Below the pieces are notes generated by a model. It had not been told where the DNA came from, made no database searches, and worked only from the letters and a program-made list of their open reading frames with translations. Of a stretch of 20,000 nucleotides of DNA, positions 1 through 20,000 are shown piece by piece (within the stretch, counting starts at the first letter, position 1; the number at the start of each line of letters is the position of its first letter). The stretch is taken from the IMG/VR virus record IMGVR_UViG_3300043543_000740. The stretch is one strand, 5' to 3'. This DNA is from an uncultured virus (IMG/VR IMGVR_UViG_3300043543_000740) (lineage: Duplodnaviria > Heunggongvirae > Uroviricota > Caudoviricetes). Made by a program: the position numbers and the translations under genes.

Positions 1-19
1 GGCACAAACGGAGCGCAAG

Positions 20-247
20 GTGACGGACGCGGCCGCGGCGATGCTGGTCGGCCGGCGGGTGGTGCGGGTCGGGTACATGCCGGCCGCGGAGGCGGCGGAC
101 CTGGGGTGGTCGCACCGGCCGGCCGTGCTGGAGTTCGACGACGGGACCGTCGCCTACGCCGCCTGCGACGAGGAGGGGAACGACGCGGGCGTGCTGTTCG
201 TGGAGGCGGGGCGAGGCGACCTCTGCCTCGGGCGGTTCCCGACCTGA
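20..247 (+). CDS. Small hypothetical phage/ICE protein (75 aa; true start may differ)
   Basis: ORF with GC-rich third codon positions, GGAG upstream, and a stop immediately followed by a hammerhead ribozyme, as for the next gene. Confidence 0.65.
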   Translation: MTDAAAAMLVGRRVVRVGYMPAAEAADLGWSHRPAVLEFDDGTVAYAACDEEGNDAGVLFVEAGRGDLCLGRFPT

Positions 248-311
248 GCCGAAACGCGGGACGTCCCGCGTCGCCCGGCCGTGGCGGGCCGGGCCTGATG
301 ACGGCAGCCAC
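248..311 (+). ncRNA. Type II hammerhead ribozyme with pseudoknot (copy 1), predicted cleavage after C272
   Basis: GCC-GAAA-C[GCGGG acgt CCCGC]G-UC-[GCCCGGCC gtggcg GGCCGGGC]-CUGAUGA-c-GGC-a-GCCAC. All core nucleotides are present, and loop I GTGGC pairs with 3' GCCAC. Confidence 0.9.
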
Positions 312-332
312 CGAACCCCGAGGAGCGGAACG

Positions 333-560
333 ATGAACCCGCCGAAGCCGGTGACGATCGAGTTGGAGGTGACCGAGTTCCCCACCGCCCGCGAGGCGAT
401 CGAGCACGCCCGCGCGCACGGCGGCCGGGCGATCCGGCTGGGCGGCCGGAGCCTGGTGGTCCGCGACCAGGACGCGGAGTGGTTGGCGACCGCCCGGGTG
501 GAGTTCGCGTACCTGTGCGACCACCACGGGCAGATCGTGACGGTCCCGGTCAACGATTGA
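333..560 (+). CDS. Small hypothetical protein (75 aa)
   Basis: ORF with AGGAG RBS upstream and coding-like codon usage, flanked by two hammerheads. Confidence 0.8.
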
Positions 561-561
561 A

Positions 562-621
562 GCCGAAACGCCCCCGCGGGCGTCGCGGCGGGTGGCTCCC
601 GCCGCCTGATGATGGCAGCCA
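562..621 (+). ncRNA. Type II hammerhead ribozyme with pseudoknot (copy 2), predicted cleavage after C584
   Basis: GCC-GAAA-C[GCCC ccgc GGGC]G-UC-[GCGGCGGG tggct CCCGCCGC]-CUGAUGA-t-GGC-AGCCA. Stems covary with copy 1, and loop TGGCT pairs with AGCCA. Confidence 0.9.
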
Positions 622-646
622 ACCCCATCGACCCGGAGCGACGACC

Positions 647-1075
647 ATGACCGCGAAGAAGACCACGAAGAGTTCCCCCGCCCCGAAGAAGGCCACCGGG
701 GGCAAGAAGCCGAAGGCCGCCAAGAACGCGACGCCCGCCGTCGAGGAGCCCGCGAAGACCCCGGAGGCGACCACCCCGCCGGCCGAGGCCGCGGATGCCA
801 AGCCCGCCAAGACCAGGAAGGCCCGCGCCGAGAAGCCGAAGAAGATGAGCGCCCTCGACGCCGCCGCCAAGGTCCTCGGCGAGGCGGGCAGCGCGATGAA
901 CGCCAAGGAGATGATCGAGGCGATGGCGAGCAAGGGGTACTGGACGACCCCCGGCGGGAAGACCCCGCACGCGACCCTCTACGCCGCCATCCTGCGCGAG
1001 ATCACCGCCAAGGGGAAGGAGGCCCGGTTCGCCAAGACGGAGCGTGGCAAGTTCGCCCTCAACGGGGAGGCCTGA
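647..1075 (+). CDS. HARE-HTH (HB1/ASXL/restriction endonuclease) winged-helix protein with Lys/Ala/Pro-rich N-terminal tail (142 aa), outer element
   Basis: Start MTAKKTTK after GGAG; C-terminal [10 protein letters not shown]...[33 protein letters not shown]...RF.K..RGKF pattern. Confidence 0.85.
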
Positions 1076-1083
1076 CCCCGGAC

Positions 1084-1194
1084 GCCGCCCGTTCGCCCAC
1101 GAGGCCCCCACGCGGGGCCTCTTCCCGCTTGCCGTCGTTCCGTTCAACGTGCGCCCTCCGACGCGACGTGGGCCGACGTGGGCGAACGGGCGGC
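1084..1194. repeat. Perfect 18-bp inverted repeat enclosing a hairpin, between convergent genes
   Basis: GCCGCCCGTTCGCCCACG (1084-1101) / CGTGGGCGAACGGGCGGC (1177-1194). Confidence 0.8.
1101..1121. terminator. GC-rich hairpin, possible (bidirectional) terminator
   Basis: GAGGCCCC-cacgc-GGGGCCTC between convergent stops at 1075 and 1144; only a weak U-tract. Confidence 0.45.
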
Positions 1195-1515
1195 CTCCGG
1201 GGCGAGGAACCGGACCGGCTTGCCCAGCGCGCGGGCCATCGCGATCTCCTCCCGCACCCCGATGCTCTCCCGCCACCCGTCGAGCATCAGCACCGCGACC
1301 TCGTCGCACCGCTCCAGGTGGACCCGGTCGATGCGTTCCCAATACGACCATGCGGTCGGCAACTCGAACTCGATGAGCGAGTGGCTGTGGACGATCGGCG
1401 AGAACACGACCTCGCCGGCGCGGAGCAGCGCGGCGGTCGCCCGGCAGGCGGCGCGGAACCGCTCTTCGCGGACCGCGGGGTCGGGATGCGAGTATGGACT
1501 GGCGAGGTAGATCAC
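1144..1515 (-). CDS. DUF1937 family protein (nucleoside 2-deoxyribosyltransferase-like fold), 123 aa
   Basis: IYLASPYSH...VFSPIVHSH...W.RID...L.RCD...L.LDGW.ES.GV.EEI motif; GTG start overlaps the methyltransferase stop (GTGA). Confidence 0.85.
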   Translation of the reverse strand: MIYLASPYSHPDPAVREERFRAACRATAALLRAGEVVFSPIVHSHSLIEFELPTAWSYWERIDRVHLERCDEVAVLMLDGWRESIGVREEIAMARALGKPVRFLAPEAARSPTSAHVASEGAR

Positions 1516-1875
1516 GCGGACACCTCCGCGCCGGTCCGCTCGGCCTTGCGGCCGGTGAACTTCTCCCACCGCTGGACGATGACGTCGCAGTACAGCGGGT
1601 CCAACTCCATCAGGTACGCCTTCCGTCCGGTCTGCTCGGCGGCGATGAGCGTGCTGCCGGAGCCGCCGAACAAGTCGAGAACATGCTCACCCTCGCGGGA
1701 CGAGTACTGCATCGCCCGCACGGCCAACTCGACCGGCTTCTCGGTGAGATGCACCATCGACTGCGGGTTGACCTTCTTCACGCTCCACACGTCCGTGGCG
1801 TTGTTCGGCCCGAGGTAGACGTGCGCCGCGCCCTCGCGCCAGCCGTAGAAGCACCACTCGTGGTTGCCCATGAAG
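1512..1875 (-). CDS. C-terminal half of the interrupted ParB-DNA methyltransferase. It is in frame with the serine recombinase ORF and has a possible independent start ATG at 1871
   Basis: FMGNHEWCFYGW...HLTEKPVEL...VLDLFGGSGSTLIAAE.TGR..YLMELDP.YCDVI (motif I SAM-binding and downstream motifs of beta-class N4/N6 MTases). Confidence 0.92.
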
Positions 1876-3623
1876 TCCCCTCCGGGTAGCCGTGTGGAGC
1901 CATCGGCGAACGCACGCTCCAGGCCCGCGTGTAGGTAGACTGTGCCCGTCTTGTCGTCGGGGTTGACCTCGATCTTCTCGACGAACGCGGCGAGCATCTG
2001 CCGGTCCGCGAGGTCGATGTCCGTCCGCGTCGCCAGGGCGTCGAGTTTGGCGAACTGCTCCATCGCCCAGGCCCGCAGATCGGCCTCGGTGATGATCGGT
2101 GTGGCAGGTTCATCGGTGGGCTTCAAGCGGGCCTCCAGCACGTCGCGCTTGGCCTTCAGGTCGGCCAGGGTGGTCCGCAGTTCGTCCAGACCGTCGAACG
2201 TCGGGTCGGCCAGCATCGACACGGTCGCCTTGATCTTGCGGTTCAGCAGGTCGAGCTCGCGCTCGTCGCCCCGCGTCGGCTTGGCCTTCGCTCGCGGGGC
2301 CAGCACCGCTTTGACGAACGCATCGACCGCCTTCTCGACCGTGGCGTGGTCGCCCAGCAGCACCTTCCGCACAGCATCCAGCACGAACCGGTCGAGGGCC
2401 GGGCCGGGGACGTTCACCACCCGGCAGACCGTCTTGCCGTAGCGGTGGTAGCCCGAGCAGGCGTAGACGCGATAGCCCTCGCCGGTCGGGCCGGGCCAGC
2501 GGCGGTCGCGGATCGTGGTGAACGGGTTGCCACACCGCTTGCACACCAGCAGGCCAGCCAGCAGGGTGCGTTTGGTCGGCCGGGCGTTGCCGTGCTCGGC
2601 CCGCCGCTTGGCCACGGCCCGCTGGGCGGCCGCCCAGGTATCCTTGCTGACCAACGCCTCGTGAACGTCCTCGCTGATGATCCAGTCGGCCTCGGTGTTG
2701 CGCTGCCACATCTTCTTCCGCTTCGGCTTCAGCACGCCCTGGCCGTCGAGGCCGAACAGGCTGCCCATCGTGTGGCGGTTCCAGACGACCGCCCCGCGAT
2801 AGACCGGGTTGCGGATCAGCTTGGCGATGCGGGCCGTGTTCCACTTCTGCCCGCCGGGCGACGGGATGCCCTCGGCGTTGAACGTCTGCGCGATGTGGTG
2901 GAAGCCGTAGCCCTGCACGCACAGGTCGAACATCCGCTTCACCACCGCTACCCGCTCGGGCAGGCTCGGGACGTAGCGGATGATGTCGCTCTTGGCCTTC
3001 TTCAGGTTGACGCCCACCGGGACCACTCGCAGCAGTCGGCCATCCGGCCCGAACTCCTGCTTACTACCGTCGGGCATCCACCGCAGCGTGCGGAGCAGTT
3101 GCCCGTCGCCGGTCAAGTGCTGCTTGTCGTAGCCGTACGGGGCCATGCCGCCGGGCGCGGACTTGCGTTCGCGGATGTTCGAGATCTGGCCCCGGATGCT
3201 GTCGCGGGCGAGCTTGACCGAGTACTGGCGGGCCTGCCAGGATTTGACGCCCTGGATCAGTTCGCCCTCGTCGCCCTCGGGGATGCCGTCGGCAGTGAAG
3301 ACCACGCCGACGCCGGCCAGGTGCAGGCGGTGCAGGTAGAAGCCGGTCTCGTTGGTGCCGCCCCGCGAGAAGCGGGAGATGTCGTAGCACAGCACCGCCT
3401 CGAAGTCGCGGCCGTTCTCGGCGGCCTTCATCATCTGCTCGAAGGCGTCGCGGCCGCGGGCACTGGTGCCGGACACCGCGTCGTCGATGTACCAGCGCAG
3501 CACGCGGTAGCCGTGCTCGGCCGCCCAGCGTTCGACGGCGGCCTGCTGGTCGGGGATCGAGCGTTCCTGCATGTCGGTGCTGCGGCGCGCGTAGCCGACG
3601 GCCGGGATCAAGGTCTTGGTCAT
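1512..3623 (-). CDS. Large serine recombinase (integrase). In the integrated state it reads through the att site into the 120-aa MTase C-terminus (703 aa total)
   Basis: AVGYARRST catalytic motif, YDISRFSR, APYGY, IRNPVYRG, HEALVS, zinc ribbon LLAGLLVCKRCG...YAC...C and coiled coil; GGAG RBS before ATG 3623. Confidence 0.95.
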   Translation of the reverse strand: MTKTLIPAVGYARRSTDMQERSIPDQQAAVERWAAEHGYRVLRWYIDDAVSGTSARGRDAFEQMMKAAENGRDFEAVLCYDISRFSRGGTNETGFYLHRLHLAGVGVVFTADGIPEGDEGELIQGVKSWQARQYSVKLARDSIRGQISNIRERKSAPGGMAPYGYDKQHLTGDGQLLRTLRWMPDGSKQEFGPDGRLLRVVPVGVNLKKAKSDIIRYVPSLPERVAVVKRMFDLCVQGYGFHHIAQTFNAEGIPSPGGQKWNTARIAKLIRNPVYRGAVVWNRHTMGSLFGLDGQGVLKPKRKKMWQRNTEADWIISEDVHEALVSKDTWAAAQRAVAKRRAEHGNARPTKRTLLAGLLVCKRCGNPFTTIRDRRWPGPTGEGYRVYACSGYHRYGKTVCRVVNVPGPALDRFVLDAVRKVLLGDHATVEKAVDAFVKAVLAPRAKAKPTRGDERELDLLNRKIKATVSMLADPTFDGLDELRTTLADLKAKRDVLEARLKPTDEPATPIITEADLRAWAMEQFAKLDALATRTDIDLADRQMLAAFVEKIEVNPDDKTGTVYLHAGLERAFADGSTRLPGGDFMGNHEWCFYGWREGAAHVYLGPNNATDVWSVKKVNPQSMVHLTEKPVELAVRAMQYSSREGEHVLDLFGGSGSTLIAAEQTGRKAYLMELDPLYCDVIVQRWEKFTGRKAERTGAEVSA
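1876..1898. other. att junction at the integrase end (crossover TC/GA 1876-1877; attP arm 1884-1898)
   Basis: GGGTAGCCGTGTGGA (1884-1898) is the exact reverse complement of TCCACACGGCTACCC (12471-12485); each arm is 6 nt from the shared dinucleotide. Confidence 0.92.
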
Positions 3624-3648
3624 GGGTTCGTCTCCGGGTTGCGCACCG

Positions 3649-3670
3649 ACGCCCCGCATGGGCGGGGCGT
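3649..3670. promoter_or_regulatory. Hairpin between the HARE-HTH and integrase genes (possible attenuator/terminator)
   Basis: ACGCCCCGC-atgg-GCGGGGCGT, perfect 9-bp stem, no U-tract. Confidence 0.45.
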
Positions 3671-3689
3671 GGCGGCGGGTTGTTTGGAA

Positions 3690-3989
3690 TCAGGCCAGCG
3701 TGAACCGGCCGCGGGCGACCTTGTGGAACTTGGCATCCTTGCCCTTGGCCCGGATCTGTCGCAGTAGGGAGGCGTACAGGGTCGCGGCCGGGGTCTTGCC
3801 CGCCGGGCTGCTCCAGAGCCCCTTGGCCATCATCGCCTCGACCATCTCACCGCAGGTCATCGGCTCGCCGGCGTCGGCCAGGACGCGCTCGGCGGCGGCG
3901 ATCTGGCTCAGCTTCTCGGCCGGGGCCGGTTGCGGTTCAGGCTTCTTCTTCGGGGCTGCCTTCTTCTTCGTGGTCGTCTTCGTCGCCAT
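3690..3989 (-). CDS. HARE-HTH winged-helix protein of the inner element (99 aa), homologous to 647..1075
   Basis: LSQIAAAERVLADAGEPMTCGEMVEAMMAKGLWSSPAGKTPAATLYASLLRQI...KF.K..RGRF; GGAG RBS. Confidence 0.88.
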   Translation of the reverse strand: MATKTTTKKKAAPKKKPEPQPAPAEKLSQIAAAERVLADAGEPMTCGEMVEAMMAKGLWSSPAGKTPAATLYASLLRQIRAKGKDAKFHKVARGRFTLA

Positions 3990-4320
3990 CGTGGTTCTCC
4001 CGCATCGGGTCGTCGTGGTCGCGGGGCGACGATCCCTCCGCGTCAGGACAGTCAGTTACAAGCCGGTTCGCCCCGGTTCCAGCGACTTCCGGCCCGATTC
4101 CGGGAGATTCTTCCGGGGCCAGCAGGTGCTTCCGACCCGCCCGGATGTCGGCCTCGAGTTGTTTGAAGAACCGCCACTCCCACAACGGCACCAGCACCAC
4201 GTCCGCCTTGCCGTAGCGGGTGATGACGACCGGCTCGTCGGTGCGGGCGACGTGCAGGCAGACCATGCCCAGCCCGTCGCGCAGCAGCGACACCGCCATC
4301 TTGTGCTCGGTCGGCTTCAT
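3937..4320 (-). CDS. Phd/YefM antitoxin-like DNA-binding protein (no adjacent toxin seen)
   Basis: ...SLLRDGL...VARTDEPVVITRYGKADVVLVP.WEW matches the Phd/YefM pattern; AAGGA RBS; the C-terminal tail is poorly supported and overlaps the next gene. Confidence 0.7.
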   Translation of the reverse strand: MKPTEHKMAVSLLRDGLGMVCLHVARTDEPVVITRYGKADVVLVPLWEWRFFKQLEADIRAGRKHLLAPEESPGIGPEVAGTGANRLVTDCPDAEGSSPRDHDDPMRENHDGDEDDHEEEGSPEEEA

Positions 4321-4405
4321 GGTTCCTTTCCGGGTTTGGCTCCCCGCGATGAGGTCGGGCGGAACAGGCACGGGGAACAAGACACACATCTTGTGACCAA
4401 CAAAA

Positions 4406-4498
4406 TCCGGACCTGTACAAGAAGGAAACTGTGCTTACCCCGGTCGGTGTTCCGCGTGCCAATTTTTCTTTTCGATCCGGCCGGGAAGGAACCATTGG
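4406..4498 (-). promoter_or_regulatory. Putative packaging (cos/pac-like) signal of the inner element
   Basis: Minus strand CCAAT-GGTTCCT-T-CCCGGCCG-N24-GGAACA-N14-CACAGTTT...GTCCGGA; same blocks and N24/N14 spacing as 13659-13746. Confidence 0.6.
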
Positions 4499-4556
4499 CC
4501 AGTTGTTGCGTGTGCAACACCTGATCCATTTGAATCACCCGGTCCGGCGGGTTGTC

Positions 4557-4746
4557 TTCCACACGGCTACCCCGCGACCTCTCATCGTGCCGCGCGTGCT
4601 TGTGCGCGCTTCCTATACCCGCCCCCCGGGGTGCGTTCACGCACCCACGGGGGGTATAAGGGGGGTGCGCGCACACACACACAGACACCCGAGGCGGGTC
4701 AGCAAGACGCCGGGAGGAAGTTTCCACACGGCTACCCCGCGACCTC
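4557..4746. repeat. Two 25-bp direct repeats containing the attP arm, flanking a nested palindrome (putative origin of replication)
   Basis: TTCCACACGGCTACCCCGCGACCTC at 4557-4581 and 4722-4746. Nested inverted repeats: TGTGCGCGC/GCGCGCACA (4601-4609/4667-4675), TATACCC/GGGTATA (4614-4620/4652-4658), GGGTGCG-ttca-CGCACCC (4629-4646). Confidence 0.85.
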
Positions 4747-4759
4747 ATGAACGCGGTCA

Positions 4760-6349
4760 TCACTCATCCTCCGGCTGGGGTCGCGTGGCGAACTGGACCG
4801 GCTGGTTGGCTCCGAACTTCCAGCGGTGGACGAGCCCGGCGGCCTCGGCCTGCTTGAGCAGCTTCTTGGCCAGCGGTTCGGGCACATCCGCCTCCGTGGC
4901 CCGGTGGACGATGCGCGCCGTCATGGCGGGCGTCTTGGTCACGAACGCCGCCACGAACGAAGGGACGGTCCACTCCGGCTTCGACGGCTTGGCCGGCTCG
5001 GGCTGCGGGGTCGGCTTCGGCTTGCGGCGGAGCTTCTCGGACTTGAGGTCGGACGGGTCGAGCGCGTCCTCGACGGTCCAGACCGGGAACGACCAGCGCA
5101 GACACCTGGGTTCGATCGGCGGCCACGAGCGGACGGCGGCGTCGAGGACGGCCACTCCGGGCTCCTCGTGCGGACGCAGGACGAGGTGCGTGTCCGCCGC
5201 ACGCGACTGCGCCCCGGCCCCCGCGCCGACATCCGTGACCGCCTTGCCCGACTGGTTCCCCTTGGTGCTGTGGTGGATCAGCACGAACGCGCACTGCAAC
5301 TTCGCGGCATAGGCGTCCAGCACGTTGTACACCTGGGCCATCGTGCCGTTGTCGTTCTCGTCCGTGTCCCTCGGCATCGCCCGGTAGAAGGCGTCGATCA
5401 CGACTAGCTTGTACCTGCCCGGCTCGATCCGGCTGAAGCACGGCCCCAGGCCGAAGATGTCTTTCAGCTTGCCACGCAGGTTCACGATGTCGATGCGGTC
5501 GCCGCACTCGGCGAGCGTGATGCCGCGGGCCTCCATGACCTTCGGGATGCGGCCGGCCGACGTTTCCTTGTGCAACTCGTTGTCGATGAGCAGCACCCGG
5601 CCCTGTTCGCACGGGAACAGATCGAGCCACGGGCGGCCGGTCGCCACGGCCAGGGCGAGGTCGCTCACCAGCCAGGACTTGCCGACCTTGGGCGAAGCGA
5701 TGACGTTCAGCGTCTCGCCTTCGCGGAGCAGCCCATGCACGACCGGCGGTCGCAGGTGCGGATACCGCATGACGAGTTCGCGGAGCGACTGGATGGGAAA
5801 CTCGTCCGGCTCCGACTTGGCGGGTGTCGGCACCGGCTTGGTCCCGGTGCGAAGCCACTCCAAGTTGCCGGGCTTCTTGGTGAGCGGTGCCGGCTCGGGT
5901 TCCGGCGGTTCGTCCCAATCGTCGTCGGGACGGGGTGGTTCGGTGGGTTGGTCGAAGTCGATCGGCTCGGCCGCCCAGCGTTCGACTCGAGTGAGCCAGC
6001 GTTCCAGTTCCACGCCGAAGTCGCGCTCCTCGGCATCGGGGTTGAACCACGCCTGCTCGACGAACGCCAGCGCGTGATGCCGACCGCGCAGTTGAGCCGC
6101 CAGAACCTCGTGGCCCGGCGTGTACCACTCCGCGCCGTCACGCTCGACCCGCGCGTTCTCCCGGGCGATCTGCCGCTGCTCCTCGACGAACTGGATCACC
6201 TCGATGTCCGGCCGGAGCCACTGCGACGCCTCGCGGGCACCGAGGAGAAATCCCTCCCGATAGGCATGCTCGGCCTGCTCCCGATGCGGATGGCCCTCGG
6301 GCAGCACGGAATCGCCGTAGTAGGGCACCATTTCAGTTGCGTTCGACAC
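4760..6349 (-). CDS. AAA_25/RepA-like (SF4-type) replicative helicase with unknown N-terminal region and probable C-terminal winged helix (529 aa)
   Basis: Walker A ASPKVGKS, VLLIDNE, Walker B LVVIDA, LIHHSTK, GAGAQSRAAD; GTG start at 6349 with GGAGGT RBS. Confidence 0.88.
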   Translation of the reverse strand: MSNATEMVPYYGDSVLPEGHPHREQAEHAYREGFLLGAREASQWLRPDIEVIQFVEEQRQIARENARVERDGAEWYTPGHEVLAAQLRGRHHALAFVEQAWFNPDAEERDFGVELERWLTRVERWAAEPIDFDQPTEPPRPDDDWDEPPEPEPAPLTKKPGNLEWLRTGTKPVPTPAKSEPDEFPIQSLRELVMRYPHLRPPVVHGLLREGETLNVIASPKVGKSWLVSDLALAVATGRPWLDLFPCEQGRVLLIDNELHKETSAGRIPKVMEARGITLAECGDRIDIVNLRGKLKDIFGLGPCFSRIEPGRYKLVVIDAFYRAMPRDTDENDNGTMAQVYNVLDAYAAKLQCAFVLIHHSTKGNQSGKAVTDVGAGAGAQSRAADTHLVLRPHEEPGVAVLDAAVRSWPPIEPRCLRWSFPVWTVEDALDPSDLKSEKLRRKPKPTPQPEPAKPSKPEWTVPSFVAAFVTKTPAMTARIVHRATEADVPEPLAKKLLKQAEAAGLVHRWKFGANQPVQFATRPQPEDE

Positions 6350-6503
6350 GTTGCACCTCCTCCCGGCCGCGGAGCCACTGGGCCAGGAGCCATGCCGCCA
6401 ACGCCTCGGCGCGCCGCTCGACGCGGGCCTGGGCCTCGGGCGCGGGGTCGCTGAACGCCACGGTGAACGTGAACGAGCCGATCTGCGGGTTGGTGTCGGA
6501 CAT
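6333..6503 (-). CDS. Small hypothetical protein, 56 aa (MSDTNPQIGSFTFTVAFSDPAPEAQARVERRAEALAAWLLAQWLRGREEVQRVERN); absent from the ORF track
   Basis: AGGAG RBS, coding-like codon usage, stop overlaps the helicase start region. Confidence 0.65.
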   Translation of the reverse strand: MSDTNPQIGSFTFTVAFSDPAPEAQARVERRAEALAAWLLAQWLRGREEVQRVERN

Positions 6504-6637
6504 GGCCCCTCTCCTGTGCCGGTCCTGCCGAGGCAGGGATGAACCCCACGGCGGGGTTCGGCGACGGCTTGCCGGGTCGGCAAGTCGCGTTCGCCAGAGG
6601 CGAAGAGGGTCGGTCGATAGGTTGTGTCAGTGGGCTG

Positions 6638-8479
6638 TCAGTTCTCCCCTTTGGCCTTGTACGCGGCCCGGTGGTCGGCCAGCGCGGCCCCGTAGTCGAA
6701 GTAGACCCGCCAGGACACGGCCAGCTTATTCGGCTCCGCATCCATGCCGAAGAACTCGACGTTCGGCGACTGAACACCTTGCAGGAAGGCGACGATCAGC
6801 GGGGTGTCGGCCGGCCCGGCGAACAGGTACCACGCCTTCGCCGAGGTGCCGCTGAACCGCCCCGCGTTCGACAGTCGCGGCTCCACTTCCAGCGTCACGG
6901 CGTTCTTGAGGGCGTTGCCGGTGGGCACGTCGTTGTTGGCCCGCTGCAGAAAGTCGCTCATGAGCAACTCCTTGGCGGTCTGCTGCAACTCCGGCGGCAC
7001 CAGCAGCACGCGCGGCCGGATGTCCAGATCGCGGCCCTCGCCGTCGCGCTGGCTCATCATCTTGGCGATGCCCGCCCCCAGCGACGCGCTGGACAACGCC
7101 GTGGCCGTCCCGGTGTCGTAGTTGGCGTGGCCGCCGCTGAAGAAGTTCCCGGCGTTGGCCAGCAGCACCTGGTACACGAGGTCGCTCAAGGACCGCATCG
7201 CCGCCCGGCCGAGGTTCCGGGCCGTCTCGTCGAACAACGATAAATCGTCGTTCACAACATCCCTGCGGTCGATGCTGAGCATCTTGGCGAAGGTGTCGAT
7301 GCGGAACGGGTAGGTCATCTCCTTGATGGAGCCGTGCTTGATCTCGCCGCCGGGGGCCAGCTGGGTGAGGTCCCCCACGTCACTACCCCGCACCCCGGTG
7401 TGCGGCTTGAAGTCCGTCGCCGACTTGATGCCCGCGAACGACCGCCACGTCGCCGGCGTCTCGGTGTAGGCGTCCATCAGCAGCTTGTTGGCCGCGTCAC
7501 CCAACGCCACCGGCAGTGAGTAGGTGGACAGCGCGGCGCGGATCAGGGCGTCCCGGCTGCTGGGAATGTCCCGGCCGTCGAGTTGCAACGCCGCCCGGCA
7601 CAGGTCGATCAGGTTCGTGGCCCGGAGGTCGCGGGCCTGCTGGGCTGCCGTGGCCCCGAGGTGCCGTTCGGCGAGGTGTTCGTAGCCCATGTGGCTCAGC
7701 ACCGCCGCCTCCAGCGTCTGTCGGGTCGTGGTGAACGTCCGGCTGTGGATCGTCGTCACCTGCGGCCGGCTGGCACGCAGGACTTCGAGCCGCGTGCGGC
7801 GGACATCCCAGCCTTCCACGATGGCGCGGGCCTCGATGTCGCCGAACTGCCCGCCGCACGCGGTGCGGATGGCGTGGACCCGCTCCGTCTCGGCCAGGGC
7901 CGCCGCTCGGATGTCATCGGCCGTCTGCGTCTCGTTCATGGTGCTCTCCTTCCCTTGGGCCGCGATGGCGACCGACGTGTTCGCATCGGCCCCGATGGCG
8001 ACGATGCTCACCTCCCGCAGCACGCCGGCCTTGACCAGCGTGAACCCACTCCGTCCGGCGGTGATCGCCCGGCCGTTCACCTGCACGGATTCGCCGCCAC
8101 GAACCCGCTCGTAATCGGTAGGCATCACGCCGACCGATGCTTGGAACTTGAACCCGCCCCGAGCGAGTTCAACCACCTGCCGGGCCGCCTCGGTCACGCC
8201 GGTAAGCGTGCCGTGGACGAGCAGCTTGCCGTCGATCACCTGCGCGCGGCCGTGCCCGACGATGCCGTCGAGTGTGGCGTCGTGGTCCGCCAAGAGGCTG
8301 ATCTGCTCGGCTCCGGCATCAAGCCCCGCGAGGTCGATGGCAACCGGCCCCCAGCCCGGCACCGTCATCAGCCCGCCCGTGTACGCCACGATGGAAACGC
8401 TCGGCGGTTTGCCGGACGCGGCTTGAATCTCGACCTCGGCGGATGACAGCAGGATTTCTTGAGACGCAGTGGAACGCAT
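6638..8479 (-). CDS. Prohead protease-major capsid protein fusion (HK97 fold, Mu gpT-like), 613 aa
   Basis: N-terminal protease motifs LLADHD..IVG, FQASVG, LREVSIVAIGAD; capsid motifs ANKLLMDAY....TW, DFK, GGEIKHG, TFAKMLSIDRRDVVNDDL, PRVLLVPPEL, AWYL, V.FDYGA..DHR. Confidence 0.88.
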   Translation of the reverse strand: MRSTASQEILLSSAEVEIQAASGKPPSVSIVAYTGGLMTVPGWGPVAIDLAGLDAGAEQISLLADHDATLDGIVGHGRAQVIDGKLLVHGTLTGVTEAARQVVELARGGFKFQASVGVMPTDYERVRGGESVQVNGRAITAGRSGFTLVKAGVLREVSIVAIGADANTSVAIAAQGKESTMNETQTADDIRAAALAETERVHAIRTACGGQFGDIEARAIVEGWDVRRTRLEVLRASRPQVTTIHSRTFTTTRQTLEAAVLSHMGYEHLAERHLGATAAQQARDLRATNLIDLCRAALQLDGRDIPSSRDALIRAALSTYSLPVALGDAANKLLMDAYTETPATWRSFAGIKSATDFKPHTGVRGSDVGDLTQLAPGGEIKHGSIKEMTYPFRIDTFAKMLSIDRRDVVNDDLSLFDETARNLGRAAMRSLSDLVYQVLLANAGNFFSGGHANYDTGTATALSSASLGAGIAKMMSQRDGEGRDLDIRPRVLLVPPELQQTAKELLMSDFLQRANNDVPTGNALKNAVTLEVEPRLSNAGRFSGTSAKAWYLFAGPADTPLIVAFLQGVQSPNVEFFGMDAEPNKLAVSWRVYFDYGAALADHRAAYKAKGEN

Positions 8480-8673
8480 GAGGTGACCGACCTCCCCGGA
8501 ACGACGGAACGGAAGCAACCGGTCGGGCACGGTGCCCGCCGGTCGAGGGGTGGTTGGATGGGTGGGTCGTTGGGTTGGGTCGGTCGGTCGATGGGTTCGT
8601 TCGGGTCGTCAGGGTGGGAAGGTTTGCTCCCGGTCCTTGGCCGTCATGGCGCGACCGTTCCCCGACTGGAAGA

Positions 8674-8702
8674 ATTGTAGCGGATGTACACCTTGACGAC
8701 AA
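8674..8702 (-). promoter_or_regulatory. Sigma70-like promoter for the capsid-helicase operon
   Basis: Minus strand TTGTCG-N17-TACAAT in the AT-richer divergent intergenic region. Confidence 0.6.
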
Positions 8703-8770
8703 GCCCGGGAGATGATTTTCTTTCGTATAACAATGTTCTCATCGAGAAAGGCATCCCGAGAGTACTTGCC

Positions 8771-11700
8771 ATGCGTCGTTCCCTATCGTCCTGGGCCAAG
8801 AGCATCTTCCCGACCGCCCCGACTCGGCCGATCCGTAAGCCTCGTTCCTTGACCCTGGAACAGTTGGAAACGCGCGACTGCCCGACCGTCCTGCCGCCGG
8901 GCGGCCCCGAACCGCAGCCGCCCGGCCCCGGCTTCCCGCCGGTAGCCAACCCGGACCACTTCGCCTTCGCTCCCGACGCGCCGATCCGCATCAGCGTCGC
9001 CGACCTGCTGGCCAACGACACGGCCGCGCCCGGCGTGCCGCTGACGGTCGAACTGCTCGATAGCCCCGCCGGCGGGCAACTCGACCTGATCGACGTGGGC
9101 CTGTGGGAGTACACGCCCGGCACCGGTTTCAGCGGCAGCGACGCTTTCAGCTACCGCCTCTTCGACGGCACCGATTACAGCCTGCCCGCCCTCGTGACCT
9201 TCGAGCAGCAGCCCACCCCGCCAAGCACACCAGCCACACCCACCGTCACCGACGTGACCGAGGCGTGGCTGACCGGCTTCGAGGATGAGGCCCTCGGCAG
9301 TGTCACCGTCGCGGTGTTCGAGACGGCCGAGGCGGACGTGCTCGACTGGACCGCCAGCATCGACTGGGGCGACGGCACCACAACCACCGGGCAGATCGTG
9401 GCCGACGGCGACGGCCGGTTTCGCGTCGTGGGCGAACACACCTACGACGCGTGGGGCCTGTACCTCGTGCAGGTCACGCTGACCGACACGGTCGAGGAGA
9501 CGCACGACCTCTACAACCTGGCGAGCATCCAGTTCCGCAACTACACTTACACGTTTACCGACCCGATCGGCAACAGCACGCAGTTCGTCTTCGCCGAGGG
9601 CTGGCAACTCACGCAGGAGATCGACCCGCTCGGGAATTCGACCTTCTACAGCTACACCACCGACGGCCTGCTCGCCAGCCGCACCGACCGGCTGGGCCGG
9701 GCCATCACCTTCGACTACGGCACCGACGGCGTGCTCCTGAGCCAGACGTGGCTGGCCGCCGACCTGACCACCGTGGTGGACACGCTGTCGTTCAGCTACA
9801 CCAGCGACGGCCTTTTGCTCAGTGCGAGCAACGGCGTCGGGGCGTACACATTCAGTTGGGCCGACGGGGTGCTGACCGGCGTGACCAACCCGTTCGGGGT
9901 GACGCTGACGTTCGGCTACGACACCGACGGCCGACGGACCTCGGTGGCCGACTCGTTCGGCGGGCTGATCACCTCGACCTACACCGACGGCCTGCTCAGC
10001 AGCCGGACGCTCGTGGCCGGGGCGTTGAACCTGCGGGTCGATCTGGGCTACGACGCCGACGGGGTGCCGACCCAGATCAGCCGGTTCGCCGGGCCGCTGC
10101 AGGAGTTGGTGTCGCAGACGGAGTACGCCTTCGCGCAGGGCTTGCTCGCCTCGATCACGCATCGCGGCGCGGGCGGGGTGATCCTCGACCAGTTCCTCTA
10201 CCAGTTCGACGAGGACGGCTTCCTCTCGCAGATCACCTCCGACTTCGTGGGCGAGACCGACTACGCCTACGACGCCGACGGGCAGTTGACCGGCGAATCG
10301 TCAATCTTGGTGTCCAGCACGTTCAGCTACGACGCCAACGGGAACCGGGTGGGCGGCGGGTACGTCGTCGGGCCGGGCAACCGCCTGCTGGCCGACGGCA
10401 CGTGGAGCTACAGCTACGACGCCGAGGGGAACCTCGTCGGCAAGACGCACCTCGTGACCGGCGATAGTTGGACCTACAGCTACGACCACCGCAACCAGAT
10501 GACCCTGGCCGAGAAGCGTGACGCGAGCGGGTCGGTGGTGCTCTACGCAGTCTACAAGTACGACGTGTTCGGCAACCGCATCGAGAAGGCGGTGGACTGG
10601 GACGGTGATGGACCAAACACGCCAGTCATGACGCGGTACGTGCTTGACGGCTGGAACAACATGAAGCCGACGCCGGTCGGCAACGAGCACTTCGACGTGT
10701 ACGCCGAGTTGGACGGCACGAATCAGTTGATCGCCCGGTATCTGCACGGCGACGAGTTCGACCAGACGTTCGCGCGGGTGTTGGTGGACGGCAGCACGCC
10801 CGAGGTCCACTGGCTGTTGGCCGACCACCTGAACTCGGTGCGTTTGGTGCTGGACGAGAGCGGCGCGGTACTCGACCAGATCGCCTATGATGCCTTCGGC
10901 AATATCGTGGCGCAGCTGAACCCGCTGCTCGTTAACCCGATCCTGTTCGCCTCGCGCGAGTTCGACGCCGAGACGGGCCTCTACTACAACCGCGCCCGCT
11001 ACCTCGACCCCACCACCGGCTGCTGGACCACGCAAGACCCGCTCGGCTTCGCCGCCGGCGACGCCAACCTCTATCGCTACCTGAACAACAGCCCGACCCT
11101 TGCCACCGACCCGAGTGGCTTGATCTGGTATCCGGGGAAGTATCTGTACCAGATGTACAGCGAATACCGACGGGGTCAGGAACTGGATCGCCAGATTAAC
11201 CAGCATCGTGCCACGCAAAACTTACCGCCACTCCCGCCGCCGCCTCACTGGGCACGAGTGGCTGTCACGGAGTTTGGTGATGGTCTGCGGATCGGGTTTC
11301 AAGCCAACGTGAATGCGGTAGCGACGGCCGGACGTTCGTTGGTCACCTTGGGTATCTGGGCCGAGCCGTGGGAAGTGTGGGCAGTGGATGACGTCGATCG
11401 GCCGTTCTACGAGGATGGGTTTTTGGCTGCACGCTTCGGCTGGGAGTTGCTGCCGACGGCGGGGATTGGCAAGCTGACGCAAGTGCCGGGTCAGATGGGT
11501 CGCTGGGGCCGGTACGCTCTGTACTGGGACGCTGGCCAGAATGTTGTCCAGGTCGGTCGGGGTGGTTATGATATCTACGAAAACGGCCTGACCTGGACGA
11601 ATGGCCTGCAAGTCGGCGGCCTGCTCGGACTGGGCGGCAACTACACCACTTGGCGGAGGCTGCCGAGTGTAGCTCCAGCAGGTAAGGGGGGAAGAGGGGA

Positions 11701-11980
11701 CATCATGCGGATGGCCCCGTCTGATGCCCCTCGGTCTGCCGCCGAGGCCGCCTTGCGACGGGAAGCAGAATTGCGACAGCGAATCCTGGCAGATCGTCTT
11801 GCTGAGTTAGGTCACGGTGAGGGTGGTGCTGTCGGAAAGGGAGCGACCCGCCTTCCTCCTGAAGCAGCGAATGATCCCACGGCCCGAGGTATGTGGGAAG
11901 AGTTGCAAAGGATTCGTCGCCAGATTGCTGACCTTCGCCGTAACCCGCCTTCTGGCCCCCGTGAAATGCTGGAACCTTGA
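8771..11980 (+). CDS. Rhs/YD-repeat polymorphic toxin with planctomycete export motif, Ig/cadherin-like domains, short Rhs cage and an unknown ~285-aa C-terminal domain (1069 aa)
   Basis: LTLEQLETRDCP; PVANPD..LLAND..YTP..F.G.D.F.Y; IDWGDG...HTY; YD repeats; Rhs core GLYYNRARYLDP..G.W...DPLG...NLYRY..NSP....DPSGL. Confidence 0.92.
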   Translation: MRRSLSSWAKSIFPTAPTRPIRKPRSLTLEQLETRDCPTVLPPGGPEPQPPGPGFPPVANPDHFAFAPDAPIRISVADLLANDTAAPGVPLTVELLDSPAGGQLDLIDVGLWEYTPGTGFSGSDAFSYRLFDGTDYSLPALVTFEQQPTPPSTPATPTVTDVTEAWLTGFEDEALGSVTVAVFETAEADVLDWTASIDWGDGTTTTGQIVADGDGRFRVVGEHTYDAWGLYLVQVTLTDTVEETHDLYNLASIQFRNYTYTFTDPIGNSTQFVFAEGWQLTQEIDPLGNSTFYSYTTDGLLASRTDRLGRAITFDYGTDGVLLSQTWLAADLTTVVDTLSFSYTSDGLLLSASNGVGAYTFSWADGVLTGVTNPFGVTLTFGYDTDGRRTSVADSFGGLITSTYTDGLLSSRTLVAGALNLRVDLGYDADGVPTQISRFAGPLQELVSQTEYAFAQGLLASITHRGAGGVILDQFLYQFDEDGFLSQITSDFVGETDYAYDADGQLTGESSILVSSTFSYDANGNRVGGGYVVGPGNRLLADGTWSYSYDAEGNLVGKTHLVTGDSWTYSYDHRNQMTLAEKRDASGSVVLYAVYKYDVFGNRIEKAVDWDGDGPNTPVMTRYVLDGWNNMKPTPVGNEHFDVYAELDGTNQLIARYLHGDEFDQTFARVLVDGSTPEVHWLLADHLNSVRLVLDESGAVLDQIAYDAFGNIVAQLNPLLVNPILFASREFDAETGLYYNRARYLDPTTGCWTTQDPLGFAAGDANLYRYLNNSPTLATDPSGLIWYPGKYLYQMYSEYRRGQELDRQINQHRATQNLPPLPPPPHWARVAVTEFGDGLRIGFQANVNAVATAGRSLVTLGIWAEPWEVWAVDDVDRPFYEDGFLAARFGWELLPTAGIGKLTQVPGQMGRWGRYALYWDAGQNVVQVGRGGYDIYENGLTWTNGLQVGGLLGLGGNYTTWRRLPSVAPAGKGGRGDIMRMAPSDAPRSAAEAALRREAELRQRILADRLAELGHGEGGAVGKGATRLPPEAANDPTARGMWEELQRIRRQIADLRRNPPSGPREMLEP

Positions 11981-11988
11981 GGAAGATC

Positions 11989-12321
11989 ATGATGGAAAGA
12001 AAGAACGGTCGAATCGTCGGCGGCTCTTTCGATGAGCTTGTGGCGATGCTATCTTCGTCCAATCACTTCGACCGGGCTGAGGCGGCCAGGCTGCTCGTCA
12101 ACATGCGGAAGGAGGCCATCAAGGCATTACCCGCACTTCTGGCTCTGCACAATGACCCCTGTGATCTGGTTCGCATTCAAGTACCCCGTGCGATTATTCA
12201 CATGGAAGCTCGCCCTGATGAGGCTGCTGAGGTTCTACGCTGCCTTTTGAATGACAAGAACAAGATCGTCAGGCTGTATGCTGAAGAAGCGCAGCAGTTT
12301 CTCACCCAGCGAACGTCATAG
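11989..12321 (+). CDS. HEAT-repeat protein, probable Rhs immunity protein (110 aa)
   Basis: Directly follows the toxin; RAEAARLL / ALPALLALHNDP.DLVR / LLND.NKIVR..A HEAT-like repeats; lower GC. Confidence 0.75.
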   Translation: MMERKNGRIVGGSFDELVAMLSSSNHFDRAEAARLLVNMRKEAIKALPALLALHNDPCDLVRIQVPRAIIHMEARPDEAAEVLRCLLNDKNKIVRLYAEEAQQFLTQRTS

Positions 12322-12427
12322 CTCTTTGTGTGCTGCTCGTCCCGAAGTACGCCGCCGCCTTTTCACCCCCCGGAGTCCCAATCAAGAACACAGGCCGGGG
12401 TAGCTACCAGCCTAGCCTGAAAAATGT

Positions 12428-13438
12428 TCACATCCACACGTTTCCCCGTTCCCACTCGAACCCGACCCGTTCCACACGGCTACCCCGTGAATCCTTGCGG
12501 GTGAGCACCGGGTGCTCCTTCACCCAGATGATCGCCTGCGAAAAGTACAACTCGCAGGCCTTCAGCACCGGCGGGTAGTTGGCGCAGTTGGCGTAGCCGC
12601 CCCAGATGTAGAAGCCGCGGCCGGGCTCCAGCACGCGGGCGAGGTTCCCGAACCACGCGGCCAAGAGCCGGTCGAACTCGGCGTCGGAGACGAAGTCGTT
12701 GGCGAGCGGCCGGTCCTTGGCGCGGAGCTTCTTCCCCGTCGGTTTGGCCTTCTCGGGGTGGCGCTCGACGTCGAGCTTCTGGTGGTGGGTGGTGCCGGCG
12801 AACGAGGAGAGGCCGGCGGCGATGGCGTTGTTGGAACGCGGCTCGACCTTCACGTTGTACGGCGGGTCGGTGTTCACCAGGTGGATGCCCGCGCCGCCGA
12901 GCAACCGGTCCACGTCCGCCGGCTTGCTGCTGTCGCCGCACAGGAGGCGGTGGTCGCCCAGCACCCACAGGTCGCCCGGTTTGGTCGTCGCCTCGTCCGG
13001 CGGTTCGGGCACCTCGTCCGGGTCGGTCAACCCGTCCTTCAGGGTCGGGTCGAGCAGCTTCGCCAGCTCGTCCGCGTCGAAGCCGAGGAGCGCGAGGTCG
13101 TAGTTGGCCTCCTTCAGCCCGGCCAGTTCGATCGGGAGCAGGTCGTAGTCCCACGTCGCCAGCGACGCCGTCTGGTTGTCGGCGATCCGGTAGGCGCGGA
13201 TCTGCTCGGGGGTCAGGTCCGTGGCGACGTGGACCGGCACCTTCTCCAGGCCCAGCTTCAGTGCCGCCTTGTAGCGCGTGTGGCCGACGACGATGACGCC
13301 CTCGGCATCGACGACGATCGGCTGGCGGAACCCGAACTCGCGGAGCGACGCCGCGACCGCATCGACCGCGTCGGCGTTATCCCGCGGGTTGCCGGGGTAC
13401 GGCTTCACGTCGGTGATCTTCCAGAGTTCGATCTTCAC
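12428..13438 (-). CDS. N-terminal part of the ParB-N + DNA (N4-C/N6-A, beta class) methyltransferase, truncated by the element and ending in a 20-aa element-derived tail
   Basis: PYPGNPR..N, FGFRQPIVVD, GHTR..AA, YRIADN (ParB-like); W.LG.HRLLCGDS; TDPPYNV (motif IV); IIWVKE...TRKD; GTG start at 13438 with GGAGG RBS. Confidence 0.93.
   Translation of the reverse strand: MKIELWKITDVKPYPGNPRDNADAVDAVAASLREFGFRQPIVVDAEGVIVVGHTRYKAALKLGLEKVPVHVATDLTPEQIRAYRIADNQTASLATWDYDLLPIELAGLKEANYDLALLGFDADELAKLLDPTLKDGLTDPDEVPEPPDEATTKPGDLWVLGDHRLLCGDSSKPADVDRLLGGAGIHLVNTDPPYNVKVEPRSNNAIAAGLSSFAGTTHHQKLDVERHPEKAKPTGKKLRAKDRPLANDFVSDAEFDRLLAAWFGNLARVLEPGRGFYIWGGYANCANYPPVLKACELYFSQAIIWVKEHPVLTRKDSRGSRVERVGFEWERGNVWM
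12471..12493. other. att junction at the Rhs end (attP arm 12471-12485; crossover TC/GA 12492-12493)
   Basis: TCCACACGGCTACCC-CGTGAA-TC-CTTGCGGGTGAG; methyltransferase homology stops exactly here. Confidence 0.92.
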
Positions 13439-13658
13439 AGGTCGTCCCTCCAGGTTTCGCCGTGGTACAGCTCGATGGCGGTCAGCTCGTGGGCAGGTCG
13501 CCTCTCGACTCCGAACGGCTCGGTCGGCACGGGGCGGGCGCGGCGCGTCCCGGCCTCGCTGAGCTAGGCCGGGCGGCCGACGCATCGAAGGCAATAGGGG
13601 CCGTGCGGCGTGTCCCGACCGCACCCCTCACATCAGCGCATGGAGCACCTCTCCGAAG

Positions 13659-13746
13659 TCCGGACAGCGAAAACAAACTGTGTCCTGTAGCGCGGCTGTT
13701 CCCCCTGGCGTCGCGGGCGAAACATGCGGCCGGGAGTACCTATTGG
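13659..13746 (-). promoter_or_regulatory. Putative cos/pac-like packaging signal of the outer prophage-like element
   Basis: Minus strand CCAAT-AGGTACT-CCCGGCCG-N24-GGAACA-N14-CACAGTTT...GTCCGGA. AGGTACT resembles lambda cosQ (GGGTCCT). It lies between the replication module and the ParB-MTase gene. Confidence 0.55.
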
Positions 13747-13865
13747 ACCGATCGACCTTCGGGGCGTAGCGGCATCGGCCACGCCGATGTTCGGATCTCA
13801 CCACGAACCAGAAACGATGGATCGGCACCTCCAACACGATGAAGAACAAGAAGAGAATCCGAGGG

Positions 13866-14005
13866 GGAGGTAGTTCGTAGTTTTTGGTAGCCACCCTTTC
13901 TCTCCTCCAGCGCCGATCGCGCACACACGAGGTGGGTGCGAAAAACGACGAACTACCTCCTTCACGCGGAGACAAGGCGGGTACGAAAAACTACGAACTA
14001 CCTCC
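13866..14005. repeat. Three 20-bp iteron-like repeats (two direct, one inverted), putative origin of the outer element
   Basis: AAAAAC(T/G)ACGAACTACCTCC at 13941-13960 and 13986-14005; exact reverse complement of the latter at 13866-13885; at the 3' end of the primase gene. Confidence 0.8.
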
Positions 14006-16096
14006 CGCGACCGCCGTCGCCACGTAGCGCACCCCGGGTGCCCCACCCTGGCGGCCGGATGGCTGGGTCACCTCGCGGATGTCGCCGCACGCGACCAGGG
14101 CTTCGAGAATCTCGGCGCGTTCGCGGTTGGTGAACGCCCGCGTCTTGCCGTAGAGGTCGGAGCGGGTGATGCCGTGTTCGCCGGCGTCCGCCACCAGCCG
14201 GAGGACGCGCTTGCGGCGCGCGTCGAAGGGGTTCTCCGCGACCCAGCGGCCGGCGAGGAAGACCAGCCGTCGGGTCAGGTAGCGGCTGAGGTCGCACGCC
14301 CAGGTCGCGGCCGGCTCGTCGATGGCGGGGTTGCGGGCGTCGCGGCTGCACGCGTACAGCAAGGCCAACTTGCGGGCCTTCTCGGTCGCCCGCGTCCAGA
14401 GCGAGCCGAGCGGCTCGCCCAGGTCGCGCTGGGCCGCGTCCGCTTCCGCGTCCAGCGCGTCGAAGATGCCTTCTGCGGCCGTCGTTGCCGCAATCACGAC
14501 CGGCTCGGGGTGCTCCTGGTTCAGGTTGCCCGACGGGTTGAACTCGGCCCAGTACTTCGCGGCACCGATCACGCCCTGCGGGATCGGCAGCCGCGCCGGC
14601 TTGCGTTTGGGCGGCAGCTCTTGAGCACACTCGAAGATCATGACCCGCGACAGGAAGCCGTCGGTGACGTTCTCGGCGGTGAACCCCTCGTAGAGCGACT
14701 GCGGCACGGTGGTCCCCCAGAGGCACGCGTGCGGCTGGTGGATGACCTTGTTCCGCTTGGCGTCCGCGTAGGCGTCGCCGAGGTAGACCGACGCCGAGCT
14801 GGTGAACAGCTTCATCAGGTTGGTCGCGATGTGGTACAGGTGCGGCGACCGACCCGGGTCCGCCAGCGTGCGCAGGAGACGCCCCACCTCGTCGAGTTGG
14901 AACAGGATCGCCGGCTGCTGCTCGACGGCGGTAATGAGGCCCGCGTGCGACGCCAGCCCCTCGGGACCGGCGAGCTTCTCCGCGCCGGCGAGGAAGAGGA
15001 TCTCCTTGTTGACCAGGCGGGCGCGTTCCTTGCCGCCGCCGGTCGGGCAGACGCCGAGGCAGTAGACGTTGGTGCGGGTATCGACCTCGTCGCGGACCTT
15101 GCGGCCGGTCAGCGTGCCCAAGAGCGCGAGTGCACCGGCCAGTGCCAGGACCGGCTGCCGGCGGAAGGCGGTGGCCAGGGTGTAATCCGTGACCTCGCCG
15201 ACGAAGCCGGGGACGGCCAGAAGCGCTCCTGGGAACGGCCCCGGATCGGGCGGGCCGGCCGCGGCCGTGGGACACTGGAACGTCTGGTCGTAGTGGTTCT
15301 CGACCAGCGCGACCGACACTTCGTCGGGGCGGTAGCGGGCGACGCTCTCCGCGATCCGGTCCACTTCGCGTTCGGCCAGCGGCGGAACGCAGCGGACGCG
15401 GTTGGTCTGGTGCAAGGCGGCCGCGATCTCCACCCGGCCCATTCCGACGCGGCGCATGGTGCCGGCGAGTTTCGCCAGGGTCGCGTTGCGTTGGCCGGAC
15501 GGGATCGGGTTGGCGTCCGGTACGCCCTGGCCCGCCGTCGGCGAACGTGGGGCCAACGGGGGCGTTCCTGTGGCCAAACGGTCGAGTTGGGCGACGAGCC
15601 ACGGCGGCGGTTCGGGCAACTGCTCCAGGCGGTCGTCGAGTTCGAGCGTGTCGGCCCAGCGGTACGGCCCTTCTTTGATCTCGGACGGCGGGGCCACGAT
15701 GTAGCCGCCGTCGGTGCGGACATCGACGCCGCAGGCGAGCTGGCCCGTCGAACACTTCCAGTTCTTGTCCGCGAGCCGCCGGAACAGGTAGTGCCGGCCG
15801 CCTCTTGGCGTCTGCGCGACCGCCCCGGCACCGGCCAGATCAGCGGCACGTTCGGGATCGCCGGGCCAGGGGTTGTCCGCTCCATCGATGTCAACGACGA
15901 GCATCCCCTCGGCCGCGATGCCGATGTTCGCGGTCGGGTGCCTCGACCACCACTTCTCGATCTGCGCGGCGTCGGTCGAGGCATCATGGAAACCGTGTTC
16001 AGTCACCGGCTTCTTGCTGCCGGGCCAACATGGGAACACGCGATAGCCAAGCTCGGCGTAGCGCAGTGCGGCGGTCAGCAGTTCGCCGGGTGTCAC
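13991..16096 (-). CDS. Bifunctional DNA primase/polymerase (Prim-Pol) + PriCT-1 + DUF3987-like helicase-type domain (~701 aa)
   Basis: ALRYA..G..VFP, NIGI, VVDID, QTPRGGRHYLF, DVRTDGGYIVAPPS; G.RNATL...AG..PPL.EREV..IA.S; P-loop-like CPTGGGKE, LDEVG; GTGA overlap with the helicase stop. Confidence 0.88.
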   Translation of the reverse strand: MTPGELLTAALRYAELGYRVFPCWPGSKKPVTEHGFHDASTDAAQIEKWWSRHPTANIGIAAEGMLVVDIDGADNPWPGDPERAADLAGAGAVAQTPRGGRHYLFRRLADKNWKCSTGQLACGVDVRTDGGYIVAPPSEIKEGPYRWADTLELDDRLEQLPEPPPWLVAQLDRLATGTPPLAPRSPTAGQGVPDANPIPSGQRNATLAKLAGTMRRVGMGRVEIAAALHQTNRVRCVPPLAEREVDRIAESVARYRPDEVSVALVENHYDQTFQCPTAAAGPPDPGPFPGALLAVPGFVGEVTDYTLATAFRRQPVLALAGALALLGTLTGRKVRDEVDTRTNVYCLGVCPTGGGKERARLVNKEILFLAGAEKLAGPEGLASHAGLITAVEQQPAILFQLDEVGRLLRTLADPGRSPHLYHIATNLMKLFTSSASVYLGDAYADAKRNKVIHQPHACLWGTTVPQSLYEGFTAENVTDGFLSRVMIFECAQELPPKRKPARLPIPQGVIGAAKYWAEFNPSGNLNQEHPEPVVIAATTAAEGIFDALDAEADAAQRDLGEPLGSLWTRATEKARKLALLYACSRDARNPAIDEPAATWACDLSRYLTRRLVFLAGRWVAENPFDARRKRVLRLVADAGEHGITRSDLYGKTRAFTNRERAEILEALVACGDIREVTQPSGRQGGAPGVRYVATAVAGGSS

Positions 16097-17781
16097 CACG
16101 GAATTTTCTCCTCCGTGGGCGCCACGTTGTACCCGAACGGGAAGAGTTCTTCTTCCGGTGCCGCGGGCTCGACCGCTTCGGGGATCGGCCCGAGCTGGTG
16201 ATCGGTGATGCGGTCGTAGTCCTCGCCGCTGACCGAGCGCACGGTGATCGACTTCGTGTCGGCCAGCCCGCCGGCTTTGGCAATCTCGACCGCCTCGGCT
16301 GCCGTCGCCGGCACCGGCATCTTCGACCGCTTCCTCCACCACGCGACCGCCTTGCCCCGCGCGTAGCCGGTGTGTTCGAGGCAGACCCACTCCGACTTCC
16401 AGCGGTGCCAGCCGACCTTGTAATCGACCCGCAGGCTCTTGGGCGCATCGTCGCCCGCGCCGCGTTTGGTGTGGACGCTGTAGACCGCGTCGTGAACCGC
16501 GAACGTCTCGACCGTCACCTGGCCGGAGAGAATCCCCGCGTCCGACGGCTTGGCGTCGTGCTTCGAACGCTCCGGTGGCGGGAACTCGTAACCGCAATCG
16601 GGGCACGCCGCGCGCCCGGCCATCACGACCGTGTGGCACTCCGGGCACTCCTTCACGGGTGGCAGGCCGGTTCCGCCGTCGCGCTCCTTCACGCGGATCT
16701 GATCGACCGGCCCGTGCCGCAGCACGTTGCCGCCGAAGTCGAGGACGAGGCAATCGCGTTTCGACGGGTGCAGGCGGAAACCCCGCCCGACCATCTGGTA
16801 GTAGAGGCCCGGTGAGAGCGTCGGCCGCACGATCGCCACGCAGTCGATGTGCGGCGCGTCGAAGCCCGTCGTCAGCACGTTGACGTTGCACAGGTACTTC
16901 AGCCCACCGCACTTGAACCGCGCGAGGATGGCATCACGTTCGGCGGGCGGTGTGTCGCCCGTGACGAAGCCGCACTCGACACCATGCTTGTCCTTCAGCA
17001 CACGGACGATGTGTTCGCCGTGATGGACGCCGCTGGCGAAGATCAGGCACGCGTTGCGCGTCGCGGTGTAGCCGACGATCTCGCCGCACGCCGCCTCAAC
17101 GAGGTTGTCCTGATCCATCAGGTCCTCGACTTCGCCGGCAACGTACTCACCGCCCCGGATGTGGAGGTTGTCCACGTCGGGCTTGTTGATGCCGACCTTG
17201 GTGACCAGCGGGCACAGGAAGCCCTGCACGATCAACTCGCGAACGCCGACCTCGTAGCACACGTGGTTGAGGAAACCGTCCGGCGTGCAGATGGTGCCCG
17301 ACTTCAGGCGGTACGGCGTCGCGGTGAAGCCGACGATCCGCAGGTACGGGTTGACCGTCCTGGCGTCGGCGAGGAACTGCCGGTACATCCCGTCGCCGTC
17401 GGGTGCGATCATGTGAGCTTCGTCGATCACCACCAGGTCGAACGGGTCGAACTCGCACGCCTTCTTCCAGACCGACTGGATGCCGGCGACGATGACCGGG
17501 CCGCGGCGGTCCCGGCGCTTCAGCCCGGCGGAGTAGACGCCGAACTGCACCTCGGGGCAGACCGCCCGCAGCTTGTCCGCGGCCTGTTCCAGCAACTCCT
17601 TGACGTGCGCGAGGATCAGCACGCGCCCGCCCCACAGCCCGACCGCGTCCTTGCAGATCGAGGCGATGACGGGCGTCTTGCCGCCGGCGGTGGGGATCAC
17701 CACGCACGGGTTGTCGTCGCGGGTCCGCAGGTGGTCGTACACCGCGGCGATAGCGTCTTGCTGGTAAGGCCGCAGTATCAT
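16093..17781 (-). CDS. Superfamily-2 DEAD/DEAH helicase (RadD/YejH-like) with C-terminal zinc ribbon (562 aa)
   Basis: LRPYQ, PTAGGKT, IDEAH, TATP, LTTGFD, QMVGRGFR, CPEC...CPDC. Confidence 0.92.
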   Translation of the reverse strand: MILRPYQQDAIAAVYDHLRTRDDNPCVVIPTAGGKTPVIASICKDAVGLWGGRVLILAHVKELLEQAADKLRAVCPEVQFGVYSAGLKRRDRRGPVIVAGIQSVWKKACEFDPFDLVVIDEAHMIAPDGDGMYRQFLADARTVNPYLRIVGFTATPYRLKSGTICTPDGFLNHVCYEVGVRELIVQGFLCPLVTKVGINKPDVDNLHIRGGEYVAGEVEDLMDQDNLVEAACGEIVGYTATRNACLIFASGVHHGEHIVRVLKDKHGVECGFVTGDTPPAERDAILARFKCGGLKYLCNVNVLTTGFDAPHIDCVAIVRPTLSPGLYYQMVGRGFRLHPSKRDCLVLDFGGNVLRHGPVDQIRVKERDGGTGLPPVKECPECHTVVMAGRAACPDCGYEFPPPERSKHDAKPSDAGILSGQVTVETFAVHDAVYSVHTKRGAGDDAPKSLRVDYKVGWHRWKSEWVCLEHTGYARGKAVAWWRKRSKMPVPATAAEAVEIAKAGGLADTKSITVRSVSGEDYDRITDHQLGPIPEAVEPAAPEEELFPFGYNVAPTEEKIPW

Positions 17782-17787
17782 GGCTCT

Positions 17788-18363
17788 TCAGCACTCCTCG
17801 GATGGGTGAAGAAGCTCGCCGTTGTGACGCTTGACGCCCCGCTGCTTCTGCACCTCCGCCTCACTCAGGTCCAGCCGGTTGTTCTCGCGGCGGCACGGCG
17901 AGCAGATGCGGTTCCCCGCCCCACGCGAGTTGAAGAACTTCCCGCACTTCAGGCAGGTCCGCTGCTTGACGTGCGGGTTCACCTCCGGTTCGGGTTTCGC
18001 GACCGCCTCCGGCTCGGTCGCGGTCAGCGGCATCACGCACACCCGCACGAGACCGCCCGGAACGCACTCACAGCGGAGGATGTGCAACTCGTCGATCTGC
18101 GAGTCATCCAGAAAGACGCCGGCGTGCTGCATCGCGTCGAACAAGCCTTTTTGCAGGTTGTCGAGGTCGCGGCGGCGGCGGTCCGGCGGGTGAACCTCCA
18201 CCGTGACCGCGAGGCGGCCTTCCAGCGGTCGAACGCGGCCGGCGACGAGGAGGTTGTGAACTTGGCGACGGTACGCGCGTCCGCGACGGCTCAACAGCGT
18301 CCGGTGGCCGACCCGCCGCCACAGGTGGTTGACGCTGGGCGGGTATGGCAGTTCCAGTTGCAT
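17788..18363 (-). CDS. rusA: RusA-family Holliday junction resolvase with an extra C-terminal CxxC...CxxC domain
   Basis: LPYPPSVNHLWR, PPDRRRRDLDN..K...DA..HAGV..DDSQI; C-terminal CLKC...ICSPC. Confidence 0.88.
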   Translation of the reverse strand: MQLELPYPPSVNHLWRRVGHRTLLSRRGRAYRRQVHNLLVAGRVRPLEGRLAVTVEVHPPDRRRRDLDNLQKGLFDAMQHAGVFLDDSQIDELHILRCECVPGGLVRVCVMPLTATEPEAVAKPEPEVNPHVKQRTCLKCGKFFNSRGAGNRICSPCRRENNRLDLSEAEVQKQRGVKRHNGELLHPSEEC

Positions 18364-18440
18364 GGGGTGACTCGTGAGGAATGGTGGCGGCCACGGCCCG
18401 GCGCGGGGGCACCGGGTGAACGTGCGTCAGGGGACTGCGA

Positions 18441-18923
18441 TCAGCGTTTCCACGGCGGCGTGGTCGGCTTGCCGCTCGCCGCGGGCGCGGCCGCGGGCCT
18501 GGTGGGCGCGGTCGACTCGGCGAGCGAGGCCTTGGGCGAGTAGCCCTTGATCTCGTTGGCGACCTCGCCGGTGTCGGGCCGCTTCCTGCACTTCACGTGG
18601 ATCACCAGCGGCAGGTCGTGCAGGTCGGTGGAGTCGTTCGGGGCCAGCACGCCCACCGCCCGGCACACGGCCGACAGTTCGGCCTTCGCGATCTGCACCG
18701 CGGTGGCGTTGGGGTTGTCGAGGTTGAGCCGCGCCCACAGGTAGCGGCCCTTGTACGGCCCGTCGATCACCTCGAACGTGAACTGTAGGTAGTGCCCGGA
18801 GCCGGACTTGGTCGGCTTCATCTCCGACTCGGTGATGACGGCGAGGTACTTGCCCGCCGGGAGCGGGTCGAAGTCGCTCGACGGTTCCACGGCGTTGGCG
18901 TCAAATCCGCGCAGGTCAGCCAT
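18441..18923 (-). CDS. DUF669 family phage protein (SSB-like)
   Basis: FDPLPAGKY.A.I..SE.K.TKSG.G.YL...FEV..G.YKGR..W.RLNL...NEIKGY...PPW C-terminus. Confidence 0.85.
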   Translation of the reverse strand: MADLRGFDANAVEPSSDFDPLPAGKYLAVITESEMKPTKSGSGHYLQFTFEVIDGPYKGRYLWARLNLDNPNATAVQIAKAELSAVCRAVGVLAPNDSTDLHDLPLVIHVKCRKRPDTGEVANEIKGYSPKASLAESTAPTRPAAAPAASGKPTTPPWKR

Positions 18924-19707
18924 TGGAGTCCTCCTCGGTGGGTTGGTTGGATGGGTTGGAAAGAGCGGTCATGAACGCCGCCCAGTCGAGCGGCAGTTCT
19001 TCCGTGATCCCGTAGCGGTTCTTCGCCACGCAGCTCGGCCCGCCGACGGCACGCAGCACGCGGTCGCCGCCGTCCCTGCCGATCGCCTTGGCGATGGTGC
19101 GCTTGCGGCCGAACCCGGCGTCCTCGCTCTGGGTGCGGAGTTTCCGCGTGGCGAAGAGCACGGCGTCACACCACTCGCACACGAGCGCCGACGCGTGCTT
19201 GTGCAGACGGGGCGAGTAGCGGTCGTAGGGGCTCGACTCGGGGTCCTCGAACTTCTCGACCTTGGTGTGCGCGATGAGCAGCACGACCATGTTCTTCGCG
19301 GCCCGCAGGGTGTTGAGCAGGTCGAGGATTTCGCGCCAGTAGGTGAGTGCGTGGGTGTAGCCCTTCGAGTAGCCGCCGTCGGCCTTCTCGATGCTCGTCA
19401 CGTTGGCGTCGCGGCAGACGCGGTCCCAGATCAGCCGCTCGAGCCAGTCGAGCGAGTCGATCACGACCGACTCGTAGGGGTGGTCCTCGGCCGCCAGCGC
19501 GGTCAGCGATTCGACGACGTCCTCGTAGCTCTCGGCCAGTGGGAACTTGTCGGTGTCGATCTCGTCGAGGCCGTCCTCGGTTTGCACGAAGATCGGACGC
19601 GGGGCCTGCGCCGCGAAGGAACTCTTCCCGATGCCTTCGGTCCCGTACACGAGCAGGCGCGGCGGCTTCGGCGTGCGGCCCTTCTGAATCGTTGCCAGGC
19701 GAGTCAC
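18916..19707 (-). CDS. AAA_24 / Sak4-like phage ATPase (263 aa)
   Basis: YGTEGIGKS Walker A, TEDG, VVIDSLDWLE Walker B, LIAH, EWCDAV.F, AKNRY; GTGA coupling with the upstream gene. Confidence 0.88.
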   Translation of the reverse strand: MTRLATIQKGRTPKPPRLLVYGTEGIGKSSFAAQAPRPIFVQTEDGLDEIDTDKFPLAESYEDVVESLTALAAEDHPYESVVIDSLDWLERLIWDRVCRDANVTSIEKADGGYSKGYTHALTYWREILDLLNTLRAAKNMVVLLIAHTKVEKFEDPESSPYDRYSPRLHKHASALVCEWCDAVLFATRKLRTQSEDAGFGRKRTIAKAIGRDGGDRVLRAVGGPSCVAKNRYGITEELPLDWAAFMTALSNPSNQPTEEDSNG

Positions 19708-20000
19708 GCAGTCATCTCCGGGGTGATGGGTTGGATCGGTTGAAGCGATTCGACGCGGAAGCTGTCCTCGCCGAACTCGCGGCGCAAGAACGCCGTGAAC
19801 ACCTTGGCGAGGTCGCGGCCGACGGGCGTGCTCGTGTCGATGACACATGCGCCGAACTGGCCGCCGAGGGCGTGGCCGGCGTCGAGGCGGGTCTGCGCCT
19901 CGCCGTGCAGCCCCTCGACGGCGACGTAGGCCAGAAGCAGTGTCGCCTGGACTTCCGCGGCCGGCACGTCGGCCTGAAACGTGTAGCGGTAGAGCGTCAT
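19704..20000 (-). CDS. Hypothetical phage/ICE protein (98 aa; start at window edge)
   Basis: ORF translationally coupled to the AAA_24 gene, coding-like codon usage. Confidence 0.7.
   Translation of the reverse strand: MTLYRYTFQADVPAAEVQATLLLAYVAVEGLHGEAQTRLDAGHALGGQFGACVIDTSTPVGRDLAKVFTAFLRREFGEDSFRVESLQPIQPITPEMTA

Follow-up and report, generated by a model that had tools for sequence, protein, structure and literature searches.

A probable helper-embedded satellite of Planctomycetota phages splits a methyltransferase gene and carries a predicted attP within its large serine recombinase gene

In the window (the whole 20,000-nucleotide stretch of viral DNA analysed here), a DNA methyltransferase gene lies in two halves at the two ends of an inserted element (Table 1). 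Are these halves one gene interrupted by a mobile element, can the gene be restored, and what is the element? An initial annotation had proposed that a large serine recombinase (LSR) element split the gene precisely. The minus-strand segments 13438..12492 (947 nt) and 1875..1512 (364 nt) join into the claimed uninterrupted frame of 1311 nt, which encodes 436 aa and has a single terminal stop. The rebuilt product equals the database protein P0002 at 436/436 residues, and the viral record G002 contains the joined DNA exactly (1311/1311 bases). According to blastn, this 49.5-kb record is the same phage without the 10,616-bp insert: window positions 1-1890 (99.79%) and 12484-20000 (99.96%) are contiguous in it. 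The insertion is therefore precise and the join scarless, and the halves are undamaged, as had been suggested. Given that there are 0 differences over 1311 nt relative to the empty-site allele, the suggestion that the insertion is recent is also supported.

Table 1. Features of the window, with positions counted from its first letter
Feature	Position	Strand	Remarks
Helper HARE-HTH protein	479-1075	+	Downstream of methyltransferase
Helper DUF1937 gene	1144-1569	-	Downstream of methyltransferase
Methyltransferase C-half	1512..1875	-	FMGNHEW... FGGSG ... stop
Inserted element	1876..12491		10,616 bp, one copy of the crossover dinucleotide counted; from blastn against G002 and the exact join
Crossover dinucleotide	1876..1877	-	GA on minus strand; LSR-side junction, attR
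LSR	1876..3659	-	Resolvase, Recombinase and Zn_ribbon_recom domains
15-bp att arm	1884..1898		Inverted partner of 12471-12485
HARE-HTH protein	3690..3989	-	99 aa
Phd/YefM-like small protein	3937..4389	-	Acidic tail; E 2e-05, under Pfam's cut-off; kept in relatives
Internal att-arm copy 1	4557..4581	+	25-nt repeat containing the 15-mer
Internal att-arm copy 2	4722..4746	+	165 bp from copy 1; AAA_25-Phd intergenic region
AAA_25 / primase-helicase-like replication protein	4760..6583	-	Start codon uncertain
Protease-capsid fusion	6638..8530	-	Head maturation protease and major capsid protein; phrog_4523, Phage_capsid_4
RHS-repeat protein	8684..11980	+	Cargo; C-terminal domain without family match
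HEAT-repeat protein	11977..12321	+	Overlaps RHS stop
Terminator-like hairpin	12391..12414	-	Just past tail stop codon; consensus match only
LSR C-terminal tail segment	12428..12491	-	SRGSRVERVGFEWERGNVWM; stop at 12428-12430
15-bp att arm	12471..12485		100% complementary to 1884-1898
Crossover dinucleotide	12492..12493	-	GA on minus strand; methyltransferase-N junction, attL
Methyltransferase N-half	12492..13438	-	GTG start, ParB_N domain, DPPY motif; ends ...LTRKD
Helper replication module	13991..19848	-	AAA_24, DUF669, RusA, helicase, Prim-Pol; upstream of methyltransferase

The Pfam matches fit this division, with ParB_N and positions 1-86 of the N6_N4_Mtase profile on the N-half and positions 139-220 on the C-half. 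A beta-class N6/N4 architecture with ParB-N, in which ParB_N is present and the DPPY motif IV precedes the FxGxG motif I, is found only after the halves are joined, and the solved relatives of the enzyme are RsrI, MboIIA and CcrM. The insertion parts the catalytic DPPY half from the SAM-binding FGGSG half, and neither alone should methylate. In the integrated state, the frame of the N-half continues into the element up to the stop at 12428. Among the 120 listed homologs, 116 are contiguous across the junction with motif I downstream, two are contiguous there and then cut or frameshifted, and two (the window's own product and P0016) end in the element-derived tail. Extra or missing residues at the junction of intact homologs, which the initial annotation had named as evidence against the join, occur in none of these 120. 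At its other end, the TGA stop of the C-half overlaps the GTG that opens the downstream DUF1937 frame.

The sequences flanking the element belong to a phage replication module that is contiguous in G002, and this helper record carries its own protease-capsid genes. In the nearest genome, G001, window positions 1-14000 are absent apart from weak capsid similarity.

The attachment sites can be defined to the base. A GA dinucleotide is common to attL, attR and the empty site, and the crossover is non-palindromic. Two perfectly complementary 15-bp inverted arms each lie 6 bp from the TC/GA dinucleotide, which agrees with the earlier proposal of an inverted repeat about GA and of LSR-type sites. 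The attB, of about 50 bp, lies in the most conserved stretch of the methyltransferase gene (...LTRKD|FMGNHEW...). It shares only partial identity with the arms and no long identity block, as fits the short att sites of LSRs. A simpler reading of the site choice is that the element uses a very conserved stretch within a conserved helper gene. We predict from these sequences that the LSR recombines attP with this attB in the ParB-N/beta-class methyltransferase gene, with crossover at GA; recombination in the opposite direction, again at this GA, would give back the exact 436-aa enzyme. Two further copies of the arm inside the element could, on a speculative reading, let the LSR regulate its own operon. 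A natural LSR whose attB, attP, attL and attR are so defined, backed by many independent natural integrations and an observed empty site, is ready material for recombinase tool work.

The recombinase can be assigned to the LSR family by its domain order (resolvase catalytic, recombinase, zinc-ribbon). It matches PF00239 (3.5e-24), PF07508 (5.7e-27), PF13408 (4e-13) and the phrog_95 integrase (3.1e-96), and its closest solved relative is the SPbeta integrase (E 1e-11). The second Met, near 3623, is its likely start. In an AlphaFold2 model of the LSR of the relative L023, a coiled-coil is predicted in the zinc-ribbon domain, with long helices at 450-553 that follow the zinc-ribbon strands and precede the last beta hairpin. 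The LSR frame has no stop inside the element and continues to 1512 (715 aa), in frame into the methyltransferase C-half. Neither this read-through nor the position of attP inside the LSR coding sequence was part of the initial annotation.

The attP falls among the final ~20 codons of the LSR. Accordingly, the product of the circular form is a 615-aa LSR that ends in a conserved tail of about 20 residues, and in the integrated form a tail-less LSR continues in frame into the 120 aa of the methyltransferase C-half. The tail is joined to the LSR in the attP form only; integration places it at the end of the methyltransferase N-half. Across codon positions 1, 2 and 3, pairwise differences number 195, 162 and 363, which indicates that the tail is coding and conserved, and database LSRs of 603-609 aa, such as P0134 and P0136, terminate in the same tail. 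AlphaFold2, used here for per-residue confidence and secondary structure only, predicts for a natural attP-form LSR that the tail forms beta strands (pLDDT about 76-79) after a disordered linker. A terminator after the tail stop was considered and rejected, since 4 sites were found versus 7.3 expected in shuffles, which is not significant. Word searches of the literature, whose coverage was incomplete, found no description of an attP inside an LSR gene, and we regard as new here that attP lies within the LSR gene and that integration thereby exchanges a tail of its product.

What might the exchange do? If the tail docks where directionality factors do, at the second DNA-binding domain, the element's own integration state might set the direction of its LSR, namely to integrate or to be switchable to excision. 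We consider this idea speculative, with the chances clearly against it. If true, it would mean a self-encoded directionality switch in an LSR clade of helper-embedded satellites in Planctomycetota phages. In any event, an exchanged and probably structured tail is a testable handle on serine integrase directionality, without or alongside a separate factor.

The arrangement recurs in related loci. We fetched 55, and the 42 in which the 3′ end of the LSR is covered are the basis for counting. The LSR reads in frame into the same methyltransferase site in 20 of the 42, into a terminase gpA nuclease domain in three and into a second methyltransferase site in two. L011, L012 and L052 are relatives that target terminase, and L052 contains both terminase halves, split at LVVLD|DPQ. 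Other targets are an esterase gene and a Tat-signal ORF. Read-through keeps both frame and orientation at all of these targets. It does not at three sites, where L047 and L048 run antisense and L053 is in another frame, and at least 5 are ambiguous. The in-frame bias is no more than suggestive, since in-frame cases are easier to classify. On the methyltransferase-N side, the sequence always runs ...AA(G/A)-GA and then into the conserved element arm, in 10 loci as well as the window. Eight full-size elements span 10,176-11,167 bp.

Is the element still mobile? The contig L022 is a permuted, attP-type version of the element integrated in L021, at 99.98% identity. Since one relative thus occurs both integrated and in attP-type form, the family is mobile. 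The reversibility proposed for this locus therefore stands at the level of the family, through a 75%-identical relative; excision of the window's own copy was not seen. The right flank of L021 differs from the methyltransferase C-half. In L023, the end of an LSR is connected to the left end of an element with 92% identity to window positions 12443-12494. Attachment junctions of the attP type are no proof of free circles, because tandem arrays also yield them: L015, a candidate free form, was rejected when it proved to be integrated in the Tat-signal ORF, where a hybrid, attP-like junction links it to a second element. No terminal overlap that would mark a circular contig was found in L015, L020, L022, L023, L035, L053 or L055, and the exact 46-nt attP word from L023 has 0 matches in viral contigs. 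Among the joints listed in Logan contigs of four runs, there was no 1875->12492 joint and no back-joint; in these data, X2, X4 and X7 cover the phage flanks and hardly any of the element. In X4, a loose end at 1878 looks like a diverged intact methyltransferase.

The genes of the element form integration, regulation, replication and capsid modules. The HARE-HTH gene is immediately upstream of the LSR in every relative that covers the region, and its product shares 55% identity with the HARE-HTH domain of the helper phage itself; the protease-capsid protein is 35% identical to the helper's version. The HEAT-repeat protein next to the RHS toxin may have an immunity role. Searches of the element found neither portal, terminase nor tail genes, nor any recognisable gene for packaging, and identified no directionality factor; the HARE-HTH protein was considered as a candidate factor, and its predicted complex with LSR residues 230-590 gave no call either way. 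Given these modules without portal, terminase or tail, the conserved size of 10.2-11.2 kb and the targeting of phage genes (methyltransferase or terminase), we are confident in reading the insert as an LSR element of a Planctomycetota family that entered a prophage methyltransferase gene and is most likely a satellite inside its helper. The word satellite is used on the strength of gene content and location. Such an element would excise on helper induction, then replicate, and would be packaged by its own capsid protein together with the helper's remaining parts.

A second reading takes the insertion as a regulatory switch, with the element being kept because its timed excision, when the helper is induced, holds back or gates the methylation of helper DNA, in the manner of skin/sigK, SPbeta/spsM or the delay of a helper late gene by HE-PICIs. 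Both methyltransferase halves are intact, and the gene lies in the helper replication operon on the same strand. In 19 of the 20 loci at the first site the C-half keeps an open frame (in 3 of these only to the contig end), with L061 alone having a stop, and helper-embedded satellites known as HE-PICIs are reported in excerpted text to delay the interrupted helper gene (PMC10111431). However, with zero divergence the intact halves could simply reflect recency. Also, relatives hit unrelated targets (terminase, the esterase gene, the Tat-signal ORF), so target choice looks opportunistic towards conserved sequence. We regard a switch as possible, but the less probable outcome.

It is decidedly improbable that the landing was a one-way dead end, in which a recent insertion inactivated the methyltransferase and the tail-less integrated LSR, with no directionality factor, has no exit. 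That no such factor was found and that the conserved C-terminus is lost on integration are consistent with such an end, and some relatives look fixed and decaying (L061, and L033, a 5.1-kb remnant). However, the L021/L022 pair shows the same element integrated and in attP-type form, the element genes are all intact across relatives at 50-94% identity, and the element-free phage occurs in other metagenomes compared. An assembly artefact joining unrelated contigs inside a conserved gene might be imagined for a window that comes from a metagenome-type assembly and whose region is missing from the nearest genome, but we give this practically no credence, as the same two junctions with the same dinucleotide occur in at least 8 independently assembled loci carrying both, and related truncated and fused proteins are present in public protein sets.

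The reading as a helper-embedded satellite can be set beside several known systems. In SSV1-type archaeal integrases, which are tyrosine recombinases that target tRNA genes, attP lies inside the int gene, and integration partitions the gene into two large pieces. The element resembles them in that integration cuts the recombinase ORF, but here only the last ~20 codons are exchanged. In mycobacteriophage integration-dependent immunity, a tyrosine integrase acts on an attP that lies in the repressor gene, and a degradation tag plays a part. There, too, integration alters the C-terminus of an element protein and couples its properties to the integration state, but the affected protein is the repressor and not, as here, the recombinase. 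Among LSRs, engineered fusions of integrase and directionality factor (PMC5737554) and the C-terminal beta-strand extensions of SCCmec LSRs (PMC12286644) indicate that an LSR can carry additions at its C-terminus, and that these are able to fix or block its directionality in cis. The tail described here is likewise predicted to be beta strand. Those cases are engineered fusions or fixed natural extensions, whereas here recombination itself would swap the C-terminus, as judged from sequence and a model.

The precise splitting of a gene by an LSR element is shared, on the cited excerpts, with SPbeta (SprA/SprB, spsM), skin (SpoIVCA, sigK) and gin/gerE (PMC5499854, PMC5595907). As in those elements, excision would rebuild the frame, as computed for the window from its sequence. 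SPbeta, skin and gin interrupt host sporulation genes, in contrast to the prophage gene interrupted here, and they have defined directionality factors and developmental triggers.

The closest parallel in lifestyle is with HE-PICIs, which in the excerpted text of their description are elements of Proteobacteria that have tyrosine integrases only and are integrated at 14 late-gene sites (PMC10111431, Tommasini, Mageeney and Williams 2023). Like them, the window element is an ~11-kb satellite-like island within a helper prophage gene, its integrase clade repeatedly hits prophage genes, and it has ordered integration, regulation, replication and late zones with a capsid gene homologous to the helper's (PMC10111431). 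Unlike the HE-PICIs of that text, it has an LSR with attP inside the recombinase gene, its hosts are Planctomycetota, and its target is a replication-module methyltransferase instead of a late gene, with terminase used by relatives L011, L012 and L052. By analogy, the element works like an HE-PICI, yet lies outside that clade, with an LSR as its integrase and putative mobilisation and packaging by the helper. Word searches with incomplete coverage of the literature found no description of LSR satellites in Planctomycetes. Most likely, the element carries the helper-embedded satellite lifestyle beyond Proteobacteria and their tyrosine-integrase PICIs, to LSR elements in Planctomycetota.

The methyltransferase gene is divided between the two ends of the element. 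Joining 13438..12492 (947 nt) to 1875..1512 (364 nt) on the minus strand yields 1311 nt, or 436 codons, and the sole stop is terminal. A search with the N-half protein retrieved a 436-aa methyltransferase (P0002) that is identical to the joined product at 436/436 positions. This protein is encoded on a viral record of 49,536 nt (G002) in which the joined ORF is present with 0 differences, and adjacent parts of G002 match window positions 1-1890 (99.79%) and 12484-20000 (99.96%). Given this contiguity and the exact ORF, the window is the same phage carrying a 10,616-bp insertion that left no scar. G002 also shares the replication module and the DUF1937 and HARE-HTH genes with the window, and carries a protease-capsid gene of its own further along the record.

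Among the 120 methyltransferase homologs listed, the junction is contiguous, with motif I downstream, in 116. Two are cut or frameshifted beyond a contiguous junction, and two end in element-derived sequence, namely the window's own product and P0016, which represents a second element. The initial annotation had proposed this comparison, and none of the 120 has gained or lost residues at the junction. Its observation of a split methyltransferase is correct, beyond chance, and its suggestion that the insertion is recent is supported.

A GA dinucleotide (minus strand) is common to both junctions (12492-12493 and 1876-1877), and perfectly complementary 15-bp arms (12471-12485 and 1884-1898) each lie 6 bp from their GA. 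The att sites reconstructed in the initial annotation agree with the natural empty site in G002 and with natural attP-type junctions in relatives. The 15-mer arm occurs four times in the window without mismatch, at the two ends and at 4558-4572 and 4723-4737; shuffles of the window would give about 0.135 matches at a tolerance of up to two mismatches. The internal copies lie within direct repeats whose position is conserved in five related loci (L026, L039, L044, L015 and L045). We hypothesize that they are putative binding sites of the large serine recombinase (LSR) away from the ends, through which the LSR might, for instance, control its own operon. The methyltransferase TGA stop overlaps the GTG that opens the DUF1937 frame (GTGA, 1512-1569), where translational coupling is possible; ribosomes translating the LSR-methyltransferase fusion of the integrated form would stop at the same point.

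Features of the split gene and the element, with element genes in their order on the minus strand from the methyltransferase N-half junction
Feature	Coordinates	Strand	Remarks
Methyltransferase N-half	12492..13438	-	Pfam ParB_N + N6_N4_Mtase profile positions 1-86
Inserted element	1876..12491		10,616 bp
HEAT-repeat protein, then RHS-repeat protein	8684-12321	opposite to remaining element genes
Head-protease/major-capsid fusion		-	phrog_4523, Phage_capsid_4
AAA_25 helicase-type replication protein		-	within element
Internal 25-nt perfect direct repeats with 15-bp arm	4557-4581 and 4722-4746		165 bp apart; AAA_25-Phd intergenic
Phd-like protein		-	between AAA_25 and HARE-HTH
HARE-HTH protein, 99 aa	3690-3989	-	directly upstream of LSR
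Large serine recombinase		-	Resolvase, Recombinase, Zn_ribbon_recom domains
Methyltransferase C-half	1512..1875	-	Pfam N6_N4_Mtase profile positions 139-220

Related loci provide evidence of mobility. The 10,448-nt contig L022 matches positions 1078-11314 of another locus, L021, at 99.98% and continues with L021 762-976 at 100%. This permuted match places the left end of the element directly after its right (LSR) end; the junction is the expected attP product, and the contig is nearly one full circle. In L021, the same element has a methyltransferase N-half on its left. The sequence to the right of its LSR end (11313-11546) is not the methyltransferase C-half, and might stem from rearrangement, from a second insertion or from faulty assembly. 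In a further locus, L023, the LSR end is joined to a left end 92% identical to window 12443-12494, and the right arm matches that of the window across the stretch compared. The attP-type forms L022 and L023 could be circles, concatemers or tandems, and L015 is an example that tandem hybrids occur. At L015:1-260, a short ORF encoding a twin-arginine signal (MKNFSVARRRF...) has received an element in frame, and at 11290-11345 the LSR end abuts the degenerate left arm of another element, an arrangement that resembles a tandem or nested array. The exact 46-nt attP word from L023 had 0 matches among viral contigs. The reversibility entertained in the initial annotation is supported for the family, given the L021 and L022 forms, but not for the window's own copy, for which no excision product was seen among the joints displayed in assembled contigs of four runs.

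The attP site is situated within the LSR gene, whose ORF meets no stop codon before the element ends. After integration, it extends across the junction to the methyltransferase stop (715 aa). Read through the circular junction, the LSR would have 615 aa and a 20-residue C-terminal tail, SRGSRVERVGFEWERGNVWM, and the same 20 residues now end the truncated methyltransferase (P0001). Methyltransferase fusions account for 22 of the 120 LSR homologs listed. Database LSRs of 603-609 aa terminate in the tail (e.g., P0134 and P0136), and its pairwise differences across 13 elements number 195, 162 and 363 at codon positions 1, 2 and 3, a third-position excess. In the AlphaFold2 prediction for L023's natural attP-form LSR (alignment of 46 rows; mean pLDDT 78.5), residues 598-608 form a disordered linker, after which strands occupy 610-618 and 621-623 (pLDDT ~76-79). 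Because of these database proteins, the codon-position bias and the predicted strands, we regard the tail as real and coding. At this pLDDT, the nine-residue strand would imply a partner sheet, and we infer from the model that the last zinc-ribbon hairpin is the simplest candidate. PMC12286644 describes directionality factors that bind at the junction of the zinc-ribbon domain and coiled coil, most of them adding a strand to its sheet, and SCCmec recombinases with extra C-terminal strands that could block this site. Engineered C-terminal integrase-factor fusions perform attL x attR recombination (PMC5737554). By analogy with these reports, a state-dependent role of the tail is plausible.

The nearest solved relative of the LSR is the SPbeta integrase. 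The HARE-HTH gene directly upstream is kept in every related element covering the region, and its product in the window shares 55% identity with the HARE-HTH domain of the helper's protein (479-1075), which is encoded ~0.5 kb past the methyltransferase. The RHS protein has cadherin/Big_9-like N-terminal domains and a C-terminal region without a family match, and the small HEAT-repeat ORF overlaps the RHS stop. To judge by sequence, this cargo resembles an element-borne polymorphic toxin with an immunity gene.

LSR searches gathered 55 related loci, assigned by record titles to Gemmataceae, Frigoriglobus, Pirellulales, Thermoguttaceae and other Planctomycetota bins. Where covered, their gene order is shared: the cargo varies and is often followed by a sigma-70-like gene, after which come protease-capsid, AAA_25, Phd in some of them, HARE-HTH and LSR. 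The eight full-size elements for which both ends could be placed span 10,176-11,167 bp, and one related element is a 5.1-kb remnant. In place of RHS and HEAT, other elements carry DUF1254/DUF1214 with a SpoIIAA-like protein, a tyrosine integrase or a TadE/VWA protein. A sigma-70/ECF-like gene lies upstream of the capsid gene in L022:3166-3717, L031:4773-5342, L054:4659-5210 and L015:3248-3787, directly so in three of these four; the divergent RHS gene occupies the corresponding pre-capsid position in the window.

Of the related loci, 42 include the 3′ end of the LSR gene. In 20, the LSR leads directly into the same methyltransferase position (between D and (F/Y/M)MG...), in 2, mutually identical in sequence, into a second position ~24 residues downstream, and in 3 into the terminase gpA nuclease domain; 4 have an attP-type junction and 13 something else. 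In 10 loci and the window, the methyltransferase N-part ends in ...AA(G/A)-GA and the conserved arm comes next, and in L052 both halves of a terminase split between LVVLD and DPQ are present. Given these recurrent sites, the family repeatedly hits conserved stretches in genes of one phage type, whose own protease-capsid gene is related to that of the element (35-39% identity). In L054, from a Thermoguttaceae bin, the methyltransferase C-half downstream of the LSR (11732-12910; P0131, 974 aa) contains an intein (Intein_splicing match) directly after ...FMGAHEWC. A few residues separate it from the LSR crossover, and thus two distinct selfish elements use the same conserved stretch. L024:1576-2811, in which an internal LSR part (matching window 3213-2270) is joined directly to a methyltransferase N-half (matching window 12752-12442), is a rearranged or chimeric contig.

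The family is LSR-based and probably one of helper-embedded satellites, and its attachment site falls within the recombinase gene. The element might also control helper methylation, as the initial annotation suggested. In a literature word search of incomplete coverage, we found no description of an attP within an LSR gene or of such elements in Planctomycetes. Helper-embedded PICIs are tyrosine-integrase satellites inside a helper prophage gene (PMC10111431); the present element functions like them but lies outside that group by its type of integrase, its host phylum and, in this copy, its class of target. With skin and SPbeta, it has in common an LSR and precise gene reconstitution, although those elements interrupt host genes and the present one interrupts a prophage gene.

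Follow-up and report, generated by a model that had tools for sequence, protein, structure and literature searches.

What becomes of an integrase whose gene contains the site at which it recombines? The question is raised by a window of 20,000 nucleotides (the whole stretch analysed) from an uncultured virus of the Caudoviricetes, IMG/VR record IMGVR_UViG_3300043543_000740, in which a phage gene for a ParB-methyltransferase protein is split in two by a 10.6-kb element. A sequence-only reading of this DNA had placed attP inside the element's integrase gene, had concluded that integration swaps the C-termini of integrase and methyltransferase in frame, and had suggested that two state-specific integrase isoforms could set directionality or stability. 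The features that bear on these proposals are collected in Table 1.

Table 1. Positions of the element's att sites, genes and repeats in the window
Feature	Positions	Strand	Evidence
Methyltransferase C-half: 120 codons with FGGSGST SAM-binding motif, plus stop; now 3' end of integrase ORF	1512..1874	-	N6_N4_Mtase positions 139-220 of 221; 98% identical to G002
Integrase body, 583 codons from Met13 to crossover Asp	1875..3623	-	Pfam, PHROG 95, family consensus, P0018 model
Crossover GA at attR, Asp codon GAC positions 1-2	1876..1877	-	Three-way alignment; centre of inverted 15-mers
P arm of attP (TCCACACGGCTACCC), encodes S-T-R-L-P of integrase	1884..1898	-	Exact 15-mer; arm kept in relatives
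HARE-HTH protein (99 aa) adjoining int	3690..3989	-	Pfam HARE-HTH, E 1e-14
Phd/YefM-like small protein (150 aa)	3937..4389	-	PhdYeFM_antitox E 2e-5, weak, below curated cut-off
Internal att-arm copy 1, within 25-nt perfect repeat, P' orientation, upstream of Phd-like/HARE-HTH/int string	4557..4581	+	Repeat search
Internal att-arm copy 2, 165 bp from copy 1	4722..4746	+	Repeat search
AAA_25 primase/helicase-like replication protein	4760..6583	-	AAA_25 E 2e-29; PHROG 2597 DNA primase
Prohead protease fused to major capsid protein (630 aa)	6638..8530	-	Phage_capsid_4 E 2e-41; PHROG 4523 'major head and protease protein' E 2e-78
Variable cargo: RHS-repeat protein (8684-11980), HEAT-repeat protein (11977-12321)	8684..12321	+	Profile search
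Terminator-like hairpin, then T-rich run, just 3' of tail stop	12391..12414	-	Weak hint only; 1 site versus 0.4 expected in shuffles
Tail cassette: 20 codons (SRGSRVERVGFEWERGNVWM) plus TGA stop; 3' end of int on circle, now ends methyltransferase N-half	12428..12490	-	ORF reading; L115 match; peptide conservation
P' arm of attP, same 15-mer inverted	12471..12485	+	Exact 15-mer
Crossover GA at attL, Asp codon GAT positions 1-2	12492..12493	-	Three-way alignment
ParB-like domain and methyltransferase N-half (DPPY motif) of host phage	12494..13438	-	ParB_N, N6_N4_Mtase positions 1-91

The element and its crossover site

The boundaries of the element were determined as follows: virus record G002 carries the intact gene, one open frame for a methyltransferase of 498 aa whose identity to either half is 97-98%, and in a three-way DNA alignment attL is the same as attB up to ...AAGGA and attR is the same as attB from GGAC... 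on. The exchange point thus lies within the shared GGA, and the element bounded by the two crossover GA dinucleotides measures 10,616 bp. Contigs of two other metagenome runs join position 1875 to position 12492 and skip exactly 10,616 bases (3 ambiguous); the shorter sides of these joints are 22 (contig X3) and 40 bases (X5) long with 90% likeness, which makes them weak taken alone. The 15-mer TCCACACGGCTACCC, which has 4 matches in the window where 0.07 are expected, flanks the GA as an inverted repeat with a spacing of 6 bases on either side, and attP and attB have only three bases (GGA) in common. A short attP with inverted 15-nt arms, a central 2-bp GA and little identity to attB is the arrangement seen in large serine recombinases. 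No circle junction of the window's own element was present among the best 15 of 102 joints in contigs of four sequencing runs. The element occurs in hot-spring samples, and no RNA run was listed as carrying it. The above comparisons show that the 10.6-kb stretch is an integrative element within the ParB-methyltransferase gene of a Planctomycetota phage.

The N-terminal half of the interrupted gene is read in a minus-strand ORF at 12428-13624, which contains ParB_N and the first 91 of the 221 positions of the methyltransferase profile and ends in the 20-aa tail SRGSRVERVGFEWERGNVWM; its PHROG 498 match starts at residue 55, and its start is likely the GTG at about 13438. The sequence-only reading had put the tail at 12428-12491. 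That it terminates the methyltransferase N-half is right, but its exact limits are 12431-12490, with the stop at 12428-12430.

What kind of element is this? Thirty-seven tabulated loci share a gene string made up of the protease-capsid fusion, the primase/helicase, two small proteins and the large serine integrase, and elements of the family measure 10.2-11.0 kb. The HARE-HTH protein (tblastn identity of 56-83% in every one of the 37 loci except 3) is a candidate regulator or recombination directionality factor (RDF), and the Phd/YefM-like protein is found in many relatives. The two internal att-arm copies flank a GC-rich palindrome, and internal arm pairs at matching distances occur in loci L006, L018, L070 and L104. 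The cargo has no full-length counterpart in relatives, where just two short pieces of RHS sequence matched, and among the ORFs scanned in the 10.6-kb element neither a portal nor a terminase was matched. Phage satellites likewise are small, encode an integrase and replication proteins and have only part of a virion gene set. The carriers form one coherent family of capsid-encoding elements of 10-11 kb. Their insertion points fall in conserved phage-gene motifs (methyltransferase, Walker-B region of the terminase, a capsid gene), which suggests that they are parasites of Planctomycetota phage genomes.

The integrase and its two C-termini

The integrase ORF (1512-3659, minus strand) encodes 715 aa from its first ATG and 703 aa from Met13, the start favoured by the family consensus; from 3623 to 1875 it has no stop before the crossover, and it continues in frame into 120 methyltransferase codons. 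Pfam matches along it are, in order, Resolvase (residues 20-157, E 3.5e-24), Recombinase (234-352), Zn_ribbon_recom (366-431) and then N6_N4_Mtase (620-695), and the protein matches PHROG 95 integrase with an E of 3e-96. R13, R14, S15 and D17 are invariant among 33 sequences, and the resolvase-type catalytic domain with its Arg-Ser motif is present. The recombinase and zinc-ribbon domain with an inserted coiled coil is found by Pfam, in the AF2 model of the relative P0018 (long helices at 407-530) and in structure matches, where this model aligns to the SPbeta, Bxb1, LI and phiC31 integrase structures with Z values of 14-17. Judged by these sequence and fold matches the integrase body is a complete large serine recombinase (LSR). 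Phage records contained no close relative of it, the listed rows that span most of the integrase being 22-26% identical.

The solved LSR structures align to the P0018 model only up to residues 565-586, and the crossover is at residue 583; model residues beyond 586 were covered by no row of the structure search. The linker at 577-586 (pLDDT below 50) is predicted to be disordered, and strands are modelled at 589-597 and 600-602 with moderate confidence (pLDDT 60-70). Because the alignment of the LSR fold ends at about the crossover, the tail is shown, at the level of the model, to be an add-on peptide beyond the aligned fold.

In both crossover Asp codons the GA fills the first two positions, which keeps the swap in frame; the ORF reading, the three-way alignment and the Asp codons all agree with the earlier claim that attP lies inside the integrase gene, and the isoform lengths it gave, 703 aa integrated and 603 aa on the circle, are correct. 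The predicted circle junction is seen in the relative L113, whose bases 1-10237 are L112 bases 1078-11314 at 99.98% identity and whose bases 10234-10448 are L112 bases 762-976 at 100%; by these sequence matches, this one relative is shown to occur both integrated and as a P/P' circle junction. Junctions of attP type with inverted arms (14-17 of 23 positions paired) are present in L011, L104, L113 and L115, and the natural attP-type contig L115 has the first 35 bases of the tail unchanged on its P' side. L104 was considered as a free attP form and rejected: it has a second, B/P' junction 11.1 kb upstream and no wrap-around, and so represents a tandem or hybrid array and not a circle.

Read-through of the crossover is seen in about 260 relatives from Planctomycetota and their phages, and it is kept down to ~48% identity. 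The sequence-only reading had named homologues that terminate before attP as evidence that would count against it, and among 120 homologues listed, none of the 114 with the C-terminal region has a stop there; the relatives' loci likewise read through, with one possible exception (L135). The sequences thus show that attP within int is a trait of the family.

Selection on the tail and the frame of the fusion

The above observations demonstrate that a tail is exchanged, but is its peptide under selection? In the near clade the tail has a pS of 0.49 and a pN of 0.20 (pN/pS 0.41), and the last 10 codons of distant-clade tails have a pS of 0.68 and a pN of 0.17 (pN/pS 0.24), values that come from 10 near-clade and 8 distant-clade tails, related sequences compared by uncorrected p-distances with kinship ignored. 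Segments of the int body gave pN/pS of 0.74-0.97 in a comparison in which two near-clade rows are misaligned by two residues. Diversity at codon positions 1, 2 and 3 is 0.22, 0.25 and 0.46 in the near clade beyond the arm and 0.15, 0.17 and 0.58 in the distant clade, so that third-position diversity in the tail is 2-4 times that of positions 1-2; past the tail stop diversity is 0.68-0.78 in all phases, and P'-side homology among elements stops ~47-57 bases past the crossover. For example, Gly17 of the near-clade tail uses all four of its codons, and R, G, K, G and E of the distant-clade tail are invariant yet use 2-3 codons each. As read from these substitution patterns, the tail is shown to be under purifying selection at the amino-acid level. 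Fixed amino acids with varying third positions argue that the enzyme of the excised form has a selected C-terminal peptide, which integration removes, and that a tail lost on integration is conserved as a peptide gives new support to two isoforms that matter. Some of the conservation of the tail, however, comes from constraint on DNA binding, since it shares sequence with the P' arm. The very C-terminus is variable in the near clade, which speaks against a simple terminal degron, and near-clade tails have no ssrA-like (LAA) end.

The sequences show how the swap comes about: recombination with the GA in a target Asp codon exchanges the 3' ends of int and the target gene, so that on integration int loses the 20-aa tail and gains 120 aa of methyltransferase, while this tail, with the stop, is passed to the truncated methyltransferase. 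For the proteins we propose the following mechanism. The tailed form encoded by the circle would be the complete enzyme, and the integrated copy would yield a tail-less chimera of different activity or stability, as has been reported for Mx8. In alignment the crossover corresponds to the very C-terminal end of phiC31 integrase, a part in contact with the RDF (D590-592 are at the ZD-RDF interface in the accessible part of bioRxiv 10.1101/2025.05.02.651858), and so the tail might tune the coiled-coil/RDF control surface. What replaces the tail would be of no importance, and the in-frame fusion would be a by-product of the GA lying in an Asp codon within GC-rich coding DNA. To our minds the chances are about even that the tail made from the circle completes the enzyme and that integration gives an altered chimera, with the frame of the fusion incidental. 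Excision would probably still need an RDF, encoded either by a small gene of the element or by the host phage. To our knowledge the RDFs of serine integrases share no family. The earlier remark that no RDF is evident carries little weight: two small conserved genes adjoin int, and excision of the PLE island is mediated directly by its helper phage.

Could the overlap instead be neutral? On that account the overlap between attP and the end of int serves compactness alone, the tail is without a role and is conserved as the P' half-site, the isoforms behave alike, and direction is set by a conventional RDF of the element or host phage. The end of the aligned LSR folds at about the crossover and the predicted disorder of the 577-586 linker favour it, as do the in-frame junctions, which across sites are at chance level, and the PLE precedent, where the target phage directly mediates excision according to the accessible part of PMC6002521. 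In addition, phiC31 and SPbeta integrases tolerate C-terminal fusions (fused there to their RDFs, they are used as working proteins), and the integrated isoform keeps the whole aligned LSR fold, so a swapped C-terminus need not alter activity. What argues against neutrality is that even outside the 15-nt arm, in codons 9-17, amino acids are fixed and third positions vary, since a DNA-binding constraint would not spare third positions. The same pattern holds in the distant clade, in which no inverted-repeat site is visible over the tail (no clear symmetric site was found there, the best having 10-13 of 24 positions paired with scattered centres). We regard a neutral overlap as somewhat unlikely. 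The tail might otherwise act on the target N-half and not on the integrase, as a quick and perhaps destabilizing end that makes a partial methyltransferase or terminase harmless; the same tail and stop indeed close methyltransferase and terminase N-fragments at the attL of six relatives, and in L104 the tail closes a 25-aa signal-peptide-like fragment. The terminator-like site 3' of the stop adds a weak hint in the same direction, and the RNA fold around the stop is not unusual (z = 0.99). Such a role needs an in-frame site, yet the tail is kept in lineages with other junctions, and its C-terminal residues vary in the near clade; we think it highly improbable.

The remaining alternative is that the fused target fragment is itself selected, for instance because the chimera interferes with the host-phage enzyme or because the fragment stabilizes or localizes the integrase. 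Its appeal is that the two largest junction classes, with 52 items for methyltransferase site 1 and 22 for terminase, are both in frame, and that nine in-frame types have a Pfam match past the crossover: methyltransferase (two sites), GpA terminase (two sites), Terminase_6C, SU10 capsid, Sel1, GH2 and DUF899. However, the two Asp codons set the frame at any one site and it passes on by descent, so the item counts are not independent, and the fused domains are unrelated to each other. Independent sites give 9 confirmed in-frame types among ~65 non-attP tail classes. GA falls at sense-strand codon positions 1-2 in 0.286 of all GA placements in the window's ORFs, and with that chance value even 9 of 22-30 types would be unremarkable, while the actual denominator is the ~65 classes. 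The targets are on the opposite strand in L010, L012 and L016, and co-oriented in another frame in L007. Pfam found no family past the crossover in 25 of the 34 tails or proteins scanned, which for these 25 speaks neither way, and in 11 loci with short conserved tails there were 0 tRNA or tmRNA genes as targets. The GA codon-phase count and the number of classes led us to drop the in-frame count as evidence of selection. The earlier idea of a selected frame relationship was set against a chance of 1 in 3, whereas the value that takes composition into account is 0.29 (and not 1 in 6 either), and it did not find support. In-frame junctions are no commoner than codon-phase composition predicts, the fusion looks incidental on this sequence comparison, and selection on the fused fragment seems to us quite improbable. 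A bolder form of the mechanism we propose is that direction is written in the state of the DNA: a circle-only tail would license integration or block excision, and its loss would give an RDF-free excision form, expressed when the host phage transcribes through the interrupted gene, which would make the element a self-switching hyperparasite of phage genomes. This we consider unlikely.

Relation to known systems and significance

The integrase of phage Mx8 is a tyrosine recombinase. According to the accessible part of the Mx8 report, attP lies within the int coding sequence, integration replaces the 3' end of int, and the recombinant enzyme is still active with changed specificity (PMC6070905). 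The present element shares with Mx8 a crossover within the int ORF and an int that gains a new 3' end on integration; it differs in that its integrase has serine recombinase domains only and is not of the Mx8 family, in that the swapped piece is a short tail beyond the structure-aligned part, and in that its target is a phage gene and not a chromosomal site. Mx8 is the closest precedent found: in the literature outside subscription journals we found no serine integrase whose ORF runs through its own attP crossover, the attP-in-int layout being described there only for an integrase of another class. The archaeal integrases of SSV1 type, tyrosine recombinases with tRNA-gene targets, also have attP inside int, so that integration partitions the gene; their integration splits the enzyme body, whereas here a tail is swapped. 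The BPs-type mycobacteriophages, whose integrases are tyrosine recombinases, carry attP in the repressor gene instead of int. There a phage protein acquires another C-terminus on integration and thereby behaves differently, with a degradation tag mentioned in the accessible part of the source; here, in contrast, attP is in int, no repressor is involved and the tail has no ssrA-like end.

The present enzyme has the domain set and fold of the phiC31, Bxb1, SPbeta and LI/A118 integrases, and likewise a 2-bp crossover in a short attP whose arms are inverted, but unlike the canonical large serine integrases its ORF crosses the attP crossover family-wide and encodes a conserved post-crossover peptide. 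We know of no reported fusion of a recombinase ORF to its target in skin-like elements. The skin element of C. difficile interrupts a gene, as the accessible part of PMC5025042 describes, and skin in sigK and similar elements resemble this one in that each interrupts an ORF which is whole in DNA lacking the element; there, however, the interrupted gene is a host developmental gene. The PLE of Vibrio cholerae has a large serine recombinase, and its excision is directly mediated by the target phage (PMC6002521, accessible part). Like PLE and the capsid-forming PICIs, the present element is small and has an integrase, a replication gene and, here, its own capsid gene without a full virion set, but its family inserts in phage genes (methyltransferase, terminase, capsid) and not in the bacterial chromosome. 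The insertion in phage genes points to a possible dependence on helper phages for induction, packaging and spread.

For integrase mining, a protein of this family annotated from an integrated copy is a chimera, and two ~706-aa entries with a methyltransferase domain are indeed named 'recombinase family protein' or 'hypothetical protein'; the integration-competent enzyme would be readable only from the circle or by joining attR and attL. Large serine integrases recombine attP with attB unaided but need an RDF for attL x attR. This one-way behaviour is the basis of their use in genome engineering, and the swapped tail leaves the integrase at a position that in phiC31 touches the RDF. The arrangement in these phage-borne elements would carry over to the large serine integrases a form of control described for Mx8, in which an integrase is regulated through recombination of the gene that encodes it.

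Layout of the integrase gene and the element

In the G+C-rich window (62-73%), where real genes are marked by third-position G+C, translation and Pfam comparison place a large serine recombinase gene (table) with Resolvase (20-157), Recombinase (234-352) and Zn_ribbon_recom (366-431) domains. As the sequence-only reading had it, there is no integrase stop before the crossover. The ORF goes on uninterrupted into the final third of an N4/N6 DNA methyltransferase, covering profile positions 139-220 of 221. The 20-aa tail that closes the methyltransferase N-half has no relation to methyltransferases; that reading had found this tail correctly, with coordinates off by one base. The target gene is intact in G002, a virus record with 43% of the window's sampled words in common, as a single open 498-aa gene with 97-98% identity to both window halves. 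In DNA alignments this empty site (attB) matches the integrated junction attL through ...AAGGA and attR from GGAC... on. Only GGA is common to both matches, and its GA is the symmetry centre of the element-side sequences, with a perfect 15-mer inverted 6 bp from GA on either side (this att arm has 4 matches in the window versus 0.07 expected). Because the attB/attL/attR alignment and the symmetry centre place the exchange at GA, the element is 10,616 bp long, with limits at 1876/1877 and 12492/12493. Two other metagenome runs have contigs in which 1875 is joined directly to 12492, a skip of 10,616 bases (3 bases ambiguous); as the shorter sides of these joints are only 22 and 40 bases with 90% likeness, they serve as supporting evidence only. 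GA forms positions 1-2 of an Asp codon in both the integrase and methyltransferase genes, and the exchange is therefore in frame, which bears out the proposed swap of C-termini at an attP inside int. Counted from Met13, the integrase start backed by the family consensus, the integrated ORF is 703 aa and the predicted circle form 583 + 20 = 603 aa, both as previously stated.

Features of the element and its flanks (coordinates where available)
Feature	Coordinates	Strand	Basis or remark
Large serine recombinase (integrase) ORF	1512-3659	minus	translation and Pfam
ParB-like domain, N-terminal part of the same methyltransferase family (profile positions 1-91), 20-aa tail	12428-13624	minus	Pfam
Element: HARE-HTH protein	3690-3989	minus
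Element: Phd/YefM-like protein			weak match
Element: AAA_25 primase/helicase
Element: prohead-protease/major-capsid fusion			630 aa
Element cargo: RHS-repeat protein with Big_9/cadherin-like domains (1,098 aa), then HEAT-repeat protein (114 aa)	8684-12321	plus
Element: 25-nt direct repeats	4557-4581, 4722-4746	plus	perfect; 165 bp apart
Flank: HARE-HTH protein	479-1075	plus	convergent to methyltransferase gene
Flank: Sak4-like annealing protein
Flank: DUF669 single-strand binding protein
Flank: RusA
Flank: helicase
Flank: primase-polymerase
Flank: ParB-methyltransferase

The flanks of the element are a phage replication module. Most of 37 tabulated relatives (tblastn, fetched loci) have the same order of capsid, primase/helicase, (Phd-like), HARE-HTH and integrase genes, and relatives are 10.2-11.0 kb long where attL could be located. 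The RHS/HEAT cargo, which resembles a polymorphic toxin and the matching immunity protein, has no full-length match by tblastn in the 37 tabulated relatives, and in relatives its slot is filled by other cargo. The carriers form one coherent family: small satellite-like elements that encode a capsid and that we infer to depend on a helper phage. HARE-HTH proteins are encoded in the flanking host phage DNA as well as in the element. A further serine recombinase ORF (532 aa, 25% identical) at G002:C1:11713-12252 (locus L003) is probably the host phage's own integrase. The att arm also occurs, in the tail-side (P') orientation, within the two 25-nt repeats. These repeats enclose a GC-rich palindrome and are located between the primase/helicase gene and the Phd-like/HARE-HTH/int string; relatives L006, L018, L070 and L104 have arm-copy pairs at like distances (2.6-3.1 kb from the crossover and 150-165 bp apart). 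These copies may serve the integrase as autoregulatory binding sites, or belong to an origin.

Read-through and target genes among relatives

A search with integrase residues 13-603 found 201 proteins, 120 of which were listed and examined (the few named sources among these listed matches are Planctomycetota), each being cut at the position aligned to the crossover. Six of the 120 are fragments or are frameshifted far upstream, and none of the remaining 114 listed relatives has a stop before the crossover. Read-through was also found in further loci from GTDB genomes (80), IMG/VR (17) and metagenomes (80), with one possible exception, L135, from a clade where the crossover was placed by extrapolation only. 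This layout is conserved across the family. The pooled integrases (264 items) fall into 78 tail classes, the largest of which are methyltransferase site 1 (52 items), a Phycisphaerae clade whose short tail is conserved (46), a distant clade with tails of the form x-R-G-x-x-K-x-K-G-E-A (34), the terminase large subunit (22), a clade whose conserved tail measures 69-74 aa (10) and near-clade tails resembling the window's (8). The 46 Phycisphaerae items (L040-L082, L161-L182; about 50% identical) continue into a short and highly conserved stretch, ...S-S-x-H-S-[CW]-x-V ... S-P-R, and sit on long contigs, one titled a chromosome; no tRNA or tmRNA genes are present at this stretch, which may be a tail of the attP type or a host target that is itself conserved.

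At nine junction types Pfam shows the integrase frame running on into a real gene: methyltransferase site 1, a second such site about 20 codons downstream (L092/P0059), GpA terminase at V-V-I-D / D-P-Q-T-D-E-S and at another site (L069), Terminase_6C, an SU10-type major capsid protein (its C-terminal 67 aa; L076), Sel1, GH2 and DUF899. The integrases of L092/P0059, L076 and L069 are distant (51-56% identical). Four junctions are out of frame at the DNA level, three (L010, L012, L016) facing an opposite-strand gene and one (L007) co-oriented in another frame, and about 50 further tail classes are unclassified, many stopping within 35 codons. Two conserved Asp codons fix the frame at any one site and the frame is inherited, so the 52 and 22 items are not independent tests. 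The chance expectation, earlier put at 1 in 3, is 0.286 when counted (sense codon positions 1-2 hold 544/1,904 GA placements, either strand, in window ORFs); against this value nine in-frame of 22-30 types is already unremarkable, and nine of about 65 certainly so. Selection for the frame relationship, which the earlier reading wished to see compared across homologous elements, is thus not supported, and from these sequence counts we conclude that fusion partner and frame are likely to be incidental.

A sister lineage (integrase about 60-64% identical, same tail; L087, L089 (attL), P0036 and 20 others) has its insertion site within the gene for the terminase large subunit, at the V-V-I-D / D-P-Q-T-D-E-S motif, which is probably the Walker-B region. 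The resulting integrase-terminase chimeras are about 1,045 aa long, and many of them are on IMG/VR virus contigs. The integrase family seems to specialise in phage genes. In some host phages (P0012/L077:7747-8910, L129, L180) the methyltransferase contains an intein (weak Pfam Intein_splicing match) starting 8 codons past the attB crossover, after H-E-W-C and resuming at C-F-Y-G-W; one conserved methyltransferase motif serves selfish elements of two kinds.

The tail and the excised form

Four relatives (L086, L108, L123, L124) have the window's tail at the end of the methyltransferase N-fragment, and two (L087, L089) have it at the end of the terminase N-fragment. Among ten near-clade tails aligned by codon, several residues are fixed or nearly so despite varying codons (Gly17 is GGA, GGG, GGC or GGT), with pS 0.49, pN 0.20 and a ratio of 0.41 (0.43 for codons 9-17, beyond the 15-nt arm). 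The last ten codons of eight distinct distant-clade sequences gave pS 0.68, pN 0.17 and a ratio of 0.24, with R, G, K, G and E invariant and 2-3 codons used for each; all of these pN/pS values are uncorrected distances from few, related sequences in which the tail overlaps the binding site. Segments of the int body gave ratios of 0.74-0.97, with two near-clade rows misaligned by two residues. Diversity at codon positions 1, 2 and 3 is 0.22, 0.25 and 0.46 in the near clade beyond the arm and 0.15, 0.17 and 0.58 in the distant clade, and is 0.68-0.78 at all three phases past the distant-clade stop. P'-side homology between different elements stops 47-57 bases past the crossover. In the distant subclade closely related integrases share DNA through ...CACGG and then part ways: some run on into a methyltransferase, others into an SU10 capsid gene, an unrelated short end or the conserved tail. 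The tail is thus beyond the crossover in this subclade as well. By these substitution patterns, selection acts on the tail as a peptide.

P/P' junctions with inverted arms were found in four contigs (14-17/23 positions paired), and the P' side of L115 is identical to the window's over its first 35 bases. One relative element was seen three ways: integrated with the methyltransferase N-half at left (L112); as an int that matches that of L112 at 100% across the 2,699 bases before the crossover and is followed by the methyltransferase C-half (L111); and in L113, whose bases 1-10237 equal L112 1078-11314 (99.98%) and whose 215 bases past the crossover equal L112 762-976 (100%). Because the latter lie just inside attL of L112, L113 is a circle or concatemer junction; its integrase ends in a 21-aa tail of the window type. 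The excised form of a relative element therefore exists in nature. The right flanks of L112 and L111 differ (unrelated sequence versus methyltransferase C-half) around an identical element, which could reflect a rearranged host phage, secondary recombination or chimeric assembly. L104 was rejected as a free circle, since a B/P' junction lies 11.1 kb upstream of its P/P' junction (11319), which is followed by 3.6 kb of different DNA. At this B/P' junction (L104:1-330) a 25-aa fragment resembling a twin-arginine signal peptide reads in frame into the tail; L104 may be two related elements in tandem or the product of attP x attL recombination.

Possible consequences of exchanging the C-terminus

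An AF2 model of P0018, a natural tailed relative (39-row alignment, mean pLDDT 80), has pLDDT <50 at residues 577-586, encoded by the P arm and core, and predicted strands at 589-597 and 600-602 (pLDDT 60-70). Solved serine-integrase structures align with it at Z 14-17 over model ranges that stop at 565-586; the LI integrase alignment ends at model residue 569, and phiC31 residues 590-592 align with residue 586. Since these ranges stop at about the crossover (residue 583), the tail is additional to the portion of the integrase matched by solved structures. A phiC31 study places D590-592, at the extreme C-terminus, within acidic patches that meet the recombination directionality factor (RDF) (bioRxiv 10.1101/2025.05.02.651858), and by analogy a tail emerging near residue 583 could plausibly affect this control surface. 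Just as plausibly, the integrase may tolerate a foreign C-terminal domain, to judge from C-terminal integrase-RDF fusions that served as working proteins (bioRxiv 10.1101/2025.05.02.651858, PMC11722253, PMC5737554).

We propose that the circle would make a tailed enzyme and the integrated copy a tail-less chimera of differing activity or stability, and that excision would still use an RDF, either a small conserved element gene or a host-phage protein. We consider the chances of this proposal about evenly balanced. That the overlap is neutral we regard as rather doubtful, and other readings as less probable still. SSV1-type archaeal integrases also have attP inside int and a C-terminus changed on integration, and they and the Mx8 integrase are tyrosine recombinases. 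The element resembles Mx8 in having attP within int and a new C-terminus on integration, but its enzyme is a serine integrase. For Mx8, attP lies inside int, the C-terminus changes after integration, and the original and altered forms are reported to differ in activity or stability (PMC6070905). In the PLE system the target phage directly mediates island excision (PMC6002521). Integration-dependent C-terminal switches are known in BPs-type repressors. A full-text literature search, with subscription journals outside its scope, found no description of a serine integrase with attP inside its ORF. For integrase mining, the finding means that proteins annotated from integrated copies of these elements are chimeras.

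Follow-up and report, generated by a model that had tools for sequence, protein, structure and literature searches.

Among phage satellites, cf-PICIs encode a full head module (capsid, protease, portal, head-tail connectors and small terminase), and SaPIbov5 Ccm is a lone capsid homologue in a tyrosine-integrase SaPI with other remodelling genes. The PLEs of Vibrio cholerae are satellites that integrate and excise by a large serine recombinase, with the directionality factor supplied by the helper; their integration sites are chromosomal repeats rather than the helper, and they are not known to encode a major capsid protein. In Mx8 intP/intX and in mycobacteriophage integration-dependent immunity, attP lies in a coding region and integration alters the C-terminus of the protein. 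Helper-embedded satellites of Enterobacterales, the HE-PICIs, were described by Tommasini, Mageeney & Williams 2023 (PMC10111431) and are the closest precedent for the element family presented here.

We analysed a window of 20,000 nt from an uncultured virus. It contains a discrete element of 10,616 bp (1878-12493), flanked by a common TCC core, which is probably a helper-embedded phage satellite. The preliminary description had placed its boundaries at two TC dinucleotides 10,616 bp apart and had anticipated an empty site; the former were confirmed to the base, and the latter was detected, by a public virus record (G002) and by contigs of sequencing runs X3 and X4. In G002, window positions 1-1878 and 12484-20000 form a continuous sequence, 100% identical and without the insert, and the ParB-methyltransferase gene there is intact (498 aa, ParB_N and N6_N4_Mtase). 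In contigs of X3 and X4, 1875 is followed directly by 12492, a skip of 10,616 bases with three letters that fit either side; those of X4 also contain a second joint, 1873 to 12490. The 10,616-bp skip was present in contigs of two of the four runs, and occupied and empty forms occurred side by side in X3 and X4. An exact empty site with 100% flank identity implies recent mobility. The attP (go-back) joint of the window's own element was not among the joints listed for the sequencing runs. The features of the locus are as follows.

1512..1877, minus strand: ParB-methyltransferase C-terminal part (N6_N4_Mtase profile positions 139-220 at residues 620-695 of a 715-aa ORF)
1856..1900, no strand: attL, comprising the helper half-site, the TCC core (1876-1878) and the element arm GGGTAGCCGTGTGG (1884-1897)
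1878..3659, minus strand: large serine recombinase gene (Pfam domains Resolvase, Recombinase and Zn_ribbon_recom)
3690..3989, minus strand: HARE-HTH protein (Pfam E 1.3e-14)
3937..4389, minus strand: Phd/YefM-like small protein (Pfam 24.7 bits, under the 29.8 cut-off)
4390..4759, no strand: intergenic control or origin candidate (two direct att-arm copies and a palindrome)
4760..6334, minus strand: AAA_25 (RepA/DnaB-like) replicative helicase (Pfam AAA_25 E 1.6e-29; phrog_2597 'DNA primase' E 4.6e-40)
6333..6503, minus strand: putative 56-aa ORF upstream of the helicase (no Pfam, PHROG or tblastn match)
6638..8530, minus strand: prohead protease/major capsid protein fusion, 630 aa (Phage_capsid_4 E 2e-41; phrog_4523 E 1.6e-78)
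8531..8683, no strand: divergent intergenic region with two GGTCGGTCGATRGGTT copies (8561, 8582); a third copy lies at 6608
8684..11980, plus strand: Rhs/YD-repeat protein, 1098 aa (RHS_repeat, Big_9 and Cadherin domains)
11977..12321, plus strand: HEAT-repeat protein (HEAT_2 E 2.3e-7)
12428..12494, minus strand: the element's other end, with the attR arm CCACACGGCTACCC (12472-12485) and the TCC core (12492-12494)
12495..13624, minus strand: ParB-methyltransferase N-terminal part (ParB_N and N6_N4_Mtase profile positions 1-91; 100% identical to G002)

On the plus strand, attL reads ...CCCATGAAG-TCC-CCTCCGGGTAGCCGTGTGG (TC at 1876-1877) and attR reads CCACACGGCTACCCCGTGAA-TCC-TTGCGGGTGAGC (TC at 12492-12493). 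The attP is a near-perfect inverted repeat, CCACACGGCTACCC-(14 nt)-GGGTAGCCGTGTGG, centred on TC. The repeats noted at the outset are real: the arm motif CCACACGGCTACCC has four copies in the window, all within the element, and none of 200 shuffles reached four matches. An inverted-repeat attP, a 2-bp crossover common with attB and Resolvase/Recombinase/zinc-ribbon domains are features of large-serine-recombinase elements, and all were found here; catalysis is predicted. We conclude that a large serine recombinase inserted the element at a TC dinucleotide (GA in gene orientation) within the helper's ParB-methyltransferase gene. Across 45 uninterrupted helper-family methyltransferase genes, conservation was 82% for the 40-nt attB compared with 75% for the whole gene. 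As for the expected circular form, the intact attP junction of a relative was found in metagenome contig L146, where the recombinase ends in its own tail and stop; this contig may be chimeric, as a truncated Rhs gene in it is joined to an uninterrupted TerL fragment. The attP pattern had no match in the viral-contig collection or in 401 genomes of the nearest genome's phylum, which counts against a satellite.

The recombinase gene lacks its own stop codon within the element, and the crossover lies within its 3' end. Its ORF spans 3659 to 1512 (715 aa), so that integration gives the recombinase an in-frame tail consisting of the C-terminal part of the helper methyltransferase, which in G002 directly adjoins the N-terminal part. 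Positions 12428..12494 encode a tail of 20 aa, SRGSRVERVGFEWERGNVWM, followed by a stop; on circularisation these would complete the recombinase, and in L146 both are indeed joined to it. Since attP lies inside the 3' end of the gene, integration exchanges the conserved 20-aa tail for the C-terminal part of the target, which may tune recombinase stability or directionality. No recombination directionality factor was identified in the element, which counts against a satellite; by analogy with PLEs, a helper-supplied factor is plausible. A bolder proposal, which we consider doubtful, is that the satellites hold their helper hostage via regulated gene integrity, combining conserved-codon insertion with tail-swap control of the recombinase. 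Insertion would then strike helper genes at those catalytic-motif codons that are most conserved, between TRKD and FMG in the methyltransferase and at the Walker-B-like hhhhDD of TerL. The position of attP within the recombinase ORF would yield two enzyme forms, one with the 20-aa tail in the circle and one fused to the helper's C-terminal part when integrated. This swap and the extra att-arm copies between the helicase and Phd-like genes would decide between integration and excision, with no classical directionality factor involved. If true, this would be a new mode of controlling a large serine recombinase.

Pfam and PHROGs bore out the gene content first proposed (serine recombinase, HARE-HTH, a weak Phd-like match, AAA_25, protease-capsid fusion, Rhs and HEAT), and neither matched a terminase, portal or tail gene among the element's eight ORFs scanned, as the preliminary description had stated. 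The 56-aa ORF listed there is present but had no family match and no tblastn match in relatives, and is thus unverified as a gene. The HARE-HTH protein is a paralogue of a helper HARE-HTH gene (window 479-1075, plus strand), with 55% identity over 74 aa and 75% nucleotide identity over 183 nt. The Phd/YefM-like protein, conserved at 50-86% among relatives, is a probable DNA-binding regulator, and the element contains no toxin partner for it. In the adjacent intergenic region, an imperfect palindrome (about 4600-4665) lies between direct att-arm copies at 4559-4572 and 4724-4737; relatives L095, L097 and L101 likewise have paired internal copies. Although the helicase ORF is open to 6583, alignments with relatives begin only at residue ~65, so its start is probably near Met84 (6334). 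The capsid fusion is covered by phrog_4523 ('major head and protease protein') at residues 62-628 and is 35% identical over its full length to the 651-aa fusion of the helper and 52-84% identical to satellite-type copies.

The Rhs protein is variable cargo. Its C-terminal domain of ~280 aa had no known-family match, and what looks by eye like a DPxGL-like boundary lies near residue 818. The HEAT protein is a putative immunity protein, from its position downstream of Rhs only. A promoter-like TTGTCG-17-TACAAT (minus strand, 8702-8674) overlaps the right edge of the divergent region and extends into the Rhs start; the promoter scan was not above chance. The antisense Rhs/HEAT cargo separates the helper promoter side from the capsid operon, and a terminator-like hairpin lies 3' of the fused stop; together these make transcriptional read-through from the helper doubtful for the window member.

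The putative helper, G002, is a roughly 30-kb siphovirus-like prophage with TerL (GpA_nuclease), a lambda-type portal, the 651-aa capsid fusion, cement, head-tail joining and tail tube genes, against which the element sets the capsid fusion only. The element thus lacks a full virion/packaging set and co-occurs with a phage that has one, one general mark of a phage satellite. Another, mobilisation in particles built with helper proteins, is suggested only indirectly, by size and synteny. It is inserted co-oriented with the methyltransferase gene of a prophage that also exists without it: the methyltransferase shares the minus strand with the element's capsid, helicase, HARE-HTH and recombinase genes, and Rhs/HEAT are on the opposite one. 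Counting against a satellite, the gene interrupted in the window, a ParB-methyltransferase gene lying upstream of the packaging module, is not a late morphogenesis gene, and no small terminase was identified in the element. We found no cos-like non-coding sequence common to element and helper, nucleotide similarity being confined to the HARE-HTH and capsid coding regions.

Satellite-type capsids were mapped at 43 loci, counting the window, six virus contigs and 36 genome loci. Insertion was at the methyltransferase site in 12 loci and, in eight, at codon ~316 of TerL, the large-terminase gene of the helper's phage family, so that 20/43 sit in one of these helper-family genes; five lie in chromosomal genes, one adjoins a tRNA gene, and 17 have no assigned insertion site. 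The proposed synteny search succeeded, with the capsid/AAA_25/HARE-HTH/serine-recombinase order splitting ParB-methyltransferase between TRKD and FMG in 10 genome loci and one virus contig. G002, this synteny and the alternative TerL sites support the original suggestion of a satellite that integrates into a gene of the element it probably parasitises. In the recombinase tree, TerL-type (SH-aLRT 99) and methyltransferase-type (SH-aLRT 89) copies formed subclades, and chromosomal copies nest within both, as off-target events would. The conserved core is the capsid-protease fusion, replicative helicase, HARE-HTH and serine recombinase, adjoined by a variable cargo slot that holds Rhs in the window and, elsewhere, restriction-modification-like genes (L015 and L078), a Calx-beta protein or a transglutaminase-like protein. 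The window and its closest relative, L095, are without the 'U' gene (~180-225 aa) that precedes the capsid gene in most relatives, which counts against a satellite. The host is assigned to Planctomycetota only through relatives binned in Planctomycetota MAGs; the family is widespread in planctomycetes and apparently undescribed.

We propose that, on helper induction, the recombinase would excise the element and restore the helper gene. The circle would replicate with its own AAA_25 helicase from the repeat-flanked intergenic region, and the protease-capsid protein would build capsids sized for about one third of the helper genome. Portal, terminase, connectors and tail would come from the helper, and we infer encapsidation in helper-derived particles. 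The Rhs/HEAT pair may be cargo of benefit to the lysogen.

The strongest alternative, which we regard as unlikely, is an integrative island that is never packaged alone and whose capsid homologue is an interference or defence factor poisoning the assembly of resident or incoming phages; conserved prophage genes would be mere landing sites, and spread would occur as a prophage passenger or by other routes. The TerL disruption in eight loci, which would disable the prophage, suits such an island, as do the defence- or competition-like cargo (Rhs in the window, the restriction-modification-like genes of L015 and L078) and the failure to find either a cos site or a small terminase. By a TerL query, helper-type terminases were found in two of the five genomes with chromosomal copies, and the lack of a detectable one in the other three again counts against a satellite. 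Against such an island, the 10 complete elements all measure between 10,177 and ~11,406 bp (10.2-11.4 kb) despite their swapped cargo. The full-length capsid fusion, protease domain included, is conserved family-wide, the element carries its own replication module, and the composite would reach ~135% of the helper genome length.

A decayed second prophage, once inserted into the first and reduced to integrase, replication and capsid genes, is very improbable. Homologues of the capsid, helicase domain and HARE-HTH do occur in helper-family phages, and the preliminary description had itself considered degenerate capsid remnants. However, 42 further loci have this reduced set of genes in the same order, with intact ORFs, and among them the expected homologous elements with conserved synteny were recovered; element size is uniform. 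Satellite capsids group apart (28 rows, SH-aLRT 93) from the four helper capsids (SH-aLRT 99) and are intact; among matches long enough to extract, only L108 had a stop codon. In favour of a satellite, 11 of 13 capsid homologues at 29-41% identity have terminase and portal genes ahead of them, the usual phage arrangement, and none of the satellite-type copies does. The exact empty site with its identical flanks argues for recent movement and against decay. Least probable of all is a constitutive part (moron) of a larger helper variant, packaged only within it: co-orientation with helper genes and flanks identical to G002 would fit, but the coding frames of methyltransferase or terminase genes are interrupted, the element brings a recombinase and att sites of its own, and empty and occupied forms coexist in X3 and X4.

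Set against known systems, the satellite we favour resembles PLEs in its large serine recombinase and differs in its prophage-gene target and in having relatives in Planctomycetota MAGs; Pfam scans of the element, made with general families, matched no PLE-type genes. A P4-like satellite was rejected, as Sid/Psu/Delta, transactivation genes and alpha primase were absent from the Pfam/PHROGs scans and the integrase is a serine recombinase. Like the Mx8 intP/intX and mycobacteriophage systems, the element has attP within a coding region, with a putative tail-swap effect; those, however, are tyrosine integrases of complete phages. With cf-PICIs and SaPIbov5 Ccm it shares an HK97-type capsid protein, which would here form capsids, and a genome about one third of the helper's. 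Unlike cf-PICIs, it has the capsid fusion only, with none of its eight scanned ORFs matching portal, terminase or connector families, and unlike the SaPI of Ccm, with its tyrosine integrase and other remodelling genes, it has a serine recombinase and no further structural gene. The different design claimed initially has precedent: serine integrases occur in Vibrio PLEs. Satellites of the helper-embedded type are described for enterobacteria in PMC10111431. Our element departs from HE-PICIs in its large serine recombinase (theirs is a tyrosine integrase of the 11capE clade with a neighbouring AlpA; the Pfam scan of our element gave no AlpA-like match), in its Planctomycetota rather than Enterobacterales hosts, and in a capsid gene that is a protease-capsid fusion and the sole structural gene. 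It also departs in the ParB-methyltransferase target of the window member, compared with late genes (eight relatives do sit in TerL), and in a recombinase ORF that continues in frame into the C-terminal part of the target. The likenesses to HE-PICIs (PMC10111431) are a size of about 10-11 kb, nesting in and co-orientation with helper prophage genes, a choice of target genes with the large terminase among them, integrase subclades that track the target site, chromosomal off-target copies, disruption of the target gene, an attP without replacement sequence, and a capsid gene, which HE-PICIs often carry.

We compared the window base by base with G002, a 49.5-kb virus record of the helper prophage without the element. 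G002 matched window positions 1-1878 and 12484-20000 at 100% identity in one unbroken stretch, and its ParB-methyltransferase (methylase) is intact (498 aa). The G+C content of the window is ~68%, and most of its real genes are minus-strand; those of the element and of the split methylase are as follows.

13624 to 12428, minus strand: first part of the split methylase (ParB_N and the first part of N6_N4 methylase)
11977-12321, plus strand: HEAT-repeat protein, directly after the Rhs gene
8684-11980, plus strand: Rhs protein, divergent from the capsid gene
8530 to 6638, minus strand: protease-capsid fusion, first in the minus-strand gene order
between the capsid and helicase genes, minus strand: 56-aa ORF
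ending at 4760, minus strand: AAA_25 helicase, followed by a 370-bp intergenic region and then the Phd-like, HARE-HTH (3690-3989) and recombinase genes
3659 to 1512, minus strand: 715-aa fused ORF that starts as a large serine recombinase (Resolvase, Recombinase, Zn_ribbon_recom) and ends, with no stop codon intervening, as the C-terminal third of the N6_N4 DNA methylase

The comparison gave the following att sites.

attB: ...CCCATGAAGTCCTTGCGGGTGAGC
attL: ...GAAG-TCC-CCTCCGGGTAGCCGTGTGG
attR: CCACACGGCTACCCCGTGAA-TCC-TTGCGG

Their common core is TCC, and TC at 1876-1877 and 12492-12493 delimits an element of 10,616 bp, in agreement with the boundaries that the preliminary description had drawn from these dinucleotides. 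Contigs from two public sequencing runs (X3 and X4) joined 1875 to 12492, skipping 10,616 bases, with three letters fitting either side; contigs from the same runs also contained parts of the element. The nesting of the element in a prophage gene is thus a certain observation: it is a discrete, recently mobile serine-recombinase element.

The reconstructed attP consists of perfect inverted arms of 14 nt each around a 14-nt spacer centred on TC. The arm motif CCACACGGCTACCC has four copies in the window, one per att site and two direct copies (4559 and 4724) on either side of a palindrome in the helicase/Phd-like intergenic region; four matches were not reached in any of 200 shuffles. A search with the attP pattern returned no match in viral contigs or in 401 genomes of the nearest genome's phylum, and the attP joint of the window's own element was absent among the joints listed from the sequencing-run contigs.

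In the window, and likewise in all 11 helper-embedded loci examined, the recombinase frame ran without a stop into the C-terminal part of the target. The methylase-derived extension measured 121-135 aa (389 aa in locus L109, intein-like insert included), and the TerL-derived one comprised at least 431 aa of the terminase nuclease domain (464-465 where complete). In L095, the recombinase match lay in two frames near residue 515, which would reflect either a frameshift or an assembly error. At its opposite end, the element codes for a conserved tail, SRGSRVERVgFeWeR..., and then a stop. In metagenome contig L146 (1-1997), a 75%-identical recombinase ends in such a tail and stop; its attP is intact, so a relative exists in free or tandem form. 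Past the junction, an Rhs gene, truncated and matching residues 644-813 of the window's at 87% identity, abuts an uninterrupted TerL fragment (residues 122-602), and L146 may therefore be rearranged or an assembly chimera. Another metagenome contig (L147:1-2963) carries an intact attP-like site, resembles the family only over ~120 bp around it, and has a 683-aa Rhs-repeat ORF in place of the recombinase on one side; it may be a miniature, non-autonomous derivative.

Residues 62-628 of the capsid protein matched the PHROGs family phrog_4523 ("major head and protease protein", E 1.6e-78), and the N-terminal part also matched head-maturation-protease families. No ORF of the element matched terminase, portal or tail families. 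The gene list of the preliminary description held for the recombinase, HARE-HTH, AAA_25, protease-capsid and Rhs genes; its Phd-like assignment, at 24.7 bits, stays below the cut-off of 29.8 and is weak, and its 56-aa ORF stands as an open frame only. The element had no Rfam match and no tRNA by ARAGORN. For the Rhs C-terminal domain there was no Pfam match and no meaningful PDB match, and all protein-atlas leads scored below 0.9. A promoter and terminator scan gave nothing above chance. The sequence GGTCGGTCGATRGGTT occurs three times (6608-6623, 8561-8576 and 8582-8597), upstream of the capsid and helicase genes; 0 of 200 shuffles reached three matches, and similar copies lie at corresponding places in L095, L015, L016 and L101. 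It may act as an operator or a promoter element.

In G002, the phage genes sit between glycosyltransferase genes at ~10.2 and ~40.5 kb. They comprise a serine recombinase with DUF2924, separate from that of the element; a replication module also seen in the window (AAA_24, DUF669, RusA, helicase, Prim-Pol); the ParB-methylase; a divergent HARE-HTH gene; a gpA-type large terminase, a lambda-family portal and a 651-aa protease-capsid fusion; and cement, head-tail joining and tail tube genes. As gene content puts the prophage at ~30 kb, the element is ~0.35 times as long as the helper, and the composite would reach ~135%. The capsid fusions of element and helper share 35% identity over the full length. 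The element's HARE-HTH protein is 55% identical to that of the helper (479-1075, plus strand), which has an extra Lys/Ala/Pro-rich N-terminal half and is conserved throughout the helper family at a position between terminase and methylase. Element and helper are similar at the nucleotide level only in the capsid and HARE-HTH coding regions, and blastn (word size 7) found no cos-like non-coding stretch common to the element and G002. Directly downstream of the methylase, the helper encodes a DUF1937/nucleoside 2-deoxyribosyltransferase-like protein (window 1144-1569, minus strand), a hint that the helper modifies DNA bases.

We searched for relatives with the helicase and the capsid. The helicase search of viral contigs yielded five full-length relatives (L015-L018 and L078) and ~75 helper-family contigs, whose primase-helicase is alike in the helicase half only (53-63%). 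L015-L018 are inserted at nucleotide 946-948 (codon ~316) of a helper-family large terminase gene (TerL). They share with the window the capsid (71-75% identity), helicase (52-56%) and recombinase (62-63%), also have the Phd-like gene and, in L015 and L016, encode a HARE-HTH protein 81% identical to that in the window. An alignment of six satellite capsids, run against a single genome of each species, gave 51 loci. In 36 of these (L095-L130) the capsid was 49-84% identical to that in the window, and nearly all lay in metagenome-assembled genomes (MAGs) labelled Planctomycetota (Gemmataceae, Frigoriglobus, Pirellulales, Thermoguttaceae, Phycisphaera); one was in a cultured strain, Roseimaritima sediminicola JC651. 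Another 13 capsid homologues (29-41% identity) were mostly from Kiritimatiellae, 11 of them behind terminase and portal genes in ordinary-phage order. The satellite-type capsid was absent from 61 genomes of the family of G001, another record compared, two of which had helper-type matches only (39% identity); GenBank phages held only relatives below 31% identity. We mapped element and helper proteins on 43 loci, the window included, and checked the flanks.

Insertion sites of the 43 loci
Methylase site, 12 loci: window, L014, L095, L096, L097, L100, L105, L109, L113, L114, L121, L122
TerL gene, 8 loci: L015-L018, L101, L102, L107, L127
Ordinary chromosomal genes, 5 loci: L098, L099, L104, L110, L117
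Beside a tRNA gene, 1 locus: L078
Site not assignable or locus too short, 17 loci

The conserved core splitting ParB-methylase genes elsewhere, for which the preliminary description had proposed a search, was thus found. Ten complete elements measured 10,177, 10,317, 10,407, 10,496, 10,527, 10,616, 10,745, 10,757, 11,167 and ~11,406 bp, although their cargo varies: Rhs/HEAT in the window, an Eco57I-like methylase in L015, a transglutaminase-like protein in L018 and a Calx-beta protein in L095; L078 has a ResIII/methylase pair and a TnsA-like gene. The element therefore belongs to a size-constrained family whose structural repertoire is the capsid only and which targets two genes of one phage family. 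Given this conservation across the family, we rejected a decayed second prophage as highly unlikely. We rejected L078 as a helper-embedded type: its capsid is 52% identical, its recombinase is different, and it is tRNA-adjacent and on a more distant branch. A "U" protein gene precedes the capsid gene in most relatives, the window and L095 excepted; its four forms are homologous by hhalign (97-99.7% probability). Some relatives carry a sigma-70-like gene upstream of the capsid as well.

Two MAGs each held two family members: L097 and L101 (Frigoriglobus; one in a methylase gene, one in TerL) and L113 and L114 (Planctomycetaceae; both in methylase genes). The chromosomal member of R. sediminicola (L110) has a recombinase match broken over two frames, and a TerL query found no helper-type TerL in this genome; it is probably an orphaned, decaying copy. 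In L014:794-16093, helper-type head-tail joining and tail genes come immediately after the satellite-type capsid gene, and there is no helicase, recombinase, terminase or portal gene. The satellite-type capsid gene of L106:2687-4857 has pieces of helper-type capsid behind it. In both cases, satellite and helper capsid genes seem to have been joined by recombination or by chimeric assembly.

A quick maximum-likelihood tree was built from 43 capsid fusions, one L108 match having been dropped for an internal stop. It placed 28 satellite-type rows on one side of a branch (SH-aLRT 93) and four full-length helper capsids in a separate group (SH-aLRT 99), with methylase, TerL and chromosomal elements intermixed. 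Recombinases split by target, into a TerL-type subclade (five TerL rows and chromosomal L099, SH-aLRT 99) and a methylase-type subclade (seven methylase and three chromosomal rows and attP contig L146, SH-aLRT 89); thus, insertion site tracks the recombinase. From these trees, the chromosomal copies look like off-target events, and recombinase and capsid modules have been reshuffled. The attP arms are nearly identical in both subclades; the attB sequences are unrelated. Among 45 uninterrupted helper-family methylases, the attB 40-mer was 82% conserved, against 75% for the whole gene. Some helper-family methylases carry a ~0.8-kb insert right after the EWC motif, eight codons downstream of the satellite attB (L109:16527-17693, L034 and L042; split at residue 386). 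That of L109 gave a weak Intein_splicing match (E 1.5e-5, below cut-off); given this proximity, intein and satellite seem aimed at the same conserved motif. L036 and L086 have ~2.3-2.4-kb inserts at a second methylase position, near residue 260. The genome holding L099 has a helper-type TerL interrupted near residue 320-330 (G440:C369:7707-11174); the insert, only ~1 kb long, sits at the satellite's TerL site and is far smaller than a satellite.

We consider a satellite lifestyle likely. Upon helper induction, the element would excise and restore the helper gene, and would be copied by its own AAA_25 helicase. Its protease-capsid protein would form small capsids on helper portals, the helper terminase would package its DNA, and helper tails would be added. 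The weak points are that neither a packaging signal nor a small terminase nor a directionality factor was identified for the element; that, in this member, antisense Rhs/HEAT cargo and a terminator-like hairpin (itself not above chance) lie between helper transcription and the capsid operon; and that the window and L095 do without the "U" protein. The element envisaged earlier as a satellite of a different design, with a serine integrase and a lone protease-capsid gene, now has a family mapped at 43 loci, probably one of serine-recombinase, capsid-only, helper-embedded satellites of Planctomycetota, the taxon being that of the relatives' MAG labels.

Our full-text searches found no paper combining phage satellites with planctomycetes; among the matches listed, none was a serine-recombinase satellite with a major capsid protein, and none on helper-embedded satellites concerned Planctomycetota. 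Planctomycetota would gain their first described phage satellites if the satellite reading is true. The element would be a minimal capsid-encoding satellite with one structural gene, a clean system for capsid-size redirection on a foreign portal, and satellites would carry putative Rhs toxin cassettes and restriction-modification-like genes between planctomycetes in their variable slot. Two close recombinase subclades with near-identical attP and unrelated attB are useful for studying target choice and possibly for engineering serine integrases. The passages of PMC10111431 on helper-embedded PICIs (HE-PICIs) describe elements that, like the present family, are nested in helper genes (a terminase gene among them) in the orientation of the interrupted gene, disrupt the target with no replacement sequence, and have site-specific integrase subclades and chromosomal off-target copies. 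Unlike the present family, they use a tyrosine integrase and AlpA, and their hosts are enterobacterial. The planctomycete elements would represent a second, independent origin of the helper-embedded lifestyle, with a serine instead of a tyrosine recombinase, suggesting that helper nesting recurs as a strategy rather than being peculiar to enterobacterial PICIs.

What the first reader, a model, noticed from the sequence alone, without database searches (positions are those of the whole stretch)
4406..4498. Satellite carries a spacing-conserved mimic of the outer element's putative packaging signal
Seen: inner CCAAT-GGTTCCTT-CCCGGCCG-N24-GGAACA-N14-CACAGTTT-N13-GTCCGGA (4498->4406) versus outer CCAAT-AGGTACT-CCCGGCCG-N24-GGAACA-N14-CACAGTTT-N9-GTCCGGA (13746->13659). 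The blocks and the N24/N14 spacings are identical while the spacer sequences are unrelated, which suggests selection for protein recognition. Both sit just downstream of a replication gene plus repeats, in the same orientation. The first block resembles lambda cosQ (GGGTCCT). Inference: a cos-like site that lets the terminase-less satellite use helper terminase.
Basis: partly seen in the sequence, partly recalled or inferred. Interest (0 to 1): 0.85.

Follow-up and report, generated by a model that had tools for sequence, protein, structure and literature searches.

The report
Shared phage promoter-like site, not shown cos
A small capsid-encoding satellite sitting inside a prophage gene carries a copy of a roughly 90-base signal that hundreds of related prophages keep in front of one conserved gene, and this signal looks more like a promoter read by a phage-encoded sigma factor than like a DNA packaging site.

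Summary
Both copies exist as described, on the minus strand, with identical blocks and N24/N14 spacings.

- **What the window holds.** A prophage carries a 10.6-kb satellite (about 1879-12494) inserted by a large serine recombinase into its ParB-methyltransferase gene. A 99.9% identical prophage without the insert proves this.
- **How widespread the motif is.** It is a family-wide element of about 90 bp. It occurs in 59 of 80, 67 of 80 and 59 of 80 related loci, mostly Planctomycetota prophages. It is always a single copy, on the gene strand, between the replication gene and the conserved ParB-methyltransferase gene.
- **What it is not.** It has no RNA structure.
- **Promoter-like features.** Its invariant core is GGAAC, then 19 nt, then TTT. 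The TTT lies as little as 21-27 nt from the start codon.
- **A cognate sigma.** The helper encodes an ECF-type sigma factor, and one satellite relative encodes its own.

Best reading (about 0.6): a promoter for the phage sigma. The satellite copies it in front of its Phd-like/HARE-HTH/recombinase operon.

A cos or pac role (about 0.15) is not excluded, because the motif is the only non-coding element the two share. It lies 3.7 kb upstream of the terminase gene, and no fixed DNA end was seen.

The parts
4406..4498 (-). Inner (satellite) copy of the motif: block 1 GGTTCCTTCC, GGAACA (-35-like), CACAGTTT (-10-like), GTCCGGA
   Evidence: profile E 1.7e-7; weight matrix 19.3 bits
13659..13746 (-). 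Outer (helper prophage) copy of the motif, directly upstream of the ParB-methyltransferase gene
   Evidence: profile E 7e-16; weight matrix 44.0 bits, the only site in the 49.5-kb helper record
1879..12494 (-). Helper-embedded satellite, about 10.6 kb. Junctions are good to +/-3 nt; only TCC is shared at the crossover
   Evidence: the uninterrupted helper record G002 matches window 1-1890 and 12484-20000 at 99.8-99.96%; junction sequences
1512..3659 (-). Large serine recombinase (aa 1-580) reading in frame across the junction into the 3' part of the helper methyltransferase gene (aa 594-708)
   Evidence: Pfam Resolvase, Recombinase, Zn_ribbon_recom and N6_N4_Mtase in one ORF; PHROG integrase plus methyltransferase
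3690..3989 (-). HARE-HTH protein, 99 aa. This is the satellite stretch most similar to helper DNA (75% over 183 nt)
   Evidence: Pfam PF05066 E 1.3e-14; blastn
3937..4320 (-). Phd/YefM-family small protein, the first gene downstream of the inner motif
   Evidence: NCBIfam TIGR01552 22.3 bits (cutoff 20.8); Pfam PF02604 E 1.5e-5, below its cutoff
4557..4746 (+). Two direct 25-nt repeats (4557-4581, 4722-4746). They contain the same 14-mer as the two ends of the satellite
4760..6583 (-). Satellite replication protein (AAA_25 domain; primase/helicase PHROGs)
6638..8530 (-). Satellite protease-major capsid fusion, homologous to the helper's own
   Evidence: Pfam Phage_capsid_4; phrog_4523 E 1.6e-78; helper homologue
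8684..12321 (+). Cargo on the opposite strand: RHS-repeat/Big_9 protein (8684-11980) and a HEAT-repeat protein (11977-12321)
12428..13624 (-). 5' part of the helper ParB-methyltransferase gene, cut by the satellite near aa 378-393. The conserved start (VKIELWK) is near 13438
   Evidence: a variant contig replaces 13432-13647 by 16 nt
13865..14006 (.). Helper-specific repeats of 30-44 nt (two direct, one inverted) between the primase gene and the motif; origin candidates
13991..16912 (-). Helper Prim-Pol/PriCT primase-helicase

Best explanation
The motif is a promoter region of a family of (mostly Planctomycetota) temperate phages. It has a -35-like GGAAC box, a -10-like nAnTTT box 19 nt further on, a conserved upstream block (GGTnCyTnCC, about 38 nt before GGAAC) and a conserved early transcribed block (GTTTyG..TGTCCG).

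It is most likely read by host RNA polymerase carrying the ECF-type sigma factor that these phages encode in their early region. It switches on ParB-methyltransferase and the genes that follow towards the terminase.

The satellite is embedded in the helper's ParB-methyltransferase gene and keeps a copy of this promoter in front of its Phd-like, HARE-HTH and serine recombinase genes. Its excision module would then be expressed when the helper's sigma appears.

Shown: the anatomy, conservation, single copy, position, lack of RNA structure, presence of the sigma gene, and the nesting. Inferred: that the sigma reads this site, that it is a middle or late promoter, and what the satellite gains from it.
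For: 1. Spread and position.
- Selected by the satellite's AAA_25 protein, 59 of 80 IMG/VR loci carry the motif.
- Selected by ParB-methyltransferase, 67 of 80 IMG/VR loci and 59 of 80 loci from genome assemblies carry it.
- It is always one copy on the gene strand.
- It stands behind three different kinds of replication gene: AAA_25, Prim-Pol/PriCT, and Prim-Pol/DUF3987 or D5.
- In 50 of the 59 loci of the first set ParB-methyltransferase follows on the same strand.

2. Distance to the start codon.
- In the ParB-selected set the motif often ends 16-24 nt before the MKIEL start.
- In the shortest forms the invariant TTT is 21-27 nt from ATG with AAGGA between, for example L032, L036, L041 and L062.
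- That leaves room only for a transcription start and a ribosome-binding site.

3. Invariant columns are G.GGAAC and TTT, which resembles an ECF-type -35.

4. A cognate sigma is encoded.
- The helper record encodes a 189-aa protein (G002 14388-14954, about 64 nt beyond the window end).
- It has 59 homologues, many with Sigma70_r2 or Sigma70_r4_2 and named ECF sigma factors by their sources.
- NCBIfam sigma70-ECF gives E 6.5e-9 over positions 25-162 of 165.
- The nearest Atlas clusters are viral sigma clusters at 0.97-0.98.
- Satellite relative L008/L009 encodes its own such sigma, at 45.1 bits against a cutoff of 42.9.
- Sigma homologues are in 11 of 13 whole records with the motif. The two misses are 60-75% complete.
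- Three records that lack the GGAAC part also lack the sigma.

5. It is not RNA. RNAalifold gives 0 pairs. The spacer folds no better than shuffles, mean z 0.13 over 101 instances. No covariation was found.

6. Repeats next to each replication gene are specific to each element, so the shared motif is not the origin.

7. The pairing recurs.
- A second helper-satellite pair, G003, has two copies: helper 68.6 bits and satellite 55.6 bits.
- All 4 distinct satellites whose region is covered keep the motif between AAA_25 and the Phd-like gene: the window, L008/9, L010/11 and L257.
Against: - No transcript start could be seen. The only RNA run held nothing at either copy, and all runs were contigs.
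- The -10-like box (nAnTTT, with G not invariant) and the 19-nt gap do not fit the usual ECF layout of GGAAC-N16-17-CGT as I recall it.
- The helper sigma scores below NCBIfam's cutoff (35.6 against 42.9 bits) and had no Pfam sigma hit itself.
- Sigma and motif are not exclusive partners. Four of 7 records without a profile hit still have a sigma, and only one of those has a diverged motif.
- Only one site per 49.5-kb phage is found. A sigma with a single target is possible but unusual.
- In the helper G002, two genes on the other strand lie between ParB-methyltransferase and the terminase gene. One transcript to the terminase is therefore not evident there.
- The strongly conserved upstream block at about -75 is not explained by a plain ECF promoter.
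- The motif is the only non-coding element shared by satellite and helper. A packaging signal would also be expected to be shared.
Confidence: 0.6

Rival explanations
1. It is a packaging signal (cos or pac recognition site). The conserved blocks would be binding sites for the helper's small terminase or accessory proteins, and the satellite copy would let helper terminase package satellite DNA into capsids built from the satellite's own capsid protein.
For: - There is a single copy per phage genome.
- It is the only non-coding element shared by satellite and helper at word size 7.
- The satellite has no terminase gene and must be recognised somehow.
- Its place between the replication and terminase regions is where cos lies in many temperate phages (general knowledge).
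- Eight of 80 ParB-selected contigs begin within about 225 nt of it, and 3 of 59 AAA_25-selected contigs end 19-124 nt after it.
Against: - It lies 3.7 kb upstream of the terminase gene in G002. ParB-methyltransferase, DUF1937 and other genes lie between.
- A small conserved gene sits directly before the terminase gene, where a site would be expected.
- Contig ends lie at scattered positions, and contigs from both sides mostly include the whole motif. This fits assembly breaks at a mosaic boundary (contigs branch at 13674), not one terminus.
- No conserved dyad that could be a nicking site was found.
- The tight coupling to a start codon and the GGAAC box with a phage ECF sigma are left unexplained.
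Confidence: 0.15
2. It is an operator or regulatory site for another phage protein, with or without promoter activity. Candidates are the ParB-methyltransferase itself (autoregulation), the HARE-HTH protein shared by helper and satellite, or a late activator bound at the upstream block.
For: - Five conserved blocks span about 90 bp, more than RNA polymerase alone needs.
- The upstream block survives in variants that have lost the GGAAC part, namely L151 and L175.
- The distance from block 1 to GGAAC varies by only +/-1 nt: 37 nt in 47 instances and 38 nt in 39 instances, of 99.
- HARE-HTH is the most similar stretch between satellite and helper.
- ParB-methyltransferase is unusually conserved, at 67-87% identity to the helper's in the first set of loci.
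Against: No binding data exist. Nothing ties any one protein to the site. This reading overlaps the promoter reading rather than replacing it.
Confidence: 0.15
3. It is a replication origin or priming site used by the neighbouring replication protein.
For: It always lies 250-450 nt after a replication gene. That is the usual place of origins in satellites (general knowledge).
Against: - The same motif follows three unrelated kinds of replication protein.
- Element-specific repeats lie between gene and motif and are better origin candidates.
- The motif tracks the downstream gene.
Confidence: 0.05
4. It is a structured RNA: a leader, a small RNA or a ribozyme.
For: It is a conserved non-coding element with conserved spacing. 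Two hammerhead ribozymes lie elsewhere in the same prophage.
Against: - No Rfam hit at E <= 1 at either copy.
- RNAalifold predicts 0 pairs in 35 sequences.
- No excess folding and no covariation.
Confidence: 0.02

Closest known systems
Late promoters shared by phage P2 and its satellite P4 (activated by Ogr or delta). Recalled, not from a call
   Same: Satellite and helper carry the same special promoter architecture, so each can be switched on by the other's transcription factor. Satellite L008/9 carrying its own sigma would parallel P4 delta.
   Different: Here the factor would be an ECF-type sigma, not a zinc-finger activator. The hosts are Planctomycetota. The satellite sits inside the helper. 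Nothing has been tested at the bench.
Helper-embedded PICIs (Tommasini, Mageeney and Williams 2023, PMC10111431; I read the abstract and passages found with five search terms)
   Same: [quoted passage not shown] That paper proposes helper-driven late transcription and delayed expression of the interrupted gene.
   Different: Those elements use one clade of integrases, and the word serine occurs 0 times in the text. They occur in Gram-negative enterics and share a 258-bp, 90% identical region at the lambda cos position. Here the integrase is a large serine recombinase read in frame into the target gene. The targets are ParB-methyltransferase and the large terminase, and the shared element is a block motif far from the terminase gene.
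Lambda-type cos sites and their copies in cos-type PICIs (EcCICFT073, as cited in PMC10111431)
   Same: A short cis-element copied by a terminase-less satellite; a single copy per genome.
   Different: It is not adjacent to the terminase genes. No terminus was seen. No nicking dyad was found.
ECF sigma factor promoters (GGAAC at -35, CGT-type at -10). Recalled
   Same: An invariant GGAAC, a downstream T-rich box at fixed spacing, and a cognate sigma encoded in the same element.
   Different: The gap is 1-2 nt longer. The -10-like box is nAnTTT. Extra conserved blocks lie upstream and downstream. The sigma gene shows no copy of the motif before it in G002.
Capsid-forming PICIs (cited in the reference list of PMC10111431; otherwise recalled)
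   Same: The satellite encodes its own capsid protein.
   Different: Only the protease-capsid fusion is present. There is no portal, no terminase and no head-tail connector.

Membership tests
cos / packaging site | Lies next to the terminase genes (upstream of the small terminase gene) | tested here: not met
   It is 3.7 kb upstream of the large terminase gene in G002. In about 100 loci the terminase gene lies 2.5-4 kb beyond the ParB-methyltransferase start. A small conserved gene directly precedes the terminase gene.
cos / packaging site | Virion DNA ends map in it | not testable with these tools
   Only metagenome contigs were available. Contig ends near the motif are scattered.
cos / packaging site | One copy per genome, shared by satellite and helper | tested here: met
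ECF-sigma-dependent promoter | -35 box GGAAC | tested here: met
   G.GGAAC is invariant in 35 aligned instances. It is present in 101 of 104 unique instances at the expected place.
ECF-sigma-dependent promoter | -10 box of CGT type, 16-17 nt after the -35 box (consensus recalled) | tested here: inconclusive
   The box is nAnTTT, with TTT invariant, 19 nt after GGAAC. It is similar but not the textbook layout.
ECF-sigma-dependent promoter | Cognate ECF sigma encoded by the same element | tested here: met
   Helper protein P0001. It is present in 11 of 13 motif-bearing records. It lies just outside the window.
ECF-sigma-dependent promoter | Transcript starts a few nt after the -10 box; same strand and short distance to a gene | tested here: inconclusive
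   Strand and distance are met. The start itself was not observable.
Helper-embedded satellite (HE-PICI sense) | Integrated within a gene of its helper prophage, co-oriented, lacking a terminase | tested here: met
   relatives in the terminase gene
Helper-embedded satellite (HE-PICI sense) | Integrase belongs to the single clade described for HE-PICIs | tested here: not met
   The integrase here is a large serine recombinase with Resolvase, Recombinase and Zn_ribbon_recom domains. No tree was built. The paper never mentions serine.
Structured RNA | Conserved base pairs with covariation | tested here: not met
Replication origin | Specific to its own initiator protein | tested here: not met
   The same motif follows three kinds of replication gene. 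Element-specific repeats lie beside it.

The most novel reading that the evidence does not exclude
A family of capsid-encoding satellites with serine recombinases lives inside essential or conserved genes of Planctomycetota prophages. These satellites would be wired to their helpers by promoter mimicry. The helper's own ECF-type sigma would fire the single phage promoter and the satellite's copy at once, timing satellite excision so that the broken helper gene is restored. Satellites that carry their own sigma (L008/9) could in turn switch on helper late genes, as P4 does to P2. The same 90-bp element might also serve as the packaging recognition site, since it is the only cis-element the partners share.
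Probability: 0.3. Interest if true: 0.75.

Novelty: new variant of a known kind. Interest (0 to 1): 0.6.

Why it matters
Four things would follow if the promoter reading holds:
- It would give a first defined promoter-and-sigma pair for phages of Planctomycetota, a phylum for which my searches found no cultured relative of this phage.
- It would show that helper-embedded satellites are not confined to one integrase clade in enteric bacteria.
- It would give a second, independent example of a satellite and helper sharing a dedicated promoter.
- The 90-bp motif, together with the very conserved ParB-methyltransferase gene, is a practical marker. It finds these prophages, and the satellites nested in them, in metagenomes.

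Tried and rejected
- **Own genome.** It is not held, so copy number in the host could not be counted. The nearest genome, G001 (290 contigs), holds the sigma at 100% identity but no motif (best E 0.028). It is too fragmented to interpret.
- **MAFFT of the two intergenic regions.** The blocks were misaligned and the result was of no use.
- **Cultured relatives.** blastn of the helper region and tblastn of ParB-methyltransferase against 50,697 phage records gave no full-length match above 60%. Known genome ends could therefore not be used.
- **Sequencing runs.** 24 runs were listed, all kept as contigs, and one was RNA with a 0.05 share of the words. When laid, the RNA run covered nothing at either motif. 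No start, end or strand could be read, and this says nothing about expression.
- **Consensus scans.** No sigma-70 promoter or intrinsic terminator was found around either copy.
- **Spacer hairpin idea.** Rejected.
- **Sequence link between sigmas.** The helper sigma and the L008 sigma, and the L011 225-aa protein and the L008 sigma, show no BLASTP similarity.
- **Motif in genomes with distant sigma homologues.** 0 of 5 genomes had it, but only 150 of up to 3,917 candidates were scored per genome, so this is uninformative.
- **Earlier findings of this scan.** Nothing was on record.
- **Literature.** Searches for a known ParB-methyltransferase promoter motif and for phage-encoded ECF sigmas driving late genes returned nothing relevant in the listings.
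- **Conserved element upstream of the terminase gene.** The region upstream of the terminase gene was aligned (82 sequences). Only a small coding gene is conserved there.

Full report
**1. The observation**

Both copies are present on the minus strand exactly as described, with the same blocks and the same N24 and N14 spacings, and with unrelated spacers. The combined pattern matches only these two places in the window. That test is post hoc.

Independent measures also pick out both copies:
- A profile built from 35 instances (the window's two and 33 from other contigs, so not independent of them) scores the outer copy E 7e-16 and the inner copy E 1.7e-7 in about 1 Mb searched.
- A 38-nt weight matrix gives 44.0 and 19.3 bits. 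No other site reaches 8 bits in the window or in the 49.5-kb helper record. Five shuffles reached at most 2.2 bits.

**2. What the window is**

Gene calls by Pfam and PHROGs show a prophage replication region:
- Sak4-like ATPase, DUF669 single-strand binding protein, RusA, a helicase, and a Prim-Pol/PriCT primase at 13991-16912.
- The 5' 380 codons of a ParB-methyltransferase gene at 12428-13624.

The 3' part of that gene reappears at 1512-1890, fused to the end of a large serine recombinase ORF (1512-3659). An IMG/VR record (G002) is 99.8-99.96% identical to window 1-1890 and 12484-20000, and carries an intact 498-aa ParB-methyltransferase. The stretch of about 1879-12494 is therefore an insertion. 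Only TCC is shared at the crossover, and the ends are inverted copies of one 14-mer. This fits a serine recombinase.

The insert encodes, on the minus strand:
- a protease-capsid fusion like the helper's;
- an AAA_25 replication protein;
- a Phd-family protein (TIGR01552 above its cutoff);
- a HARE-HTH protein;
- the recombinase.

On the other strand it carries an RHS-repeat protein and a HEAT-repeat protein. There is no terminase and no portal. It is a satellite embedded in its presumed helper.

In the helper, genes follow the motif in this order:
- ParB-methyltransferase;
- a DUF1937 protein;
- a block on the other strand;
- a 70-aa ORF;
- the large terminase, 3.7 kb from the motif;
- portal;
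- protease-capsid;
- tail genes.

**3. The motif is a family-wide element**

The strict pattern finds a third, independent version in a 56% GC provirus with no DNA similarity to the window (L007). It again lies between a Prim-Pol gene and a ParB-methyltransferase gene.

| Loci selected by | Collection | Loci with the motif |
|---|---|---|
| Satellite AAA_25 protein | IMG/VR | 59 of 80 |
| ParB-methyltransferase | IMG/VR | 67 of 80 |
| ParB-methyltransferase | genome assemblies | 59 of 80 |

Nearly all records in the genome-assembly set are titled as Planctomycetota (Gemmataceae, Phycisphaerae, Pirellulales and others).

In every case there is one copy, on the strand of the flanking genes. Some loci without a hit are cut short, or carry diverged forms.

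The consensus is TAGGTACTnCC, about 19 variable nt, GAcGCCcGCG-GGAACAGCcGC, cAA-N4-gACAGAGTTT, GTTTyGccTGTCCGg. The invariant columns are G..T.CT.C, G.GGAAC and TTT.

The first block comes in three flavours: AGGTACT, GGTTCCT and GGGTCCT.

**4. It is read as DNA, and it goes with the downstream gene**

- Rfam finds nothing at either copy.
- RNAalifold predicts no pair in 35 sequences.
- The variable spacer folds no better than shuffles (mean z 0.13, 101 instances).
- No column pair covaries.

The upstream gene is of three unrelated kinds. In 50 of the 59 AAA_25-selected loci a ParB-methyltransferase with 67-87% identity follows on the same strand. The nine exceptions are four satellite loci and five loci with less than 2 kb of sequence left.

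In the ParB-selected set the motif often ends 16-24 nt before the MKIEL start codon. In short forms that lack the last block, the invariant TTT is 21-27 nt from ATG, with AAGGA between.

Beside each replication gene lie repeats specific to that element. These are better origin candidates than the shared motif.

**5. A phage sigma factor**

A 254-aa ORF in the helper's early region has a true length of 189 aa according to its identical database entry. It lies at G002 14388-14954, about 64 nt beyond the window's end.

Evidence that it is an ECF-type sigma:
- Its nearest Atlas clusters are viral Sigma70_r2/ECF clusters at 0.97-0.98.
- It has 59 homologues, many with PF04542 or PF08281, named ECF sigma factors by their sources. 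Some are planctomycete proteins.
- It matches NCBIfam sigma70-ECF over almost the whole model, at E 6.5e-9 and 35.6 bits. This is below the cutoff of 42.9.

Its distribution:
- It occurs in only 6 of 201 sampled genomes of the phylum, so it is a mobile gene.
- Homologues lie 5.5-6.5 kb upstream of the AAA_25 gene in 23 further loci.
- With a profile (A3), 11 of 13 whole records that have the motif hold a sigma. The two misses are 60-75% complete.
- Of 7 records without a profile hit for the motif, 4 hold a sigma. One of these has a diverged motif (E 1.7e-5).
- The other 3 records lack both. Two of them are kin that kept the first block but lost the GGAAC part.

So the link is suggestive, not exclusive.

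Satellite relative L008/L009 encodes its own ECF-type sigma, at 45.1 bits, above the cutoff.

**6. The satellites**

- Relatives L008/9 and L010/11 have the same gene order and the motif between AAA_25 and the Phd-like gene. They are inserted in the helper's large terminase gene near aa 297-316, with the recombinase ORF running into the GpA nuclease domain.
- L257 is inserted in ParB-methyltransferase near aa 316 and also has the motif.
- Four more contigs (L258-L261) start inside the recombinase gene, so their motif region is not covered.
- Record G003 holds both a helper copy (68.6 bits) and a satellite copy (55.6 bits). This is a second independent pair.
- Satellite copies score lower than helper copies: 30.9-53 bits against 57-74 bits.

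Helper-embedded satellites are in print for a different integrase clade in enteric bacteria (PMC10111431; I read the abstract and passages). That paper reports a 258-bp shared region at the lambda cos position.

**7. Weighing promoter against cos**

For a promoter:
- the ECF-like GGAAC box;
- a cognate phage sigma;
- the orientation;
- the coupling to a start codon;
- the position in front of an operon in both elements.

For cos:
- single copy;
- the only shared non-coding element;
- a conserved terminase;
- no terminase in the satellite;
- an excess of contig ends nearby.

Those contig ends lie at different positions on both sides, and most of the contigs contain the whole motif. Laid contigs branch at 13674, the edge of a block. 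This is what assemblers do at a boundary between conserved and variable sequence.

I put the promoter reading at about 0.6, cos at about 0.15, another regulatory binding site at about 0.15, an origin at about 0.05, and structured RNA at about 0.02. A dual role is possible.

No transcript start and no virion end could be observed. The assignment rests on anatomy and co-occurrence.

**8. Novelty**

Satellites that share a helper's promoter (P2/P4, recalled) and satellites embedded in helper late genes (PMC10111431) are known kinds.

New here:
- the serine recombinase;
- the in-frame read-through into the target gene;
- the planctomycete hosts;
- the own capsid gene;
- a sigma-type promoter motif conserved over hundreds of prophages.

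My two literature searches for the motif or for phage ECF sigmas driving late genes listed nothing relevant. I did not read those papers.

Noticed in passing
window 247-313 and 561-624, + strand: Two type II hammerhead ribozymes (Rfam RF02276, 61 and 53 bits; gathering score 37). They lie between short + strand ORFs (2-247, 333-560) and ahead of a HARE-HTH-like stretch (about 859-1036). They sit in the helper prophage, on the strand opposite to the ParB-methyltransferase gene.
   Followed up: partly
window 1512-3659; L008 9694-12828; L011 9888-13049; L257-L261: The serine recombinase ORF has no stop of its own before the junction and reads in frame into the 3' part of the target gene. The target is the methyltransferase in the window and the GpA nuclease in L008 and L011. 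In L257-L261 the recombinase and target matches lie in the same frame by coordinates. Stop codons between them were not checked there.
   Followed up: partly
window 1884-1897, 4559-4572, 4724-4737, 12472-12485: The 14-mer CCACACGGCTACCC occurs four times. Two copies are at the two ends of the satellite, in inverted orientation. Two direct copies lie between the AAA_25 gene and the inner motif. Shuffles give a mean of 0.29. These may be recombinase-binding arms reused near the promoter-like site.
   Followed up: partly
L035 8458-10623; L027; L029; L079; L019: The conserved ParB-methyltransferase gene is split by other insertions. About 830 bp is inserted at aa 386 (L035 is one continuous 721-aa ORF, possibly an intein). 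About 2.3-2.4 kb is inserted near aa 260. The window's satellite sits at aa 378-393, so this gene is an insertion hot spot.
   Followed up: no
window 8684-12321, + strand: The satellite carries a 1098-aa RHS-repeat/Big_9 protein followed by a 114-aa HEAT-repeat protein on the opposite strand. This looks like a toxin-and-immunity type of cargo.
   Followed up: no
window 13432-13647: A contig in run X1 replaces these 216 nt by 16 nt, which brings the ParB-methyltransferase start codon close to the motif. The 62-codon N-terminal extension in this prophage is therefore probably leader, not coding.
   Followed up: partly
L151 and L175, about 3800-4000: Variant upstream regions keep the first block (TAGGTACTTCCCGGGCC) and a GTTTGTTTT stretch, but have GGGTTCC in place of GGGAAC and are about 17 nt shorter. 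Their records hold no sigma homologue.
   Followed up: partly
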